DNA from: Amphiscolops sp. MND2022
Taxonomy: Eukaryota
Length of the DNA stretch: 64,000 nt
Assembly (NCBI GenBank): GCA_964187785.1
Contig: OZ076409.1
Location: 7,194,001-7,258,000 of the forward strand
Direction: 5' to 3'
Of this stretch, positions 1 through 64,000 are shown one piece after another. The notes below the pieces were generated by a model, which was given only the letters and a program-made list of their open reading frames with translations, had not been told where the DNA came from and did not search any database. Made by a program: the position numbers and the translations under genes. Each line of letters begins with the position of its first letter. The first letter of the stretch is position 1.

Positions 1-3000
1 CTCCCAAGTTCGTGCAAGACCAATCATGAACTACAGAGAGTGCTTCCAGCACAGTCACCGGGTTCTCGAACGTATATGTGTATCTGTCCAGCAGGCGTAT
101 TTTGGCTTGGCGACAGAAAGTAATAGCTAGTAGCTGTAACCAATGTTGACTAAGGAATTTCCCGCGATAGATATCTGCTAGATGGAAACACAGCGTGTCC
201 TCGAACTCTACAAGTGTACGCAAGTTCTCTAAACAAATCAATAGAGTTCCTGGATTCACTGGTGATGTTTCGTCCAAGGAGGTGACCAATAGCCACCACC
301 CAGCCGTTGGATGATACACATCTCCAGGAGGGGAGGTCACACCATATTGTTGCCACAGCTTCTGCGCGGGGATACAGCGTACCATTGCTACTTTCGTGTC
401 TTCTGGCTCTATTTTTCCAAACACCATCGATGGTGGGAGTGGGGGAATGATAGCAGCTAACGTAAATTCCAATCCACTCTTGTCGTGGCACGACCACTCC
501 TTGAACCGATAGGTGGGACAGTCTGAGGGTGATGTTCCTTGCATGGCTCTTAGTGTGGTTTCCAGGGGTGGAACCACACCTGGTCCAATGCTCGAGTACG
601 TCTTTTCTATTGAAATTACAACATGATGTACTTGTGGAACATCCTGGTCCTTTGCGTGTATGGACCTGATTGTATGTTGTATATGGTCTTCGAATATTTC
701 GGTGTCGGCTAAGTCAAGAGCAGGAGCGTCCACTCCCCGGGCCAATCGCTTGTCCGGTGTTTTCATTTCAACTAGGTTGACGCAACTACAGTTGCGGGAA
801 CCACAGGTTCCACACCTGTATCGTGGTGCTCTGTTACGTCGTAGCTGATAAGGTGGGGCTTGTGAAGGGGTTGGTTGCTCCGCTTCTCGTTGCTCTGGCG
901 ATATGCTTTCCGCTATGTTGGGTAATGTCATTGCACGTTCCAAAGTTTGAGACTGAGCTCTGGCTCTTACTCGGCCTCTCGCTCGCGTGTAAGGTCTGTG
1001 CGCTCTTGTAAGTGTTCTGCTTGATGAAGTGGTACTTCCTCTTCTACGACCTGGAGGTCTGCCTCTTGGTCTGCCTCTTCTAGTTGCAGTTCTCCCTGAT
1101 GAGGGTAACGTTTCCATGCTTTGACCGGGTTCTTGAATTTCTCTGTCAGTTCCTTCTTGGGGTTCGGCTTCCTCGGCAAGTTCTAGTCCTACCGAGCTAC
1201 CAGCTCGAGAACTGAACAGTGGGAAATTATTCAATGTATCGGTTAAAGCCGGGTTCGAAAGCAATGGTGCGGACGTTCCTGACGGTGAAGGTACCAAGCT
1301 TGGTGCTGGTTCAGGTAAGACTTCCTCTTGATCGGAATACAGCGGTTCTAGGTCATCAATATCAGGATGAACCATTGGTTGCTGTGGTTCTTCAATGGGT
1401 TGATCCATTGGTTCTCTGTCAGATTCCGACTCAGACGGATATCCAAAGTGACTGAATCGTCTACGTGGGATTCCTCGTTCCAGAGCGGACTGAGTACGTG
1501 TCTGAATCGTGCGCGGTGGGACAGGCGCGGTTGGTTCCATTTCGAACGATGCCTCCGGCAGTTGTTCTGGAAGAAATGAGTCTCGTGATATATCTGACGT
1601 TATCTCCTCATTGCTTTCTTCCACGTATGGATCTGCGACGATGGCTACATTCTGGTCTAACCCGAAGGGTTGATGTGCTGCCCAATCCCATGGCGCTGGC
1701 ACATGCTTCTTCAGACGCTCAAAATGAACCTTTTGACCTGTATCCAAAACGTACAATCTTCCATCTTGTAACACATCCGTGACCTTGTGAGGTCCACGCC
1801 AGGCACGAAGAAGTTTGCGGGTACCGCCCTTGGGGATTATGTGGCAAAAAACCCAAACGGCATCACCCACGGCGTGAGCTTTTGCCTTCAAATGCCTGTC
1901 AAACTTCTGTTTTTGTCGTATTTGCGCCTGATGAATGTTTCGGCGAACAAGCTCGTGGATTTCTTGTTGTCTGGCAAGTAGGTGCTCTACAATTTCTTCT
2001 TTTGATTCGAACTCTCGCGCTGCGAATTCTGGGTATATAAACGAGAGCGGAATGGATTTTTCTGCGCCATGTTGGAGCATATACGGGGAAAATCCGGTTG
2101 TTGCATGTCTAGTCGAATTGTAGGCACCCAAGACTCCGTCTATGTGCTCATCCCAGTCAAGCATTCTGCGAGACGTGTAGACTCGGAGCAAGGTCAGTAA
2201 CGTTCGGTTCTGGCGTTCCACTAAACCATTGCCTCTCGGATGAGCTGGAGTAGACGTTACCTTGGTCACTTGCGAAGCTTTCATCAATTCTTGAGCAATT
2301 TCGGCAGTGAAATTGGTGGCATTGTCCGACTGCATCCTGGCAGGAGTGCAATGTCTCGCGAACCATTTATTCAGGATGATCTTTGCAGTCGTCTGGGCGT
2401 CGTATTCACCATGTGCACATGGGATTGCCTCTGCAAACTTGGTAAAATGGTCGATGATGACTAGCAATCCATTATTTCCTGACGTTGTCTTGCACAATTT
2501 CAAATGGTCAAATTGCACCAGGTCATTAAAATTGCTGCTGTTGATACTCTGTAGGGGGTAACAGGGATTCCCAGCGGGATGCTTCGTCTGTTGGCATGTT
2601 AAGCAATGCTTAATATGATTGACGACATCACGCTTGATGCCTGGCCAAGTGTGGCGCTCTTGTATCCTCGCCAATACTTTGCCAACGCCTCGGTGTCCTG
2701 ATTCATCATGCGCTCTGTACAAGATTTCATGCTGGTAGAGCTGGGGCATGACAATCATACACGGTCGTACGTGCATCGCGCGTTGCTGCGGAATGTAATT
2801 GACACATAAAATGTCATTTTGGTTCAAGAACAGTAGGTCTTTTTTCTGATGAAAGTACCGTTTGGCAAAGTCTTGCACATCCTCGGGGAACAAAGCGTCA
2901 TCCAATGGCTCGTTCTTCATGAGCTTCTTCAGCGCTAGAAGGTGAACATCCCTGTTTTGAGCTAGATGTAGATCCTTTAATCCACGCATTGTCGACTGAT

Positions 3001-6000
3001 GCTCGTGAAGCTCAGTCCCAACTAGCCTAAGGACATCAGCTTGTTCTTGACACTGCATTGGCAATCTACGCAACGCTGGGTCGCGTTTGGTGGTGTCAAG
3101 ACGTGCCGCTGGCACTTTGGTTGTTACACTAAGGATACAATTTGGTCTGTCGTTTTCGGTTGATGTCGGAGTGGTTTCCCATTGCACCTGTGGATACCAC
3201 GGTATGGAGCTCGAAGACTGATCTGAGGTTAGATCCTCCTTTGGTGACTTCTTCAAAATATACAGCACGGGGAGTTGTGCTCGAGCTTCGGGCGGAAGCT
3301 CCGGATGGTTTCGGATGAATTTTCCGTGTTTGTCAATATATGGCACAGTGGGGAGTTCTTCGTAGTCTTTCTGGGACATGAAGCTGAATCCCTTACTCAC
3401 TTCTGGTAGAGCTTCCACAATCTTTTCCCGATGCACGTAGTCATTGGTCCTTTTGCTAAGACCGTCTGCATTTCGGTGTTGCGTGCGTGGTCTGTGGATC
3501 GTCTTGAAGTGATATTGGTCGAGGCGCGCAATCCAGCGTCCAATCATGGCCTGATCCATTGAATATGTCTTCAGCCACGAGAGAGCCTGGTTGTCCACGC
3601 GCAGCGTGAATTCCCGACCTGCAAGGTAGGAATGAAACTTCTCGATAAAATAGAATACTGCATACATTTCCAGCTTCGGGGCGCCATAATTCATTTGTGT
3701 TCGATTCAGTGACTTGCTGCCATAAACGATGGGACGAAGAATGGTTTTCCCTTTGTATTGTTGTTCTTGGTGCAGTATGCCGGCTATAGCAACTGCACTG
3801 GCATCTGTGTCCAAAACAAAACGTCCTTCTTCGTTTGGCGCTGCCAAAGCTGTGGCATCGGCTAATGCCTGTTTCACTGAGTCAAACGCTTCTTGATGTT
3901 TTTCTTTCCAGTAGAAGTGTTGGTTCTTCCTTAACAACTCCTGCATAGGTTGCACCTTAGCAGCGTGAAAAGGAATGAAGTCTCGGTAGTAGTTCGCAAA
4001 TCCGAGGAAGCTTTGAAGTTCTTCTTTATTTCTCGGGGGCATCCATTCTTGGATTTTGCTAACAGCTGCCGGGTCTGGTTTTATGCCTTCGGCTGAGACT
4101 ACCCGTCCGAGGTATTTGGTTTCAGTGCGCATGAAATCACACTTCTCGGCTCGCATCTTGAAACCTGCCTCTCTGAGACACTCGAACACTTCTCTGATCC
4201 TCTCCAAATGATCTTCAATTGTTTCGGTGGCAATTACTATGTCGTCAATGTATGCCATGACAACACTTCCATGGCGTTGTTGAATCTTCTGAAGAGCTCT
4301 CGTGATCGACCGCTGAAATGTGGCCGATGCATTGCAAAGCCCAAAGGGCATTCGTCGCCATTCGAACAGTCCAAGCTCGCACGCGAGCGCGGTCTTTCTG
4401 CGGTCACGTTTCTTCAGTGGAATCTGCCAAAAGGCCCACGCTAAGTCGATGCTCGTGAAGATTTTTGCATTCGCGATCCTTGAAAGACTTTCATCTATCC
4501 TGGGCAGTGGGAACGCGTCTTTCACTGTTACATCGTTCAGCGGGCGGAAGTCACAGCAAAAGCGAAGCTCGCCTGATTTCTTTTTCACCATGACAATCCC
4601 ACTAGCCCACGGCGAGTAAGAGGGTTGAATCAAACCTAGAGCTAACAAATTCTGCACTTCTTGGTTTGCTTTGGCTGCTTTGTCGGGAGACATGCGCCTT
4701 GCCCCTTCTCTGTGTGGTATAGCCTCCGGCTCTAGCTCTATGCGATGTTTCGCAATTTTGCATCGTCCTATGTCGGATTTATTTTTCATGAACAGGTCAT
4801 CGTATTCACTCAAAACGCTCGCTAATTTGTCTCTCGCCCCTTCCCCCCAAGAAGAAAGGACGGAAGAGAGGTCGGGGCCTGGGATCGGCTTCAGCAATAG
4901 TGGATCTGTCCTTTTGCGTTTTTCATTTTCCGAAAGGCCCATCTCTGACGGCTCAGTTGAAGACAAAAAGTTCTGTGCAAAGGAACTAAACTCTGAACTC
5001 GTGTCCAAATCTAAGTCTCTGTGCACTTGATTCACAAATTCGGCTGAAAGCTTCGAAGCTTCACGACTGTCTTGAATGGGAACGGAGTTGAACACAAAAT
5101 TGGTGAGCACCGCTTTCCCAACTACGGTTTGTTCCTTGATTCTTACCCCTTCTTTAGCAGTTTGGTTTCTTAGGGCTAAAAAAACTACACCGTCTTCTCC
5201 CACGGAAGTAAGTGTATCTTCTGAATCAAACAATGAGTTGGACCTAATGCTACATGGGTGCACCATTACGTTACGAAAATGAAACTCGTTGGGCTGCTGC
5301 GTTATGATCTTCGCGCGCACAACTTTTCGTTCGAAAGGCCCTAAAGTAACCTCCTCGGCAGAAACAACGAATGATGGCTCTTGGTCACTGACCTCGTGAA
5401 CTGCTTTGAAGATCCTAGGCGTTTCCGGGTCACGGATGGTTACTTTCATGGCAGCCAGGTCCACCAACACGTTGTATGTGCGCAAGAAGTTCCGACCCAG
5501 GAGAAAATCCTCTGAACCAATGTGATCGGCTATGACTACAAAGTTGGTCTTCAGAGTATGTCCGCCAAGCTGAAAGCTTACGTCTTCGGCTATTCCAACG
5601 GTGGTGATGGTCTTGCCATTGGCAGCGAAGAGTTCAAGATCGTACGGTGACAGGTTCAGTTCATGCTGGGGTGCAATTTTCTTGTACGCGCTCAATGAGA
5701 GGATGGAGACTCCCGAACCGGTGTCTATCATGCCGAAGAGTGGTATCGGCTTTTGCAAAGTAGTTCCGAATGCAACGACTAGCGAGGCTCGCTCATCAAT
5801 CTGGGCCTCTCCTTGTGCATCCTGCACTCCGATGTTATAACAGCGCAGTTCTTGCCTGCCCAAGTACAGTCCCTGCGGAAAGTGTCCTTCCAGGACAACA
5901 ATCGCGTCGAATTTCATGTCGACACCATCAACCGTGATTGCAATGGGGACTGGCGCGATTGTTTTGACCTTGTGTATTTGGGCTAGCTTGGTCTCGTCAT

Positions 6001-8722
6001 CTCTAGTAAAATGCGGTAAGGGTCTCGAAGCTATCGTGAGACTGGTATTGCGGCGAAGTTCCTCTTTTAGTTGTGCCAACGTGAGGTTTGGACGTGCTTT
6101 TTGTTCTGCTGATAATAGCAAGTGGATAGAAATTAAAGTCTCAGTACAATCAGGTGCTGGGGCTTCAAGCGTCGTCAAGATTTGTTTTTCACCGCAAGTC
6201 ACAACCACAGGACGTGAGGGGCCTCCTTCTTCTGAAATTGAGATCACCCGTATTTGATCATCAGTATCAATAATGTCCGCGGAATTCGCGACAGGGGCGT
6301 ACCACGCCGCTTTCACTTGTTCTTCTGTTGCTGCATTCCCAGGCGCCATGCATTCGGATGCAGTGTTGCCCGTGCAATCAAAAGTGACGCGTAGTGTGGG
6401 CGGTGCTTGTGCTGGTAGTGCCGCAGGCACAACGTCGTTATTCATGCCCTGAGAGTTAGAAGGACAAGACCATTCACCAGCTGGGTTTGTTCGACATGAA
6501 GTAACTAGTTGAGGCACTGGTTTGCGTGCGCGATCTTTCAAAGTGCAATCGGCAACAAAATGTGACGGGTCGCCACAATTGACACACGCTCTAGATGGCT
6601 TCGGTGGTTGCTGTCGAACAACCACTGGCTGTGGAGGTAGCTGCCCATTAGGCGCTTGAGGAGCCGCTGCCGGTATCGGGTTTTGGTGGCTAGCAAGTAA
6701 CGGCTCTTGGTGTTGCTGAGGCGCTGGATAGTTCTCAGAGCGGATGGGGCCGCGCATATGCAAGTATTGTTGTACCGTGAACCGTAGTGCTTCCACTGTT
6801 GGAGGTGTATCCACGTACTGTTCTTGTGCGTACATGAGTGCGAGATTTCGCTTCAACTCAAAGCTGCGTACCCCTTCAATGAACCTCTGCATGATTTCGT
6901 AACGCCTTACAGTAACGTCCTCGTTAGGAAAACCTTGGCTGCGCAAACCTTCAAGAGCGTCAAGACATTGCATATAGTCTTCGTTGTCGGACTGATTGCG
7001 TGTACGGAACTGCTGTTGTATTTGGAACTTGCTAGATCCGGTTCCAAATCGACGCGCTAGTAGCGCAAAGACTTTTTCATCCGTGTCGCGCTCAGCCTCG
7101 GATTTGTTCATGATGTAGTCTTGTGCCTCATTCTCTAGGAATTCAACGATGGTCCATGCTCTGTCCAGTGGAGTATCCTTTGCGTGTGCTTTCTCCAAAT
7201 AACGTTTCATGAGCATTAGCCAACCATCTATTATCCCGTCGCGCGTACCGCGGTATTTTGTTGGTATATTTTTGGCTTCTTTTGCTGCTAGCAATGGTTC
7301 CAAACCCTTGGACATCGCGGTTGTTATTGCTTCGGCTAACGCTTGCCCATGTATTGTGTTCGGTGTATTGCTTTTTGCAGCATCTTCTACTGTTTCTGGA
7401 TTCAATTTTCTTTGATCGGGTTTCGTTCTGCTCTGGCGCTGAACTACTTCTCTATTGGTGGGTTGCTGAATTGAAGATTCATTAGTGGATGGTACGTTCG
7501 CAGGGTTTAGTGCCACCGGCACAGGTGAAGGACGACTTGGTACCGTCGCCACTACAGCTTTTACCCCTAGGGTCAACTCTTGAACTGTAGTCATGAGGTC
7601 CACCATGCGCTTGTCGACATCTATGTCTCTGCGATGCATAGTTTCGGAAAAGAGCGTCAGTCGTTCATCGGCTTGGTGATCTCTTTGCGCCATTATCGCA
7701 GTCATTTCCGATATGAGCTTTTCAGTTAAACCCTTGACTGATGCCATTGAGGTTTCCATTTTGCCCTGATTGATGTGCCCTTCCATCTTCATTTCAATTA
7801 CTCCTCTTCTCAGTTCCTCCATTTCTTTCATTAAGACTTCAGCTGGCTGAGCATGGTCACCATTCTCTTGGACTAAATTGGCTTGGACTTGTTTCAACTG
7901 TGCTAAGCTCCGTCCCAAGTCTTTCCTTGTGGCTTCAGTTTCCTTGATGCAGCCAGTGATGGTCGAGCTTGGGGACGCTATGCTATCTGAGCCTGAATAT
8001 TGGGAAATTGCCGTCCCTCCTAGTTGGAAGGTACTAGGGCCTAGCAGAGGTGATGTGGTTAAGGTATAGTTCTGGAAGTTCACCTCTTTTATTGTCTCCC
8101 GCTTTCCCAGCTGGTTTCCTGGAGGAGTACTTGCGGTGTCAGCAACAGCGTTCCTACTAGCAGCAAACACAGGAACTCCGGAACCCAGCGGGTCCACATC
8201 CAGACTCACTTGTGGTGTAATCTCTCCAAAGGCCGTGCCTGCATTCATGTTCTCTACCCATTTGCTGATGTCCGAGCTAGTAGCTTGTTCTCCATTCGAA
8301 TTTGGCCAATCTGCCCAGGCAATCGCAGAGTTATTCACGGGAGGCCAGACGCTGCCACAGTTCATGGCAGTGCCATTTGCAAAGTAAGCGCTATCCGAAG
8401 ATGCTCGAGAGGAGTTTAGTTGGCTGATGTATGCCATTTGCGAGTTTTGCTCGGCATTTGACATGTTAATTGACATGACGTCGCATAAGAACATGTTCGC
8501 AATCATGTCATCCGCTGCTATCTCAGCACGTGCACTAAGCCTAGACAACTCCTCTACATCGCTTGCAAATGGATTCGTAGCGTGGAAGCCACTAGACTGC
8601 CTGTTCGACTCATTCAAAGACTTCAGATACTCAATCTCGCCTGATTTCATGCTCGATGGACTGCTCTGACTACTGTTTCCTCTGGTAACCCAGCTTTTGA
8701 ACAGGGCTTTGGCTTTTTTCAT
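1..8722 (-). CDS. Single-ORF Gag-Pol polyprotein, >=2907 aa, open at window edge
   Basis: ATG at 8722 (in-frame TGA two codons upstream). The segments I translated by hand are open down to base 1, and the ORF track lists nothing in this frame. Motifs: CVNCGDPSHFVADC (~6545-6590), MIDTGSG (~5720), AYIDD (~4245), LDTDAS (~3800), HDESGH...CLTC (~2590-2710), QSDNA (~2325), GLVER (~2215), WTGPH (~1790). Confidence 0.92.
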   Translation of the reverse strand, partial: MKKAKALFKSWVTRGNSSQSSPSSMKSGEIEYLKSLNESNRQSSGFHATNPFASDVEELSRLSARAEIAADDMIANMFLCDVMSINMSNAEQNSQMAYISQLNSSRASSDSAYFANGTAMNCGSVWPPVNNSAIAWADWPNSNGEQATSSDISKWVENMNAGTAFGEITPQVSLDVDPLGSGVPVFAASRNAVADTASTPPGNQLGKRETIKEVNFQNYTLTTSPLLGPSTFQLGGTAISQYSGSDSIASPSSTITGCIKETEATRKDLGRSLAQLKQVQANLVQENGDHAQPAEVLMKEMEELRRGVIEMKMEGHINQGKMETSMASVKGLTEKLISEMTAIMAQRDHQADERLTLFSETMHRRDIDVDKRMVDLMTTVQELTLGVKAVVATVPSRPSPVPVALNPANVPSTNESSIQQPTNREVVQRQSRTKPDQRKLNPETVEDAAKSNTPNTIHGQALAEAITTAMSKGLEPLLAAKEAKNIPTKYRGTRDGIIDGWLMLMKRYLEKAHAKDTPLDRAWTIVEFLENEAQDYIMNKSEAERDTDEKVFALLARRFGTGSSKFQIQQQFRTRNQSDNEDYMQCLDALEGLRSQGFPNEDVTVRRYEIMQRFIEGVRSFELKRNLALMYAQEQYVDTPPTVEALRFTVQQYLHMRGPIRSENYPAPQQHQEPLLASHQNPIPAAAPQAPNGQLPPQPVVVRQQPPKPSRACVNCGDPSHFVADCTLKDRARKPVPQLVTSCRTNPAGEWSCPSNSQGMNNDVVPAALPAQAPPTLRVTFDCTGNTASECMAPGNAATEEQVKAAWYAPVANSADIIDTDDQIRVISISEEGGPSRPVVVTCGEKQILTTLEAPAPDCTETLISIHLLLSAEQKARPNLTLAQLKEELRRNTSLTIASRPLPHFTRDDETKLAQIHKVKTIAPVPIAITVDGVDMKFDAIVVLEGHFPQGLYLGRQELRCYNIGVQDAQGEAQIDERASLVVAFGTTLQKPIPLFGMIDTGSGVSILSLSAYKKIAPQHELNLSPYDLELFAANGKTITTVGIAEDVSFQLGGHTLKTNFVVIADHIGSEDFLLGRNFLRTYNVLVDLAAMKVTIRDPETPRIFKAVHEVSDQEPSFVVSAEEVTLGPFERKVVRAKIITQQPNEFHFRNVMVHPCSIRSNSLFDSEDTLTSVGEDGVVFLALRNQTAKEGVRIKEQTVVGKAVLTNFVFNSVPIQDSREASKLSAEFVNQVHRDLDLDTSSEFSSFAQNFLSSTEPSEMGLSENEKRKRTDPLLLKPIPGPDLSSVLSSWGEGARDKLASVLSEYDDLFMKNKSDIGRCKIAKHRIELEPEAIPHREGARRMSPDKAAKANQEVQNLLALGLIQPSYSPWASGIVMVKKKSGELRFCCDFRPLNDVTVKDAFPLPRIDESLSRIANAKIFTSIDLAWAFWQIPLKKRDRRKTALACELGLFEWRRMPFGLCNASATFQRSITRALQKIQQRHGSVVMAYIDDIVIATETIEDHLERIREVFECLREAGFKMRAEKCDFMRTETKYLGRVVSAEGIKPDPAAVSKIQEWMPPRNKEELQSFLGFANYYRDFIPFHAAKVQPMQELLRKNQHFYWKEKHQEAFDSVKQALADATALAAPNEEGRFVLDTDASAVAIAGILHQEQQYKGKTILRPIVYGSKSLNRTQMNYGAPKLEMYAVFYFIEKFHSYLAGREFTLRVDNQALSWLKTYSMDQAMIGRWIARLDQYHFKTIHRPRTQHRNADGLSKRTNDYVHREKIVEALPEVSKGFSFMSQKDYEELPTVPYIDKHGKFIRNHPELPPEARAQLPVLYILKKSPKEDLTSDQSSSSIPWYPQVQWETTPTSTENDRPNCILSVTTKVPAARLDTTKRDPALRRLPMQCQEQADVLRLVGTELHEHQSTMRGLKDLHLAQNRDVHLLALKKLMKNEPLDDALFPEDVQDFAKRYFHQKKDLLFLNQNDILCVNYIPQQRAMHVRPCMIVMPQLYQHEILYRAHDESGHRGVGKVLARIQERHTWPGIKRDVVNHIKHCLTCQQTKHPAGNPCYPLQSINSSNFNDLVQFDHLKLCKTTSGNNGLLVIIDHFTKFAEAIPCAHGEYDAQTTAKIILNKWFARHCTPARMQSDNATNFTAEIAQELMKASQVTKVTSTPAHPRGNGLVERQNRTLLTLLRVYTSRRMLDWDEHIDGVLGAYNSTRHATTGFSPYMLQHGAEKSIPLSFIYPEFAAREFESKEEIVEHLLARQQEIHELVRRNIHQAQIRQKQKFDRHLKAKAHAVGDAVWVFCHIIPKGGTRKLLRAWRGPHKVTDVLQDGRLYVLDTGQKVHFERLKKHVPAPWDWAAHQPFGLDQNVAIVADPYVEESNEEITSDISRDSFLPEQLPEASFEMEPTAPVPPRTIQTRTQSALERGIPRRRFSHFGYPSESESDREPMDQPIEEPQQPMVHPDIDDLEPLYSDQEEVLPEPAPSLVPSPSGTSAPLLSNPALTDTLNNFPLFSSRAGSSVGLELAEEAEPQEGTDREIQEPGQSMETLPSSGRTATRRGRPRGRPPGRRRGSTTSSSRTLTRAHRPYTRARGRVRARAQSQTLERAMTLPNIAESISPEQREAEQPTPSQAPPYQLRRNRAPRYRCGTCGSRNCSCVNLVEMKTPDKRLARGVDAPALDLADTEIFEDHIQHTIRSIHAKDQDVPQVHHVVISIEKTYSSIGPGVVPPLETTLRAMQGTSPSDCPTYRFKEWSCHDKSGLEFTLAAIIPPLPPSMVFGKIEPEDTKVAMVRCIPAQKLWQQYGVTSPPGDVYHPTAGWWLLVTSLDETSPVNPGTLLICLENLRTLVEFEDTLCFHLADIYRGKFLSQHWLQLLAITFCRQAKIRLLDRYTYTFENPVTVLEALSVVHDWSCTNLG

Positions 8723-9850
8723 TACTCACTCTATTCTTCTTTGTGCAAAGTCAAACGCAAGACAAACAAAAATAGGAAGTTTTCGATGTACTCCCTAACT
8801 ATTATTTAAACTAAACTATGGGACCACTACGTTCTGGAGCTTGCAGCTCGTGATTGCTTTCTAGATTCTAAATCGAAAATAGCTGGCCTTCACAAACCTC
8901 AGACTCCAGATTACATGCACTAATTAGAACAGAAAGGTTTGCTTCCCCACTAACTGGAGATAGTTATCCTACGAAAAGTTAAAATTAAGCCTTTTAAGTT
9001 TTTTTTTGAGGTACTTTGACAAGCTACTTGCACTAAACTACGCTTAATCCAGCCACAGGCTACGCGGTTGGAGCGAACAAAAAGGTTTTGGCACGCTAGC
9101 AAGGTTTTACGGAGGTTTATTCAAGAAATCATCGTACTTTGCTTCACAAACGTGTTTTATGTTACTCGCACTGCCCTTTAATAAGAGAGCACGAGAGGGA
9201 TTACTACAAAAAGGGGAATTGGGGAATAGACCTTGGGGGTGAGCAAATGTCAGGACACCTTCGAACGAGAGGGTTTTCCCAATCTGATCGTAGCACGATC
9301 AATAGAAATACAGATCTTCACTATTTCAAATGCTACTACACTCAATTTTCTGTCTTGAGACGCACCGCGTCCGAAGTCTAAGTCTCCTAGAAAACTCCTA
9401 GATGCGTTCTAGCTTTCTCACGTCATTTCTCAGTCGAGGCCAACGTGGCTATAGCTATTAGCTCGTACTTAGGTGACTTCGGTGGCCGTTAGTAGAGAAA
9501 ACACGTTTTTTGTGTTTTTCACTCCTATGTCTCGTCAACAGTTTTTCACAAACCCAGGATCTCAGGGTTGAGCTAGCTGGAATCTGATTACCTCGGCAGG
9601 ACGTGCTATGGGTGCCTGGTGTAGAATTAGGGTCGTTTGAGCCCTTTCTTGCAACTACACTTACGAAAAATATGTGAATTTTCGCAAAATTTCTCAAAAT
9701 CAGCAATTTTTTTCACCAAAGTGCACGCCTGGGGATGGTGAAAATCACTTCTAGAGCTAGTAGCGACCTGAAAATTTAACACGGTATACTACAGTGGCTA
9801 AATCGTGGGAAACTAACCGCCGATTGCGCCAAAATTGTTTCCTCGTGACT

Positions 9851-9865
9851 CAGGGTCGCTCACCA
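9851..9865 (-). promoter_or_regulatory. Primer binding site of element 1
   Basis: Minus strand reads ...GTAACA-T-TGGTGAGCGACCCTG. Cognate tRNA not identified. Confidence 0.7.
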
Positions 9866-9866
9866 A

Positions 9867-12456
9867 TGTTACTTGAAAAATCGACTATGTTGCGAAATTC
9901 ACACAAGTCTGTCAAACTCGCCTTCCAGGCTTCCTAGCTACTTGAAATTTTGTATGCGAGCGTGAATTATGCCCACGTAACAGAAAAACAATATAGCGGG
10001 GTTCCCAGGTCGATATTTAGCAATCCGAGTTGACAAAACTATGATGTACCCTATATGTCACTTTCAAGGGTCAAAATTCACAAAATTGTCAATTTCTCCA
10101 AGTTGGAGAGTAGCAAGCTGCTAAAAATGCACAAATCGTCGGGATCTATTGCCGTGTGTACAAAAATGCATAAATTTTAGTGCTGGGGTACTCCGAAGGT
10201 ATTGCACTATGCTCAACTAAAATTCGATTTTTTCGACATTTCGGTACAGATTTTGGGCAAAACTACAGCTAAGATTTCTCGATCACTAGTAACAGTAGCG
10301 CTACGAAAATTACACCACTAACGTAACCTTTTGCGGTCTACACGATGGTGCAATCCGTTTTGGGCTACTCCTGCTAGGAGAGATTTCGACCTTTCTTTGA
10401 AACACTATTCCAATGTTCCGATAATGTCGCAAAAATAGCACGTTTTGGGCTATTTCTCAACAACCACTGGTTGGAATCACTCGCGGTTTTCGGCGTTAGT
10501 AATCTAGTACTCGCTACTAACAGAAAATAGGCGAGCGAAACCTGGCAGGTTCCAAATAAGGTCTCTCAATATTGATTTTAGGTTACACCTTGGACACTCT
10601 GGGAATACCTATGAAAAACACGTATTTTCCCTAGGAACTTTTTATTCTTCGGTTCCCAGAGGTTCGGGATGGCTTTAACAGTACAGTAGGAAGGTGTAAC
10701 TACTTTATTTAGGGGACTGGGGTTCTTTCAATTATTACTTTTGATGTTATACCTCTCAGGTCTATGGGGTCCTGTACTCAGGTCTATGTATATTGAAGGA
10801 AATAAGCTGTTAAAGTTTCAATTTTAATAGGGGAGCCTTAAAGAACAACTTGGTAGTAGTGTCTCGTACTACCAAGCTAGGGAACAAGGTTTTTGGGCTG
10901 ATCTGAAAGCTTTGGGTCAAGTGCCCAAGACTTTGCCCTCGTCAAATTTGGTCTTTTTGGCTAAATTTGACTTTTTCTCTATGAAAATCACACAATTTCT
11001 CAATTTTACACCAAGTTGGCCCAACAAATTTTTCTGTTCCTGACCTAGCAGGTCTGATGGAACGTTTTTCCCGTATTTCCAGTGGCCGTATCCTTTTTCA
11101 CAAATTTTCACCCTTCAAAATCCGTAAAATCGCTATTTGAGCTATATAGGGTGTTGTTTTCAAGGTTTTCGCGCTCAAATTTTTAATCAACTGGTTCAAA
11201 CACCTTCAGGGTATTTTTCCCAGTTAATTTTAGTGGGGATAGGCCTGGGAATATGCTTTTTGGGCCGATTATTAGCAAGAATTGGCAATACAACCCGATT
11301 GTCGTGGGTATTCGGCAACTAGAGGGGTGCTGGAGGTGTGACGTCTGAGGTGCTCACACACTGCCGTCAGCTAGCTGGGGCCTTCAGCATTCGTCCTCTC
11401 GGTCCCCACACATTGCCAATTTACTGAAATAGAGCTGCAAAACCGTTTAAAACCAGTTCCGGATAGGCCGGATTCACTTTTTCAACAGATATTATCGAAA
11501 TACAGGGGGTACACTGTTTGAAATCGCCGATTTTCGGTTCCAGACCTCGGAAATACGCAGGAAACGCAGGAAAAACACTACTACAAGGCCCACAGGGCTA
11601 GAGTGAGGCAATAAAAACAATCTAGGACTCACCAGAAGAATTTCCTAGATCCGGACCTAGCAGGGCCGGAAAGCAGGAAAAACTCCTATTATGGCGAAAA
11701 GATGGAAAAAGTCCCTTGTGGGGCGCCATAAAAACTACTCTAGATGTAACGTCAAGCTAGCGACGCACATACCAGAACTGGGACAGTACTTAGGTAGCCT
11801 GGACAGGAGACCAAAGTCTTACAACATGCCTAAATACTAGTTTTTCGTCCCTAAGGGTCTCCTGGGAACTTTTCCAAGACGCCGTGGAGTCTCCTCATAT
11901 TAGAGCTCCGTGGCGACGTGCCGGCACACTCCAAGTCCACACACGTCCCACAAGCACGTAAAAACAGTCCTGAAAGCTTCCTGCGGTCCTACATACTCCC
12001 GAGGTCCGAAAACAGGGGTTTAGGCAGAGCACATCTCAATTAAGTGAATAACGTCTAAAATCAACACCTTCCAGTTTTACCATTAACAAACACCTGAAAA
12101 TCTGCCAAAATACTATAAAACAGCACTGGGGAGGCATTCTGAACAGTTCCCAGCGAGTTTTGAGCTTTGGGTTCAACTCACGCAAAAATCGCACCTTCTT
12201 CTTCATCTCTTTTCCGGCTCATTCTTGCGATTTTCCGGTTTTGATGGCACAACACTGGGGTATTGGCTAGTTTCTGCTTCTGAATATCTTCTTTCGCTGC
12301 TTTTCGGTCTTCTCTGTGGTCTGGGGGGGTCTTTTTTTGTTGTGTGTGCTTCCTTTTCGATTTCAACGACCTGCTAGGTCGGCCATTTTGATTCGCACAC
12401 TTTTTGGGTATTCTTCGAATTTTTGAAATTTTTGACCTTGACTGGTGGACGTTACA
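9867..12456 (-). repeat. Putative ~2.6-kb 5' LTR of element 1
   Basis: Inner end fixed by the PBS. Outer end inferred from TGTAAC on the minus strand and a shift to AT-rich host-like DNA. Second LTR not in window. Confidence 0.5.
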
Positions 12457-12984
12457 TTTCCACAAAATTAATGTCCTTGATTTTCCGGATTTTCGTCATA
12501 TTGTTTCCAAAAATCTTGTTGTAAATTCAATAAAAGTCTGAAAACTTTCTCTTTGTACCATACAGAGGGAAATTTCACAGAAATTCAAAAAAGTTACAAA
12601 AAGATTTTTCGAAAACAATTTGACGAAATTTTGAGTAGTCCCAGTGTATAAAATTCTGAAAATGTTGATAAAAATTTTGCATTTTCGTGAAACCCTTGGT
12701 AAGAATCTACCAAGATTCATATCAAGATTTGCGTGGAGCAAGAATAAACAAGATCATATCAAGGTTTCCAAGAGTAAAAGTGAATAATCAAGAATATGCA
12801 ATTGAATATGTCTTTGAATATGCAAAGAGTTTCAAGATACTTTGCACTGGGTGATTTTTGGAAAATCTTCTATTTGGTTCAAAATATCAACGTCTTATTA
12901 TTTCTGGGAGGGCCATTCGTTCATCATTGTACTCGTTTTATCGCACTTAATCCACAGATCTGAGAGGGATCTGAGAAGCACGGA

Positions 12985-13155
12985 CTTTTCGACCATTTTT
13001 GGACTTTTCGATTTTCTCAAAAACTCCGCATCATTCGAAAGAAATTTTCTACAGTCATTCTACTCCATATTAGAGTCCTATTGTGCAATTCCATCAAAAT
13101 CGTATGATTGGGATCTGAGAAACATAGCCAAAATTAGTCCAAAAATGACCAAATG
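12985..13155 (+). repeat. ~170-bp satellite-like unit (also ~3 tandem units at 23190-23690)
   Basis: Shared motifs CAGTCATTCTAC...CATCAAAATCGTA...GAGAAACATAGCCAAAATTAG.CCAAAAATG.CC at both loci. Confidence 0.75.
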
Positions 13156-13301
13156 ACAAAGTACGTAATTAAGTTTTCAATATTTTAACCCGTTTCCTGG
13201 TCTTTTACCGCACATGCGGTTCTGGTCTAATGCACAGTCTTGAAAACATCAGTTTGGCGCAGTATGTTTTGCGGGTGATCATTATTTTTTGCTCCTTCCA
13301 G

Positions 13302-13485
13302 GCGAAGACTCGCAGGTGATGCTTGAAAAGCACGAGTTGACGAAGCGTGGGTCCCTGAGTCGTCAGCGAATCAAAAGTCCCCGAAGAAAGCTGATGAGTA
13401 GCGAACCACAGGAGAAGTCTTCGTCGCCAGAATCGCCTCCCGAGTCTCCGCTACCTGACATTTCCTACTCAGAACTGAAACGGAG
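13302..13485 (+). CDS. Putative host gene internal exon A (Ser/Pro/Arg-rich)
   Basis: Pyrimidine tract plus CCAG acceptor, GT donor, GC-richer island. EDSQVMLEKH...SPESPPESPLPDISYSELKR; phase 1 to 2. Confidence 0.5.
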
Positions 13486-13753
13486 GTTTCCATCAAAACA
13501 GAAAAAAACGCTAACCCATTAGAGCAGAAGAAAAAATTTCGGATAGCATTGAAAAAATTATTTGTGGGTATATATTGAGAAAACATAATTATAGACGAAA
13601 AATAATCAATTCGAAAAATCTCACGATGCCAAAAATTGTAGAAAGGGAGACCCTTTGGGCTTTTTAAATATCCATTCTTTTGCAAAATATAAAAAAATGA
13701 AAGAAGCCCTTTGGAGACATTGAAAATTTTTCGAAAAGTCTCACGAAGCCAAA

Positions 13754-14202
13754 AAAAGCCAGGACCGGCCCAAGTCGGCGCCATATCAAAAATAGCAAAA
13801 GGACTTTTGTCAAAGTATTCTCTTCTACAGCACCCGAAAAAAGATTTTAAAAAAGTCTCACAATGCCGATAAAACTGAAAGAGAGGACCCTTTGGGATTT
13901 TCTCAACATCCATTCTTTCGAAAAAATCCAAAAAATTGAAGCGGGACCCTTTGGTGGAACAAAAAATTTTGAAAAAGTCGAACAAAGCCGGAAAAAAACT
14001 AAAGGGAGGACCCTTTAGTCTCGCCCGGTAATGTATGTTACGCGGAAAAAAGGAAAAACCTTTTTGGTTCAGTTCCCTGGGCCAACAGGTACAATTTAAA
14101 ATTTTGTAGAACTATTTTCGTCACTTCAGCTGTATCGGAAAAATTCTGACGAAAAGCCATGACTATAGTTGAATCTTTTCTTAAGAAAAGCGCCGACTAA
14201 AA
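13754..14202 (-). mobile_element. HINE/Helentron-like non-autonomous repeat
   Basis: SubTIR AGTCGGCGC/GCGCCGACT, internal GGGTCCCC subrepeats, terminal stem-loop. Confidence 0.65.
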
Positions 14203-14870
14203 GAGGGCGGTGAAAGTTCCATAGTGCCAGAAAAATTGGAGAAGGGACCCTTCTGCTTTGCAATGGATGCGTTCGAAATCAAGTAGTAAGTACTTATGGT
14301 AAAAGTGCACAGTGCACAAAATGTAGAACGTACAGGGTGGGCGGGTGAGCTCTTCGGTCTGACGAAAAAACTTTCCACAGTAATAGTCGAGCATTTTTCA
14401 CTAAAAAATCGCCGGACAAAATCTTGCTAAAAAAAGCGCAGTGGCACATCCGAGTTATGATGCAAAAACCGTATAGAGAAAATTTTACAAATGTCAATTG
14501 TCTCATGAAAAAATCCGAACAAATCATCTCAGCTAAAATGATATAGATAAGAAAACAGGGTCATTCCGGTATAAATATAGGGTTCCATAATGACAATTTA
14601 AAAATGAGGAGTTCCAATGCATTATCTTTGGCAACACCATCTCGAAAAGTGCTGTAATCAAGAATTCCCTTGAAAGAAGCAGTTGAAGCAGTGATTGCAG
14701 AACAGGCGAAAAGGGCAGTCGAGAGTGAACTACGTATCGGAAGAATCGGATAAATGGGATGATGATACAACAGTTTTGTGAGTGGATGGAGCAGGAGTGA
14801 GGAAAGCCTGTATTGGAAAGCCTGATGTGCGGTAACAATTTCCGGGTAATCACTGATACTGAATCACCTG

Positions 14871-15424
14871 TTTTTAGTTGGCGCATTTTAGTAGAAAATG
14901 TGCCCGACTATTACAGTGGGTAGTTTTTTTTAAGACACGAAAGGTCCACTTTTTTGTTCTTTTGTTCAACACCCTCAAACACCCTCAACTTCAAACCTCA
15001 ACAACTCCAACCTCAGAAGCGCGTCCAAAACGAAAAGAAAAAAACAAAACAGACGTCCACAACCTCAAAAACACACTAAAGATCCCACCTTAGCCCCACT
15101 TTTTTTCGGCACTATGCGACTTTTTTTGAAGTTTCTTGGATTGCACCAGAGGGTCCCCCCTTCGTTTGCTTCGCTATTTTGCAACACAATGGATGTCAAA
15201 AAATCGCAAAGGGTCCCCCCTTTTACATTTTTTGGCACTGTGACACTTTTCAAAAATCTCATTCAAAAATTTTTTTGGGAAATTTTTTCATGTCTCCAAA
15301 GGGTCCCCCCTTCATTTTTTTAAAATTTTTTGCAACCAGCTGGAGTTTCACAAAGCCCGAAGGGTCCCCCTTTCAAATTTTGAGCCTTAGATATGGCGCC
15401 GACTTTGGCCGTTCTCGGCTTGTT
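14871..15424 (+). mobile_element. HINE/Helentron-like non-autonomous repeat
   Basis: Starts TTTTTAGTTGGCGC...GCCCGACT; ends GATATGGCGCCGACTTTGGCCGTTCTCGGCTTGTT. Confidence 0.65.
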
Positions 15425-15429
15425 TTTTT

Positions 15430-16200
15430 GTGCAGTTGATAAAGTAGAAGGAATCATCGGAAAACACTGTGCAGTTGTCAGAGAGAAGATCGACGACGGA
15501 AGATACGCAGATTTCAGTAGACGCCCATTACCTCTGCTGGGAAACATGTTTGTCAGCGTTGAAGTGGGAAGACAAGAAGACAAGTCTAAAGCAAAAGTGC
15601 TTGTCGCGAAGAAGGGAGCGAAATCAATCGTGGGCCATGATTGGCTGACTGTACTAAGGTGCATAATTGAACAGTCAATGACTAAAGGAGGGGAAAGACC
15701 CGGAGAAGCGGAGTCGGCGCCACTGAAGGTTGAAACACAACCGGTGGAAATGGCAGCAACGCCGGATTCAAACAATGACCTGGAAGAGCGTAGACCCTCG
15801 CGAAGGAAGAACCCACGCCGAGCAAGAAAAAGGCCGTGAAGGTCTCGGTAGCATGGACCCGCCTCGAAAGGGAAAAATACGAAAAAGACCAACAGAAAGA
15901 TATGGTATCGACGTGGTCATGCAAGTTGACGAAGATAAACAAAGACAAACGGAGGTGAAAACTACAATCAAAAAGGGTTAAAATATTCTACAGGATAAAC
16001 CGAAACCCGCCCTGAGCATTTGAAGCCATGTAAACATTAGCCTCTGAAACTGAGAAAACATTAACCCTAACATTGCCTAATTTATATTTTCTTCAAGTCA
16101 TTTAACCTGGAAGGAATAACATTTGAAAAACATTATCATTTACCGTAGGTTTTGTAATAAAACGGGGAGTGTAGTAGTACTTGAAAAGAACAATAACAGA
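15430..16200 (+). pseudogene. Heavily deleted Gypsy remnant (protease C-terminus, integrase tail, PPT/LTR start)
   Basis: AKVLVAKKGAKSIVGHDWL resembles a retropepsin C-terminus; basic tail RKRPTERYG; AAAACGGGGAG-TGTAGT at ~16160-16175. Confidence 0.55.
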
Positions 16201-16780
16201 AAAGTGAACAAATGGCAGTATTTACTAACACCTGTCAAAAATGCTAGAGTGAAATAATTTATATAAATTTTGTTGCTGTTGCCTTTGTTTCGAGATAAAG
16301 TTGGTATTACATTATTATCTCCATTATTTTGCCTCTCAGTAGTCTATAACACTTTGAATCTTAAGTTAACACGAAACCCGTTTGAAACTAGCGCAAATTT
16401 TTGTTTCGAGAACAGTCGAACATTGTTGAAAAATCTACGTTTGCTGTACATAGACGATATTTTCAATCTCCTCAGCAAACGAAAAAAAACATGGAGCAAA
16501 GTAGCACTGCGAATCGATCGGATATTTTTGTATACTTTCGAAAGACGCTTTTTAAAAAAATCAGTCACATTTCAACCTAAATTGTCTGGTCCGTGTATAG
16601 ATATCATTGAGAACATTTTGAATCCATATTTTTTTCGGTTTTCGAAGCTACGACTTACAGCAGGAATATACTGACCTCAAATGTTTAGATTCAGTTGAAA
16701 TCAATATGAGGTACCCTTACACTAGGTATCTTACGAGCTGAGTGCCTCCTTAAAAATACAACATGAGGACTCGGTAACCA

Positions 16781-17325
16781 TTTTTAGTCGGCGCTTTTCC
16801 TTTAAGGGAAAAATGCCCGACTATAGCAGTGACTGTTCTTTTAGTCGCCGCTTTTCTAGTGAAAAGTGCCCGACTCTTACAGTGGCTAGTTTTTTTCTTT
16901 TTTTCGTCAGACCACAGACCTCATCGCGTATGTACCACTTTTTAAAGAAACTGATAAAACTACTCAGGCCAAGTCCGACCAATGCAAACTTAGTGCAAAG
17001 GGTCTCCCTTTTCGTTTTAACCTTTTTTACGTAACCTACAAAACCAGAAGAGACTAAAGGCCCCCCTTCAATTTTTTTCGGCACTGTGCGACTTTTTCGA
17101 AAATTTTTCAATGTCTCAAAAGAGTCCCCCTTTCGAGTTTTTTGATATTTTGCAACAGAATATATGTCAATAAAGCCCAAAGGGTCCCCCCTTTTACATT
17201 TTTCGGCACTATGCGACATTTTCTGAAAGAAAGAAAATCAAAAATTTCAAGTTTTTTTTAAAAAAAAGTCTTTGCGCGTTTTGAGCCTTAGATATAGCGC
17301 CAACTTTAGACGTTCCCGTCTTGTT
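16781..17325 (+). mobile_element. HINE/Helentron-like repeat (duplicated 5' end at 16839)
   Basis: TTTTTAGTCGGCGC start; ATAGCGCCAACTTTAGACGTTCCCGTCTTGTT end. Confidence 0.68.
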
Positions 17326-17389
17326 TTTTCTTCAGACTACAATCCTCACACTGATCGGTTAACTTTTTAGAAACAATCCTGAAACCACC

Positions 17390-17878
17390 TAAGGCGCCCA
17401 GTCCGGCAAAGGGGCCAAGGCAAACTTAGTGCAAAGGTCCCCCTTTCATTTTTTTACTTTTTCAAGGTAACCTACAAAACCGGACGGATTAAAGAGTCCC
17501 CCTTTCGATTTATTTTCGGCACTGTGCGACTTTTTTTTCGAAAATGTTTTTGTCTCCAGAGGGTCCCCCCTTTCATTATTTACTTTTTTAACTTAACCTA
17601 CAAAACCGGCCGAGACTAAAGGGTCCCCCCTTTTGATTTTCTTCGGCACTGTGAGACTTTTTTTCGAAAATTTTTAATATCCCTAAAGGGTCCCCCCTTT
17701 GAGTTTTTTGTTATTTTGCAACAGAATGCATGTTTATAAATCAAAAAGGGTCCCCTCTTTCACATTTTTTGGCACTGTGCGACATTTTCCGAAAAAAATT
17801 TTTCGAAAATTTCAAGTTTTTCGCAAACAAAATGTTTTGCGCTTAGATATAGCGCCGACTTTAGACGTTCCCGTCTTG
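17390..17878 (+). mobile_element. HINE/Helentron-like repeat, 5' truncated
   Basis: GGGTCCCC subrepeats; ATAGCGCCGACTTTAGACGTTCCCGTCTTG end. Confidence 0.65.
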
Positions 17879-18386
17879 CTTGAACTTTGTTTACAGGAGG
17901 TTGCCATGTCCGAAATCTCGATTTTGAATCTAAAATTCATCGGTGCTTCTCCTATGATTATGCTGTGCTCATACTATGAAACATGATGGATCATATCATG
18001 AAACATGGTCTCCATGGTAAGATCTTGGCAAGATCATGATTATGGAATGACCATGATCATAATATGATCATACTATGATCATAGCATGGTGAGTATGTTT
18101 GGTCAACCAGGGAATAGATCAGGGCTGCACTGATTACTTTTTGTGGCACTTGCCATATTCAAATGCTCCTGTGTATAATACTGGACTGTCAAACAACAAA
18201 ATTTTGGAGGGCTTTTGATAGGAAACAGCGTGGCCACCGATGGGTCACCCTGGTTTTCCCAGGTTTCAGGATTTTTCTTTAAAAATTCAACGCTTTTTTT
18301 GGTTTAAAAGGCGTGGTTTCGAAAAAATTTTGGTTTAAAAAAGAGCTAAAATTTGCCCGTTTTGAAACTCGTGTGTTCTTTTATAG

Positions 18387-18486
18387 CAGCTCCAGTTCAG
18401 ATATTCGCGACAGGAGATTGAGAAGTAGAAGAAGCAAGTTTGGGAGACATCCATCTGTGGGAGATAGTCTTTTACAAAGAAAGTAC
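18387..18486 (+). CDS. Putative host gene exon B
   Basis: TTCTTTTATAG acceptor; SSSDIRDRRLRSRRSKFGRHPSVGDSLLQRKY; donor GTAAAC (alternative GTACGT at 18483); phase 2 to 0. Confidence 0.45.
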
Positions 18487-19105
18487 GTAAACTACAATTA
18501 TAATATCAAGTGTCAACAAACAATCGCCGAGAAAAAGTTTGTTCGATCAGTAGATGTGTCAGAATTTCATCGTCGCAAATCAAAGTTTAACCTGTTCACA
18601 GTTTCGCAGCTTAATGTTGTTGAAAACTGACTCTGAATTGACTACTCCTGAAAATTAATGTACTCAAAAAATTGTTTTCAGACTCACAGTAAGAATTCTG
18701 CAGTTTGATTCTGTCTATATCTATCTCTATTTTTGTTTAACTTTAAACAGCATAGCGGTACCTAAAATGAGCCTACATTTTTCAACTTCTGATTCGTTTT
18801 ACGCGAAGCCCATGTGTTCTTCAGCACAATTTTATTCAACAATTTATTGGTACCGTGTTTGGTCCAAACGGCACAAGTATCAGCAAAAGTGATGTTTTCT
18901 CCAACGCTGAGAAAAATGGGTTTGTCTTGCGAAATGGTTGAGCTTTTCAATTATTGGGTTTATTTTTTGTTTTTGGAGTTTTCTGTTGTGAGCGATAACG
19001 ATCGCTTTTCAATTTTTAAAATATTTTTTGCCTTCTCAAGATTATTGCTCAGTTCAGAACAATAAAAGTTGCACGTAGTTGACAGATGACAAGACAAGTG
19101 CTATA

Positions 19106-19376
19106 CAGTAGTGATATTTTGAGAAGCAACAGAAGGCACATCTCAAAATCGAATATTTCAAAAACGGCAATGATTTTTGAAAAATGGTAAAAGTAAAAGT
19201 TTCTTAGATTTTTATCTAATAGGTTTGTTCAAAAATTATGCGATGAAAATTGTAAATGTTGCTGTCAGCCAACGTAAATTGAGGCCTAGTTCTCATTTTT
19301 GGTCTAGTTTTGCTAGAATTTGGTAAAAAATTTTTGTTGAACTCCCTGCCCTGATTTTACTGAAGCCTTGATATGT
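19106..19376 (-). mobile_element. Partial copy of the MITE at 21402-22073
   Basis: TA-CAGTAGTGATATTT... matches the reverse complement of that MITE's right end for ~270 bp. Confidence 0.65.
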
Positions 19377-19432
19377 ATCCACGTGCTGTTGTATCCATAT
19401 GTTGCTTTCAATAATATAATTACTTTACTCTC

Positions 19433-19862
19433 TTTTTAGTCGGCGCTTTTTTAGAGAAAAGAGTCGACTACAGTCATGGCTTTTGTTTGGTCAGTGTTTT
19501 TTTTGATACACCTGAAGTAACCAAATTGTTCTACCAAAAGTTCTACAAAATGTACCTGTTGGCCCAAGGAACTGAACCAAAAAGGTTTCCCGCGTAACAT
19601 ACAATATCGGGAACTGTGCGATTTTTGTTTAATTTTTTTTCCAAGAAAGGGTCCCCCTTCACTTTTTTGGAGTTTTGCAACAGACTGGATGTTGAAAAAT
19701 CCCAAAGGGTCCCCCTTTCAGTTTTTTCGGCATTGCGAGTTTTTTTCAAAACTTTTTTTAATAAAAAGGTTCCAAATTCATCAGTGCTTTGACATTTTGA
19801 AGTCCTTTTGCTATTTTTGATCCTTAGATATGGCGCTGACTTAGGCCGGTCTCGGCTTGTTT
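19433..19862 (+). mobile_element. HINE/Helentron-like repeat (intact counterpart of the copy split by element 2)
   Basis: Both termini present; colinear with 24005-24251 + 38323-38573. Confidence 0.68.
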
Positions 19863-21401
19863 CTCATGTAAACAAATCGTGAACCTTGCGAGGCGCAGCT
19901 TTGTCTCTGTCTAAATGTTAGTGTTTTCAGCGAACATCTCGCTCAAGAAAAATGAGTCGGAACAAAAACCGTTGAAGCCCGAACCATTCGTATCGGATTT
20001 CGATTGTAACAAAAATCGCCACTGTTCCATCCAGTTTATGAATTTCGTCGAAATACGTTGGAAAACATTGTTTTTCTCTATAGCCTTGCAAAGTAACTTT
20101 TCCCGCATCTGTTGAAGACTATATCTTCAATTAGTCAGACTGAGTTGCAGTCGATTTTTTCATTCCGCAAGCAGCATTTTACGTCTCCAATGTTTTTCAC
20201 TTAAGACTTCGTCAATTGATTTCGTTGTTATTTTGTCTTTACTTTTTTTTCAAAATTTTCATATGTGAAACATTACAACTGTTACTCATTATCTTTTCAG
20301 TATTATGGGATGCAGTATTATCCTATCTTCAAAAATGCAAAATTACACAGTAAGCACAGAACTTGTATACCTTTAGTAATAATTGGTCCGATAAATGATC
20401 ATCCCAGTGGCCAAAATATTCGGTCGGTATTTATCCTGACTATTACAGCAAGTGACACAATCAATCTAATGCTTGAAGCTTTTTTCCAATGAGCATGAAT
20501 ACGCTCTAAACATTTTACAAACTGCTTGGATGTTTCACAGAATATTTCCATGCATGCTCCCTGAACTTTCCAAGTTTATAAAAAAATCAGCCTGCATGTT
20601 TCAGGCAGCATGTAAAAAGTTGAAGCAATGTCGACTAGTACTACAACAATTGAGCGCCATATTTCGATGAATTGCAATTGACTCCGTTGATGTACAATAG
20701 TTCAGGAAAAGAACTGAACCCTTATGTGTAAGAAAAAATTTGGACTGCAAGTAAACAAAGCTAGCATTTTACATGGGGATTTCTTTCGTTCTTGATTTTA
20801 CTCACGAAATTAAGTGACTGGAAAGACAAATCGAATGTTTAAGATAATGGGTACAATCGATTTAATTAGCAGATTCTTCTGATATCAATTTTATCAGTAA
20901 AAAATGTACCACCGAAAACACAATCCCCAATCTTTGCCAAAAATAGCTGTCTCACGTATTAAGATAGTAAATAAAATAAAATAATAGAAAACCTCTTTCA
21001 AAAACTACATGATACCAATTATCTTGATGTCAAATAGTTGAATGACTTCAGTAAATGAAGAAGTACCTGCCAAATAAACAGAAGTTCCAATTAGGTGCCA
21101 AATGTTACAAAATTGTCCAAAATGATGTCCCATATGCCAATTCACTAGTAAATCCAATCAATGAAAAATGAAATTAGGAAGTTTCTTCATTATTTGCAAA
21201 CCTACATTTCAAGTGGCCAAGAAAACTTTAGAATGTTTGTTTATCTGATTTTCAAATAACTTGGATGATAGCAGAAATCAGAGCTAGTTTTGTTTCGGTC
21301 CAATTCTTTTTTTTACAAATAAAGGTACAGTTTATTTCTTACACTATTGTATTTTGAAAAATTGTTTCATTTGGCAGCCGGTCAGAACGCGACATTTTGT
21401 A

Positions 21402-22073
21402 CAGTAGTGATTCTAGAAGAAGCAACATAGCACGCGAAAAGAAAGCAAATAAACAAAAATTTCATTGGTTGATCAAGGTCTCACGCGCTCATTTCATTGG
21501 TCGAGAGTGATTTCCAAAACATCATTTTTTAGTTTTTTTTAAAATTTTTGACCCACTTACAACTTTTTGATTTCAAAATAATTTTGACAGAAAAATTCTC
21601 GCAAACATTTCGAATCTGACAATATAATTGTTTCTCGAAAGTATTCTAAATTGCATTAGTATGAGCTTGTTTTAAGTAGATAAACTTCAAAATCATGTCT
21701 TAATACATGTATTTCCGAAAAGGTCTAATTTAACAGCGCATTTTTTCTACGATTTTAAGAGTATTTCTAAATCAAAACATATCAAGGGCTTCAGTTAGAT
21801 CAGGGGAGTCGATTGGACATAAAATTTCTCCAAAAATTTTAGGCAAAAGTTGACTAAAAGCGAATAAAACTTCAATTTTGACTTAAATTTGGCTACAAAT
21901 GGCCTATCGTATATTTTACAATTTTCACCGCATAATCTTGAAATAAACATATTTGTAAACTTGATAAAAATCTAAGAAACTTTCACTTTTATCATTTCTG
22001 AGAAATCGCTGCTGTTTTTGAGATATTCGATTTTGAGATTTGCCTTTTGTTGCTTTTAGAAATATCACTACTG
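21402..22073. mobile_element. Tc1/mariner-type MITE
   Basis: Imperfect TIRs CAGTAGTGAT...AAGCAACA, flanked by TA on both sides, non-coding. Confidence 0.72.
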
Positions 22074-22141
22074 TAGATTAGAAGAACGAATCAAAATGTT
22101 TTGGGGATATGATTGAAGTTTTGTTTCAATTTCATGTGCAG

Positions 22142-22335
22142 ACAGTGATTACTCTGGATGAAGTGTTCGACAGTGACTCTGAGCGTGGATTGGTCAATTC
22201 CCGGAAACCCGAAGAGGCGACTAGTGACGTAGACGCGACTCTCTCGCAACTGCAGAGACGAGAAGACCAGATGGCAAGCTACGCGCACTGCTCCACTGGA
22301 ACCAGCTTGATGTCTGGCTCTCAGGCCCTGCAAAG
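22142..22335 (+). CDS. Putative host gene exon C
   Basis: TTTCATGTGCAG acceptor, AAG|GTCAGC donor; only one open frame (TVITLDEVFDSDSERG...SQALQ); phase 0 to 2. Confidence 0.5.
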
Positions 22336-22460
22336 GTCAGCCAAAAATTAAAAAATTCAAGGGCATTTCCAACAGACCGGAATGATTCAGTAACCATTGA
22401 ATATTTAGTATTTGGTTGTTATCAATGAGAAAGGAAATGTATAGGGTACCAAAAACTTAT

Positions 22461-23007
22461 CAAGCCGTGAACGGCCAAAGTCAGCGCTATATCTGAGGCT
22501 CAAAAAGCGCAAAGCTTTTAAAATTGTAAAAGGGGGGACCCTTTTGACTTCTTGAAACTCCGGTTTAACGCAAAATATAAAAAAAAATCGGAGGGGACCC
22601 TGTGGAGACTTTAAAACAATCGAAAAAAATTAAAAAATGAGATTTTTCAACAGTGTTACAGTGCCGAAAAATGTAAAAGGGGAACCCTTTGGGATTTTTT
22701 AGCATCCTTTCTGTTGCAGATTATCGCAACAATTGAAGGGGGGATCCTTTGGTGCAATCCAAAAGTCTTCGAAAAAAGCCTCATAGTGCAGAAAAAATAA
22801 GTGGAAAACATCCAGATAGCCAAAAGGGGATCCTTAATATGTTTTCGTCTGTTTCATTGTTTTTGTTCTGGACAGGGTTATGAGGTTTCGAGTGTTTTGA
22901 ACCTCAGTAGTTCAAGTTGTTGAACAAATGAACAAAAAATTGGACCTTACGCGTCTAAAAACTACCCACTGTAAAAGTCGAGAACTTTTCTTCGAAAGCG
23001 CCGACTA
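22461..23007 (-). mobile_element. HINE/Helentron-like repeat
   Basis: Reverse-complement termini CAAGCCGTGAACGGCCAAAGTCAGCGCTAT ... AGCGCCGACTA. Confidence 0.65.
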
Positions 23008-24251
23008 GACAGTCGATTTAGCCGACGAAAATTGCAAAGCGCAAAATCTTTCAAAATATTTATTTTATAAAACAGCCTCACGAGTAAACGTCATTGAAAT
23101 TTTAATAAAAAATACAACGGTAGTTTTTAGGAGTCGGAAAAAATTTTCGACTACTAATGCAATCGTGTCGTTTTTTGTTTTTTTTTCTCCCGACCTTTTC
23201 ATGAAAATTTCAAATTTCTCAAAAACCGTCCATACGGTTTTCAAAAAATTTTGCAGTCATTCTACACCCAAAGGGGCCCCTGCATGCTCCAAGGCATCAA
23301 AATCGTACGACTGGAATGTCAGAAACATAGCCAAAATTAGCCCAAAAATGGCCAAAAGACAGCCGCTTCTCGACTTTTTTGATTTTCGCAAAAACTGCCG
23401 ATAAGATTCGAACGAAACTTTGTACAGACCTTCTACACTATATTATGTTCCTTTGTGTGTAATTTCATCAAATTCTTTTTGCTGGGATGTGAGAAACATA
23501 GTCAAAATTAACCCAAAAATGGCCGAAAAACAGCCATTCTTCGACTTTTTTTGATTTTTGGTAAAAATTGTCCATACGATTCGAACGAAAACTTATACAG
23601 TCATTTTCTACACCATAGTATGGTCTATGTGTGAAATTTCAAGAAATTTGTATAACTGGGATTGGAGCGAGTCAGAAGGAAAAAGACCTAAGCTTTACGA
23701 CTCTGGTTTATATTTTGAAATCGTATCAAAATTAAGGTTTCGAAGAATTTTGGATATGTTTGAATTTTACTGAGAAAATACTGCCTTCGATCAGTTTTGT
23801 AGCTCTGACACCGTTCTTCAACTTTAAAATTCAAGCAAGAATTATGAAGAAAATTCGTTCTTACAATTGAGCAGCCAAAACCACTGTTGTAATACGGTAC
23901 ACTACCGAGTCCGAATTTATTCGTACCATCAAACTAAAATTCCCATCAAACTGAAAAAGGACATTCATCAACAAACTGTAGTCGCTCCGCTTTTTGTTGA
24001 TACATTTTCAGTCGGCGCTTTTCTTTAGAATCTTCAGTCGACTATCGTCATGGCTTTTCGTCAGTGTTTTTCTAAGACCACCTGAAGTAACCAAAGTAAC
24101 CTGAAGTTCTACCGAAAGTTCTACAAAATTTTGAGAAGATGCCAAAATGTACTTGATGGCCCAAGGAACTGAACCAAAAAGGTTTCCCGCGTAACGTACA
24201 ATACCGCGCGAGACCAAAGGGTCCCCCTTCTAGTTTTTTTTCGGAACTGTG

Positions 24252-25160
24252 TGTCGGAACGGGTCTCATGTCCTATTGAGACCGTATTGAGGTCGTTCCC
24301 TTCTCTATTGCTAGAGGAAATTTTCTCCGTAAGTATCAGCACGAGATTTGTTAACTCTGTTATCTGCCTGTTCATCTCAGAGAACCTTTGATTCGCAGAC
24401 AATTGTTCTGGTTCATTTCTACTATGTAGTAAGTTTCCGTCGTCGAATTCTCTAATCTGATCTCTGGTCAGTACTTCAGGAATGCTACTTTCGCTTTCGG
24501 TATCGCTATACCTGTCTATTCCGTCCATATTCGTAGGTGTTTTTTTGATCGTCTTGGATCTAGTATTGACCATAAATGAAGATGTAAGAGTTTGAAGTTT
24601 TATTGGTTATTGTAGGCAATAAGTTGACAAATGTTGAAATTTGTAATATCAATATTCTGATGTAGTAAGCAACTGCACGTTTCTAACTATCCAATTTCTA
24701 CTGGTGGTACTATATTGTCTGGTGTCAATTATGGCGACGTTGGTCACGTGATCACATTCACCAATCATATTCTTGCGTTCATTCACACCTTGGTTGGTAA
24801 TTGCGCAATTTGAGTATTAGTTTAACACTGCACTGGAATATAATGTACTTTCGTTACTATGGTTACATGACTCACTAGTTGGTATGTTCGCACAGCACTG
24901 CAATGTGGTTATGCTATTTACATCTATGACTAGATGTTTGTATATAAATGGGGGTTACATGACTAACTGCATTGAATTGAAATCTGATGATGGCGTGTCA
25001 ACTACATCATATAATCTATCATGAAGTTGTTTTGGAAGGTACATGAAGCAAATTTTTGATTATGGTTGCAGAATAGCGAAACTATTTGAAAAACTAAATA
25101 TGAATGGTTTATGTGAAAGTTTTGAATTTCAGATTTGATGATGCTGTTTGGTTAACTACA
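24252..25160 (-). repeat. 3' LTR of element 2 (909 bp); encodes 107 N-terminal Gag codons from ATG 24573
   Basis: Minus strand TGTAGTTAACC...CCGACA, preceded by a PPT; repeated at 37120-37303 (direct) and 37413-38322 (inverted). Confidence 0.85.
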
Positions 25161-25184
25161 TTCTTTTCCTTCATCTATTCTCCC
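25161..25184 (-). promoter_or_regulatory. Polypurine tract of element 2
   Basis: GGGAGAATAGATGAAGGAAAAGAA directly before TGTAG; second copy at 37389-37412 on the plus strand. Confidence 0.75.
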
Positions 25185-26240
25185 GTATCGCTGTTGGTTT
25201 GTTTCCTTTCTTGGATGTTGTGTAGTTAACCACATCTTTATTCGGTATTCTCATGCATCAGGCATGGCACTTCGGGTCTTTTTTGAAAAAAAACATCTAG
25301 TGGGGATGGCAAATAGTTTCTTCGCATTGTAGGAGGAATTAGACGCTGTTTTTCCAATGGGCAAAGCTGAACTCGGTTGTATTCTTTGATTGGAGATAAC
25401 GGCGATGTTGTCATAGTAACCACATTAGTAGTGGTTATTCGGTATTCGTGGCTGAAATGGTCGGTTCGTTAATATGCAGGCCGATTTGGCAAGCGAGAGG
25501 AAGAAATTGAATTCGCGCATTGACTTTACCACTTCGGTCGAGAGTAAAGAGTAGTTTGATGTGGCGAGGATAGCCACGTCATCCAGTTGTGCGCATTGTT
25601 ATTAGCAGTAGTGGTAGAAGGAAGTTGAAATCGCCGGAAATTACCTAACGTGGCAGCGTAATATAATTTCTCGGGTTATTCGGTAATTGTTCGGAAGTGA
25701 AAGCAGTGGAACGTCGTGCGCTTTGTAAACAAATCTTCGTGGACGCCAAATACGAGTGATCGAAGTAAATTTTTGCATTAATTGAATTGTTGCTAGTTGG
25801 AACTGCTGTTAGATATTGAGCGGTATACCAGGTTAAAGAGAGCTAAACGATATGGTTTGTTTTGAGATATTGGTCCACACATTCATGAGGGAGTCGTCGT
25901 TCTTTTTTCTGTAGTGAATTATTACAGTCGTCGTGAGGTTTGAGATCATCCAAAAAGGGGGTGACCAACAGTTCCGGTCATGTTGCGTGTTCTTTTTCGG
26001 GTAAAAAATTTAGCGATCTTTGAAGTTCGAACGTTGTCGTTCTTTGAGCATTTGGTGGTCAGATGGTCTTTTTTTCGACTAGTCGTTGACAATAGTCTAC
26101 CATTCGTGGAGGATGAGGGTGATCAGTCCTCATTCCATATCACAATAGACGCTGAAACCTGGTAGATCGCAAATTTTTTCCCTAGATAGTGTTTAATTTG
26201 CGACACTGCTTATTATTGATAGTTATCTCTTGTTACGTGA

Positions 26241-29200
26241 ATGGCCGCAGAGGAGTTATCAGAAGAAGAAGTCGCTTGTGAGGGCTGCGGAAGGAGCATT
26301 TACTGAATTACCCAGTTTGGATTGCTCGTCAGATGAGGAAGGACTCGAAGCTTTGGTTGGAGAGTTACTTGAAGGTGAAGCCCGTCCTTCATGTTGTCAG
26401 TTTGCTCATCGGGTGAACGCGGCCAATGTGGATGCTGCTACGATATAGCTGGAAATTGCCTTGTCCAGTGAATTCCGTAAGTACCCAAACTTTTTGCGTT
26501 TGTCTTCTTGTCTTTGTGGCAGTCACAAAATGAGGGTAGCTGCAAATCGGGTGTAAATAGTCGTTGAGCTCATCATGGTAATGTGCATTTGTGCACAGCG
26601 TCGTTAATGCAGGGTGTGATTAACTAGCGGCACTCTTTTAAGCTCTTCCCGGGAACTATTACCTTGGGTAGACTGTCAAAACGTTGTTGCTGATTCTGTT
26701 GATTTCAGTAATAACGTTTCCCTATGTGTGTTGCAGAAGCTTTGAATATGACCGATATCGTGTCCATGTTACGACGCATGCTTCAGTCTAAAGAGTCATC
26801 AGCTGACGTATCTTCCATGGGTGCATGCGAGGTCGGGCTCAGGGATCATTTCTACCCACAGTGTGGTAAGTTTGCGACTTGGTATTTTCTGTATGTAGTG
26901 CTGTAAGGTAGTGCTTCGTCTCGTTCTGCAAGGCTTGGGGTTGTGATAGGGGGTCATCGTTGCAACGTATGGTTGATAACGTAGTTGCTTACACTGGGTA
27001 ATGTGTTTCAGGTGTTGCAGGTAGTTCCGCATTGAGCGTTGACGATATCGTAGCTTCCATTAACCGTCTGGAGAAGGAGTTAACAGGTGTGGTAAAGGCT
27101 ACGGTCGAACCCAGCATGGGCCAGTTAGGGACTGTAGGTGCGATGGCTGTTGTTGAACTTGTCAGGCAATTGAACGTAGCGGTGTCGCAGTTAGCACCTG
27201 TCAGTGGATTGCCCACGGTCGCGCCCGGGGACATGTGTCGGTGATGCCGTTATTACCAGTCGGTTCTTTGTCAATTGGATCGGGTGTTCCAGTAATTCCG
27301 TCAGTTGCCAGTCGTCAAGATTCAGTAGCGCCATCATTGTTCGGTGAGAGTGCTGTCATCGGACCAAGCAGTGTGGCGAAGTCGACTGCTAGCAAGCCTG
27401 GTAAGAATCTCAAAAGATCATGGGAGGGGTTTTACTTTTTCAGGCACTAGGATTTACCATTGACGTTTGAAACAGTTTTTTTAAGAGTCTATTCAGCATA
27501 TTCAGGTTTGCATGTTTATTTTAGTGCGTGCTAAGAGGGTCAAGACGCCGAAGCCGTCTTACTTCGTTTCCAGCGTTGTGGGGACCTTCGTTGGCTTCCT
27601 CCGCAACAAAGGAGTAATTGATGGGTACGCTCGTTGTCTGCTATGTCGGGCGGACTTAGTTATTGCTGGGTGCGGTATCTCGTCTCTGTGGAGTCATGGG
27701 AAGGGTGTGGAGCACACCCGTTTAGAACAGAAATACCGAATCATGACTCACCGACCGCTATTAGACAAGGCTTGCAGACCGGTATCTGCTGAAGAGGATC
27801 GACGAATCAGACGTGCCAGATTGACAGAGCCTCCAGATTTCCTGGAAACTGATATAAATCTGACTGTGGAGGAGCGCATGGCGATTGAAGAGGCGGACGC
27901 AGAGGAAGGAACACGACCGCATTTATCAGACGGGAGTGTGAGCTACTTGTGGTTGAGCAACTTTATTTCGAGCATTCTAGTTTACAAATCCTTCGAAGGA
28001 GTACTTCAGTCGTTAGATGTTTGGCGTAATTGTATGGCAAACGAACTACAATTTGAGTGTCGAACGATGGAATACGCGCGGTGTCAGGTAGATATGCGCT
28101 TTTGTGTTTCTTATATGTCGCGGATTATTGTTTTTTGTTGTTGTTGGTAGTAGAATCGTGTATATTGGGGTGATTGCGGTTTCTTTTGTTGGTTTAATGT
28201 CAATGTCTTGATGACGTTGCTTGTTGCTATTTAGAGGCTGGTGCTGTATGGGTGCTATCCGTATGTTGTGGAACAACTAGATGCATTGGTAGATTCGAGC
28301 TCATGCATTGGTGTGAGTATTCGACAGAGTGACTGGCAGTGGCGTGGTGAGCTTCACATCATCGGAGATCACGGTGTGAAGTCGATTGTGCTCGCTCTAG
28401 TTCCCGGGGGTACTGGATGGGAGAGGAGAATGCTGAACAATGTGGTTCCTTTACTTGCTTGTCTGAAGGACAGATCCCTTTTGAAAACTGTGGCAGTCGA
28501 AGGAGATACACACTTTGGTCGGGCAGTAGCTGGAATGGTTTCTCCTAAGACGCCGATTGTGGTTGGGCTTTTGACGGCAAAATCAGTGTTTAACGAGGTA
28601 CAAAAGCAGTTCCAGATGGAATTTTCGGGACTTGATCCGCTCAGTGTGTTAAAATACTTTCGTGTGAGGATGATGCCCGTGGTTCATGAGAGTTTCTTGT
28701 ATCAATTACCCTTGTTACGACAGGTGAATATGTTATTGCGTATTTTGACCATTTAGGTATTGATATTTTTTTTCGGATTTAGGTGAGGTATAAGACTTGT
28801 GTAGATGTACAATCGTTCTGGTAGTGATGATGAACTAATTTTTGTTTGTTGTTCTAGTGTATACGAGTCTGTGGAGAGGACGTCTCTCAGTTGGCGCTAG
28901 TCTGTGCGGAAGTTGTGGAGTATTGGAACGATTTGTCTTTGTACTTTGGGACTCACAGGCCTAATGTTACTTTGGAATTGCGGCCAATCACTCCACTGGA
29001 ATGCCAGGTGTTCGAGGATGCCATTGTCCGGCCCCGATTTGCTATCTTGCGGCTTGTTCTGGACTTAAGTAAGTATGAATTATTTGATTGTTTTTCAATG
29101 GGGTAGTGTTTTCTCTCTTTTTTTTGTTTTCCCTCTTTTGTCTTTTTTTGCTGATTTTTAGTAGATGTCTGGGATTAGTTTCGGAGCTGGGGGTATGGTT

Positions 29201-30340
29201 AGTCCTCTCAGCCGGGCACGTTATTTTTTAATTTGTGTTGCAGTGGTGAAGCATTGTCCTCGACTGTGAAGACGTGGTTGTGACTACGGCTTGTTGTTGA
29301 ACGAGAGCTAGCACAATTCCTTCGCAGATTGATGAGATTCATCAAGGTTCTGATGATCGTCGTGTGGATTCGTTGGTGGAAACTTGTGCTGTTTTAACTG
29401 CCTATGGACTCGTTGAATTAGATGATGGCGGCGTAGTGCAGCAGCAGTACAGGGAGATCACTCATTTCTTCAGAAAACGATGATCGTTTTCAACAGATGA
29501 GATGCCAGCTGTAGAAGACATATTCGCCTTATGGATGTCGAACCCTCATTGGGGGCGATGTGAGCAATTGCGACAAATTGTAAACCTAGGGTTCAAAGTG
29601 GTGGTTGTCAGCGCGTACCGTACTGATTTTGCTGATAGTGTCAGTGGCGCTCTGGATCCTGATGAACTCTCGTCAAGTCTGCATTTAGTTCGTACCTGGT
29701 TTGGACATTCGTTTATTGGAAAATCACGCCGTGATCTACGTGGCCTATTACGAATTGCCGCGACAGCAGATATGCAAGTTTCTCGCTTGTCCGATAGCGT
29801 TCGTGCCAAGCCGTGGGATCAGCTACTTGAAGTTGGATTGGATCACACTCTATCTTTCTGCGTGACGTTGCTGGACAAAGGACCTGAGACACCTGTAGTT
29901 CCTGTGGTCGATGAGTATAGATCGACAATTCTCGCTCAGTTGAATGTTATGGAAGTAATGGCAACTAGTCCTATCCGTGCTTCCCCTAATCTTACAGCAA
30001 TGCAGTCTGGCTCTGGTTCAAAGTCTAAAAGGCCTCGTAGTCAAACCGATGTGAGACTAAAAACTCCAGAGAAAAACGCTAATGTGGCTGTAGCTACTAC
30101 ATCTAAGTCTACCGTACGGTCAAGGACCCGTGTAACTAGTCGTGGAGGTAGTGGAAAGAGAACGTGTTCTGCGAGGGACGTCGATCAGGTGGGAAACCCC
30201 AAAGTAGCAAGACGTTAGTGCTATCTGTGGCTGCTAGTGGTTCAGTAGATCAGGGGATCAGACATCCGATGGATTTTGGCGGGGCCTAATCGCAAGGGAA
30301 GACGGGCAACGAGAGTCGAGTCGTCTGACGAGCCTTGAAG
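26241..30340 (+). pseudogene. Antisense multi-exon BED-finger/hAT-transposase-derived gene inside element 2 (decayed)
   Basis: CLLC...LWSHGKGVEH zinc finger; GT-AG introns 28088-28234, 28724-28857, 29069-29243 plus upstream ones; homologous to 48926-52863; stops and frameshifts present. Outer limits approximate. Confidence 0.8.
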
Positions 30341-31910
30341 GAACAAAAATGTGCGCCATTTTGTATTAAACTTCTTACTGATGTATTTGCATTAGTTTTT
30401 TCTGGTTTTGTGCTTTGGCGGTTTTGTATTTTGTAAATATGAACTTTTACTGTTTTTTTCTCTTGCCTTACCCTTATACTGGGTATTTGATATTTCATAT
30501 GTGGATTTTACATGTGTTGTTTCATGTACAGTTTGTGTTGTTGGTTATTTACTTGATTTGCTTTGGGTTTGAAGCGTGGGTGAACTTTAATTTACTTGTT
30601 GCCTATGTTATACAAATTTTTTGACCTATTTTGCATGTAATCTTCGTTAGCTGGTCTCAAAATGTTAGAGCGGTAGGCTCAGCTTTGTAAATCGTTCATG
30701 TTCTAGTAGAGTAGTCGCTTTCGTGACTACCATTGAAAAGCTCTCACTCACAATGCTCCATCGGTAAGTCAGCGTTGTTCAATTTAATAGCTTACATATG
30801 ACACAAATGGAAACTTGGTGGGTGGGTGGAGCCGCTCTGCTCCTATAGATGATTTGAACGTGTTGAGTGGTTGCTTTTATACTACTCTAGTCGGTTTTTT
30901 GACGGCTGTTCATAAACTTAGGTGTCATTTTGAGATGTCAATTACTTCGGATTTTACATATGTTTGTCTTACATGAAGCGTTCGTTCTGACGTCGTCATC
31001 GCTGATGTGTGTCTTGCGACGTCATCATTCGTGACGTGTGTCAAGTGTTAACGCAAATTCAATGGCAAATGGGTTTCCCCATGCCCATTAAATTTTTTGG
31101 CAAGGGGTTGGCACGCACCATCCCTTTTTTCGGATTTTCGGTCATGTTGTGAGAGTAACTGCATGTGCTTAATTATCTTGTTCTTTCTGCCGCGAGGCGA
31201 AGCCTACAAACCACCAGTAAGAACAAAGGCGTCACGACTTAGGTCGAAATGGGGGTGACGACTGCATGTTACTGTCCTAGGAATAGACTTATTTGTTTTC
31301 GTTTAGTTGGGAAGGTTATTTGCCGTCGCAAAAACCCATTCAAAACTAACACCGAATCCACTTGCTAAAGAGCAAGCTTCATCTGAATGTTTGCACAACC
31401 ACACAGACGCGCTTTTGATGACGCACCCACACAGCCGAACCACATCATGGTTTTTCGGGGCGGAAGTGTGAGTCTAGATTTTTGTGACGTAACTTAAGCG
31501 AGTCAGCTGTTTCTTTTACGTTCTCGATTGTGAACTGTGACGTTTGTAAAGGTAACTTAACGTAGTTGATTCAGAGTTGGTGGGTACAAAAATGCAAAGC
31601 AATTCCTTTGAAAGCGTGTGGTTGAGATTCTTCGTGAATTGCATAATTTAGTAGCTCGTTTGCATGTCTTTTACATGTACTTAACAATTTCCGGTTAGAG
31701 TGATGTGTTGCATATGACTGCATTACATGTATTTACTTTCGCGCTCAGCTGTCTGTATAGAGAGTAACAATTTACTCTGCCGGTAAACTCGAGTATGCAG
31801 GACAGTGAGTATCAGTCGTCACTGAATGGTGTAACGTAAATAGAATACTTCAATGGTATGATTGGTACATGTGGTGATATAGACTACATTGTATTGATTG
31901 CATGTTTTTT

Positions 31911-34900
31911 CTATTGGCTTGCAGATTTGCGTTGCATGAATTTCAAAAGTGCGGGCTTTGCTTGCAGTACTTGAACAAGGACGTTATCAAACGTTTTAGA
32001 CACAGGTGCTTCGCGAAGGCTATATCTGGTAATATTGTTTCGTGTGATCGGTTGAGACGTTTCGGCAGGTGATGTGGTCGATGCCGCATCATTATTTGAC
32101 AGAATTTGCTGTTCCGACTCGTGATCAGGTGTCGGTGTGTCTATTTCGTCTGGTTGGGTTTCAGGTTCAGTTCGGTGCGTACGGTCGTTGTGGATGGTTT
32201 CAGGGAGCGGGTTTTACAGAGGTGGGACCTCATGAACCCGTTTGTGCTCATAATAAATTGTTCCATGCTCAGAATCGATTATTTCAGTTTCGTTTGTGTC
32301 GAGTTCAAATGAGTTTTCAGCCGGCGGTGTTGGTTCGGGTGCAGGTAGATTGTCGTTGAATATTGACTCATCGTCAATTGCGTCGTTGGGTCACTGTAGT
32401 GTCGCGCTGCATCGTCGTGTATGTCTTCAACCGGGTCATGTGGTACGAATGGGCGGAACCGGCATTCTATGTACACACTGCGTTTTGAAGGTACCGACTT
32501 TTCTGACGATATAATTCGATTGTGTCAGGACCTTAACCACTTTGCAAGGTCCTTCACATTTGAAGGAGTTAAAAGGGGTTTTTTTCCGATTGCGTGCTAA
32601 TTTTAGGATTCAGTAAAAAGACAAAGTTGTTTACTTTTAATGGTGATGCTTGGGCTTTTCGATCATAGTACGCTTTGTACTTATGGAAGGCTCGGATTAT
32701 GTTGGTATGAGTTTTTTTTAATTTGGCATTCAGATTGTCCACTAACGACTGTGTATCAGTGGCATTTCTCGGTGAACTGAGAGGGTTGCCAAATTTTAGG
32801 TCTAGTGCGTTGTATGGCACGCGGCCATGGAAAACTTCCGTTGGTGAACATTTCAGAGTTTGGTGGTAAGTCGTATTGTGCGCCATGACAGCGAGATTGA
32901 CGTATCGGTCCCACTGTGGGCGTTCTGCGGAGACGTTTATTTTCAGAATCTGTTTCAAACGTTGATGCGACCTTTCGATCATCCCAAAAGTTTGGGCATG
33001 TTTGATTGTCGCGTGGGAGACTTACATCCCGGCTTTGTCCATCAGTTCTGTTATGACTTGCGATGTGAAAGCAGAGCCTTTGTCAGTGATGATGTGCTTC
33101 GGTACATATGCATGTTTCGTGAAAAAGTTTAGCAGGGCGTCAACGACGGATTTAGTATCAGGTTTACGGATCGGATTAGCAAACAGGTGCCGTGAGAAGT
33201 AGTCACAGGCCGTCAGAATGTGTGAGTACCGATTAGATTGCGGTAACTCACCGACGAGGTCATTTTCCAGGACATCTTCAGGACCGTTGCAGCGGTCATA
33301 GATTGGTTCAAGTGGTGGTGTTCCCGAGCTGGGTTTTATAGGTTTCGCTTTAATACAGTCTAGGCAGTTGTTAACAAACTTTCGAACTTTTTCGGCTAAG
33401 TTCGGGATGTAGTACTTTTTCTTGAGTTCACCAAACATTTTTGAAGCTCCAGTGTGTCCCTGCATGGGGTCGCCATGCATCGTCCTGATTATGGCTTCCG
33501 TAGTTTCTGGAGGAACTACAATTTTTCGGTAAGCTAAGTTTTCTACGTTGTCGAAAAACTGTCTGTACAAAACGTTGTTGACGACTTCAAGTCTTTTACG
33601 GTTTTTGAAAAGTTTTTGGAAAAAGGTACTTGCAAAAGTAACTTGGTTTGGAGGGGTTTCTTGCGCAGTAAGGATCCTAATTACCCGTTGAACGTCACTT
33701 TTTTCGCCTTGAGCCTTAACAATTTCTGAATTCCCCGAAGGGCATACCTGATTTACCGTGTGAACCTGGTTCCGTTGGTAGAATCGGGTGAAGAACAGTG
33801 TTGGATCAGAGGGCGTCACAAACGGTTGCACCTGTCGGTTTTGATGTCGTCAATGCGTCTACAGTACTGTTCGTCGTCTTCGTGACGCCATTGAGGGAAC
33901 ATCGCCAGGAGTGACTGCATTGTCGGGTTCGGTGATGTTGTTGCGTCAGGCACATTCGTCTCGTCTGGATTGTATTCTTCCTCCTAATCATCTTGCTTAG
34001 GCGTTTTTGATGCCAGATCAATCTCGACTTTGAAGACTGGTATCTCATCATGTAGTTTGAGGTGGATTCTGTTTTTCGGGTGGATGTCGATTCTGGACAG
34101 GTAGTCAGCTGCTGGATTTTCGACTCCAGGTACATGGGCCAGAACGAAGTCGAAATGGAGGGCTTGATCACAGTAGTTCCATAATTTTGGTGGTATTCCT
34201 TTGGACTGGAAGAATCTTGTGAGAGCTTTGTTGTCAGTCATGACAATTGTTGGTTTCTTCACTCCCCACAGGATATGGGCGAACTCGTCAAATGCGAAGT
34301 GCATGGCCAGGATTTCTTTCGCGTACATCGTGAGTGACATTTTGCCCTCGGTGAACCTTTGAGATCCAAAGGCTACTGGTGCATATGACTTCGTTGGTCC
34401 ATTGTTGGTTTCAGTATAGTCTTCGATCAGAAAAACGTAGCCGGTTGCGTGCTCGCTAGCATCGCACATAATCACTAGTTGTTTGTCCGGAAGTGGTAAT
34501 CGCAGGGACATCTTGGCAGCATTTGCGAGGTTCTCGTTGATATCGAATATGGCGTCTTTGTGGATCTGGGTGAGTTCGTACTTGACATCTTTCAGTAACA
34601 ACTTGTATAGTGGGACCAGTTTCTCAGCTAGCCTCGGGATGTACTGACAGTAGAACTGTACAAATCCAATAAACCGTTGTAGTGACTTCACAGACGTCGG
34701 CAGTTTGATGTTCTCCAGAAACTTTTTCTTCGATGAGCGCGATGCCTTTGGTAGTGATGCTTCTGCCAAGAAATTCGAATTCGGGGTGACCAAAAGCACA
34801 CTTCGCCATTGACAGCTTCAGACCGGCCTGTCTGATTTTGTTGAATACTGCTTCAATGTTGTTGACTAGCTCTTCGACAGTGTTGGCGGCAATGCCGATA

Positions 34901-36025
34901 TCGTCAACGTATTGTGCGCATTTGTCTGCCTTGACGAAGGGGTCCAAGTACTCACGGACAGTACTGTTGAAGGCTGACAGGGACCGGTTCAAGCCCTGGG
35001 CTAATCTGAGGAAGGCGAAGGTTCTACTTCCAAAGTTGAACGCAAGCAACTGGACTGACTGTTCATCCGCCATCTGAAGGCAATGGTACGCCTATGAACA
35101 ATCCAACTTGCAAAAGTAACGTTTGCCGGCCATGTGTTGCGCTGCATCGGCCATCGTTGTCACAGGGTGGTTGTGTTGATTGTAATCGTTCTTCAGTAAG
35201 TGATTAATTCTTCTGAGATCGACCAGGATCCTGAGTTTTCCGTTTGGCTTGCGTTGGGCGAAGATAGGCGAAGTGTATTTACTATACGGTATTGTGGTGA
35301 TGATACCGTACTCTTGCATCAATGCCAATTCCACCAATAAATCGTCTTCAAATTTGTTGGTGTGGGCAAGCTTTGGACATAAACTGGTTCGTGGTGTTTT
35401 GGAGTCAACTTCATCTTGAGTTCGGTGTTGATCCCGATATCCAGTCTGTGTCTCGCGAAGATGTCGTGGTAATTGACCAATAGTGCCTCGATCTCTTGCT
35501 TCTCATGAGGGTTCAGTATTGATTGTTCCCACTTGAAGTTCGCCAAGAATTCTTGTCGTTGTTCCTCACTTGATGTTGGGTCCAGTTTTTCTTCAGCTCT
35601 GAGTTTGACGATCTCGTCGTAGATGCGTCTCTCAATCTTGTTGAGCTTTGACGGGTCGTCGCATGTCTCAGGGGTGGGTACCATCGTCTGTCTGTTTTCT
35701 CATTTGGGTCCTGGAAGTTGTGGTTCAGAACTGCCGTGGCCTCGTCTGGGTATTGCGTGATCAGGTTGAGTTGGTGGCTCGTCATCGGTTGCAGATTGTT
35801 TGCCTGTTTTGGAGTCATAATTTTGAATGACGCCACTGCTGTCCCCACATTGATCGTGATCTGGTAATCTAGTTGGTTGGCGATCTGCACATGGGATCGT
35901 CCCTCTCGGGTCTCGCTGAGAGCCGGAGATACCAGTAAATGTGAACGCCTCTCGAAGGCGGGTAGTCCTTCCACGGTACCAGTGATGTTTCCCAGATCTC
36001 GTTCAATTACCACTGGGACGAACAC
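31911..36025 (-). pseudogene. pol of element 2 (dUTPase-like, RT, RNase H, integrase; protease deleted; many frameshifts)
   Basis: ORF fragments 35513-36025, 35319-35684, 35092-35337, 34624-35073, 33984-34799, 33022-33831, 32569-32982 align to the 45255-48692 protein; ends RYSLREAP...stop at 31911. Confidence 0.92.
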
Positions 36026-37303
36026 TTGTTCTTTCTGAAGTCCTTTCTGAACTGTCTATTTTCTTCCGTTGGCTGTTTGGTATACGGAACACTTCTGTAA
36101 GCTGAGGTGGTCGTGTTCCTGTGATAACAGTCTCGAGCAGAGTGTCCCACCGTTCCGCAAATTTGACACACGAGTTTTGAGTTATACTTGGGTCTGTTGT
36201 CTGGGTTCTGGGTAGCTTGGGTTGGTTGCTGTGGTTTTTGACTGGCGGGTTTAGCTTGTGCTTCTTCTCGCAGTCGTTTCTTGCATTCCACCCACTTGTG
36301 TCCATGTATGCCGCAGTGACGGCACTGCCCGTCGAACTTTCTTTTCGTCTCTCTGTTTTGTTGGGGTTGGACGATTGATGTCGGAGGTGTGGCTGCATTT
36401 GGTTGTGGTGCACGTATTTGGTTGAACGGTTGGGCATTTGTAGTGTTCTGGAGGAGTTGTGCATACTGACTTCTTCGTTGCACGAACGTCCTGATTTCTT
36501 CCATGGTGGCGTCATGTTTTCCCGCCATTGCCAGTTCATTCTGCATATGGACTGGAAGTTTCGCGAACAGGAATGTTTCTGTTAGGTCGTTTGACCTATC
36601 GCCAAAAGCTTGTTTTGCTACTTTCTTAAACTTGTTGAGAAAGTCGTTAAATGTTTCAGTTGCGGGGTCGTACCGCATTTGGTCAATTGTGTATTTGGCC
36701 ACCTCTTCCAGGTCCTCTTTGGCATACTCCTTCTTGAAATAACGTAATACTTGGGCGAGTGTTGTTTGAGTTATTATTTTCAGTGATTGCCAGAATTCGA
36801 TGGCGTCATCACGGAACAGGCTTTGAAAATACGTCAGTTTTGTTCTTCTGACAGTTTGTGTTGATGTGATCGGAGATGATTTAGCAAGAGGTGCTCGAAC
36901 TTGTTGTATTTTTCCCTGTTTCCCCGGAAGAGCGAGACTTGGGTTTGTAGGATTTTCGGATGTTGCAGGTTATCCGACACTGTCATGGCATTGTATACCT
37001 CAAGTGATGGCTTTCGGTCACGATGTCCTCCATTTGGTTGGTGGATGACTGAGGGTATTTTGAAGTGGATTGTCGTTGTGGGTTCGTCTGCGTGTTACTG
37101 GTGGTTGCTCCTGTCACCATGTCGGAACGGGTCTCATGTCCTATTGAGACCGTATTGAGGTCGTTCCCTTCTCTATTGCTAGAGGAAATTTTCTCCGTAA
37201 GTATCAGCACGAGATTTGGTAACTCTGTTATCTGCCTGATCATCTCAGAGAACCTTTGATTCACAGACAATTGTTCCGGTTCATTTCTACTATGTAGTAA
37301 GTT
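36007..37303 (-). pseudogene. gag of element 2 (frameshifted; N-terminus lost in the LTR rearrangement)
   Basis: Capsid-like LFAKLP; knuckles CRHCGIHGHKWVEC and CQICGTVGHSARDC; joined directly to the dUTPase-like region near 36028. Confidence 0.88.
37107..37119 (-). promoter_or_regulatory. PBS of element 2 (TGGTGACAGGAGC)
   Basis: Directly follows the LTR end CA; identical to the element 3 PBS; resembles the complement of a tRNA-Leu 3' end (inference). Confidence 0.85.
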
Positions 37304-38322
37304 GCCATGCCTGATGCATGAGAATACCGAATAAAGATGTGGTTAACTACACAACATCCAAGAAACGAAACAAACCAACAGACGATACGGGAGAATAGTT
37401 GAAGGAAAAGAATGTAGTTTACCACACAGCATCATCAAACCTGAAATTCAAAACTTTCACATAAACCATTCATATTTAGTTTTTCAAATAGTTTCGTCCA
37501 TCTGCAACCATAATCATAAACTTGCTACATGTACCTTCCAAAACAACTTTATGATACACTATATGATGTAGTTGGCACGCCATCATCAGATTTCCATTCA
37601 ATGCAGTTAGTCATGTAACCATCATTTATATATAATGTTCTAGTCATACGATGTAGGTAGCATAACCACATTGCCGTGCTGTGCGAACATACCAATTAGT
37701 GAGTCATGTAACCATAGTAACGAAAGTACATTATATTCCAGTGCAGTGTTAAACTAAAACTCAAATTGCGCAATTACCAACCAAGGTGTGAATGAACGCA
37801 AGAGTATGATTGGTTGATGTGGTCACGTGACCATCGTCGCCATAATTGACACCAGACAATATAGTACCACCAGTAGAAATTGGATAGTTAGAAACGTGCA
37901 GTTGCTTACTACATCAGTATATTGATATTACAATTTTCAACATTTGTCAACTTATTACCTACAATAACCAATAAAACTTCAAACTCTTACACCTTCATTT
38001 ATGGTCAATACTAGATCCAAGACGATCAAAAAAACACCTACGAATATGGACGGAATAGACAGGTATAGCGGTACCGAAAGCGAAAGTAGCATTCCTGAAG
38101 TACTGACCAGAGATCAGATTAGAGAATTCGACGACGGAAACTTACTACATAGTAGAAATGAACCAGAACAATTGTCTGTGAATCAAAGGTTCTCTGAGAT
38201 GAACAGGCAGATAACAGAGTTAAGAAATCTCGTGCTGATACTTACGGAGAAAATTTCCTCTAGCAATAGAGAAGGGAACGACCTCAATACGGTCTCAGTA
38301 GGACATGAGACCCGTTCCGACA
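37304..38322 (+). repeat. Inverted copy of the element 2 3' end (pre-PPT sequence, PPT, full LTR 37413-38322)
   Basis: Reverse complement of 24252-25268, joined to a 184-bp U5 remnant (37120-37303). Confidence 0.9.
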
Positions 38323-39528
38323 CTGTGCGACTTTCGTTCAATTTTTTTTCCACCAAAGGGTCCCTCCTTCAATTTTTTTGGAGTTTTTCAACAGTCTGGA
38401 TGTTGAAAAATCCCAAAGGGTCCCCCTTCCAGTTTCTTCGGCATTATGAGACTTTTTTCAAAACGTTTCTTCATAAAAGGGTCCCCAGTTCACCAATACT
38501 TTGACATTTTGATGTCCTTCTGCTATTTTTGATCCTTAGATATGGCGCCGACTTGGGTCGTTCCCGGCTTGTTATACACATATGTGTATTATCTTTAGTT
38601 CTGTTACGGAACCATTATTGCTACCATTTTGAAAGAGTATAGTTTGGCATACAAAAGAGATCAGTACTTAAAACTTGTTTTCATCTAACCAAGTAGAAAT
38701 TGAACACTTGTAATTTCGTCGAAGCAATATTTTACGGAGTAAAAATTGAACAATATGCATAAGCTGATCATTTTGCGGTGTAAATTCTTCAGAGGGCGTT
38801 TTCAGAAAATGTTTTAATTTCAAAAGTCAGAGATCAGAATCGAAGTGGCAAAGTTTGTGCCGAACACTTTTTGCGAAGAACAGCGCTTCTCGAGATAATG
38901 CATGATATCAAAATCCCAGAAGTCTAAAAATAACGAAGCGTTTTGTTAGTTTCTTTTGTTGTTTTTGTGTGAGTTCAAAACAGAAATAGCCCTGTTGCTC
39001 CAATTACTTTTGTGTCTAAGATTCTGTACAATTTTATTGCGATTTCAATCAAGTTGAGATTTGAAATTGAGTATCTTTAGCTTTTTTTGTATCCTGGTGA
39101 AGAAAAACGTGAAGAGAGTGTAATAAACTCGTGTGAAATTTTTGCAAGATTATGCAAGATTATGCAAGAAGCAGATTACGCTGTTTGATTCGTGCTTACT
39201 ACAAAAGGAAAATTTGAAAGAAGAGAACCATTATTTGTGTTTTTTTTTAGATTGAGATGACCCTATTTTGGTTTCTTTCAAAAGAAGTCAAATTTGATAC
39301 ATTAAACATCAAGCATGATAGAGCTTATTAGTACTGTTTCTTAAGCTAATAAAACTATACCGCATTTTTGAAAATCAAATTTCGTTAATGGCAAAACAAT
39401 GTCATCTTGCAGTGTTCCCAGTTTGGTTTTTGATTGGTGGAGACTCTTGAAGCACCCAATAGTCTTTAAAAGAGATTTTGAAGTTTCTGAAAATTTACTG
39501 CCTTGAATGTGAGGTTGTGTTTTCTCAG

Positions 39529-39643
39529 AACGCTTGAGGACAAAGAAGCCCAAAAGTTGCAGCCAATGAGAAGCGTGAGTCAATTGGTGAAGGTTCAGCC
39601 CACATCCCCGTGTTTCTCCGAAAACTTGTGCAGCGAAATATCG
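39529..39643 (+). CDS. Putative host gene exon D
   Basis: TGTGTTTTCTCAG acceptor, TCG|GTAAAT donor; TLEDKEAQKLQPMRSVSQLVKVQPTSPCFSENLCSEIS; phase 2 to 0. Confidence 0.5.
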
Positions 39644-39676
39644 GTAAATTCACAAGTATTATACTTTGTAGGTTGG

Positions 39677-40377
39677 AACAAGACGGGAACGTCTAAGGTC
39701 GACGCTATATCTAAGGCAAAAAGTGAATCCTTGCAGAAATTGAATGAAGGTATTTTAAAACATACTTGCAATCTAACAATTAATAGTTTGAAGAAAGAGT
39801 TTTTCAGCTAAATATCGATTTCAAAAACTGCGGTTTTGCGATTAACAAAAAAAGTTTTTAACATTGTAAAAGGGGGATCTCTGGGCTTTTTGAGGATTCA
39901 GTTTATTGCAAAATATCAAAAAAAAATTGAAGGGGGACCCTTTGGAGACGTTATTAAGTTTTCGAAAAAAAAACGAAAAATGAGAATTTTGAAATAGTTT
40001 CAAAAGGGGAGACCCTTTGGGCTTTTTGAAACTTAAGTTTGCCGCATACTATCAAAAAACTTGAAGGGGGATCCATTGGAGACAAAAAGTCTCACGAAAA
40101 AATTTCGAAAAAAGTTGCACATTGCAGAAAAAAATTCAAAGGGAGGAACCTATAGTCTTACCCCGTTTTGTATCTTATGTTAAAAGTGGAGTAAATCAAA
40201 GGGGGACACTTTGCACTAACTTATATGCGTTTCCGGTTGCTTTTCCAGTAGTTTAGTAGTTCTGTAAAAAGAAGTGTCCACTACGCATTCTGTTATCTGA
40301 CGAAAAAAAGCAAGAAAAAACTTGCCACTGTATTAGTCGGGCTTTTTTCCATAAAAGGAAAACGCGCCAACTAAAAA
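39677..40377 (-). mobile_element. HINE/Helentron-like repeat
   Basis: AACAAGACGGGAACGTCT...GCGCCAACTAAAAA termini; GGGGACCC subrepeats. Confidence 0.65.
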
Positions 40378-40563
40378 TGTTACTTTTGTCTTGGCTTTTT
40401 CCTCAATGTAGCGTGAGTTTTGGGCCAATGCTTTTAGCTGGTACTGAAATTGTCAGACTATTAAAGTCATTTTTTCAAAACACACCAATGCGATGTAAGC
40501 GGCTAGGGCGGCAGAAATGGCAATTAGCATGTGGTTAGCGCTTTGGCTTCCCCTTCTGGTGTT

Positions 40564-40740
40564 TTTTCGGAACTGTGCGACTGTTTCCAAAAAAACTTTT
40601 TTTTTCATTCCACCAAAGGGTGCCACTTTGGTTTTGTGAAAGCTTTATCTTTTGTCAACTAAAGTCACCACAAAACCAAAGTGGGACCCTTTGGTGGAAT
40701 GAAAAAAGTTTTTTTGGAAACAGTCGCACAGTGCCGAAAA
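40564..40740. repeat. Fold-back inverted repeat (~75-bp arms, ~30-bp spacer)
   Basis: 40564-40638 is the near-perfect reverse complement of 40669-40740. Confidence 0.85.
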
Positions 40741-40897
40741 AATAATGCTAAAACTTTTATGATGAAGCAAGGCTCAAACAGCTCAGAGTGTTTTATATAA
40801 GCACAAAGGTATTTCGGTGTAATCTGAAAAATCTCACGGTGTTGAAAATTTTCAAAGGAGGAACTCTTTGATCTCTTACAAAAGTGCCTTTGGTATG

Positions 40898-42469
40898 TGT
40901 CCCAGGCGTCCGCCTGTGATGGAAATCTTTATGCAATTAGTCACGACTACAGGAAGGCGCAGCCCAACACCCTCCCACTGAATTAAGTCTTACAAGCAAA
41001 ACTATATTTGTTGCCTTAAAAGTCATGTAAAATCCTATATATTTCATTTTGTACAAGCTATATTATGTAATTCTATGTATTAATACGAGTTAATTGGACA
41101 CCAAGGCGTACAGGTAAAGGAAACGCGTTCAAATGTTTTCTTGCCTGTCGCCTTGGTCCGCAAGTCCGATTAACTCGTCATCCAATCATAGCGCAGTGTT
41201 ATGTAACCTTTACTCGTGCTAGCATAATAGATTAAAGGACCAGACAGCTATATGCCGCCTGCTAATAAAACGCCGGGCTGTACCAGTCTATTGGACACTG
41301 AGTCCGCGCTTTAATTGAGAGTGCTATTCTAACTAGCAGTACTGGTTATGTAATAATTAATCTTTTGATAACTAATAAAAGGCGCTATTGGTCCTCAAAG
41401 GACTGATTTAATATTTTAGACTTAGTTTGATGGTGTTGCTTCGTATGTAATTTGCGCAATATATTTAGTTTAGAATATATGTAAAATTACTATCTATACA
41501 TGTAGTAAGCATTTCATACATGTAATATGTATTTCATACATGTAGTACGTTGCTTAGTATGCATGTAAGCAGTTGCTTGTCCTAACGGACTCATGGTCCC
41601 GCCGCCATATTTGCCGCCAAGAGGGACCTTTGATCTATATGATGTAATGTTGACGTTGCCTGCTATTTATAGATTGTAGCTATATTTAGAAAGCCCTTAA
41701 GGCTATTTTTAGAATATGATCACCATTTTATTGAGTGTCATGTAGATTCAAATATATATAACCGGGACTGGTGGTCCCGGGGAGAGAATTATTCTGATGA
41801 TACTTTGATACGTTACTGTTGCATTACTGTTGCGAATTGTTTATTAAAACTACCCGTTCATTTTCACTTTGCAAGCCCGAGATATTAATTTAAATTCTTG
41901 CCTCTTGCAATAATCTCTTATGCATTCTACTAGACGTCAAAAGGCTAAAGCTAGGAGATCTAGAGAAATGGACATGCTGTCCGACTATGATAACCTAGAC
42001 GTGATGTTGGGAAATGAAAATAATAATCCCATTGAAAGAGAACTAGCCGATGTGATAGATCAGTCATCGGCCCACGGGGACGATGATACAAACGTGTACC
42101 ATGAAAATGAGTTTAGAGATTACTTACATGAAAATGAACCTTTGAGGCAAAATGAAGTCAGGCAATCCTTTGAGGCCTTTTCAAGTGAGTTTAATCTTAG
42201 ATTGTCTCAAGAAATGGAATCTATGATGTCAATAATGCATAGCCAAATAAATAGGGCTATAACAACAGCTATAGCTGAAAGAGTTATTCCAGAAATCCAG
42301 AATATTGCGAACTCGATGTCCTCTATGGGACACAGGGACACTGAGGCCAGTTCGTCCCCAAATAGTCAGGAGAACAGGGAAAGCGCACCCGGGCCTAAAC
42401 TAAAAATTGCAAAGAAAGATTCAAGATCTGTAGGTGACTTAAGAGATACCATAGGTCATGGTTCTTACA
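40898..42469 (+). repeat. 5' LTR of element 3 (1572 bp)
   Basis: About 11 substitutions and one TA indel versus the 3' LTR by eye; TATA-like 41753-41760; ATTAAA 41843; gag ATG 41920. Confidence 0.96.
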
Positions 42470-43609
42470 TGGTGACAGGAGCTACCGACACCCAACCGCA
42501 AATTCCCGAATTTCTGACCGGACGAATCCACTCAATCCCGAACCTAGAGAGACAACAATCCACACACAATATCTCTCTGGACACGACTCTGCCAGCCCCG
42601 GCCCCAGAGGCTCCTGAACCTCCTCAGGACCCGTTTAATAGACTAGCCGACGTATTGGTCAATTTGCAAAACAAACCGCAATCTATGACCATCAGACCCG
42701 TACAAACAACCCCGATGACATTTGATGGTAAAAGTGAAAAATTTGAGCTCTTTGAGGACTTGTTCCATACGATGATCAAAATGCAGCCCACAATGACAGA
42801 ACAAATGAAAATTAATCACTTTCATTCTTTGCTACGAAAGGGAGCATTACAGACATTCAGGAACATAAACTCAATCAACCGTCAAACTCTCGAGGACGTA
42901 CTGGTCATATTCCGGAGGAAATATGTCAAACCGGAATCACAAGCAACGGCAAAGCATAAATGGCACCGATTGACCTTCGATCCAAGTACAATGAAACTAC
43001 CAGACTTCTTGGAAGAACTGAACCAAGGTGCAGAAAAAGCATTTGGGGAAAACGCTAAAAGCATGATTGACAGCTTGTTATACGCGAAATTACCCCCAAA
43101 ACTGAAACGATCTGTCAACATGGCCCGTCTGGAGAACGGCACGTATGAAGAAATAGTCGCTCATCTTGAAAGAGAACTGGAACTCAATGCATTAGAAGAG
43201 TCAGATGATCTGCCAATGGCCACTATGGCCTCGGCGTCCACGAGCCATAACAATTTACTGTCCAATGGCATCAACACAAATAAAGACGCCCAATGCTCAT
43301 ACTGCAAGGCGACGGGTCACTATTACAAAAACTGCCCGAAACTCAAGAAGAAAAAGGAAACGGAGGACAAAGACGGTGAAAAAACCTCAGCGTCCAACTT
43401 ACCCACCGTGTGACACATGTGGCAAAAAGAACCACCCAACCGAAAGGAGCTGGCAAGGCGCTGGCGCCCACCTGCGACCCAAAAGGATGCAGACAGAACA
43501 AAATGACCGAAATGCTATAGACTCCGAAGGAAAGCCTAAAAAAGCAAATGACCCAGAAACGGCTACTTCAAGCCGACCCAATACTAAAAAATCTGATTCA
43601 AAAAACTAA
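41920..43609 (+). CDS. gag of element 3 (one frameshift near 43380)
   Basis: FDGKSEKFELFEDLF capsid-like motif; CSYCKATGHYYKNC; second, degenerate knuckle CDTCGKKNHPTERSW in the shifted frame. Confidence 0.9.
42470..42482 (+). promoter_or_regulatory. PBS of element 3 (TGGTGACAGGAGC), inside the gag frame
   Basis: Directly after the LTR end TTACA, where the 5' and 3' copies diverge. Confidence 0.9.
43600..43606 (+). promoter_or_regulatory. -1 ribosomal frameshift slippery site A AAA AAC
   Basis: Canonical X XXY YYZ just before the gag stop; the -1 frame continues into the 43612 ORF. Confidence 0.75.
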
Positions 43610-43611
43610 TT

Positions 43612-46600
43612 TTGCCACGACTCCAAATACATGACTATATGTCGGTTCGACAATATGTCATTTCAGACCCTCCAATAATCAAATACAGCCAAACAATCAA
43701 GGATACAAAAGGAATTCCCACTGTTGTCTGGCAGCAACAAATGGAAAAAGCCTGTATTCGAACTTATAAAATAGTACATAATGATCGTCCAGACCGATTT
43801 TACGAAATCGACTATACTATGAGACTCAATTCCGTCCCTTACCCTTGATCGAAGATTATCACCCTCAATACCCCGATCCTGATTACGGCAAAGACCCGTA
43901 TTGGGACGACGAACTCTACGACAGACAAAAACTCCAGTTTAGACAAGACGAATATCCACCAACGGACGACGAGGATGATCCCCCGATAGTGGACAACAAA
44001 CTATCCAGGGCCCTCATTGAACTTTGGCAGCCAAATTCCGAAGCACTGTTAGAAGAAATAGAGGAAACTCAAGAGCAAGAAGACTTTCAAGGCCCCGACA
44101 GCCTTTTAGACGAAACAGCCTTCTTGCACATCCTAGTGGAAAAACAAGGAGAACCGTCATACGTTCCCCTCTCCACCAACCTTGGCCTCAAAATCAAAAG
44201 GCGGATGCTATATTTCCCAATGGACTTTGGAGAACTAACATTAGATGGTCTCATAGACACTGGGGCCCACTCCAGCGCGATACCAGAAGCTGACTTTAGG
44301 AAAAAACGGCTACTTGCACCCCAATCAATAGTGAAAGAGGGTCCTGCCCCGTCATTCCAAATTATGGTCGCAAATGGAGACCTGGAAACTCCGAAGAGTA
44401 CAGTAGAACTGAAGTTCGAAGTAGGGTACATAGAGTTCCACGAAATCTTCATAGTGATGGAAAAATTATCCAGCCCCATAATTGGACTTATGTTCTTACA
44501 AAGAAACCACACAGTCCTAGATATGCGCCAAGGCATACTTAACTTCCCCTTCTTCTCGATGCAATTGAAAACAGCTGACCATAAGTACTCCAATGTAATG
44601 GAACCTATCCTCAACCCCGAGGATATAACGATTCCGCCAAATGGACGTACAATCATCCCTATCCAATCTCAAATTTATGCAGAAAAGGCTGTCACTGGAA
44701 TCTTACAACCCAGTGACCTTCTAAACGAAGAAAATGATATAACATTTTGTGCCGCCATAGTCACACTGGACGAAGGGACTACGAGGATCCATGTCAACAA
44801 CTTCACAGACCAGCCCTTTAAACTCAAAAAAGGGATGCACATAGCGAATTTCTCAGTGATGACTCCAGAGCAAATGAAACACGTTAGGCCAATAGACCCA
44901 GTGTCCACTTGGCACCTACTCAATGAAAATGAAGAAGATGCTATTTATTATATCAGCAGCCTTCTCAAAGCCAACACGAACAATGACCAATACGAACAAT
45001 ACTGGTTTCCAACAACCGAAAACCCAGGGGACGCAGAGTCACATACTCCAATACAAAAGAGAATTCTTAGAGAATTACGAAACCTGCAAGAAGCAGAAAA
45101 ACTAAATCCACAAGACAATGAAGAATCTCGACAAAAATTCCTCAGTAACTTTGACTGGAAGGACTCAATGCTACAATAGCATGAAATCAAACAGATAGAA
45201 GCGCTATTAGTCGAATTTTACGACATATTTGCCCGTCATAGGTTTGACATTGGTATGAATGAGGAGTTCACGGTCAAATTGACCCCGAAGGACGACTCTC
45301 CTGCCTACAGCCAGAGCTTACCAACTCCGGTCAATTTAAAAGAGGACATATTGGTCGAATTAGCGTCACTACACAAATATGGTATTATAACAACATTACC
45401 ATTCTCAAAGTACGCTAGCCCTATCTTTGCACAAAAGAAGCCCAATGGGAAACTGCGACTACTGGTAGACCTCCGGAAGATCAACTATCTCATTTCTGAC
45501 GACTATATCAACAACAACCATCCAGTCAGCACCTTAACGGACGCTGCACAACATATGGCCGGAAAGAAACTTTTCTGTAAGCTTGACTGTTCGCAAACGT
45601 ACCATTGCCTTCAAATGGCGGACCAACGGTCTATAGAGATGTTGGCCTTCAACTTTGCCAGCCGAACGTTTGCATATCGAAGATTGGTCCAAGGTCTCAG
45701 TAGAGCCTTATCGGCATTCTCCAGTTTTATGAGAGAATATTTGGACCGTGTCATCAAAGCCGATCAATGTGCCCAATACGTGGATGATATTGGCATCGCG
45801 GCCAACGACGCTGAGCATCTCATTAAAAATCTCAGAGCAACTTTCGAATGCATCCGAGAGGCTGGATTGAAATTAACGATGCATAAATGCCACTTCGGAG
45901 CAACTGAGATTGATTTCTTAGGAAGGACAATCACCCCTGAGGGTGTCAAGCCCCAGAAGGAACGAGTCATACAATTCCTAGAAAAAACGAAATTCCCAAA
46001 ATCCAAAAAAGCCTTACAACGTTACCTCGGATTCCTTAATTATTATAGAAACTACATACCGAGGTTATCAGAAAAATTAGTCCCTTTCTTTCAACTATTA
46101 AAGAAGGACGAAAAGGTCTTAGTCACAACGGAATTGATTGAAAAATTCAACGAGATCAATAGAGATTTGGACAGATGCACCCAGCTAGCCCTGAGGCAGC
46201 CCTTGCCAAATCGACAGCTAGTCCTGATGACAGATGCTAGCTTCACAGCAGCCGGATATGCTATACTTACTGAAGATGATCCAAATCAGAAATTTACCTC
46301 AACCAAGAAATCCTATGCGCCTATTGCATATGGTTCAAAAACTTTTACTCCTTCACAGCTTAACATGTCAATTTATGCGAAGGAATTTTTAGCCATCTAT
46401 TACGCCTTCAAAGAATTTGGACATATATTCTGGGGCACACCTAAGCCGGTGATTATCCTCACAGACAACAAATCGGTCACAAGGTTCTTCCAGACTAAAA
46501 TAATACCGCCGCCATTATGGAACGCGTGTGACTTTGTTATTCAGTTCAATTTCACTATAGCGCACATTCCAGGCAAAAACAACACAGCGGCGGACTACCT

Positions 46601-48692
46601 GTCCCGCATGGAAATGGACCCCACTGAAAAGTTAGTCCTAAAAATCCGAGCGGACGTTGAAACCCAACCTATTGAAGTTAATGTCCAATCAGCCGGCATG
46701 TCTGAAGAAGAACAAGTGTTCTTTACAGAAGAAGACAATGAAACAGAAGAACAAATTTGGGAAAGGAAAAAACAATCAAAAGCAGGACTCAAGGTCGATG
46801 AGACCGTCATCCAAATCGATACCATATCTGAAAATGTAGTAGATGAAATTACCAATTTCACTCAGAAACTACGCAGAACCAACCAAATACTACTAGAACA
46901 ATCCAAAGATCCGATCTTGCTTCATTTAAAAGCAAAAATTCAAAATGAAGAATACTCTGAAGAAATCCTTCAGCAGGACATTCGGTATAAACATTATTTA
47001 AATAACTTAGACCGTATAGTCCTCAAGGACGAAATAGTGACCCGACAGTATTACGACGAAACGGGACAAATCAAATACCACCAAATCTTACTGCCAAAGC
47101 ACCTGTTGAAAGAACTACTGCAAGCAATACATGGCACGGCACATCGACATCCAGGCATCTCTAAAATGCTGCAAGAGATCCGCCAAAAATACTACTACCC
47201 TGGCATAGCAAAATACGTTAAAAAATGGGTAGAAGGATGCGAAACGTGCGCTAGAGACAAAAGAGTCCCAAATAATACAATTACACCAGAATTGTTAAAC
47301 TTACCCGAATGGGACCTTGGTCCAGAAGATGCCATGCAGATAGACTTATTACCAAACTTACCGACTAGTGGCGGATACCAGACGGTGATGACGGCTATAG
47401 ATGTATTCTCAAGATACTTATTCGCCTACCCGCTAATTGAGGCAACAGCCACGAATGTAGCCAAGGTGATAATTGATATCATGACGAAACATTCATATTT
47501 ACCAACAACTCTCATCACAGACAAAGGGTCTGCATTTACATCGACCATCATAGCTGAGATAACTCAAATTTTGGGTATAACACTCAAATGCGCTACTACA
47601 AAGCACCCGCAAACAATTGGCAAACTCGAAAGGACCCATGCCTCACTCAAAACAAATTTGAAAATGGCCTCAGGGGAATATCGACGCCAATGGCATAAAT
47701 ATTTACCATTAGCAGTACTCAACTACAATACCACATACCACTCTAGTATTGGATGTGAACCGAGCAAAGTCTTCCACGGCCGGATTCCCTATAACGTCCT
47801 AGACCACAAATTGGGAAATAACCCCAATAAAAATTTTCTGCCAACTACAGAATTTGCGGAGGAAGTACAGCAGAGGACACAAATCCTCATTGATCAAACA
47901 AAAAAGAACATAATGCAGTCTTATTTGAAATATAAGGACTATTACGACCGAAAGGCAAAGGCTGCCCCGCTTAAAGAAAAGGACTACTGTTTTAATCTAC
48001 AGCCTAAAGCGGACAGTCAGGCATCAAAAATTCCTTTCAGGGAATACAGATGGATTGGCCCGTTCGTCATACAGAAAGTACTGTCCAACGACAATTATAT
48101 TGTCCGTCGCCTAAACACAAACAAAACTCAAATACTTCATCGCATTAGACTAAAGAAATTCGTCCCGAATGCCCCTTTAGAGGACAAATACGATGGAGAA
48201 AAATTACAACCTGACAATGAGATAGTAATCCCGCAAGACGATTTGTACACTATCTCATGGGAAGTAGACTTTGAGTACGACTTATTTGAACCGAGGAAGG
48301 AAAATTGGACAGACGTGGCCACACGCCGGCCGACGGACGCCGAGTCCACTAATACGGACAATGACGTTACCGACGAGGAAAGCGCTAGCAATGAAAGCTG
48401 CAGCGAGCGCACGACAAGAAATGACGTCACCGAGAAGCAAATGAGACCGCGAGAGAACAATAGCAGTGACGAACCGTCCCCGCCGAATGAAACGCCAAAT
48501 GGGACTGAGAATGAAAATGACGTCACTAATGATTTAAAAGATACGGAAAACGTTTCAAATACAGGCGCAGATATTACCGTGCCCGGAATATCAGAAAATG
48601 GAAATTCAAATGAAAATTCGAGCCCTAGAGGAGGGAAATACAATCTTCGACCTAACCCTACCCCCAACTTTACTGATGAATACAGATACTAG
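43612..48692 (+). pseudogene. pol of element 3 (PR, dUTPase-like, RT, RH, IN) with a frameshift near 43845 and an in-frame TAG at 45177
   Basis: LIDTGA, QYVDD, MTDAS, HGTAHRH...CETC, TDKGS, GKLER, WIGPF. Confidence 0.95.
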
Positions 48693-48925
48693 TCAGAAAA
48701 TTAAATTACTAGTCCCCTCCCTTTACTTCTAGCCCTTGAGGACTTTTATTTTTTACTTGGGACTACTCTGACTGATTTTTTACCGATTACTGAAACGATT
48801 ATATACAAAAAGAGAGACTCAGTGGCGAATAATACAAAGCCACGCAAACAAGCAACAAAGAAGAAATTATACAAAACAGTTTACAGAAACTACAAAGTCT
48901 AGAAACAAATGTACTCTTTGTACAT

Positions 48926-51900
48926 TTAAGATTTAGAAGTTCCAGGAGCGTTTATATTGGAGGACTGATTGGCGTCTGATCCACTCGTGGGCTTGAAGCA
49001 AACCTTTCTACTCTTCTCGGGGGACGGCTTGCGGGATTTACCTCCTTCTTTCGATGAGGAACTTGAGACGCACTCAGGGTCGGGCCGGACACCTTTACAC
49101 AGAGCTTTATATACAGCGACCAGAGTCTTGTGAAAATTAGCCCTGCCAAAGCTGTCAACGTGAGTCCAAGGATCTCCGGGGACATTGCCGCAGCTGAACC
49201 GCAACTCCAGATCTTTGAATGTACCCAGGGAAGCTTCAGTAGTGCAAGCAGCTACTGCGCTCGAAACGTTGGCGAGATAAGACTGGGCGGGCATGATTAT
49301 GTCGAACAGCCGACTGCGGGGTTCACTACAATCGACCCCAGAAAACTTGACGGCTGGGAGCTCTGGCGATTTGGATGTGAGGCACAAACAGCTCAGTTGG
49401 AAGATGTGGAATAAATGTTTGCGCATCTTCAGCTCTGGCATTCCCATCAAGGTCACAACCATGTCTGTGAAGACCTCTGGGGTGTTCTTGGCTCCAGAGT
49501 TGACTTCCCGAAAGTACTCTAGAAATTCGACGTACTCGTCGCGGATGTCGGCCTCTGAGGAATTCTCCAACCACCCTCGCAGGCTGAAGGAACGGTGGAG
49601 CGCGGAAAAGCAATATGTGGCCTGCTCAAGAGGCAGGTTCAGGAGGGCTACCGGGTCGAAACTGGCTAGACCCCTGACGATACCAGCATTGAGGCTAATA
49701 TCGGCCAAAAAGACTTTCAGCAGGTAGACGAGGTAGCTTCGGGCCTTGGTGGCGAACTCGTCCCGGGTGGCTTCAACGGCGGCTTCTGTCTCTTCTGGAG
49801 TCAACTGCTTTTCGCTGTAATTTCTCTTTACTCGCGCAAGACAACAGGCATCGAGATTCTCTTTCAGCTTCAGCCGACTCAGGAAATCGCGGTTTGACAA
49901 CTGCTTCCAATTTTGTCCCTGCATGTCATCCAGGGCCTTCCAGTCCAAAATCTCTGGAACATGCTTGGGAAGCAGTGCACGCGCAGCTAACTTGCGGATG
50001 AAGGTGTGGAATTCCCGGAAGGTGTAGAATCCACTGTCCCTTCGCTGGGCAAACTGGCTCTCGAAGCTCTTGGTGTCTGGAATACAAAATATATATGATT
50101 ACCCTAATTGGTCCATTCTACAGCTACGGACCTAAAGTTGGCAGTCTACTACATTTTGGTCAGGTTTCTTGTAAAAGCAAACAAAAATAGGACTCTGTGG
50201 CCATGTGACAAGACAAAAGAGGTAGATACTAACAATCACGAACGATCCGCGCGAAGAATTCCAGTTTGATGATGAAGAAATCATCACCGATGATCTCCCA
50301 TTCCAAACTCTGGGGTTTGTGTTTGACACCCTGGTGCACTTGTGGGGGAGCAATCTTGGTGAGATACTGGTGGATGGCCTTCCAGTTCGCGATCAGTTCG
50401 GAGCATATGGCGGGCACGGCAGAAATCTCCAGATGGCAGGTCGACATAGCCTATAGACAATATCAAAATTAAAATCAACCTATGGTTGGACCTACAGTCG
50501 ATGTGACGTTGTCCTTACCTTGACGAATTCAGGCATCAGTGCAGCCCAGGGTTGTCCGCTGCAACCGTCTAGAAAGGTGACCAGAAACTTCAGCTGCGAG
50601 AAGAAGCTAATGGCCCCAAACACGCTGCCCCATCGCTCGTGCATCATGCTGGGCAGACTCAGTGCATCGAATCGGAAGGGGTACTCTATTCCCTTCTGGA
50701 AGAATTGAGAACGCTCAAGCAGAGGGATCAATTCTGCGGGACACCCAGACACACTCACGATTTGAGGCTGAGCGGACAACACGGACAAGAGGCGAGAAAG
50801 AGCAAGCAGGAAGCCTGCAGCAGGTTCCGAGGCTGTGCGATAACGCAGTAGTCGGACAACGTTGAGACAGTCGCCCTTCCAGAATCGGATTGACACGAAA
50901 CTATAGGTGCCTCGTGTCTCAAACTCCAAGGAGTACTGTCCAGTGACGCTGACGTGGTACGCAATGTCCGCGATACCGCAGAGGAAAATGTGATGGAAGA
51001 TCGCCTAAAATGAACCAATAGGGATGAAAATATGCTCAGGCTATAATAGCCTGAAGGCTCTTGAGGCTTAAAATGGATGATACTTACAGTCAGCGTGGTA
51101 GAACCCCAATCGTAGGGGGAGAACAGGTTCTGGTGATTGGTCACGGTGCCAATCTGCGCCCACAGCAGCTCGAGGACATGGAGGTCTCCGCATCGGGGAG
51201 CGAAGAGGGCTACCATGGAGATTTGGACGCACAGTCTGATTTCCTCCTGCCCAGCAACAGATCCTAGCCCGGCCATGTGGTCCTCGTAGAACGGATAACT
51301 ACATCCCATCTCGACTAGGGGAACCTGCATGAAAAAGGGTTTCTCACGCTCTAGCTCAAGAGGGGTCAGCACTTGTCCTTTCTTCCCTCTGACTTCATGG
51401 ACAATTCGACCAGTCACTGCGTCCTTCTTCTTCAGGTGTTCGTATCTCCAGCGCTGGTCCTTGCGGAAATGAGCCTCGCACTGGAAATGCCGCACAATCT
51501 CTCGGGCGCCTTTGGAGAACATGGACACGTTGGTCTTGCATATCTGGCAATAAAACTTGTGTTTATTATGCTCAGGGTCCAACGGTCCAGTAACAAAAGT
51601 CCGAGTCCACTGTATTCCCTTGAAATAAGCCTCCTTCATTATTTTGCCACTTCGGGCAGGAACTCGGCGGCGCTTGCGGGGAGGACTAACGGCAGAAGCT
51701 TGATCCCCTGTCAAGGTAGCTAATGGCTCATAGTCCGTGGAGCAGAACCCAGGACTAGGAACTTGCTGGCTGGTTGACGGCCCACTTACACTGAGGGAAT
51801 CTTGAGCAGGAGGACTAGGAGGAGGGGCAATGTTGAGTTCTTTTCCGGTTCTTCGAGAATTCACCACGAACTCATCCTCAGAACTGAGGGCTCCACTTGT

Positions 51901-52863
51901 GTACCCTTCGGTACCAGCGTCACTATCCAGTCCATCTAATCCAGGACTGTCTGACTTCTTGCGGAAGCACTTGACTCGTTGCCGATTAGGACTCTGTTGA
52001 ACATTCTGTGACCTGATTCCTACTCGGATGGCTGCTTCCAAGATGTTCTTCATCTGATGAAGGGATGAAGTAATGGTCTCAGAGGACACAGCGCGCAGAA
52101 TAGAATGTACTTGGCCCTGATTAAAGGCCACTGTGGCATGCCCGACTGGAAGGATACTCGGATTCGTTTCGCTGAAATGTTGATTGATGAGGGTCCGAGC
52201 AGAAGCAGACAAAGGCCTAGTAGGGCTAAGAAGCTTCGGGGACGGAGCATCAGGCAACCCAGCTGAAGTCGACGGTCCAGCCTCCTTGAGGACTTCAGTC
52301 TCCACAACGCTCAAATTCTCCATGTTAATCAGGAAAGGGGATTCTTTAAGGGTCTCTGCGCCAGAACTGTCAAGCAACTCTTCGTTGTCACTTGTGTCAG
52401 TTTGGAAATAATCTGCCTTAGCGACAGAAAAGCCAGTTTCACTTTGGATGTCAGCCGCAGGGTCGACATCGACTTCACCCGACTCCTGATTGGAGGCTTC
52501 TCCCACTACCTGAGGGATGGGGTCCGACTCGGAGGCTTTCTCAATAGCTGGATGGACAGCCTTATCTGCAATAGCAGTGCTAGTAGGGGGCAAGAAGGAG
52601 ATGTCAAGACCAAGGCCCTGGCAACCCAAAGTCTGCAGTTGACGGTCAATGTAGGCGGAAATGCTTTCATCCGTAGAAGGGCTTGGGGTCGGAGCAGTCT
52701 TATCAGGATTATCTCCTGGCGGCACAAGTTGTGTGGACTCAGTGTCTACAGTGATCGAAGTGGCCTGACTGGTACCAGCTTCTTCGGGAATGGCAACTTC
52801 TTCTTCAGCCATGGATGCAGTAGCAGTGGCAGGAACAATATCATTTCGCTCTTCGGACGACAT
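48926..52863 (-). CDS. Antisense 4-exon gene, ~1209 aa, BED-finger hAT-transposase-derived protein
   Basis: Exons 52863-51088, 51004-50519, 50450-50234 and 50076-48926 are joined by GT-AG introns into one uninterrupted frame; FYCQIC...IVRHFQCEAH finger. An alternative ATG lies at 52917. Confidence 0.85.
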
Positions 52864-54117
52864 GTCTAAACAGAAAGAGATAAACTCAAGCGGAAAACTT
52901 CCTGAGAAAGAGTCCATTACCGCATTAAAAATCTTCCGGAAGTAGATATTTCGAACTCAAGTGAACACTTGTGTTATGGGACAGGAAGTACGTGAATGAA
53001 ATGAGAGCCCTGATCAAGCCTCAGATTAATTCATTACTAAAATAGAAACAAAACCTGAAAAGCTACTGACCTGTTTGAATGCAAAGAAGGATGTCTTGAG
53101 AGGGGAGTGCTGTGGACAGTTAGACTGGTGGTCACTGAATTGAAAGCTGAGCGATCAGTAGAGGAGGATGACGAAGCTGGACTGGTGACAATACAGCAGC
53201 AGTTGTGAGGAGAAGACAAATTCTTCTTTGATGAGGGACAAGAAAGATTACTGGAGATGAATTAGCGAAAAGGGACTCAGTGTCGATTGTCCTAGGATGA
53301 CCCAAGAAATCCACAAAAGACGTAATCGGAAGAAATTACAAATGAGTACTTCAAATGAATACGGAGTAAATACGACTAGAAGACTAAAAGACTAAAGACG
53401 ATTAAATACTGGACGATAATACAAAGAGTAACTGGAAAGAATTTGAAAAGAATGAATTCAAAAGAGAATTGGCAATGTGACAAGATGTCAAAGTTGGAGT
53501 TCGTGGCTATACAGTTTGGTGTCAAATTTACAAGATATTTACAATTTACACTATTATGTGGATAGAGTCTGCCAGCGATATCTACATTCTTTCATTTATC
53601 TTATTTCGAAACTTTACCATTTTATAAAATATTTCATGATTTTACCAGGATTTTATTTAATTTCAGGTCATTTTATATTATTCCTTATATGGATTTACGC
53701 CCTTGGGGAGCCATTTTTACTCAAGAGAAATTTTGCTGCATTCCTATTGGTTGATCAGAAACGCTGATGGACGGCGTGGCCGTCTGCCATAGCTTCACCC
53801 TCTTGAAACTTTTAAGTGCTTGTTGAGTGTTAATAAACACTTGAAGCGACGCTCTTAATATGGAAGTGTTGATAGAGTTGATGTATGTCAACAAAGCCTC
53901 AGTCGGCATTTTCAAAGAAGACTGAGCGGCTAGTTAATAGACTCTAGAAAGAAGGAATTTTGTTATTGAAAATTTAGTCAGCAAGGAAGGGAGAAACCCC
54001 GGGAAACTGAAACGAAAACTCCCGCAAGTCGACAGAAGGGGAAACCGCCATTGTTTCAGTTTCACTTTTGAAAATCAGCAGCTTCTCAAAACTCAAGATT
54101 TAAAACCTTTCAGTCAA

Positions 54118-54984
54118 TTGTCCAAGATAGCTAAAAAACTGATCATGGATAAATTCCTGGCAAGTCACTTCGACTGTGATTCTCCTCAATATTACCCCGA
54201 GGACTTTCAGGGGGCAGCGCCCGGAGACGGAATAATATACATATCATCGGACGACGACATGGAATGTGTCAGCAGCGCATCTGTTGACGACCTAGAAAGC
54301 CTGTCTGACGATGATGAGATGGCCCTCCTGGCTCAATGCGTGGAGAGACAGATGGAGCTTCCATCGACATCAGAAGCAATTTCCATCCCTTCCTCTGCCA
54401 ATAAGCAGGAAGTGACACGCGCCGCGACTCCCAGACTAGCGTACGTCCCTGGGCCTATGTTCGACGCTGGCTATTTTGACTTGGGAATGGGCAGAGGGCC
54501 GATTGCGAGAGACCCGCGACTAAGGAATGATCACCCAATCAATTTGTGTAGCCAGCTAATCCCTATGGTCGACACGCCTATGTCTCCTCCAGCCGTCGAC
54601 AAATATCCGTCAGGCGACTGGAGAATAGCAGCGGAAGCCACTACTAGTAGCAAACAAGAACATGCCAACGGAATACACTTCAGGGGACCAAGTGGCGCAG
54701 ATAACCCCTACATCTCAGGATGTACAGACTGCCTCGTCTGCGGGAAATCAGTCGAACAGATTCAAGACGAGGCAGTCATCGACTACCTTCATAAAACAAC
54801 CATCCAAGGAGAATCGGCCCTTCAATTCAACGCAAGAAGGCCAGCCTTCCTAGAAGGAATGAAGGTGGGATGTTTTATGCTCATTCCAGGGGGAGTGTCC
54901 CAGGCGTCCGCCTGTGATGGAAATCTTTATACAATTAGTCACGACTACAGGAAGGCGCAGCCCAACACCCTCCCACTGAATTAA
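54118..54984 (+). CDS. Additional sense ORF of element 3 (~280 aa, unknown function)
   Basis: Intact ORF (first ATG 54145); acidic N-terminus with IIYISSDDD; CTDCLVCG motif; runs through the PPT into the 3' LTR. Confidence 0.75.
   Translation: MSKIAKKLIMDKFLASHFDCDSPQYYPEDFQGAAPGDGIIYISSDDDMECVSSASVDDLESLSDDDEMALLAQCVERQMELPSTSEAISIPSSANKQEVTRAATPRLAYVPGPMFDAGYFDLGMGRGPIARDPRLRNDHPINLCSQLIPMVDTPMSPPAVDKYPSGDWRIAAEATTSSKQEHANGIHFRGPSGADNPYISGCTDCLVCGKSVEQIQDEAVIDYLHKTTIQGESALQFNARRPAFLEGMKVGCFMLIPGGVSQASACDGNLYTISHDYRKAQPNTLPLN
54888..54895 (+). promoter_or_regulatory. PPT of element 3
   Basis: AGGGGGAG directly before TGTCCC. Confidence 0.75.
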
Positions 54985-56469
54985 GTCTTACAAGCAAAAC
55001 TATATTTGTTGCCTTAAAAGTCATGTAAAATCCTATATATTTCATTTTGTACAAGCTATATTATGTAATTCTATGTATTAATACGAGTTAATTGGACACC
55101 AAGGCGTACAGGTAAAGGAAACGCGTTCAAATGTTTTCTTGCCTGTCGCCTTGGTCCGCAAGTCCGATTAACTCGTCATCCAATCATAGCGCAGTGTTAT
55201 GTAACCTTTACTCGTGCTAGCATAATAGATTAAAGGACTAGACAGCTATATGCCGCCTGCTAATAAAACGCCGGGCTGTACCAGTCTATTGGACACTGAG
55301 TCCGCGCTTTAATTGAGAGTGCTATTCTAACTAGCAGTACTGGTTATGTAATAATTAATCTTTTGATAACTAATAAAAGGCGCTATTGGTCCTCAAAGGA
55401 CTGATTTAATATTTTAGACTTAGTTTGATGGTGTTGCTTCGTATGTAATTTGCGCAATATATTTAGTTTAGAATATATGTAAAATTACTATCTATACATG
55501 TAGTAAGCATTTCATACATGTAATATGTATTTCATACATGTAGTACGTTGCTTAGTATGCATGTAAGCAGTTGCTTGTCCTAACGGACTCATGGTCCCGC
55601 CACCATATTTGCCGCCAAAAGGGACCTTTGATCTATATGATGTAATGTTGACGTTGCCTGCTTTTTATAGATTGTAGCTATATTTAGAAAACCCTTAAGG
55701 CTATTTTTAGAATATGATCACCATTTTATTGAGTGTCATGTAGATTCAAATATATATATAACCGGGACTGGTGGTCCCGGGGAGAGAATTATTCTGATGA
55801 TACTTTGATACGTTACTGTTGCATTACTGTTGCGAATTGTTTATTAAAACTACCCGTTCATTTTCACTTTGCAAGCCCGAGATATTAATTTAAATTCTTG
55901 CCTCTTGCAATAATCTCTTATGCCTTCTACTAGACGTCAAAAGGCTAAAGCTAGGAGATCTAGAGAAATGGACATGCTGTCCGACTATGATAACCTAGAC
56001 GTGATGTTGGGAAATGAAAATAATAATCCCATTGAAAGAGAACTAGCCGATGTGATAGATCAGTCATCGGCCCACGGGGACGATGATACAAACGTGTACC
56101 ATGAAAATGAGTTTAGAGATTACTTACATGAAAATGAACCTTTGAGGCAAAATGAAGTCAGGCAATCCTTTGAGGCCTTTTCAAGTGAGTTTAATCTTAG
56201 ATTGTCTCAAGAAATGGAATCTATGATGTCAATAATGCATAGCCAAATAAATAGGGCTATAACAACAGCTATAGCTGAAAGAGTTATTCCAGAAATCCAG
56301 AATGTTGCGAACTCGATGTCCTCTATGGGACACAGGGACACTGAGGCCAGTTCGTCCCCAAATAGTCAGGAGAACAGGGAAAGCGCACCCGGGCCTAAAA
56401 TAAAAATTGCAAAGAAAGATTCAAGATCTGTAGGTGACTGAAGAGATACCATGGGTCATGGTTCTTACA
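54896..56469 (+). repeat. 3' LTR of element 3 (1574 bp); carries a 173-aa Gag N-terminal ORF at 55920-56441
   Basis: Direct repeat of 40898-42469. Confidence 0.96.
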
Positions 56470-57204
56470 GTATGTAAAACAAACTTTGAGCCTGGCTTCA
56501 TCATAAAAGTTTTAGCATTTCAACTGTATGTAATTCATAAGTTCTGTCAATCATCCCCATTTTAGATTTATTTTAGTTGTTTCACTTCTCATTTATATCG
56601 TTGAATATACGAGATACATCAAACGTTCGAACCTTTGTTGTTTAAAGAAAATACTGCCAATGTAATGCCAGGCAAATTTTTCCTTTTAAAAGCCTTTTCT
56701 GATTGTTTAGACGGACTTTGGATTTTCGATTTCCCAACAAGAAGCACCAGAAGATTTCCAGTCTCTATGGGACACAGGGACACTGAGGCCAGTTCGTCCC
56801 CAAATAGTCAGGAGAACAGGGAAAGCGCACCCGGGCCTAAAATAAAAATTGCAAAGAAAGATTCAAGATCTGTAGGTGACTGAAGAGATACCATGGGTCA
56901 TGGTTCTTACAGTATGTAAAACAAACTTTGAGCCTGGCTTCATCATAAAAGTTTTAGCATTTCAACTGTATGTAATTCATAAGTTCTGTCAATCATCCCC
57001 ATTTTAGATTTATTTTAGTTGTTTCACTTCTCATTTATATCGTTGAATATACGAGATACATCAAACGTTCGAACCTTTGTTGTTTAAAGAAAATACTGCC
57101 AATGTAATGCCAGGCAAATTTTTCCTTTTAAAAGCCTTTTCTGATTGTTTAGACGGACTTTGGATTTTCGATTTCCCAACAAGAAGCACCAGAAGATTTC
57201 CAGT
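56321..57204 (+). repeat. 442-bp tandem duplication spanning the LTR end, TSD and flank
   Basis: 56321-56762 equals 56763-57204. Confidence 0.92.
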
Positions 57205-57738
57205 GAGTTAATTTCATATCAAAAATAACATTTCATGTCCCAATTTTGCTTCGCTTTCGTTAATCGTCCTAATGCTCAATCGGTTTTGCTTTTTTTAAAC
57301 TTGTGAACAGGTGTAGTTTTTAGATATCACTCTATATGTGAAATTGTTCCATTGATAAGCCATTTTAGATGTAAATTGTCTCCTCTTTTTTCCATAAATT
57401 ATCATCAGTCTAAGCTACTGTGTCTTTCAATATCTAACTTCCCAGGTGGCGAGCAGGAATTTTATGATAAAGCATGGCTAAACTGTCCTGTCAATCTCAG
57501 TACAATCAGATTTTGAAACTTCACTATTACAGAGAAAATAAGATCACCGGCATAAGGCTAAGCACCGGGATATTTTCCGCCCTTTTCGCCTTCAGCAACT
57601 GAGCCATATCTATTTTGGGAGGGGGGAATAGGATCTAAAGAATAAGATCTAAATTTTAGTGATTTTAGATCTTTTTCGCTTTAGATCTTATCCTCGTCTT
57701 GAAATTTAAGATCTTATTCCCGTTAGATCATATTCCCA

Positions 57739-58501
57739 TTTTTAGTCGGCGCATTTTATCAAAATGAGCCCGACTATGACAGTGGCAAGTTTTTTTTTTC
57801 TTTTTTTTTCGTCAGACCACAGAATGTATGCGTAGTGGACACTTTTTACAGAACTACTAAAAGTACTGAACCGGCAAGCGGAACCACATCTGAGTTACTG
57901 CAAAGGGTCCCCCCTTTCGTGTACTCAATTTTTAACGTAAGATACAAAGCCGGACGGGACTACAGGGTCCACCCTTTGAATTTTTTTCGGCACTGTGCGA
58001 CTTTTTTTTCGAATTTTCTTTTGTCGCCAAACGGTCCCCCCTTCAAGTTTTTTGATATTTTGCAGCAAACTGAAGTTTCAAAAAGCCCAAAGGGTCCCTC
58101 CTTTCTAGTTTTTCGGCACTGTGAGACTTTCAAAATTCTCATTTTTCGTTTTTTTGAATTTTTTTCAAAAAATTTTCAAATTTTTCTTTTGTCGCCAAAC
58201 GGTCCCCCCTTCAAGTTTTTTGATATTTTGCAGCAAACCGAAGTTTCAAAAAGCCCAAAGGGTCCCCCCTCTCTAGTTTTCGGTACTGTGAGACTGTTTC
58301 AAATTTCTCATTTTTCGTTTTTTCGAAAGTTTTTTCAAAAAAATTTCCGAATTTTTTTATTGTCTCCTTCAATTTTTTTGATATTTTGCAACAGACTGGA
58401 TTTTCAAAAAGCTGAAAGGGTCCCCCCTTTTACAAGTTTAAAAACTTAGCGCTTTCTTGAGCCTTAGATATAGCGCCCACTTTAGACGTTCCCGTCTTGT
58501 T
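57739..58501 (+). mobile_element. HINE/Helentron-like repeat with internal tandem duplication
   Basis: TTTTTAGTCGGCGC...GAGCCCGACT start; ATAGCGCCCACTTTAGACGTTCCCGTCTTGTT end. Confidence 0.7.
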
Positions 58502-58503
58502 AC

Positions 58504-58508
<5 letters not shown>

Positions 58509-58578
<70 letters not shown>
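58509..58578. repeat. (GA)35 microsatellite
   Basis: Directly visible. Confidence 0.98.
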
Positions 58579-58581
<3 letters not shown>

Positions 58582-59795
58582 CTTGAATCATGTTCATCGA
58601 GTCAAGTTATAGCCATGTAATTAAAATGTGAAGATTGTGGAAATTTGGCAGGGGTTGCTGTTCATGGGTTGCATCTAAAATGACCTTGAGGTCCTTCCGT
58701 AACCTTAAAGTTGTTTGTCCTCATCCAAAGTTGCTACATGCCAAGCTATATCATCCTAGGGTCAATGGCTCCCGAGTTACATGCTATGCGTATGGTTTGT
58801 TTACTTTAGGCGGTGACCCCCGCCTGGGTTACAAACAAGGATCCATTCTCGTTAGTATTCAACTACAATCGATATTCCGGTTCGTTTGAGGTATTACAAG
58901 CCAAGTCAAATGTCATTTATCCGTCGAGCCTGCGAGTCCGGTTCCGAGTGCCTTAAACAAACATTACTCCGCTCATGGTGGACCGAATAATATATCTTCT
59001 ATGTATATTACTTAGGATTGCTAGGTGAACTTTTTAGGTAAGTTTCATGATCCTCAGTCCTCAGCTCATCTGGTGGTTTTTTACATAACATTCCGGTTTT
59101 TTTTACATTAGGTCCGTGCTCCTCAAACGTGCGTCGTAGGGTTCCGAAATTATACGCAAACGTCTTAATATCCTGTCGACTACTAATTCCATACATAACA
59201 TGACTTATTCCGTGCTTGGTCGACGAGTTCGTAGGGGGGTTGACCTAGGTCACTTCCGGTGCTAATAGCCCGGGGCTGGGCTCGGTTCCGTTTTTATAAA
59301 CACGTAGCATAACAGCTCAGGTGAACCAAAATTCAGGTCTCTACGAATAATAGTCTATGAGAAAAACCATTTGGGGGGGGGTTCCAATTTTATGACCATT
59401 GGTTTTTCATAGTGTACCTTAGAATATTTCCGACCAAAAGTGGGACTTAGTAAAATTCGCTCTCGGAGACCAACTCTGACTTAGCCGATTCGAATTATTT
59501 CATTGTTGACGTCACTCACTAGCTCGTTAATTTTGCCTAAGAAGTTTCATTTACTAAGTGAACATCTGGTTTGCCAAATCAGCTTTATTGAAGCACGCTA
59601 TTGTCATCCTTTGTAGCTGTTTTCTTTGTTCCGACGGTCGAAAAACGTAATTAACATAGTTCTGTCAATCGTATGTACTTCGCGCAAAAGCCATGGGAAT
59701 TTTGTAGACAAAGCAGAGGAGTGAAAACGTTTCTTATATCCGAATATTTCTTTTATCCGAGTTCGACTGTATTTTACTTGCCTGATTGTGAACAG

Positions 59796-59996
59796 AAACT
59801 CACTCAAGTTGGCTGTTTGCAGGGATTCACTGGATCGACACAAGAAGCTGATCCGGGCTGTGGATACGCCCACTCTGGAACAAGTGGTCAACGGGAAGGC
59901 CCCTTTTCCCGAACAGCTGCGGGTACTGTTGCCAGGGATGAGACGTCACTGATGATTATGAGTCATCGATCGAAAACGGTCATTTTCCCTAGTTGA
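59796..59996 (+). CDS. Putative host gene terminal coding exon E
   Basis: CTGATTGTGAACAG acceptor, phase 0; KLTQVGCLQG...KTVIFPS-stop; GC-richer island. Confidence 0.42.
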   Translation, partial: KLTQVGCLQGFTGSTQEADPGCGYAHSGTSGQREGPFSRTAAGTVARDETSLMIMSHRSKTVIFPS

Positions 59997-61323
59997 AACG
60001 GCTTGAACCTTTTATATGATTTCAAAGGCTACCAAGCACTTTTAGCATGATTTTGGGAGTTTCAGAGAGAATCATTAATGCTAAATATTTCCCTCCCCGA
60101 TGCAATGCTATTTCTCCTGCTTTTTATTAGGATTTCTATACAATTTGGCGTGTTTTCGGAGCAACATCAAGGAAATTAAAGAAAAAACTCCCGCGAAATT
60201 TTGCATGTTTCAATAAAGGCTTCAACTTCGATGAATTTTTTGTGCATGCATTCATGTCATTGATGCATCGAAACTTCTGATCTTGCAATTTTTTTCCTCA
60301 ACCGTTTTGTCGTCGGTGAAAAAAATGGATCAATAAACAACAAGTTCCCCAAGCTTGACTTATTTAAAGGTTTGGGTATGAAGTTTAAAACAATTCTCGA
60401 CTTTTCATCCCTATTGATACCAGCAATCTCGTATCCTCAGATTTTGCAAAACCTCAGCCAAGAATTGGCGGCTAGAAAAAAGAAACAGGTAAGTTCGATT
60501 CGATTTTTGACTACTTCACTGAACCGTTAACTGTTATGAATAATTAACAAGACGCCCGCTGAGGAGCGGGATATTTTCCGCCCCGAACTGTTCTACAACT
60601 ACATAAATTTGAGGCTCAAGAATAACTAATGCACTATAAAAACGCTGAGAAGTTCGAAGAAAAGAAAGCTTCGATTCATCTTGTCCATTTTTCTAATTCG
60701 CGGTGTCTCAAAAAATGGCAAAAATTGCATAAAAATGTTTAAAAATGAGAAATTTGGGAATTTTTGTCATTTTCGGGGTCATTTTGTCATTAAGGGGTCA
60801 TTTTGTCATTAAGGGGTCATTTTCGTCATTTTCGTCATTTTTTAAAAAAACTTCAAAAATCTCTACAAATACATATCGCACGAAGCTAAATTTATGTCGG
60901 TTGAATTCTATGGGTAACACCCTTAAATTTAAATATAAATAAAATCTTGGCAAATTTTGTAAAAAAAAACCCGTTTGATTTAAATATTTTCCTTTCCCAT
61001 ATGAAATATGGGCGGAAAATAATAATTGGATTAATAATAGCTGTTATTCTAAAAAACTTGGTGTCTAACTGGGCAAGTCAATCTGAAAACTTGAACCGGT
61101 CAGTTAGGTTACCAGACGAAAATGCCCCAATCAAAAGCACACCCGGGGGTATCAAAAATTAATTGCGCAACGAAAAATAATTTAATTGCAATTATATATA
61201 ACGATAAATCAATTAACTGGGCCAAAAAATATTAATTGAAATTAATTGCACGACAAACTAGTTTTTTGTCCTAGTACTTTTTGATCAATTTGAGGAACAA
61301 CTGCGTTTCCAAATTTGAAGGAT

Positions 61324-62224
61324 TCAGCGCCTGTCTGAGACATATCCAGAAAATCTAAAAAACCTTTCGACTAGATTAGAGGTTGGCAAGAAGAATTTGG
61401 TACATAAATATTGCGACTCATTCTTTGGCGTTTCAAGTTTCCGGCGTTTTAGAATTCTAATAGCAACATTTTTGTCCGAACAGGGACTTGATTGAGTTTG
61501 ATTCACCAATGGTAATTTCAGTGACTCAGTTTGAACCTATGCGACGCGCAACCAATAAGTGGTTTGTTAAAATATTTCCCAAACGCCTTGTTCATCTCCG
61601 CGTTGTCCCCAATAATTGCTTTTATATTCACGAAGTTTTTACTGTAAAGATCAAGAAACCAAAGTAATAGGTCATTATGATCTTTGGCAGTGAAATTAGT
61701 TTTCTTCAAGAATGGGGCGAACGCAAGCAACGCTGTTTCATATTTATTGCTCTCGAATTAAAACGCCGCAAAGTTCCTATGAAATATGTAGGTTTCTTTG
61801 TCCAGCCATCCAAACAAATTGCAAACTTTGAGGGTAACAGTTTTCTTATTTGACCCTTGACCTCTTCCGTGATAACGTCCATGTATTTTTCGAGCGAATT
61901 GACAGAATTTGGTTCCAGGTTTGTACATAGGCGTGTCAAGGCGTGTCCCTTCTACAAGGCTGAATGGTTTTAACGAAGTGCAAATCCAGTTAACCCAACT
62001 GTATATGTTGTTAGCCTTTCGATCAATTCTACCCATTCTCTCGAAATTCACACGCGTCTGGTTTTCAACAGTCGCCTCCATGCTGAGGTTTGATGTCATT
62101 TAATAGCATTGTCTACCCATGAATTTGTTTCTGGGAAACTTTTTCCGCAGTGGTAAGTCCATTTGTGATCTTTTTCGTTTCTAATTTGGAATATCCACAG
62201 CAAAGATTTTTAGCCGACGACATG
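61324..62224 (-). pseudogene. Degraded hAT DNA-transposase (element probably extends to 63099)
   Basis: Frameshifted pieces: WICTSLKPFSLVE, ICLDGW, IIGDNA, IGCASH, LPTSNLVERFF; candidate terminus CAGGCGTTGCC (minus) at 63099. Confidence 0.88.
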
Positions 62225-62520
62225 GAATCTAGAGCAAGCCAGCAGAGCCGATGTAGTGGTATACGCCGCAGCTAGAGTTGGAATTAATTCACGCTGTGAA
62301 ATTTCCGCTGCAGTTTCTATGGAAAGCACTACGTTGTTTTCACAAAATGTCCCAATCACAAACAGTGACAATCAGCGTGAATTATTTTCATCCCTGACCG
62401 CATCGTTTGAAATTTCGAATACAGACTCGTATTTGTTCACGCGTTGACGCTTTCATTCTTTGTTTACGCGTTAATGCCTGTCATTTAAACAAGCATTATC
62501 GCCTGGATGGCCAGCAGAAA

Positions 62521-62941
62521 GGTGCCTATTCATACAGCAGAAAATGAAAATTTGGTCCCATACAGCCGAATTCAAAATACTAGCTTTTAGTGCTCTTGCA
62601 GCCAATATGTTGGATTTTGATTTATTTGAAAACGTTTGCATATTTTTTGTATGGCTCGGTCGCTTCGCTCCCTTCGCCAAGTAGCAACATTGAGGCATGG
62701 CCATATGGCACGTCGCTCCGCTTCGCTTCGTTCCTGCATTTAGGGCACTAGGGGTATGTGAACATAGCTGACTACGTTATAATAATAATTCCGACAAAAT
62801 TTGACACGCGTTTTCAGCTTAGTGAATTCAATTCGCTTTCAAGTTTCAGCCAATCAGATTTCAACATAAAGAAATATTCTGCTGTTTGAGACCAATTTTT
62901 CATTTTCTGCTGTTTGGTACTTCGGCTGTTTGGGAATTCCC
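62521..62941. mobile_element. Mutator-type MITE nested in the hAT remnant
   Basis: 9-bp TSD CAGCAGAAA (62512-62520 and 62942-62950); GG...CC ends; subterminal inverted repeats ACAGCAGAAAATGAAAA.TTGGTC. Confidence 0.72.
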
Positions 62942-64000
62942 CAGCAGAAATTTATAGCCTATAAATTTCACACAAATACATTGCAATTATTTGGCTAACG
63001 TTCAATCAATCAATTGTAATTGTAAAAAACCAAAAATCAATTAATTGATTGTAAAAAATTGGCAATGGAATCTGTCGAATCAATTTTTGGCAACGCCTGA
63101 GCCCACCAGTCAAGACCGCTAAAGTCTGAAGTCGCCAATCAAAGCCGACTGGGTAATTGCCAATTCTTCACCCCCATCAAAATTCTCACTCTTATTGAAC
63201 ATTATTCAGTTTTTCCTGTTGAAACAACGGATTGACAAATTTCTTCATTAAGAAATTATTTTGTTCTCAAATGCCAAAACTAGCTTGTTAAGTTACAAAA
63301 TGTCAAACCTGACCTTACCAGTGGGTTTTTGATTCATTAAACATGTTCAATTAGGTTTAGTAAGTTGTGCGCAAAGTCTGCTCGCAAAGCAAGTTTGGGT
63401 GGCGCTTTTGTCTGGTGCATTTTTCTCTGTACACGCTAGAAAATTTAATCAAAAAACTTGTTTCAGTGCGTTTCCCCTAGAATATTTGCATTTTTAATGA
63501 TTGCTATCAAAAATACGAATCCCATTTATTTTTACTAATAACCCAGTTATGTCCCATCGAATTCTCAACAGTGGACCAATGGAAATCGAACATAATGCGG
63601 TGACAACGCATTGGTGTACATCCTACGTACAGCAAGTAGACCAATGGACCTTTCCGATGTAACAATTGGAACTTTTTTAAAGGTACAAATTTCAAAAAAA
63701 TCTAACTGGTACTGGTGTTCTTGGTAGTATTTTTTTACTATCAGTCTACGCTTCAGTTGACGCTTTTGAAAACTACTTTTTTGCAACGAGCGAGACTTTC
63801 ACAGTGACACATTTTTTTCAGAGTTATTTTGGATTCCGCACCAGATCTGCGAATCGATGGCCTAGTTGTTAAAGCGTTGAAGTAAAAAGCCGAGAGACGC
63901 AGGTTCAAAACGTCTCAAATGTGGTTGTGTTTCCGAAATAAACTACCGAAAACCTGTTTCCGGATGCAACCAAATTATAGTGATAAAATCTAAATATAAC

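What the first reader, a model, noticed from the sequence alone, without database searches (positions are those of the whole stretch)
24247..38327. Element 2 integrated with two U5 ends (inverted termini) but a perfect 5-bp TSD
Both ends are the same LTR end (TGTCGGAACGGG...CCCGTTCCGACA), flanked by CTGTG, and the flanks rejoin into one host repeat, indicating a single insertion. The 5' LTR survives as only 184 bp (37120-37303). It is fused, near an AAGT microhomology, to an inverted ~1019-bp 3' end that includes the PPT. That inverted LTR differs visibly from the left LTR in U3 but little in U5, suggesting a sister template. Inference: an aberrant template switch or cDNA-cDNA recombination before integration, with integrase accepting a U5/U5 substrate.
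Basis: partly seen in the sequence, partly recalled or inferred. Interest (0 to 1): 0.7.

Follow-up and report, generated by a model that had tools for sequence, protein, structure and literature searches.

The report
Two-parent retrotransposon insert with inverted ends
A dead 14-kb gypsy-type jumping gene entered the genome in one step with the same tail end at both tips, and the two tips came from two different sister copies; it is a rare, readable copying accident, not a working element.

Summary
The structure is confirmed. A Ty3/gypsy element (24252-38322) ends in the same U5 tip at both sides, between two CTGTG copies. Its flanks rejoin in register into one host repeat. The 5' LTR is cut to 184 bp and joined at 37303/37304 to an inverted 3' end.

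The inverted piece came from a sister element. It differs from the left LTR at 34/696 non-coding versus 4/322 coding sites. Two of those four coding differences are shared with another family insertion (P0126), while the 184-bp piece keeps the left-LTR state. That argues against a self fold-back.

Best reading: two family cDNAs were joined head-to-head and inserted by their two U5 ends. The join may be a reverse-transcription switch (favoured) or end-joining or palindrome collapse after integration; these cannot be separated here. The LTR start is inferred (25160, with 25269 not excluded). The AAGT microhomology is one base out of register. No reads were examined, so misassembly is argued against but not excluded.

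The copy has lost its 5' promoter and gag start. This scan has noted similar inverted-end inserts in fungi and a diatom-like genome (unchecked notes).

The parts
24005..24246 (+). Left half of the interrupted host repeat (a dispersed repeat of about 450-490 bp; its ends look Helentron/HINE-like, label recalled and not tested)
   Evidence: 86% identical to two intact copies
24247..24251 (+). Target-site duplication CTGTG, left copy
   Evidence: single copy in the intact repeat at 19433-19861
24252..25160 (-). 3' LTR of parent A ('L'), 909 bp if it starts at TGTAG (25160); U5 tip faces the left flank
   Evidence: U5 end fixed by 82 family proteins with variable tails; start inferred
24252..24573 (-). 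gag N-terminal reading frame inside the LTR (ATG at 24573, 107 codons); the inverted LTR has it from 38001
   Evidence: 119 homologues; same design in element 3
25161..25269 (-). 109 bp upstream of the inferred LTR start, with the best polypurine tract at 25161-25184; alternative LTR start TGCC at 25269
   Evidence: 14 of 15 purines before TGTAG versus 12 of 15 before TGCC; degenerate repeat of internal 25447-25404, 1 of 500 shuffles as good
25270..32571 (-). Long accessory region with antisense ORFs (27485-28150, 28235-28756, 29484-30218, plus strand) of no known family
   Evidence: no Pfam hit; no Atlas hit for the 244-aa ORF
32572..35507 (-). pol in RT-RNase H-integrase order, broken over several frames and by a stop
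   Evidence: Pfam RVT_1, RT_RNaseH, Integrase_H2C2, rve; tblastn with element 3 pol
36007..36969 (-). gag remnant with zinc knuckle
   Evidence: zf-CCHC E 6e-4, just under the Pfam cut-off; 28% to element 3 gag
37108..37119 (-). Primer-binding site TGGTGACAGGAG abutting the LTR end
   Evidence: identical motif in element 3 at 42470
37120..37303 (-). Surviving 184 bp of parent A's 5' LTR ('F'); U3, R and the gag start codon are missing
   Evidence: same state as L at the two sites where the inverted LTR has family alleles
37303..37304 (.). Head-to-head junction between parent A and parent B sequence
   Evidence: 1-base exact homology, AAGT one base out of register
37303..37412 (+). Inverted 110-bp 3' internal piece of parent B, including the purine tract at 37389-37412
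37413..38322 (+). Inverted LTR of parent B ('I'), 910 bp; U5 tip faces the right flank
38323..38327 (+). Target-site duplication CTGTG, right copy
38328..38573 (+). Right half of the interrupted host repeat
   Evidence: 88% identical to the two intact copies

Best explanation
Two members of one gypsy family (A and B, about 4% apart in non-coding LTR sequence) were copied in the same particle. A was nearly finished. B's minus strand had run only about 110 bases past its polypurine tract. Reverse transcriptase switched in trans between A's strand, 184 bases into the 5' LTR, and B's minus strand, using little or no homology. This gave one linear DNA with a U5 end at each tip, which integrase inserted in one concerted step with the 5-bp stagger seen for element 3. 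SHOWN in the sequence: two U5 ends, the TSD, flanks in register, and the sister origin of the inverted piece. INFERRED: the LTR start, co-packaging, the stall, and that the join preceded integration. The product lacks a 5' promoter and the gag start, so it should be a one-off dead end.
For: TSD and in-register empty site. Related element 3 in the window also has a 5-bp TSD and the same PBS. Substitutions between L and I are 34/696 non-coding versus 4/322 coding (Fisher p 0.004; scan-corrected change point p 0.015), whereas element 3's LTR pair differs at 11 sites and one 2-bp indel spread over both parts. I's R75 and V100 occur together in P0126, an insertion with a different tail; R75 is in 1 and V100 in 3 of 120 other family proteins, and F has the L-type base at both. 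After removing those two, private changes are similar (L 1/322, I 1/322, F 3/184), as expected for one age. B's break lies about 110 bases upstream of the inferred LTR start, just past the purine tract, out of about 14 kb available, at the 3' foot of a weak predicted RNA stem. Co-packaged-template switching is documented: PMC1950507 (whole text), PMC5668417 (abstract), PMC9278108 (passages). Purified retroviral integrase inserts pairs of U5-mimic ends with 5-bp duplications: PMC3790719 (passages).
Against: No reads or second assembly of this locus were examined; the two window-encoded LTR proteins are single-member clusters. Microhomology is 1 base exact, and the junction ranks only 515 of 1400 positions for pairing with the growing end. 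The stem is weak (z -1.75; 9 of 200 shuffles fold as well). The junction also sits exactly on a TG/CA dinucleotide preceded by 12 of 15 purines, which fits an integrase-made join if the LTR starts there. Two searches meant to place the LTR start returned nothing useful. The sister-allele test rests on two sites and one protein. P0126 is otherwise 89% identical, the tree leaves L, I and P0126 unresolved, and no synonymous difference accompanies the alleles (3.3 expected at the non-coding rate, 0 seen).
Confidence: 0.45

Rival explanations
1. Same two-parent U5/U5 integration, but the junction was made by the host afterwards. Two cDNAs were inserted by their U5 ends, or as a U3-to-U3 head-to-head dimer. 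Their inner ends were then trimmed and end-joined, or the long palindrome collapsed by an asymmetric deletion.
For: Explains the TSD, sister origin and equal ages just as well. Short or absent microhomology fits end-joining. Long inverted repeats are unstable (PMC5932611, passage).
Against: Needs B to lose about 13 kb and A about 0.7 kb, with B's break falling by chance within about 110 bases of the LTR start (roughly 1% of positions under a uniform model; my estimate).
Confidence: 0.22
2. Misassembly, or two insertions in two different copies of the host repeat joined by a deletion.
For: No reads examined. The same contig carries an exact 442-bp tandem duplication at 56321-57204 that may be an assembly slip. 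The host repeat covers about 4.6 kb of the window.
Against: Two adjacencies that a normal element lacks would both have to be invented. L, F and I all differ by substitutions, so this is not a technical fold-back. The flanks rejoin to the base. Of 51 family LTR tails of 10 aa or more, only the window's own two match the host repeat strongly; the next best are E about 0.001, one of them (P0210) weakly on a repeat copy. Both halves are equally distant from intact copies, which is neutral.
Confidence: 0.1
3. The LTR really starts at 25269/37303. The inverted piece is then a whole LTR whose U3 tip was joined by integrase into the sister's 5' LTR (trans-autointegration); the dimer was inserted by its U5 ends and B later shrank to a solo LTR.
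For: The junction falls on CA/TG after a U-tract and 12 of 15 purines, one of 11 listed candidate sites in 8.2 kb. Autointegration inside particles is documented (PMC7197481, passages).
Against: 25160 has the better purine run and starts TGT like element 3. The 109 bp between the two candidates repeat an internal motif (1 of 500 shuffles) and have internal-like GC: 40% versus 43% upstream and 33% downstream; the GC step itself is weak. Needs an extra recombination step.
Confidence: 0.08
4. Sequential double insertion: B landed in A's duplicated target site in the opposite orientation, and a later deletion removed the centre.
For: Double insertion at one site is documented, including an inverted pair of Rover LTR elements with a target motif at the junction (PMC5932611, passages).
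Against: Needs strong site preference. Family tails are varied, element 3 sits in unrelated sequence with TSD GTATG, and L and I carry similar numbers of private changes.
Confidence: 0.07
5. A normal insertion whose 5' LTR was later repaired by copying from another family copy, returning exactly at the LTR tip through the shared ACA.
For: Explains the TSD and the sister origin of I.
Against: The second switch must land on the exact end of both LTRs with only about 3 bases of homology. I is no more distant from L or F in U5 than they are from each other.
Confidence: 0.05
6. Cis fold-back: one nascent minus strand snapped back on its own U5, copied 184 bases plus the tRNA, and served as the plus-strand strong stop.
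For: Gives exactly this anatomy using ordinary reverse-transcription steps.
Against: Predicts that F equals I. F has the L-type base at both sites where I carries family alleles, and the one site that F shares with I is the family state.
Confidence: 0.03

Closest known systems
Complex LTR-retrotransposon insertions made by abnormal template switching (Sabot and Schulman 2007, PMC1950507, whole text read)
   Same: One insertion with a 5-bp TSD, three LTR pieces, and two parent templates thought to be co-packaged; rare (2 of 400 Triticeae insertions in their Table 1).
   Different: Theirs are head-to-tail with complete LTRs, normal U3 and U5 outer ends and near-identical outer LTRs. Here the join is head-to-head, both outer ends are U5, the outer LTRs differ by 4%, and the product has no promoter for its genes.
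HIV-1 proviruses with asymmetric LTRs or inversions (PMC9278108, passages)
   Same: Integrated products whose two LTRs differ, attributed to strand transfer between two packaged genomes; a small share carried inversions.
   Different: In the passages seen, the LTRs stay in direct orientation; two U5 ends are not described.
Inverted tandems by double insertion, e.g. Rover in Drosophila (PMC5932611, passages)
   Same: Two family copies head-to-head or tail-to-tail at one site.
   Different: Those keep a target motif at the junction between termini; here the junction joins mid-U5 to internal sequence, with no central TSD.
Autointegration inversion circles (PMC7197481, passages)
   Same: Inverted LTR-to-internal joins made inside particles.
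   Different: These are circles without free ends, described as suicide products; this one is integrated with a TSD.
DIRS retrotransposons (search listing and abstract starts)
   Same: Inverted terminal repeats.
   Different: DIRS use a tyrosine recombinase. This element has a DDE integrase domain and a TSD, and its inverted ends are an accident of one copy.

Membership tests
Ty3/gypsy LTR retrotransposon | pol order RT-RNase H-integrase after a gag with zinc knuckle | tested here: met
   Pfam hits in that order on the minus strand; the zinc knuckle is just below cut-off
Ty3/gypsy LTR retrotransposon | PBS after the 5' LTR and PPT before the 3' LTR | tested here: inconclusive
   PBS-like motif found and shared with element 3; no tRNA in the window to match; two PPT candidates
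Ty3/gypsy LTR retrotransposon | Two LTRs in direct orientation at the termini | tested here: not met
   Outer LTRs are inverted; only 184 bp of the direct 5' LTR remain. The family is gypsy; this copy is aberrant.
Integrase-made insertion | CA ends and a 4-6 bp TSD of the lineage's length at one site | tested here: met
   CA at both ends, CTGTG twice, empty site in register; element 3 TSD also 5 bp
Template-switching complex (Sabot and Schulman) | Flanking TSD around a two-parent element with an internal LTR | tested here: met
Template-switching complex (Sabot and Schulman) | Direct, near-identical outer LTRs and two complete cores | tested here: not met
   Outer LTRs inverted and 95.8% identical; one core only
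Autointegration product | Internal junction exactly at an LTR tip (CA) | tested here: inconclusive
   CA is present at the junction, but the LTR start more likely lies 110 bp away; direct tests were blank
DIRS retrotransposon | Tyrosine recombinase instead of DDE integrase | tested here: not met
   rve and Integrase_H2C2 domains present; no recombinase hit in the ORFs scanned
Env-bearing errantivirus-like element | Sense-strand env ORF after pol | tested here: inconclusive
   No family hit for any accessory ORF, and the longest are antisense; broken frames could hide one
Real genomic structure | Reads spanning the junction and both flanks | not tested

The most novel reading that the evidence does not exclude
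Head-to-head U5/U5 inserts are a recurring, overlooked product class of LTR retrotransposons, missed by direct-repeat finders. They form by a switch between two co-packaged minus strands just past the PPT. Such copies could also be natural sources of double-stranded family RNA: a TATATAA box points inward in the inverted LTR (37632, minus), and a transcript from it that ran on to the left LTR would be self-complementary and could silence the family. This analogy to maize Mu killer is recalled, not looked up.
Probability: 0.15. Interest if true: 0.7.

Novelty: new variant of a known kind. Interest (0 to 1): 0.4.

Why it matters
If real, it is an in-genome record that a gypsy integrase will pair two U5 ends from two different family members, something shown for retroviral integrases with oligonucleotides. 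It also shows that strands from sister templates can be joined in inverted orientation. The in-LTR gag frame made it possible to assign the three LTR pieces to parents and to reject the simplest fold-back model, a test reusable on similar inserts. It is one dead copy, so it changes no view of genome function unless the class proves common or produces silencing RNA.

Tried and rejected
No whole genome is held for this window.

Relatives with DNA context: a metagenome scan with element 2's integrase found none among 432 candidates. An alignment-based scan gave 3 contigs of 1.0-1.5 kb from 412 candidates, too short to show LTRs. Viral contigs gave none among 322 candidates.

Placing the LTR start through small ORFs crossing either candidate boundary: no hit, and two unrelated repetitive proteins.

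Pairing energy does not single out the junction. The L/I divergence in the first 109 bp versus the rest of the non-coding part is not significantly different (2/109 versus 32/587, p 0.14). A protein tree of 15 rows did not resolve L, I and P0126; F, P0234 and P0235 were left out as too short.

Cis fold-back was my first favoured model and was dropped. DIRS-type inverted repeats were rejected on domain content.

Literature: nine completed full-text searches showed no listing describing an integrated LTR element with two U5 ends and a TSD. The library lacks most subscription and older papers, and I read only parts of seven, so this is not evidence that it is unpublished. Supplements were not read.
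Full report
OBSERVATION. A self-comparison of the window shows three related LTR pieces: L (24252-25269), F (37120-37303) and I (37303-38322). I is an inverted copy of L at 95.8% identity, and F is a direct copy of L's outer 184 bp. Both outer ends read ...CCCGTTCCGACA outward and are followed by CTGTG. Removing the element and one CTGTG gives a sequence that aligns through the junction to two intact copies of a dispersed host repeat. The copy at 19433-19861 matches across the single CTGTG but lacks 34 bases just left of it; the copy at 13753-14202 is colinear across the site. The 5-mer has a chance of 0.0009 by composition. The element is Ty3/gypsy: gag, RT, RNase H and integrase lie in that order on the minus strand, broken over several frames. 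Element 3 in the same window is a relative (65% amino-acid identity over the RT core) and serves as a control, with TGT...ACA ends, the same PBS and a 5-bp TSD, GTATG.

LTR ANATOMY. The gag frame begins inside the LTR, at 24573 in L and 38001 in I, so the last 322 bp are coding; element 3 is built the same way. A search with this 107-residue piece gave 119 proteins, two of them the window's own, and three more came from cluster look-up. Of these 122, 97 reach the LTR end, 15 run on into PBS and gag, and 82 have other tails. In 81 of the 82 the tail begins with a residue that an A-first codon can encode, as expected if the LTR ends in ...GACA. The U5 end is therefore secure.

The U3 start is not secure. 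The best purine run in 8.2 kb (14 of 15) ends at TGTAG, 25160. A second (12 of 15, after a U-tract) ends at TGCC, 25269, which is exactly the junction. Four things favour 25160: the TGT start, the better purine run, a degenerate repeat that the intervening 109 bp share with internal sequence (1 of 500 shuffles as good; six LTR control pieces scored at background), and a weak GC step. Two direct tests were blank. I put 25160 at about 85%.

WHOSE PIECES. L and I differ by 34 substitutions and 4 indel columns in 696 non-coding bases, against 4 substitutions in 322 coding bases (Fisher p 0.004). Mutation after insertion should not respect the reading frame, so most of the non-coding difference predates insertion. 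Family proteins then act as an outgroup. Codon 60 is a private change in L, codon 24 in I, and codon 68 in F. At codons 75 and 100, I has R and V where L has T and I. R75 occurs in 1 and V100 in 3 of the 120 other proteins, and the single R75 carrier, P0126, also has V100 and has a different tail. F has the L-type base at both sites. So F, the internal region and L belong to one parent, and I to another.

The limits of this test are real. It rests on two sites and one protein, some rows are probably one insertion recorded twice, and P0126 is otherwise closer to older lineages. The tree is unresolved, and no synonymous change accompanies the alleles (3.3 expected, 0 seen).

JUNCTION. Exact homology is one base. 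AAGT matches one base out of register, which 2.4% of random joins equal or exceed, in a test chosen after the fact. Pairing energy does not single the site out. The site lies at the 3' foot of a weakly predicted RNA stem (z -1.75).

MECHANISM. The two U5 ends, the TSD and the in-register flanks point to one concerted integrase reaction using a U5 end from each of two sister cDNAs (about 0.75 summed over three variants). The favoured variant (0.45) is a reverse-transcription switch in trans between A's strand, 184 bases into its 5' LTR, and B's minus strand just upstream of its PPT. That is the region of B left single-stranded once plus-strand synthesis has begun (established retroviral mechanism, applied here by inference). 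End-joining or palindrome collapse after integration (0.22) and an integrase-made join at a 25269 tip (0.08) give the same sequence. Sequential double insertion (0.07), later templated repair (0.05) and cis fold-back (0.03) fit less well.

Misassembly or two loci (0.10) would need two adjacencies that a normal element lacks, and the three pieces differ by substitutions. Of 51 family tails tested, only the window's own two match the host repeat strongly. No reads were examined, and an exact 442-bp duplication elsewhere on the contig is a reason for caution. The copy has lost U3, R and the gag start from its 5' end, so it should not propagate.

COMPARISON. The nearest published class is the template-switching complex of Sabot and Schulman (PMC1950507, whole text), which is head-to-tail with normal ends. 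Pairwise recombination between family members is frequent in Onsen bursts (PMC5668417, abstract). HIV-1 proviruses with unequal LTRs are attributed to transfer between two packaged genomes (PMC9278108, passages). Purified Rev-A integrase inserts pairs of U5-mimic ends with 5-bp duplications (PMC3790719, passages), and Ty1 integrase is active on either end in concerted assays, preferring U3 (PMC8487063, passages). So a U5/U5 substrate is not chemically surprising. Inverted tandems by double insertion (PMC5932611, passages) and autointegration circles (PMC7197481, passages) are the rival precedents. My nine searches of the held library showed no listing describing this exact structure, which is weak evidence. 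This scan's notes list similar inverted-end inserts in fungi and a diatom-like genome; I did not check them. They suggest recurrence but give no support for this locus.

VERDICT. Very probably a real, single, dead insertion: an inverted, two-parent variant of known aberrant LTR-retrotransposon products. It is a clear and testable scar rather than a new system. Interest 0.4.

Noticed in passing
window 24252-24573, 38001-38322 and 41920-42469: In elements 2 and 3 the gag reading frame starts inside the LTR, 322 and about 550 bases before its end, and runs through the PBS. Every 3' or solo LTR therefore carries an ORF that reads out into host DNA; 82 such read-out proteins were found.
   Followed up: partly
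window 40898-56469: Element 3: a young gypsy element (LTRs 99.2% identical, TSD GTATG) with an open 1170-aa pol ORF, a dUTPase after the protease, antisense ORFs of 390 and 733 aa and a 347-aa sense ORF running 29 codons into the 3' LTR, none with Pfam hits. At least 835 proteins match its RT-RNase H region at E 1e-30; all 120 listed are unnamed.
   Followed up: partly
window 56321-57204: Exact 442-bp tandem duplication covering the last 149 bp of element 3's 3' LTR, its TSD and 293 bp of flank; either very recent or an assembly slip.
   Followed up: no
window 13614-58501, many copies: Dispersed host repeat (about 4.6 kb of the window) with short subterminal inverted repeats, a 3' palindrome and internal tandem units; resembles Helentron-associated HINE/DINE elements (label recalled, not tested).
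   Followed up: partly
window 1631-4828, minus: A third, distant gypsy-like pol (26-27% to element 3), with no LTR pair seen in the window.
   Followed up: no
window 24941 (plus) and 37632 (minus): The clearest TATATAA box of the LTR points antisense, toward the element's antisense ORFs. In the inverted LTR it points across the junction into PBS and gag; the inverted LTR also has a sense-strand match at 37629.
   Followed up: no
window 40562-40742: A 181-bp imperfect palindrome (86%) just left of element 3.
   Followed up: no

Follow-up and report, generated by a model that had tools for sequence, protein, structure and literature searches.

A spliced antisense gene common to two Gypsy elements of Amphiscolops sp. 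with a predicted hAT-like fold

Antisense genes are carried by plant and fungal Gypsy retrotransposons such as Grande, RIRE2, Retand, PvRetro13 and Boty, in which an antisense coding region conserved across the copies of a family lies between pol and the 3' LTR (PMC7264820; PMC11963269). Their products are nuclear or putatively DNA-binding, the Grande gene has its own promoter, and the TRP28 (PF04195) or SMC-like domains found in them are said to be confined to flowering plants (PMC7264820; PMC11963269). A review states that the plant antisense ORFs have no similarity to other transposable elements and that their origin is unknown, and the word "intron" does not occur in the Retand paper. In animals, LTR retrotransposons of bdelloid rotifers have also captured additional ORFs, which differ in kind: some are Env or membrane types, others encode an exonuclease, an esterase or a coiled-coil protein, and the searched part of that text has neither the word "intron" nor the word "transposase" (PMC5408684). 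Here, we describe an antisense gene in the same position that differs from those of Grande, RIRE2, Retand, PvRetro13 and Boty in having 3-6 introns and a traceable, predicted hAT-like fold, and in belonging to an animal-like genome; Pfam found no TRP28 (PF04195) or SMC-like domain in it. We propose that it is probably a hAT-like transposase, catalytically dead, that was captured and kept as a functional accessory gene. A literature search covering few subscription journals and neither Repbase nor Dfam turned up no account of an LTR element with a spliced antisense gene of hAT origin.

The window, a stretch of 64,000 nucleotides of Amphiscolops sp. MND2022 (contig OZ076409.1), contains two Gypsy LTR elements, element 2 (24252-38322) and element 3 (40898-56469), whose pol sequences are about 50% identical. 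As the initial annotation had claimed, both carry a spliced antisense gene in the same slot; this slot lies between pol and the 3' LTR. Element 3, on the forward strand, consists of a 5' LTR (40898-42469), a gag-pol region (42469-48692) with zinc knuckle, protease, dUTPase, RT, RNase H and integrase in several frames in the window copy, and a 3' LTR (54896-56469) preceded by a polypurine tract; its LTRs differ by 11 substitutions and 2 gap columns, the target duplication is 5 bp, and the structure as a whole (direct TG...CA LTRs, primer-binding site, polypurine tract, short target duplication) is that of Ty3/Gypsy. Element 2, on the reverse strand, has a 3' LTR (24252-25269; 1018 bp, TG...CA) with a purine-rich tract before it when read along the pol strand, a gag-pol region (32414-37119) in the order RT, RNase H, integrase with its frame broken by stops and frameshifts, and a rearranged 5' end (37120-38322) in which the last 185 nt of the LTR stand beside the primer-binding site, with an inverted LTR copy before that. 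A 5-bp target duplication is present at 24247-24251 and 38323-38327. Inverted terminal repeats were considered for the element 2 family and rejected, since the same LTR unit recurs in ordinary direct pairs flanking family members. The domain order protease, RT, RNase H, integrase is also that of Ty3/Gypsy; the trees contain elements of this genome only.

The element 3 gene, on the reverse strand, has a first coding exon (51088-52863) encoding an acidic low-complexity N-terminus, a basic cluster and a C2H2 finger, an RNase H-fold exon (50519-51004), a 217-nt exon (50234-50450) and a last exon (48926-50076), which join into a single open frame of 1209 aa across GT-AG introns of 83, 68 and 157 nt in phases 0, 0 and 1. 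The element 2 gene, on the forward strand and decayed by frameshifts and stops in the window, comprises coding exon 1 (26241-26476; with a frameshift and a stop, 45-49% identical to the L071/L072 region and with the GT donor in common), coding exon 2 (26737-26865; 129 nt, as in its L072 counterpart, on manual reading of the sequences), coding exon 3 (27012-27400; a helical stretch and low-complexity linker, broken in this copy), the zinc-finger exon (27525-28087; C-x2-C-x16-H-x5-H), the counterpart of the element 3 RNase H-like exon (28235-28723; 163 aa), a 211-nt exon from the helical insertion region (28858-29068) and a broken last exon (29244-30218), which in family members is about 270 nt longer. 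Introns A (28088-28234, phase 0), B (28724-28857, phase 0) and C (29069-29243, phase 1) separate the last four of these exons. Three extra coding introns upstream (26477-26736, 26866-27011 and 27401-27524), overlooked in the initial annotation, stand at corresponding places in both relatives for which upstream DNA was retrieved, whereas the N-terminal 592 aa of the element 3 gene are encoded in one exon.

Are the two genes the same gene? Protein identity is as low as had been supposed (14-18%), and neither pairwise BLASTP of the exon pairs (best E 0.018 and 20) nor HMM-versus-sequence comparison of the two clades (2-7 bits) was significant. Profile-profile alignment, a non-significant outcome of which the initial annotation had named as refuting its claim, was significant for the spliced core (E 4.3e-8) and for the last exon (probability 94-96.5%; E 1.1e-7, falling to 7.6e-10 once the alignments were deepened; score 58.9, where 59 column shuffles reached 20.9 at most), as well as for the zinc-finger exon (E 4.2e-5; 36.9 against 22.4 across 25 shuffles) and, in the exon numbering of the element 3 gene, exon 3 (E 4.7e-5; 27.8 against 18.8 in shuffles). 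Exon 2 in this numbering was non-significant by itself (E 0.03-0.08; score 16.7, below the shuffle maximum of 17.8). The three motif pairs quoted earlier are real and lie in register in these alignments, and the three introns said to fall at equivalent points in phases 0, 0 and 1 do so in both genes, one exactly and two within one codon: intron B is in exact register in HHalign and MAFFT; intron C is one codon off in both and exact in the last-exon-only alignment; and intron A, which MAFFT places one column off, lies beyond the local HHalign alignment and is out of register in its global counterpart. Internal exon sizes are 489 and 211 nt in element 2 and 486 and 217 nt in element 3, and the zinc-finger spacing is kept in 9 of 9 copies examined, both clades being represented. 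As judged from sequence comparison, the antisense genes of elements 2 and 3 are homologous and have introns in common. Two independent captures of related transposases would be in keeping with the low identity, the non-significant exon 2 and the different intron content of the N-terminal halves, but we consider them very improbable, because slot, strand, zinc-finger spacing, exon sizes and three intron positions with their phases are held in common and the deep split of the accessory tree agrees with the pol tree.

The initial annotation had further argued for an ancient capture and against chance nesting; an ancient single capture is backed by the geometry, selection, common introns at such low identity and the congruent deep split. 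Among the 150 accessory matches listed, 59 have a listed pol match within 10 kb, every one of them tail-to-tail, against a chance expectation of 0.4; the remaining 91 have no listed pol match nearby, with only 140 of 26,156 pol candidates scored. Values of dN/dS for the accessory gene are 0.04-0.26 (0.039 for element 3 and L064, 0.074 for element 2 and L033, 0.25-0.26 for two close pairs), and of the 108 element 3-like last exons that were scored, 101 are free of internal stops. Linkage of the accessory gene to pol is fixed, and the gene is under purifying selection. The decayed copy of element 2 in the window and the 91 matches without a neighbouring pol are what speaks for a DNA transposon or gene nested by chance and carried as passive cargo; such an origin is extremely improbable, and as a general account it is refuted by purifying selection in the spliced frame where synonymous sites are saturated, by exon lengths and GT-AG ends that stay constant across copies despite intron lengths from 99 to 179 nt, and by a slot common to clades whose pol is 44-51% identical.

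Inheritance was proposed to be vertical. This holds at depth, where four of the five inner branches are congruent between the pol and accessory trees, and fails as a strict rule, the fifth branch being in conflict: pol places element 2 with L062 (92/89) and the accessory gene places it with L059 (99/97). For groups named after the trees had been seen, the AU test of this conflict gave p 0.009 on the accessory data and 0.08 on the pol data; element 1 and an out-of-frame stretch of row L059 were left out of the pol tree, with the grouping unchanged from a tree including them. Likewise, L065 and L067 have a pol dS of 0.28 but a saturated accessory dS, at 99% identity in pol versus 73% in the accessory gene, and element 2 and L062 are 92% identical in pol versus 53%. 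Descent of the accessory gene is vertical at depth, while closely related families show signs of having exchanged modules. A fourth intron that splits the counterpart of the 217-nt exon in four of the five other clade members examined (L065-L068) is precisely absent from element 3 and from L064, as would be expected if a spliced antisense mRNA had been reverse-transcribed and recombined back.

In light of this shared ancestry, what was captured? A zinc finger at the N-terminus is followed by an RNase H-like core, a helical insertion and a C-terminal region, the order seen in hAT transposases such as Hermes (PDB 8edg) and in hAT genes that have been domesticated. The predicted model of exon 2 (pLDDT 70; topology alpha-beta1-beta2-beta3-alpha-beta4-alpha-beta5) matches Hermes 8edg_A residues 153-266 at Z 6.7 (rmsd 3.2, 104 aligned, rank 2 in a tie with rank 1 among 48,161 chains), and that of the last exon (pLDDT 85.5) matches Hermes 367-608 at Z 4.9 (rmsd 6.6, 177 aligned over model residues 1-295, rank 9 and the longest among the best 50 rows), both values being middling, below the 8 that the tool calls common. 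The Hermes ranges of the two separately folded exons are collinear, and the 100-residue gap between them fits the approximately 120 residues between the models. At this middling Z, the models place an RNase H-like fold and then a large helical insertion, as in hAT transposases, on one Hermes chain. The modelled exon 2 product has an RNase H fold, and the predicted hAT-like match of two accessory exons, collinear on Hermes, is new here. The antisense orientation and the predicted RNase H-like, helical fold do not fit an env-like third ORF, which would lie in sense and encode a membrane glycoprotein.

Foldseek found nothing at E <= 0.001 for either model, its top ranks for exon 2 being retroviral RNase H and integrases, with Hermes absent from the rows shown. 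In Atlas, 23 of 30 matches fell in a Dimer_Tnp_hAT set with a score of 0.91, a lead that is weak by Atlas's own rules (135 shared features, family agreement 1/10), and exon 2 had no match above 0.77. The C-terminal hAT dimerisation domain PF05699 is an Atlas lead only; Pfam found it in 0 of 52 last-exon sequences. Pfam scans gave no hAT or BED match and no family for the core exons, and for the zinc finger no zf-BED match, only sub-threshold C2H2 families. Alignments A2 and A3 had no match by sequence in the PDB, none of 6269 candidates was a full-length relative (670-2000 aa), 456 pattern matches to alignment A5 in JGI metagenome contigs yielded none confirmed, and a close match to relative P0018 is absent from this assembly. 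A hAT transposon would have terminal inverted repeats and an 8-bp target duplication on either side of its gene; in a search for repeats of at least 60 nt, none flanked the accessory gene.

Hermes requires D180, D248 and E572 (PMC2533014). In the element 3 clade, Asp is found in none of 26-30 rows at positions 24-30 in beta1 and in none of 37 rows in beta4, and the last exon has no conserved Glu at positions 224-250 (best 26/51); in the element 2 clade, beta1 holds no conserved acidic residue. No conserved DDE triad like that of hAT transposases is present at these positions, which were placed by strand layout and hAT motifs rather than by residue-level superposition. Acidic residues are nonetheless kept near the site: beta1 contains a Glu in 25 of the 26 rows of the element 3 clade, and a Glu follows beta4 in all 47 rows of the element 2 clade. 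Since each clade keeps such a residue, residual activity is possible. Unlike hAT transposases, the accessory gene has no conserved DDE triad, no conserved CxxH (a hAT feature) and no Pfam hAT match; it sits in a class I element, and its product has a long acidic N-terminal extension.

Domesticated hAT genes typically have several introns and no DDE. Such a host gene (candidate donors being of ZBED, FAM200/GTF2IRD2 or ZNF862 type), introns included, could have been the source in place of a mobile hAT, with the same function as in our main reading. The several introns, the missing DDE and Atlas scores of 0.91 and 0.89 for FAM200-GTF2IRD2-like clusters favour this source, but protein searches gave no named or full-length relative, although a host paralogue, if conserved, should have shown up in them, and we think it improbable.

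Under capture of a hAT-like transposase, an ancestral Gypsy element would have acquired an intron-containing gene, inserted in antisense in the 3' part of its internal region; the gene would then have lost the catalytic triad and been retained. Because the gene is antisense, its introns would be invisible to the spliceosome on genomic RNA and so survive reverse transcription. A promoter within the 3' LTR or next to it would drive transcription, followed by splicing and translation, and the protein would be nuclear, oligomerise via the transposase scaffold and bind DNA via the zinc finger. Its likeliest job, which we put at about an even chance, may be that of a family-specific trans-acting factor that binds the LTR region of its own element, promoting the element's expression or shielding it from silencing. 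One alternative places the protein in retrotransposon integration (nuclear import, cDNA-end binding or target-site tethering), to which a transposase scaffold is naturally suited through DNA-end binding; for the plant antisense ORFs, a role in bringing the pre-integration complex into the nucleus has been proposed (PMC7264820). This alternative is unlikely, as the accessory gene evolves far faster than pol and is apparently exchanged independently, a poor fit to a fixed integrase partner. More tentatively, and with some doubt, a class I element may have domesticated a class II transposase, the dead hAT protein being the product of a spliced gene and acting on its own LTR with sequence specificity and family tuning, either as an activator or against silencing. 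It would evolve fast, be swapped between families in conflict with host silencing, and have driven expansion to thousands of copies in this genome. Functional analogues, by analogy only and with no sequence or fold relation shown for either, are HTLV-1 HBZ, a nuclear antisense retroviral regulator (PMC11963269), and Mutator VANC, an anti-silencing protein that is encoded by a transposon and derives from a different protein family put to new use (PMC13547354). If true, an own-LTR activator or anti-silencer would be an animal counterpart of VANC and HBZ made from another transposon's enzyme.

In plants and fungi, LTR retrotransposons are known to carry extra genes in antisense, with origin and function described as unknown; the accessory gene would be an antisense gene with a traceable origin, in a DNA-transposon enzyme. 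It also has a built-in clock, since reverse transcription cannot strip introns from the antisense strand and some of them are shared, others gained or lost, and its dozens of natural families are material for testing what the protein binds. In such genomes, gene annotation will include spliced "zinc-finger genes" by the thousand that are in fact cargo of retrotransposons. The gene would be a case of transposase domestication in which the enzyme was taken over by another mobile element instead of the host, and our findings in a large group of Gypsy elements of this genome suggest that, long ago, jumping genes of one kind took on a protein of another kind as their helper.

Here, we report that two of the three LTR elements in the window, all Gypsy retrotransposons in a 1.07 Gb host assembly with spliceosomal introns, carry a homologous spliced gene antisense to pol, in the slot between pol and the 3' LTR, and that this gene is a real feature. 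In element 3, its spliced open frame spans 1209 aa and has GT-AG introns in phases 0, 0, and 1: intron A between the zinc-finger exon and exon 2, intron B between exons 2 and 3, and intron C between exon 3 and the last exon. The initial annotation had placed element 2's introns at equivalent points, and this holds: the phases are again 0, 0, and 1, the flanked exons measure 489 and 211 nt (486 and 217 nt in element 3), intron B is in exact register between the two clades, intron C is exact in the last-exon alignment and one codon off in the spliced-core alignment, and MAFFT puts intron A one column off (HHalign places it badly). A rough estimate of the chance that three introns agree in phase and to within one codon, over about 2300 positions, is ~1e-7. 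The element 2 copy in the window is decayed; among the best 30 element 2-like loci, the donor GT is present in 30/30 for both introns B and C, and the intron B acceptor AG lies at the computed site in 27/30, with intron B lengths of 99 to 179 nt. The same exon-intron layout is found in all three more distant element 2-clade loci (42-52% identity) and in 5/5 further element 3-clade loci (last exon 31-82% identity), and exon 2 measures 486 nt in 6/6 element 3-clade loci. The element 2 clade has three extra coding introns upstream. Introns also turn over within this retrotransposon gene, as a fourth, phase-0 core intron in exon 3 of four related loci (L065-L068) is precisely absent from element 3 (window 50234-50450) and from the related locus L064.

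Homology of the two genes, also proposed initially, is borne out by profiles. Direct comparison of the accessory proteins (the gene products) gave no significant match; profiles were built for each clade separately and then aligned. The last exon profiles align at E 1.1e-7 (score 58.9, against a maximum of 20.9 in 59 shuffles) and, with deeper alignments, at E 7.6e-10 with residue 1 paired with residue 1. The zinc-finger exon reaches E 4.2e-5 and exon 3 reaches E 4.7e-5, each scoring above 25 shuffles, these controls being single-exon profile runs. The spliced-core profiles align over 389 columns at E 4.3e-8; by itself, exon 2 falls short of significance in profile-profile alignment. Neither an insignificant profile alignment nor misaligned introns, the results named beforehand as contrary, was found.

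From N to C terminus, the protein consists of an acidic low-complexity region, a basic cluster, a zinc finger (C-x2-C-x16-H-x5-H in 9/9 copies examined), exon 2, and an all-helical region (model pLDDT 85.5). The exon 2 model (pLDDT 70, pTM 0.56; the input alignment mixed both clades) has an RNase H-type sheet with helices after it. Among 48,161 solved chains, this model matches the hAT transposase Hermes (PDB 8edg_A) at 153-266 (Z 6.7, joint first with pelota), and the last exon model matches Hermes 367-608 (Z 4.9, rank 9, 177 residues aligned, where 48 of the other 49 listed rows align 70 residues or fewer). Both matches are middling by score, and Hermes was absent among the matches listed by Foldseek with both models, but the two hits fall on one chain and in collinear order. 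A protein-cluster search (Atlas) had given a weak hAT lead before the structure comparisons. Hermes relies on D180, D248, and E572 (PMC2533014). This triad is not conserved in the accessory proteins of either clade, although one or two glutamates close to the catalytic site are retained in each clade. Since no such triad is conserved, we file the protein, on its modelled fold, as hAT-derived and not as a hAT transposase.

Element 3 has LTRs at 40898-42469 (+, 5') and 54896-56469 (+, 3') by LTR pair comparison, with 11 substitutions in 1572 nt, and a 5-bp target duplication, primer-binding site, and polypurine tract are all present; its plus strand codes for gag, protease, dUTPase, RT, RNase H, and integrase, the dUTPase-like domain lying downstream of protease (43785-45179, +; E 8.4e-6). 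An open frame in its LTR (41914-42469, +) crosses the LTR end and the primer-binding site and continues in the same frame into gag, and an ATG overlaps the LTR/primer-site junction in both elements 2 and 3. A 347-codon sense frame (53941-54984, +) between the antisense gene and the 3' LTR extends into the LTR, and is acidic with a Cys cluster and no Pfam match. An exact 442-nt tandem duplication (56321-57204) taking in the end of the 3' LTR is either recent or an assembly artefact, and a 180-nt palindromic stretch (85%; 40562-40742) directly upstream of element 3 may be a small inverted-repeat element. In element 2 (24252-38322), gag-pol is encoded by the minus strand and broken by stops and frameshifts. 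One of its LTRs lies at 24252-25269; its 5' LTR (37120-38322) is replaced by the last 185 nt of the LTR plus an inverted LTR copy, so that the unit terminates on both sides in the same LTR end. Even so, the entire 14-kb unit has a 5-bp target duplication around it, inside a host repeat, and the full 1203-nt rearranged form was found solely in the element 2 copy among 40 scored candidates; it looks like an aberrant reverse-transcription product still inserted by integrase. A short dispersed host repeat clusters in both orientations at 13000-24250, 38323-40400, and 57700-58450, and elements 2 and 3 are located within these clusters. Element 1 (about 1-9000, -) belongs to a distant Gypsy lineage (22-27% identity); its 3' region runs past the window edge, and a long post-integrase extension with a Cys-rich motif continues beyond the window start.

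Sequence evidence indicates that the antisense gene serves as a functional component of the element. Genome searches, in which the best candidates were scored (108 of 7633 for the element 3 last exon, 150 of 701 for that of element 2, counts thus being lower bounds), found no internal stop in 101/108 element 3-like last exons. A pol match lay within 10 kb for 59 of the 150 listed element 2-like hits, among 140 listed pol hits, and all 59 were tail-to-tail with pol (0.4 expected), mostly 4.1-4.8 kb apart; the other 91, without a listed pol neighbour, are left undecided because just 140 of 26,156 pol candidates were scored. Pol was found downstream in 6/6 relatives with downstream DNA fetched. 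Two diverged pairs give spliced-frame dN/dS values of 0.039 and 0.074, and two close pairs give 0.25-0.26; in seven further pairs synonymous sites are saturated, with dN 0.16-0.65.

Elements 2 and 3 have the same primer-binding site and 50% pol identity. Vertical inheritance, as initially suggested, stood for the deep split: pol and accessory trees of 8 elements have 4/5 inner branches in common, this split included. The fifth conflicts, however, with element 2 joining locus L062 in pol (92/89) and locus L059 in the accessory protein (99/97). With groups named after the trees were seen, an AU test on the accessory data rejects the pol-based grouping (p 0.009), and one on the pol data leaves the accessory-based grouping unrejected (p 0.08). 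Between L065 and L067, pol dS is 0.28 whereas accessory dS is saturated. This contrast and the tree conflict point to swapping of the 3' module between close families, added to vertical descent. The accessory protein evolves several times faster than pol. At E <= 0.001, a search of 1.84 billion representatives found 427 related proteins, and the 10 looked up are all ENA entries. The relatives P0041 and P0003 are present in the genome of the window; P0018 had no match there at E <= 1e-90, a hint that the group may reach another host.

Antisense ORFs in the same slot have been reported from Gypsy elements of plants and fungi, where they are described as being of unknown origin and role and as lacking similarity to other transposable elements (PMC7264820, PMC11963269). 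Rotifer LTR elements have captured other ORF types (PMC5408684), Arabidopsis Copia elements have multi-exon antisense transcripts that are non-coding (10.1101/2024.04.02.587720), and the VANC and ATLANTYS accessory proteins arose by co-option of host proteins (PMC13547354). No LTR element with a spliced antisense gene of hAT origin was found in the literature searched; subscription journals, Repbase, Dfam, and supplements lay outside that scope and may hold an annotation.

What might the role of this gene be? Starting from the established gene structure, linkage, selection, and fold, we infer that antisense orientation would conceal the introns from splicing of genomic RNA, so that each cycle of reverse transcription would carry them along. 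A promoter inside or beside the 3' LTR, where about 500 nt are similar between element 2 and the related locus L071, would drive a spliced accessory mRNA, whose existence is indirectly suggested by the precise loss of one intron. The product would most likely be a nuclear, oligomeric DNA-binding protein. At about even odds, it would work in trans to activate the LTR of its own family or protect that LTR from silencing; a helper role in integration is considered less likely. The rapid change of the protein, and its exchange independently of pol, favour a partner that changes fast too, which would be the LTR or a host silencing system.

Follow-up and report, generated by a model that had tools for sequence, protein, structure and literature searches.

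Sequence analysis of a 64,000-nucleotide stretch of the Amphiscolops sp. MND2022 assembly (contig OZ076409.1, positions 7,194,001 to 7,258,000; hereafter, the window) revealed a Ty3/gypsy lineage in which the Gag gene very probably starts inside the long terminal repeat (LTR), with one frame that is read across the LTR end and the primer binding site (PBS). The original prediction, that the Gag frame opens deep in the LTR, and that its protein takes in both the LTR end and the PBS, was supported by the frame itself, by its continuity, and by its retention across families.

Two elements of the window

Element 3, judged by its sequence, is a young Ty3/gypsy retrotransposon; its features lie on the forward strand, unless stated otherwise. 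The 1572-bp 5′ LTR (40898–42469) and the 3′ LTR (54896–56469), both of the form TG...ACA, are 99.2% identical in a self-comparison of the window, and both flanks of the element carry a 5-bp GTATG target-site duplication (40893–40897, with its partner at 56470–56474). The PBS, TGGTGACAGGAGC, directly follows the 5′ LTR (42470–42482) and begins with TGG, and a short polypurine tract adjoins the 3′ LTR (54888–54895). Two TATA-like boxes were located in the 5′ LTR, one at 41036 and one at 41753–41760; the latter, a pattern match only, is nearest to the Gag ATG, and is a candidate promoter. Pol (43785–48692) consists of a protease, a dUTPase-like domain between the protease and RT (44616–44873; 26 bits, with a cut-off of 22), RT, RNase H, and integrase, and is interrupted by a stop at 45177–45179.

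The Gag ORF of element 3 (41920–43413) encodes 497 amino acids and is broken near 43380, the Gag proteins of its relatives being 560–562 residues in length. Its ATG stands 550 nt upstream of the LTR end, and 183 codons plus one nucleotide (41920–42469) are LTR-coded. The frame then crosses the junction as SY/MVTGA, with the PBS read in frame, and proceeds into a capsid-like core (42721–43113), which is Ty3_capsid-like by its features and scores just below the cut-off for DUF1759 (24.3 bits), and into the first Gag zinc knuckle (43294–43341). The LTR limits and the ORF thus confirmed exactly the 183 codons, and the junction in frame with MVTGA, that had been proposed for this element. None of 5000 shuffles produced an in-frame, stop-free terminal run as long as that of the element 3 LTR. 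Codon-position bias was detected in the LTR ORF (p = 3.6e-4) and in the Gag core (p = 8e-4), whereas two upstream LTR stretches showed none (p = 0.77 and 0.99). The 3′ LTR carries a second copy of the LTR ORF (ATG 55920; codon 174 is a stop), and the two copies differ at five positions, all of which change the protein, and one of which creates a stop.

Element 2 (24247–38327) is bounded by a 5-bp CTGTG duplication, with the LTR 3′ (U5-type) end facing outward at both borders. Its 3′ LTR (24252–25269, reverse strand) contains an LTR ORF of 107 codons (322 nt), which starts at ATG 24573 and runs into the flank. On the 5′ side, a remnant of the 5′ LTR end and the PBS (37107–37303, reverse strand) is in frame with MVTGA, and only about 184 nt of LTR are left beside this PBS. 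An inverted, full LTR copy (37303–38322, forward strand), with its ATG at 38001 and no PBS after it, has its TG end fused to the 5′ LTR at a point some 184 nt within it. Such an architecture looks like the aberrant integration of two cDNAs, one of which then collapsed to a solo LTR. With the 5′ LTR rearranged, the Gag read-through of element 2 is not intact in the window. The original prediction had the count of 107 codons right, and its in-frame junction with MVTGA holds for the remnant; the two ATGs to which it tied that junction belong to the 3′ LTR and to the inverted LTR, and neither is followed by a PBS.

Stop-free runs as long as the 107-codon ORF arose in 2 and 5 of 5000 shuffles, and codon bias was borderline (p = 0.054). 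The two full LTR copies of element 2 differ at 39 of 696 positions upstream of the ORF versus 4 of 322 within it, none of the four being synonymous. The change point falls either on the ATG or further upstream (p = 0.002 with all sites, p = 0.075 with runs collapsed), which lends weak support to a boundary near the ATG. Since all five differences between the LTR ORFs of element 3, and all four in element 2, are protein-changing, the copies in the window show decay only.

The 13-nt PBS is identical in element 2, and is therefore common to two families. The available portion of the PMC13524379 supplements contained no exact match to it; the closest among the tRNA rows compared was a Leu row, with 10 of 12 bases. 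A Trp primer was rejected, the Trp rows compared reaching at most 7 of 12 bases. No tRNA gene is present within the 64-kb window.

Several other features of the window were recorded. Long antisense ORFs lie between pol and the 3′ LTR in both elements, each with a C2H2-like motif: those of element 3 span 48926–52956 on the reverse strand (390, 170, and 733 codons, from stop to stop), and those of element 2 span 27485–30218 on the forward strand. The two sets are not significantly alike (BLASTP E 0.15), and have no Pfam match at cut-off; a BED/hAT likeness is at best tentative. A sense ORF of 347 codons (53941–54984, forward strand), which also lacks a Pfam match, spans the purine tract of element 3 and enters the start of the 3′ LTR. 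An exact 442-bp tandem duplication (56321–57204), comprising the last 149 bp of this LTR and 293 bp of flank, is either recent or an assembly artefact. A third element, at 2–8722 on the reverse strand, belongs to another gypsy lineage. Its gag and pol share one uninterrupted frame of at least 2907 codons, the region upstream is long, and its Pol is about 27% identical to that of element 3. Repeats of 60–150 bp, which form one dispersed family, occur in both orientations at 13000–24000, 38300–40800, and 57700–58500, and the insertion sites of elements 2 and 3 lie within or next to this family.

Retention and constraint of the LTR-coded domain

Relatives of the element 3 Gag were drawn from ENA records, and 2993 were identified among 8000 candidates scored. 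MVTG was located at position 166–184 in 118 of the best 120 of these 2993 relatives. Because a ranking with the full-length query favors full-length matches, a second search was performed with residues 184–480 alone. In this post-PBS-only ranking, 115 of 120 proteins retained at least 160 upstream residues, four started inside the LTR-coded part, and one had no match to the motif. The two larger clusters among those four (29 and 13 members) were found to be length mixtures, which include full-length members. A sample of 101 cluster members, into which the short clusters were deliberately taken, consisted of 50 full and 17 LTR-only proteins, 13 that begin inside the LTR part, two that begin at the PBS methionine, 17 that begin further downstream, and two with a truncated core. 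Judging from these sequences, the short Gag forms are scattered decay, and not a lineage without the LTR-coded domain. Among the Gag relatives searched, we found no lineage with multiple copies whose Gag begins at the PBS methionine.

The junction can also be followed as a footprint in the protein. Since the LTR ends in ACA and is followed by TGG, an NAC codon (Y, H, D, or N) is forced before MVTG. The 2020 representatives at 50% identity were ranked, and M[VA]TG was found in 33 of the best 150, internally in 25 and at the start in eight, the latter representing clusters of one or two members. Y, H, D, or N preceded the internal motif in all 25 distant representatives (background 17%), the LTR end being deduced in these distant families from the protein alone. 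The product of a 3′ or solo LTR is expected to lose similarity at residue 183, and to continue with a codon that starts with A. Similarity was lost at this residue in 24 of 314 proteins, one of them a broken 5′ copy, and all 24 continued with a residue encoded by an A-starting codon (background 44%). As the relatives share ancestry, neither these footprint counts nor those of the layout are independent. The LTR end, taken together with complementarity to the tRNA, accounts completely for MVTG, and the proposed triple constraint on att site, PBS, and protein was overstated.

Two sets of unusual proteins were noted at the junction. In protein P0315, a unit that extends from the Gag Met1 through the LTR-coded part to the PBS peptide occurs three times in tandem, followed by part of a fourth copy, and each restart comes about five residues after that peptide, as in a tandem ATG-to-PBS array; from the sequence, the restart point could mark an RNA 5′ end. 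In P0126, P0152, P0157, P0217, and P0265, [HDN]M-V-x-G-like motifs are repeated near the junction, and may have arisen when the LTR end and the PBS were duplicated in frame.

The upstream part comprises 104–223 residues in families that begin with M-x-x-T-R or a basic tip, and the best local identities between these families are 25–57%. The predicted M-x-[SN]-T-R start holds in both elements of the window. The basic stretch said to follow it is present in element 3, and not in the relatives of element 2, which have one or two K/R in the first 14 residues; a basic tip (at least four K/R in 14 residues) was seen in 12 of 15 proteins examined, and is absent from element 2's three relatives. When the 107 residues of element 2 were searched against longer proteins, 25 matches were obtained, of which 20 reach the PBS peptide (18 by pattern and two by eye), including clusters of 56 and 19 members, and five end in unrelated tails. 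The element 2 family is 25–28% identical to that of element 3 in the core, and has the same layout in these 20 of the 25.

Substitutions among the 120 close relatives indicated which parts of the LTR ORF are constrained. Private changes were evenly spread, with 0.73 per site in the LTR part and 0.66 in the core (range, 0.64–0.92 per site). Shared variants, defined as those present in at least five of the 120, numbered 1.3 per site in the LTR part versus 0.14 in the core. They were rare and conservative at residues 1–20, the basic N-terminal tip (41920–41979; 0.2 per site, mean BLOSUM +1.75), and at residues 81–135 (0.44 per site, mean BLOSUM +0.58, with a neutral expectation of about −0.14), whereas the linkers (residues 21–80 and 136–183; 2.2 and 1.62 per site) were neutral-looking. 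The pattern of these sequence changes indicates that the LTR ORF holds two constrained blocks between fast-changing linkers. When the LTR ORF was tested as a whole, the difference in conservativeness between shared and private variants did not reach significance (p = 0.06), and mean BLOSUM scores were negative in two of seven pairs.

The second block falls within a predicted helix. AlphaFold2 modeling with 53 sequences returned one long amphipathic helix at residues 62–135 (42103–42324; pLDDT 93–98 at 81–130), the remainder being poorly ordered. Hydrophobic positions recur every three to four residues along this helix, and are hydrophobic in 94–100% of rows. The three-copy prediction of residues 70–140 gave parallel, in-register packing, with a score of 0.64 versus 0.06 for the best control, at least 79% contact agreement between runs, and pLDDT of at least 77. 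In calibration, 21 of 30 solved pairs, and none of 23 single chains, attained the mark for complexes; on eukaryotes, it was attained by 17 of 29 pairs, none of 30 single chains, and only one of seven without an older relative. These figures refer to two copies, the helix was run with three, and a pass by a coiled coil may reflect memorization by the model. The models suggest that the LTR-coded helix probably oligomerizes. In a helical-moment test of ten families, four passed at 5%, three were borderline, and three failed, including element 3's own. A search of the ESM Atlas with residues 1–183 gave no usable match, and Foldseek gave no PDB match at E ≤ 0.001, a single helix being uninformative in such a search. 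On the helix, Pfam matches to CheZ and DUF2884 scored far under the respective cut-offs, and were discarded as the unspecific kind that helical sequence tends to give. Viral contigs and JGI metagenomes yielded no related DNA loci.

RNA start, strand transfer, and competing readings

If Gag is expressed from the LTR as proposed, the RNA would start in the 5′ LTR upstream of 41920, from a promoter at the TATA-like box at 41753, and ribosomes would scan and start at Met1 or at a nearby in-frame methionine, such as Met17. The context of Met1 is weak (C at −3), that of Met17 is better, and a three-codon upstream ORF is present at 41797. The product would begin with a domain in the matrix position, made up of the short tip, an acidic linker, the long amphipathic helix, and a further linker, followed by the LTR end and PBS as x-MVTG, and then by the capsid and zinc knuckles. 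The original prediction had been set against translation from the PBS ATG with a neutrally evolving LTR ORF. This appears unlikely, since, in a count from 41750, just before the nearest TATA-like box, the PBS ATG comes 22nd among the ATGs and is preceded by ten in-frame ones, at least 160 upstream residues are kept in 115 of 120 relatives, and two blocks are constrained.

The position of the poly(A) site decides whether the coding stretch belongs to U5 or, in part, to R. The signals that had been noted upstream of the ATG, ATTAAA at 41843–41848 in element 3 and AATAAA at 37970 in element 2, are indeed present, but poly(A) hexamers occur in the window at the rate of chance (132 versus 152 expected), and the ATTAAA is one of five on the sense strand of the element 3 LTR, one of which, AATAAA at 42246, lies inside the ORF. 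With a hexamer that is no better than chance, an almost wholly coding U5 and an unusually long strong-stop DNA are proposals rather than established features. Were the poly(A) site inside the ORF or near its end, for example after the AATAAA at 42246, Gag would still start in the LTR, and the coding part would be largely a long R, a reading that we consider possible though unlikely. The hexamer at 42246 is canonical and the ATTAAA upstream is weaker (with hexamers at chance rate), and breakpoints are found inside the ORF, e.g., between residues 136 and 145, as expected if strand transfer can take place there. Against this, distant relatives differ from one another in the residues encoded over 42246, a hexamer is located 26–72 nt upstream of the ATG in both elements, and the change point between the element 2 LTR copies, at or upstream of the ATG, points weakly in the same direction. 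Mapping of R/U5 by recombinant breakpoints was rejected, because the breakpoints scatter inside the ORF.

Accessory genes made from the 3′ LTR are known in the form of MMTV sag and HIV nef, and the LTR ORF might likewise be a U3 gene expressed from the 3′ LTR, with Gag made from the PBS ATG after a short leader. The ORF is indeed carried by both LTRs, and the PBS ATG has a G at +4; but the frame stays open where the LTR ends, the copies in 3′ and solo LTRs lead into unrelated tails, and the ORF is kept in frame with Gag in families only 25–57% alike, which would be needless for a separate gene. Together with the scarcity of starts at the PBS methionine (2 of the 101 sampled cluster members), these observations render an accessory gene quite improbable. 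That an A-rich U5 gives rise to the LTR ORF as a by-product, which is not translated and is maintained by constraints on RNA or DNA, is hardly credible, even though the linker changes are neutral-looking and the window copies differ only non-synonymously. The absence of such a run from 5000 shuffles, the codon periodicity, several in-frame indels that preserve the frame, and a hydrophobic periodicity that is kept while residues vary all speak against it, and the folding of the leader and junction RNA was not unusual (z = −0.13 and 0.02).

A Gag gene that opens in the transcribed part of the LTR would have consequences for replication. In the standard mechanism, copying begins with the stretch from the RNA start to the PBS, which yields the strong-stop DNA and comes to lie in both LTRs (PMC6894440). 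If the RNA starts upstream of the ORF, the LTR-coded domain would thus be copied with the minus-strand strong-stop DNA, which would measure at least 550 nt in element 3 and at least 322 nt in element 2, and be duplicated into both LTRs, so that each 3′ or solo LTR would carry a stop-less copy of the domain. Strand transfer would also reassort the LTR-coded part among subfamilies. Mosaics were observed among 132 near-full-length proteins, where one core type is combined with six N-terminal types and another with three, and seven proteins join residues 13–136 of one subfamily to the remainder of a second. Genomic gene conversion, as well as the more rapid change of the linkers, contributes to these mosaics or could account for some of this.

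Comparison with known elements and implications

Element 3 carries the traits of Ty3/gypsy (Metaviridae) members, including direct TG...CA LTRs, a 5-bp duplication, a PBS, a polypurine tract, and a pol order that runs from protease through RT and RNase H to integrase. The best PDB match of Pol was Ty3-G Gag-Pol (E 8e-45; the next, 1.5e-27), in a ranking of matches rather than a tree. The Gag has a capsid domain and a zinc knuckle, and, of the 11 relatives that were scanned, 5 score above the threshold for DUF1759. No env family match was found after pol, where the antisense ORFs and the 347-codon sense ORF are located. Membership of Ty1/copia (Pseudoviridae) was ruled out, as the integrase follows RT; the likeness to Ty1 is one of layout only, the Gag frame opening in the LTR and taking in the PBS.

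According to the available parts of the sources, the GAG start codon of Ty1 of Saccharomyces cerevisiae lies in the 5′ LTR, 40 bp before the LTR end (PMC10512236), and its PBS is inside the GAG ORF (PMC4974528), so that both systems share a Gag start in the LTR and a PBS within Gag. They differ in superfamily, and in that 40 nt are LTR-coded in Ty1 versus 322–550 nt in the window, or 8–14 times as many; the LTR-coded part of the window elements also includes a predicted oligomerizing helix. In Ty3 itself, as described in the same portion of PMC4974528, the PBS segment is beside the 5′ UTR, and not deep in GAG as in the window elements, and Gag3 has 290 residues, compared with 470–570 for Gag in the window lineage. 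In its dUTPase-like domain, element 3 resembles, by description only, the rotifer elements Juno, Vesta, and TelKA, basidiomycete elements, and planarian Burro, in which a dUTPase is placed between protease and RT (PMC5408684 and PMC6431247, in part). The rotifer elements have LTRs of 159–551 bp, and the part of PMC5408684 available does not mention LTR-coded Gag.

In animal Metaviridae, the LTR usually contains an AATAAA, after which U5 begins with a stretch rich in GT (PMC3601003). No LTR-coded Gag is described in the accessible parts of the reports on Oikopleura Tor (PMC4402516), on errantiviruses (PMC13524379), or on an acoel genome (PMC9911081). A report of a long LTR-coded Gag domain was not found in the literature searched, outside of which lay most subscription papers, Repbase, GyDB, and bioRxiv supplements. 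The layout as such has precedent, but none was found for its scale, or for a probable oligomerization domain inside the LTR.

LTRs are usually treated as non-coding regulatory repeats, and annotation tools confine their search for gag to the region that they enclose. In this lineage, a third of Gag, which includes a probable assembly domain, sits in the LTR across many families, which affects both annotation and dating, in that LTR divergence between subfamilies would be under protein constraint. A strong-stop DNA of at least 320–550 nt is predicted, any solo LTR is a potential source of a truncated Gag peptide, and the lineage offers a natural system in which to ask how much retroelement coding sequence can shift into the terminal redundancy. 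A bolder proposal, which we advance as speculation and consider doubtful, is that the LTR is a self-contained gene for a Gag oligomerization module, with promoter, start codon, and stop-less coiled coil, which is reassorted at strand transfer, and from which 3′ and solo LTRs express peptides. If so, truncated coiled-coil peptides from these LTRs would bind full-length Gag and limit transposition, thereby acting as a copy-number brake; alternatively, 3′ and solo LTRs would fuse the module to flanking host sequence.

Follow-up and report, generated by a model that had tools for sequence, protein, structure and literature searches.

Does a spliced gene that lies antisense inside an LTR retrotransposon, between pol and the 3' LTR, belong to that element, and where does its protein come from? 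The question is raised by the window (the whole stretch of 64,000 nucleotides analysed here), in which an earlier note had described such a gene in a gypsy element and interpreted it as a dead hAT transposase domesticated by the element. Accessory genes separate simple retrotransposons from complex retroviruses, and they are poorly known in LTR retrotransposons. The explanation that we regard as the best one as a whole, and as rather likely, is that the region forms the accessory module of a Ty3/gypsy LTR retrotransposon, autonomous and residing in an animal genome, and that its element-borne antisense gene encodes a DNA-binding regulator or tether. As for the earlier interpretation, the idea of a selected, integral component of the element held, while the descent from a hAT transposase is without proof.

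The host is a complete, young Ty3/gypsy element of 15.6 kb (window positions 40898-56469), residing in an animal genome. Its direct LTRs of about 1.57 kb, 99.2% identical over 1575 bp in a self-BLAST (40897-42469 versus 54895-56469), have TG..CA termini and are flanked by the short TSD GTATG. The Pfam domains of pol follow the Ty3/gypsy order protease, RT, RNase H and integrase, with a dUTPase between protease and RT (RVT_1 1.4e-22, RT_RNaseH 8.5e-17, Integrase_H2C2 7.5e-16, rve 3.2e-12, dUTPase 8.4e-6). The gag frame begins within the 5' LTR, at 41914, and measures 564 aa in a sister copy. Three lesions had been claimed for gag and pol of the window copy, and the comparison with a sister copy whose frames are open bears them out. 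It had also been stressed that the antisense gene is intact although gag and pol are broken; the lesion counts behind this statement are right, but the contrast has no evidential weight, because zero lesions in 3.6 kb and three in 6.8 kb fit a single lesion rate. Five of 11 copies have an intact antisense CDS, and one has gag and pol intact. At the level of reading frames, the element is shown to encode four predicted genes, namely gag and pol, a sense ORF3, and the four-exon antisense gene that lies between ORF3 and pol (Table 1).

Table 1. Features of the retrotransposon and of its antisense gene, in window coordinates.
Feature	Position	Strand	Remarks
5' TSD GTATG	40893..40897	.	identical 5 bases after 3' LTR, 56470-56474
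5' LTR, TG..CA, 1572 bp	40898..42469	+	self-BLAST, ends read directly
gag, DUF1759-type, CCHC knuckle	41914..43413	+	Pfam DUF1759 3.6e-5; truncated by 1-bp insertion near 43378
pol: aspartic protease, dUTPase, RT, RNase H, integrase	43785..48692	+	Pfam; 7-bp deletion near 43819, in-frame stop 45177-45179
AATAAA polyadenylation-type signal	48745..48750	-	about 176 nt past antisense stop, before end of pol; putative function
Palindrome AAATGTAC-AAAGA-GTACATTT	48907..48927	-	overlaps antisense stop codon
Exon 4, 382 aa + stop	48926..50076	-	ORF; all-alpha C-terminal domain, low-complexity tail
Intron 3, 157 bp, GT..AG, phase 1	50077..50233	-	GT/AG in 10/11 copies; remaining copy with deletion
Exon 3, 217 nt	50234..50450	-	same length in 10/11 copies
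Intron 2, 68 bp, GT..AG	50451..50518	-	GT/AG in 11/11 copies
Exon 2, 162 aa	50519..51004	-	RNase H-like core beta1-beta2-beta3-alpha1-beta4-alpha2 (YSLEFE.., IVSVSGC)
Intron 1, 83 bp, GT..AG, phase 0	51005..51087	-	GT/AG in 10/11 copies
Exon 1	51088..52917	-	acidic Ser/Pro-rich N-terminal region, basic cluster PPRKRRRVP, CCHH finger (YCQIC..HFQCEAH), helical region
5' flank of antisense gene	52918..53072	-	candidate promoter or 5' UTR; near 53065 a conserved donor-like CAGGT[CG]AGT
Sense ORF3, 347 aa stop-to-stop, first ATG 54145	53941..54984	+	second accessory gene; ends 89 nt inside 3' LTR
3' LTR	54896..56469	+	preceded by purine run AGGGGGAG; self-BLAST
3' TSD GTATG	56470..56474	.	ends read directly

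The antisense gene is built of four exons and three GT-AG introns on the minus strand, between pol and the 3' LTR. The exon limits proposed before (52863-51088, 51004-50519, 50450-50234 and 50076-48926, minus strand) were recovered, as were introns of 83, 68 and 157 bp, every one of them GT..AG. Once spliced, the frame counts 3630 nt, that is 1209 codons plus a stop, and is free of internal stops. Exon lengths of 486, 217 and 1151 are the same in 10 of 11 copies and GT/AG is conserved, despite a DNA divergence of about 25%, and in the aligned copies the most divergent stretches of the gene are the interiors of the introns. Uninterrupted homologues span junction 1 (P0172 and P0179) and junction 3 (P0018 and P0090) without gaps; P0153 carries a 26-aa insertion that starts with VS exactly at junction 1, and P0278 a 23-aa in-frame insertion that starts with V exactly at junction 2. 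By comparative sequence, from these homologues and copies, the predicted four-exon spliced model is confirmed. The introns presumably survive owing to their antisense orientation relative to the genomic RNA, and the family illustrates that a gene travelling by reverse transcription can keep spliceosomal introns and can also lose them.

Concerning the start, the frame opened at 52863 was right, but a likelier start lies 18 codons upstream, at ATG 52917-52915, and gives a product of 1227 aa. Homologues conserve the in-frame upstream peptide MDSFSGSFPLEFISFCLD at their N-terminus, and they include P0177 and P0211, both without the second Met; the true start is probably ATG 52917, with a product of 1227 aa rather than 1209 aa. 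The adjoining 5' flank, whose function is putative, is nearly invariant among subfamilies with a coding DNA divergence of about 25%. At the other end of the gene, 9 of the 11 aligned copies have the AATAAA, and two have AATGAA there with an AATAAA about 30 nt further. The palindrome at the stop codon is identical in 11 of 11 copies, next to coding DNA that is about 25% divergent, and its folding energy is -7.6 kcal/mol (z -2.5).

The motifs which had been listed for the protein are all found in the spliced product (YSLEFET, ELIANWKAIHQYL, IKLEFF..FESQF, GLASFDP..IRDEY and HLFHIFQLSCLCL), and the CxxC..HxxxxxH described with them corresponds to YCQIC..HFQCEAH. The protein was modelled and searched as separate halves, the N-half and exon 4. 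The N-half model was made from a sister copy in which an 84-nt intron 1 is open in frame, which adds 28 residues to the model, and its mean pLDDT is only 65.6. In the AF2 prediction the finger is beta-beta-alpha (C53, C56, H73, H79) and is followed by beta-beta-beta-alpha-beta-alpha; the pLDDT of the finger region is 81-96 over most of model residues 51-130, with 74 in one block. The exon-4 AF2 model (pLDDT 77.7) contains helices only. In the alignment of homologues, the basic cluster and the finger region are the best-conserved part of the protein, and a nuclear, DNA-binding role is plausible since the conserved basic cluster is followed by a CCHH finger. Among single gene models containing the finger region none longer than 1037 aa was found, which is weak evidence.

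After the modelled beta4, where DDE enzymes have their second catalytic Asp, all aligned homologues have SGC (S/F/C-G-C); no acidic residue follows beta4, and beta1 carries E, not D. The reported absence of the DDE triad is thus supported by the homologue alignment and by the model, both without a second catalytic carboxylate. This absence bears on activity more than on descent, because derived host genes may also be triad-less. An RW motif had likewise been called absent; the window copy does have HERWGS, but the statement stands for the family in so far as these residues are not conserved across it.

The antisense protein may be a distant relative of hAT DNA transposases. An origin from a degenerate hAT-type transposase is suggested by the order of its domains (finger, helical linker, RNase H-like core, all-alpha domain), and we hold the balance for and against it to be about even. 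Hermes and other hAT transposases, together with the host genes derived from them (ZBED, FAM200 and GTF2IRD2), resemble the window protein, as modelled, in the order of N-terminal CCHH-type finger, helical region, RNase H-like core and large all-alpha domain. The window protein differs from Hermes and hAT transposases in having no DDE triad (SGC stands in place of the second carboxylate) and no dimerisation, BED or DUF659 match in Pfam, and the window gene differs from a hAT element in having no TIRs or 8-bp duplication and in moving by reverse transcription of its host element.

At the sequence level the claimed descent found no support, since the Pfam, PDB sequence-profile and profile-profile tests were all negative. 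In Pfam, none of the family members scanned matched the BED, DUF659 or hAT dimerisation domains. The hAT dimerisation domain PF05699 was found in 0 of 35 exon-4 relatives at E<=0.1, whereas as a control 4 of 4 hAT transposases of the same genome matched it (E<=2.7e-15), and the BED finger PF02892 matched neither the window exon 1 nor 8 N-half homologues. At E<=0.1, Pfam gave nothing in exons 2-4 or in the 35 exon-4 relatives, and exon 1 and the N-half relatives (0 of 8 with hAT families) left only the trace of a sub-threshold zf-C2H2_ZN292 / C2H2 finger. PDB sequence profiles, Hermes included, gave no matches for either half, and comparison by hhalign with four bona fide hAT transposases encoded in this genome returned probabilities of 0.4 (N-half) and 0.35 (exon 4).

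The structural comparison with Hermes by Foldseek, which the earlier note had suggested, found Hermes among the weak matches but nothing at E<=1e-3. Hermes 4d1q_G (E 0.015) takes the first rank and four more Hermes chains are within the top 17, all of them weak matches; at E<=1e-3 neither half-model matched anything in the PDB, nor did the exon-4 model in the viral library. Hermes gives the longest fold match for both halves, weak in each, and in collinear order. In a second look, at the RNase H-like core, Hermes fell outside the best 50, below generic RNase H-like folds, and the core was better matched by eRF1/Pelota, sugar kinases and retroviral integrases. Language-model look-ups led from exon 4 to FAM200/GTF2IRD2-like and Dimer_Tnp_hAT clusters (0.90) and from the N-half of P0172 to zf-BED and FAM200-ZBED5 RNase-like clusters (0.82-0.83), values in a range that shuffled proteins similarly reach.

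As to the source of such a protein, the evidence fits an active hAT transposon as well as a hAT-derived host gene. It is a tentative proposal, which we consider on the unlikely side, that this animal Ty3/gypsy clade depends on a catalysis-dead hAT-type descendant, its DNA recognition kept, as a nuclear factor of its own which is traded as a cassette. Uses of a nuclear factor of this kind might be, for example, switching on or shielding the LTR, or choosing integration sites. If the transposase origin is true, one transposon class has recruited the DNA-binding machinery of another; if it is hAT descent, a mobile-element class has been domesticated by another such class and not by the host.

A comparably doubtful reading, though the best of the alternatives, is that the gene is a genuine element-borne accessory gene whose protein is not transposase-derived, its likeness to hAT reflecting a shared common fold. 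The protein could then come from a host C2H2/BED-type factor, from another DDE family or from an RNase H-fold module duplicated long ago. The missing sequence-profile signal to hAT argues for this, as does the sole Pfam trace, the sub-threshold C2H2 finger. In its domain order and in having a large all-alpha domain behind the core, however, the protein suits hAT better than integrase or RNase H, and against a common fold speak also the collinear Hermes matches, the longest for both halves, and the two language-model look-ups, both of which give hAT-derived families. Integrase fingers are HHCC helical bundles directly before the core, whereas here the predicted finger is a CCHH beta-beta-alpha unit about 180 residues upstream of it.

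Whatever the ancestry of the protein, its gene behaves as a part of the element. We sampled 10 genomic copies from three identity tiers of the exon-4 genome matches (a non-random sample), and in 10 of 10 the antisense gene is at the same place, collinear over the whole element. For exon 4 the genome gave at least 108 scored matches (101 of 108 stop-free) and the database 427 relatives at E<=1e-3, which need not span many species because at least one distant relative, P0027, is from the same genome. Between the window copy and copy I1, dN/dS is 0.068 for gag, 0.058-0.059 for pol and 0.067 for the antisense gene, which gives 0.059 against copy B4, with synonymous sites near saturation (pS 0.67-0.70). 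A comparison of dN/dS across copies had been recommended, and its outcome, 0.06-0.07 for the antisense gene, is on a par with gag and pol. These ratios show purifying selection on the predicted antisense gene as strong as on gag and pol; such selection across replicating lineages shows that the putative protein matters, without indicating its role.

The same values speak against an antisense unit that acts mainly as RNA, through dsRNA or small RNAs damping or tuning the element, with the protein secondary. For antisense units in other retroelements such a role has been put forward (PMC7264820), and over 3.9 kb the transcript would be the complement of the genomic RNA. However, an RNA-only role would not hold a 1209-codon frame at a dN/dS of 0.06 with saturated synonymous sites and exact exon lengths, so that we consider this reading improbable; an RNA role alongside that of the protein is possible.

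In the family of P0027 the gene recurs. P0027 is 30% identical to exon 4 and has a 100% match elsewhere in the same genome, where its family counts 107 matches in tiers of 98, 92, 86 and 71%; an integrase ORF 69% identical to the window pol lies directly behind it, tail-to-tail. With at least 108 scored matches in one family and 107 in the second, these are very successful animal elements. The window copy and copy B3 differ in pol by a dS of 0.035-0.075 and in the antisense gene by 1.67; with copy A1 the antisense gene gives a dS of 0.017 and ORF3 one of 1.67. The comparison of copies shows a module swapped between element lineages via recombination. In the window's two other gypsy elements no homologue of the antisense gene was detected by tblastn or by family HMMs.

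The gene could also be a passenger, a DNA transposon or host gene that landed once in a master copy and was copied along without use; gene capture by LTR elements is known (PMC7264820), and the cassette-like exchange between lineages would suit it, but this is the least probable reading of all, in view of a dN/dS of 0.06-0.07 equal to that of gag and pol at near-saturated synonymous sites (pS 0.67-0.70), the preserved splice sites and exon lengths, the same placement in a family only 30% identical, and the lack of TIRs or an 8-bp duplication around the gene. Between 48600 and 54100 only short imperfect inverted matches, at chance level, are present. A simple nested insertion, for which TIRs with an 8-bp TSD and the absence of the gene from sister copies had been named as signs, is rejected, as neither sign was found and element sequence flanks the gene in all sampled copies (10/10). 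The comparison of copies shows that the antisense gene belongs to the retroelement and is inherited with it, and supports its being an integral component, neither a passenger nor a nested insertion.

For an element-borne regulator or tether, the following mechanism can be proposed. The gene would be transcribed from its own promoter in the spacer of about 1 kb, head-to-head with ORF3, and the transcript would be spliced, with polyadenylation shortly before the end of pol. The protein would enter the nucleus by means of its conserved basic cluster and may bind nucleic acid through the predicted CCHH beta-beta-alpha finger and the catalytically dead RNase H-like domain, followed by the large helical domain. 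There its service to the element would most likely be that of a DNA-binding regulator or tether, either by activating or protecting LTR-driven transcription or by guiding the integration complex, with the long acidic N-terminus as the putative effector part.

The remark of the earlier note that it knew of no description of such a system is too strong, since gypsy elements of plants and fungi have been reported to carry antisense accessory genes at this place, after pol and before the 3' LTR (PMC7264820, PMC11963269). The antisense accessory genes described in LTR retrotransposons come from plants and two fungi. In plants, the antisense ORFs of Ty3/gypsy elements (aORF-3R) comprise maize Grande gene23, rice RIRE2, Silene Retand and TRP28 of the Retand lineage, and for the Grande gene an own promoter is reported (PMC7264820, PMC11963269). 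As these sources describe them, they lie in a long region from pol to the 3' LTR and run antisense to gag-pol, which is also the situation of the window gene (52917-48926 on the minus strand, with the pol stop at 48692 on one side and the LTR at 54896 on the other). Both are present in most copies of their families and are conserved like the element's own proteins, and for the plant genes, as for the window gene, a nuclear or DNA-binding regulatory role is suspected. The window gene differs in its host, which the presence of nuclear-receptor genes marks as an animal, in a protein several times larger with three introns, in the CCHH finger and RNase H-like core, and in the element's second, sense accessory ORF. 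Transposase_28 (PF04195), the domain of TRP28, had no match at E<=0.1 in exons 2-4 or in the 35 exon-4 relatives.

Outside plants, the gene brtn is reportedly the subject of Zhao et al. 2011, Virology 417:248. It is cited as an antisense gene of Boty-like gypsy elements in Botrytis cinerea and Sclerotinia (PMC7264820, PMC8365987) and is, like the window gene, an additional antisense gene located after pol and before the 3' LTR in Ty3/gypsy elements; unlike it, brtn is fungal and its proteins are reported as small and Cys-rich. The retroviral antisense protein HBZ of HTLV-1 (PMC11963269, PMC7264820) is likewise encoded by a minus-strand gene of a reverse-transcribing element and, by these accounts, is nuclear and thought to regulate transcription of its element, but its gene is transcribed from the 3' LTR and encodes a small bZIP protein, whereas the window gene is internal, has three coding introns and belongs to an unrelated family.

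The position of the gene is thus already known, and the locus is a variant of it in a metazoan; among the papers searched, in their main texts, we found no animal case and no transposase-like antisense protein. The family offers a workable system for asking about the role of antisense accessory genes, with a large multi-exon gene under constraint at the level of RT and integrase and shuffled between lineages. For annotation, thousands of such ORFs in the same genome are at risk of being labelled host genes.

ORF3, for which Pfam holds no matching family, is open in 10 of 10 sampled copies (204 aa in one, 296-347 aa in the other nine), and its dN/dS is 0.065-0.08.

The element was found to be a complete Ty3/gypsy retrotransposon of 15,572 bp, with LTRs that start with TG and end with CA and with a gag frame that opens inside the 5' LTR. 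Its host is an animal, since at least 20 nuclear-receptor DNA-binding domains, which are specific to metazoans, are encoded in the genome. The features discussed here are collected in the table.

Features of the element and its surroundings (window positions)
Feature	Position	Strand	Remarks
Element	40898-56469		
LTRs	40897-42469 and 54895-56469		limits of the 1575-bp direct repeat, 99.2% identical, from self-comparison of the window
Target-site duplication	40893-40897 and 56470-56474		GTATG, flanks both LTRs
gag frame		sense	DUF1759-type, zinc knuckle
pol frame		sense	protease, dUTPase, reverse transcriptase, RNase H, integrase
Antisense gene, junction 1	51088/51004	-	intron of 83 bp
Antisense gene, junction 2	50519/50450	-	intron of 68 bp
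Antisense gene, junction 3	50234/50076	-	intron of 157 bp
Antisense gene, exon 4	48926-50076	-	
Palindrome	48907-48927	-	overlaps the antisense stop codon
5' flank of antisense gene	52918-53072	-	almost invariant among subfamilies
ORF3	53941-54984	+	347 codons stop-to-stop, first ATG 54145
Tandem duplication	56321-56762 and 56763-57204		442 bp, perfect
Second gypsy element	2-8725	-	continues past the window edge
Third gypsy element	24251-38323	-	degraded

The four minus-strand exons and three GT..AG introns of the antisense gene lie exactly where the earlier note had placed them, and the spliced frame has 1209 codons without a stop. Translation probably starts 18 codons further upstream than was proposed, at 52917, because the in-frame peptide MDSFSGSFPLEFISFCLD is found again at the start of distant homologues, some of which have no second methionine. 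The evidence for this model is comparative: GT and AG are conserved at all three introns across subfamilies that differ by about 25% in the DNA of this region, the lengths of exons 2 to 4 (486, 217 and 1151) are identical to the base in 10/11 copies, with a deletion in the other one, and in the alignment of copies divergence is highest in the intron interiors. Moreover, the protein homologues P0172 and P0179 align without interruption or gap across junction 1, as do P0018 and P0090 across junction 3, split codon included, while in other homologues in-frame insertions sit precisely at junctions 1 and 2, their first residue being valine (GT.). Since these four homologues have no intron 1 or 3 at the predicted junctions, both introns have been gained or lost among the homologues, and this in a gene that is copied when its opposite strand is reverse-transcribed. 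Some 176 nt past the antisense stop, shortly before the end of pol, there is an AATAAA, which all copies keep or replace nearby. A further intron may exist in the 5' UTR, because a donor-like CAGGT[CG]AGTAGC is conserved in the 5' flank.

The palindrome at the stop codon, AAATGTAC-AAAGA-GTACATTT, is identical in 11/11 copies, with neighbouring coding DNA about 25% different. It folds into a 9-bp hairpin (-7.6 kcal/mol, z -2.5) and could act in cis as a signal on either strand.

For exon 4, 108 matches were scored in the 1.07-Gb assembly (from 7635 first-look candidates); 101 of them are stop-free, and they form three tiers by protein identity (about 97-99%, 92% and 81-83%). Ten copies with 15 kb of surroundings were taken as a non-random sample (three of the highest tier, one of the 92% tier and six of the lowest); in all ten the element is collinear from LTR to LTR with the antisense gene in the same position, three having internal deletions elsewhere. 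A distant relative, P0027, 30% identical to exon 4, is encoded in the same genome, and the family to which it belongs has 107 separate matches, spread over four tiers of identity (G000 C6:22585016-22588600, locus L055). Immediately behind its stop comes, tail-to-tail, an integrase frame with 69% identity to that of the element; between lineages the accessory protein has therefore changed far more than pol. A nested insertion is ruled out by the ten collinear copies, by this placement of the P0027 family and by the flanks of the antisense gene, in which no terminal inverted repeats were found. The earlier claim of an element-borne gene is therefore confirmed, and the gene has long travelled with this element clade.

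We also evaluated selection, using the Nei-Gojobori method and sister copy I1, from a lineage in which the antisense gene, gag and pol show no trace of module exchange. Between the window copy and I1, gag, pol and the antisense gene have dN/dS values of 0.068, 0.058-0.059 and 0.067, at similar dS (0.50-0.65); constraint on the antisense protein thus equals that on the enzymes of replication. When the most distant subfamily of the sample is compared, the antisense gene has a dN/dS of 0.059, and its synonymous sites are almost saturated. Between the window copy and I1, over 48693-53940, introns are 15% and non-coding flanks 9-10% diverged, against a synonymous pS of 0.44; this suggests that either the element's non-coding parts are under constraint or the synonymous estimate is biased. 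Compared with an open-frame sister copy, gag-pol of the window copy is indeed damaged: two indels shift the frame, and there is one in-frame stop. However, the contrast drawn with an intact antisense gene, although true of this copy, is not meaningful, because among 11 copies the intact counts (antisense coding sequence 5/11, gag plus pol 1/11) fit one lesion rate per kilobase.

The element is a mosaic. In one subfamily gag-pol is 98-99% identical to the window copy while the antisense gene is only 68-81% identical; for its member B3, dS is 1.67 in the antisense gene versus 0.04-0.08 in pol. In another subfamily (A1) the antisense gene is 99% identical and ORF3 only 77%. Both genes thus look like cassettes swapped between lineages, an exchange that would have occurred by template switching between co-packaged RNAs.

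The N-terminal approximately 400 residues of the protein are acidic and Ser/Pro-rich with a few short conserved motifs; a conserved basic cluster, PPRKRRRVP, follows, and then the best-conserved block, which contains C-x2-C-x16-H-x5-H. Pfam gave no above-threshold hit for the window protein, nor for 35 relatives of exon 4 and 8 of the N-half, and profile search gave no match among PDB sequences. AlphaFold predicts exon 4 (35 sequences) as all helical, with a pLDDT of 77.7 and above 85 at residues 11-230. For the part from finger to exon 2 (41 sequences; modelled from a sister copy with intron 1 open in frame) mean pLDDT is 65.6, and the model has a beta-beta-alpha finger with four ligands, a helical region and a beta-beta-beta-alpha-beta-alpha succession, the core order of RNase H-like folds.

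The earlier note was right about a true element gene, but the descent from a dead hAT transposase that it proposed is plausible and unproven. The best Foldseek match of the N-half is Hermes (E 0.015), with four further Hermes chains within the top 17, and a language-model look-up returns hAT-derived families for both halves (0.90 and 0.82-0.83), all values being below the tools' reliable level. In a second fold comparison, Hermes was not among the 50 best matches of the core. When four genuine hAT transposases encoded by this genome (PF05699 in 4/4, BED and DUF659 in 2/4) were compared by hhalign, the probabilities were 0.4 for the N-half and 0.35 for exon 4, and the hAT dimerisation domain is undetectable in the exon-4 family. 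We give a hAT-type origin roughly even chances; if it holds, the data fit either a transposon or an already domesticated host gene as source.

Comparison of the copies establishes the antisense unit as an element-borne, intron-containing, selected protein gene. It would have its own promoter inside the spacer of about 1 kb, head-to-head with ORF3; the part of the spacer adjoining the antisense gene is almost invariant among subfamilies. The antisense transcript would be spliced, because only there are the introns in sense orientation, and the protein, which is probably a nuclear nucleic-acid-binding factor, would enter the nucleus, bind DNA and serve the element as a regulator or tether. Activation, anti-silencing and targeting are equally compatible with the data.

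The antisense ORF of Boty in Botrytis and Sclerotinia was reportedly treated by Zhao et al. in 2011. Conserved antisense ORFs lie between pol and the 3' LTR in the plant gypsy elements Grande, RIRE2, Retand and PvRetro13, with a TRP28 domain encoded by 97% of clusters in the Retand lineage (PMC7264820, PMC11963269), and one has this position in Boty (PMC7264820). Because these elements have the same layout as that of Amphiscolops, the layout is of a known kind and to call the system wholly undescribed was an overstatement. The literature searched, supplements excluded, contained no animal or transposase-like antisense case. What is new is the animal host, the large antisense gene with three introns, a distinct family with a predicted finger, dead RNase H-like core and helical domain, selection measured to be as strong as on pol, the exchange of accessory genes as cassettes, and a second, sense-strand accessory gene in the same element.

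Some observations concern the rest of the window. The second gypsy element has a single uninterrupted frame of 2908 codons with protease, RT, RNase H and integrase, and holds no homologue of the antisense gene. In the third, gag knuckle, RNase H and integrase pieces lie at 33022-36969 between 1-kb inverted repeats (24251-25272 and 37299-38323, 95.8%), and its 26-34 kb part is G-/T-rich and carries ORFs of 170-240 codons on the plus strand, none with a Pfam family. The tandem duplication, which comprises the terminal 149 bp of the 3' LTR and 293 bp of flank, may be real or an assembly artefact.

ORF3, the second accessory gene, ends 89 nt into the 3' LTR and matches no Pfam family. It is open in 10/10 sampled copies, though no longer than 204 aa in one of them, and has a dN/dS of 0.065-0.08. 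It occurs in two deeply diverged versions, swapped between lineages, and contains an IIYISSDDD-type hydrophobic-acidic stretch, which we take to be reminiscent of a SUMO-interaction motif.
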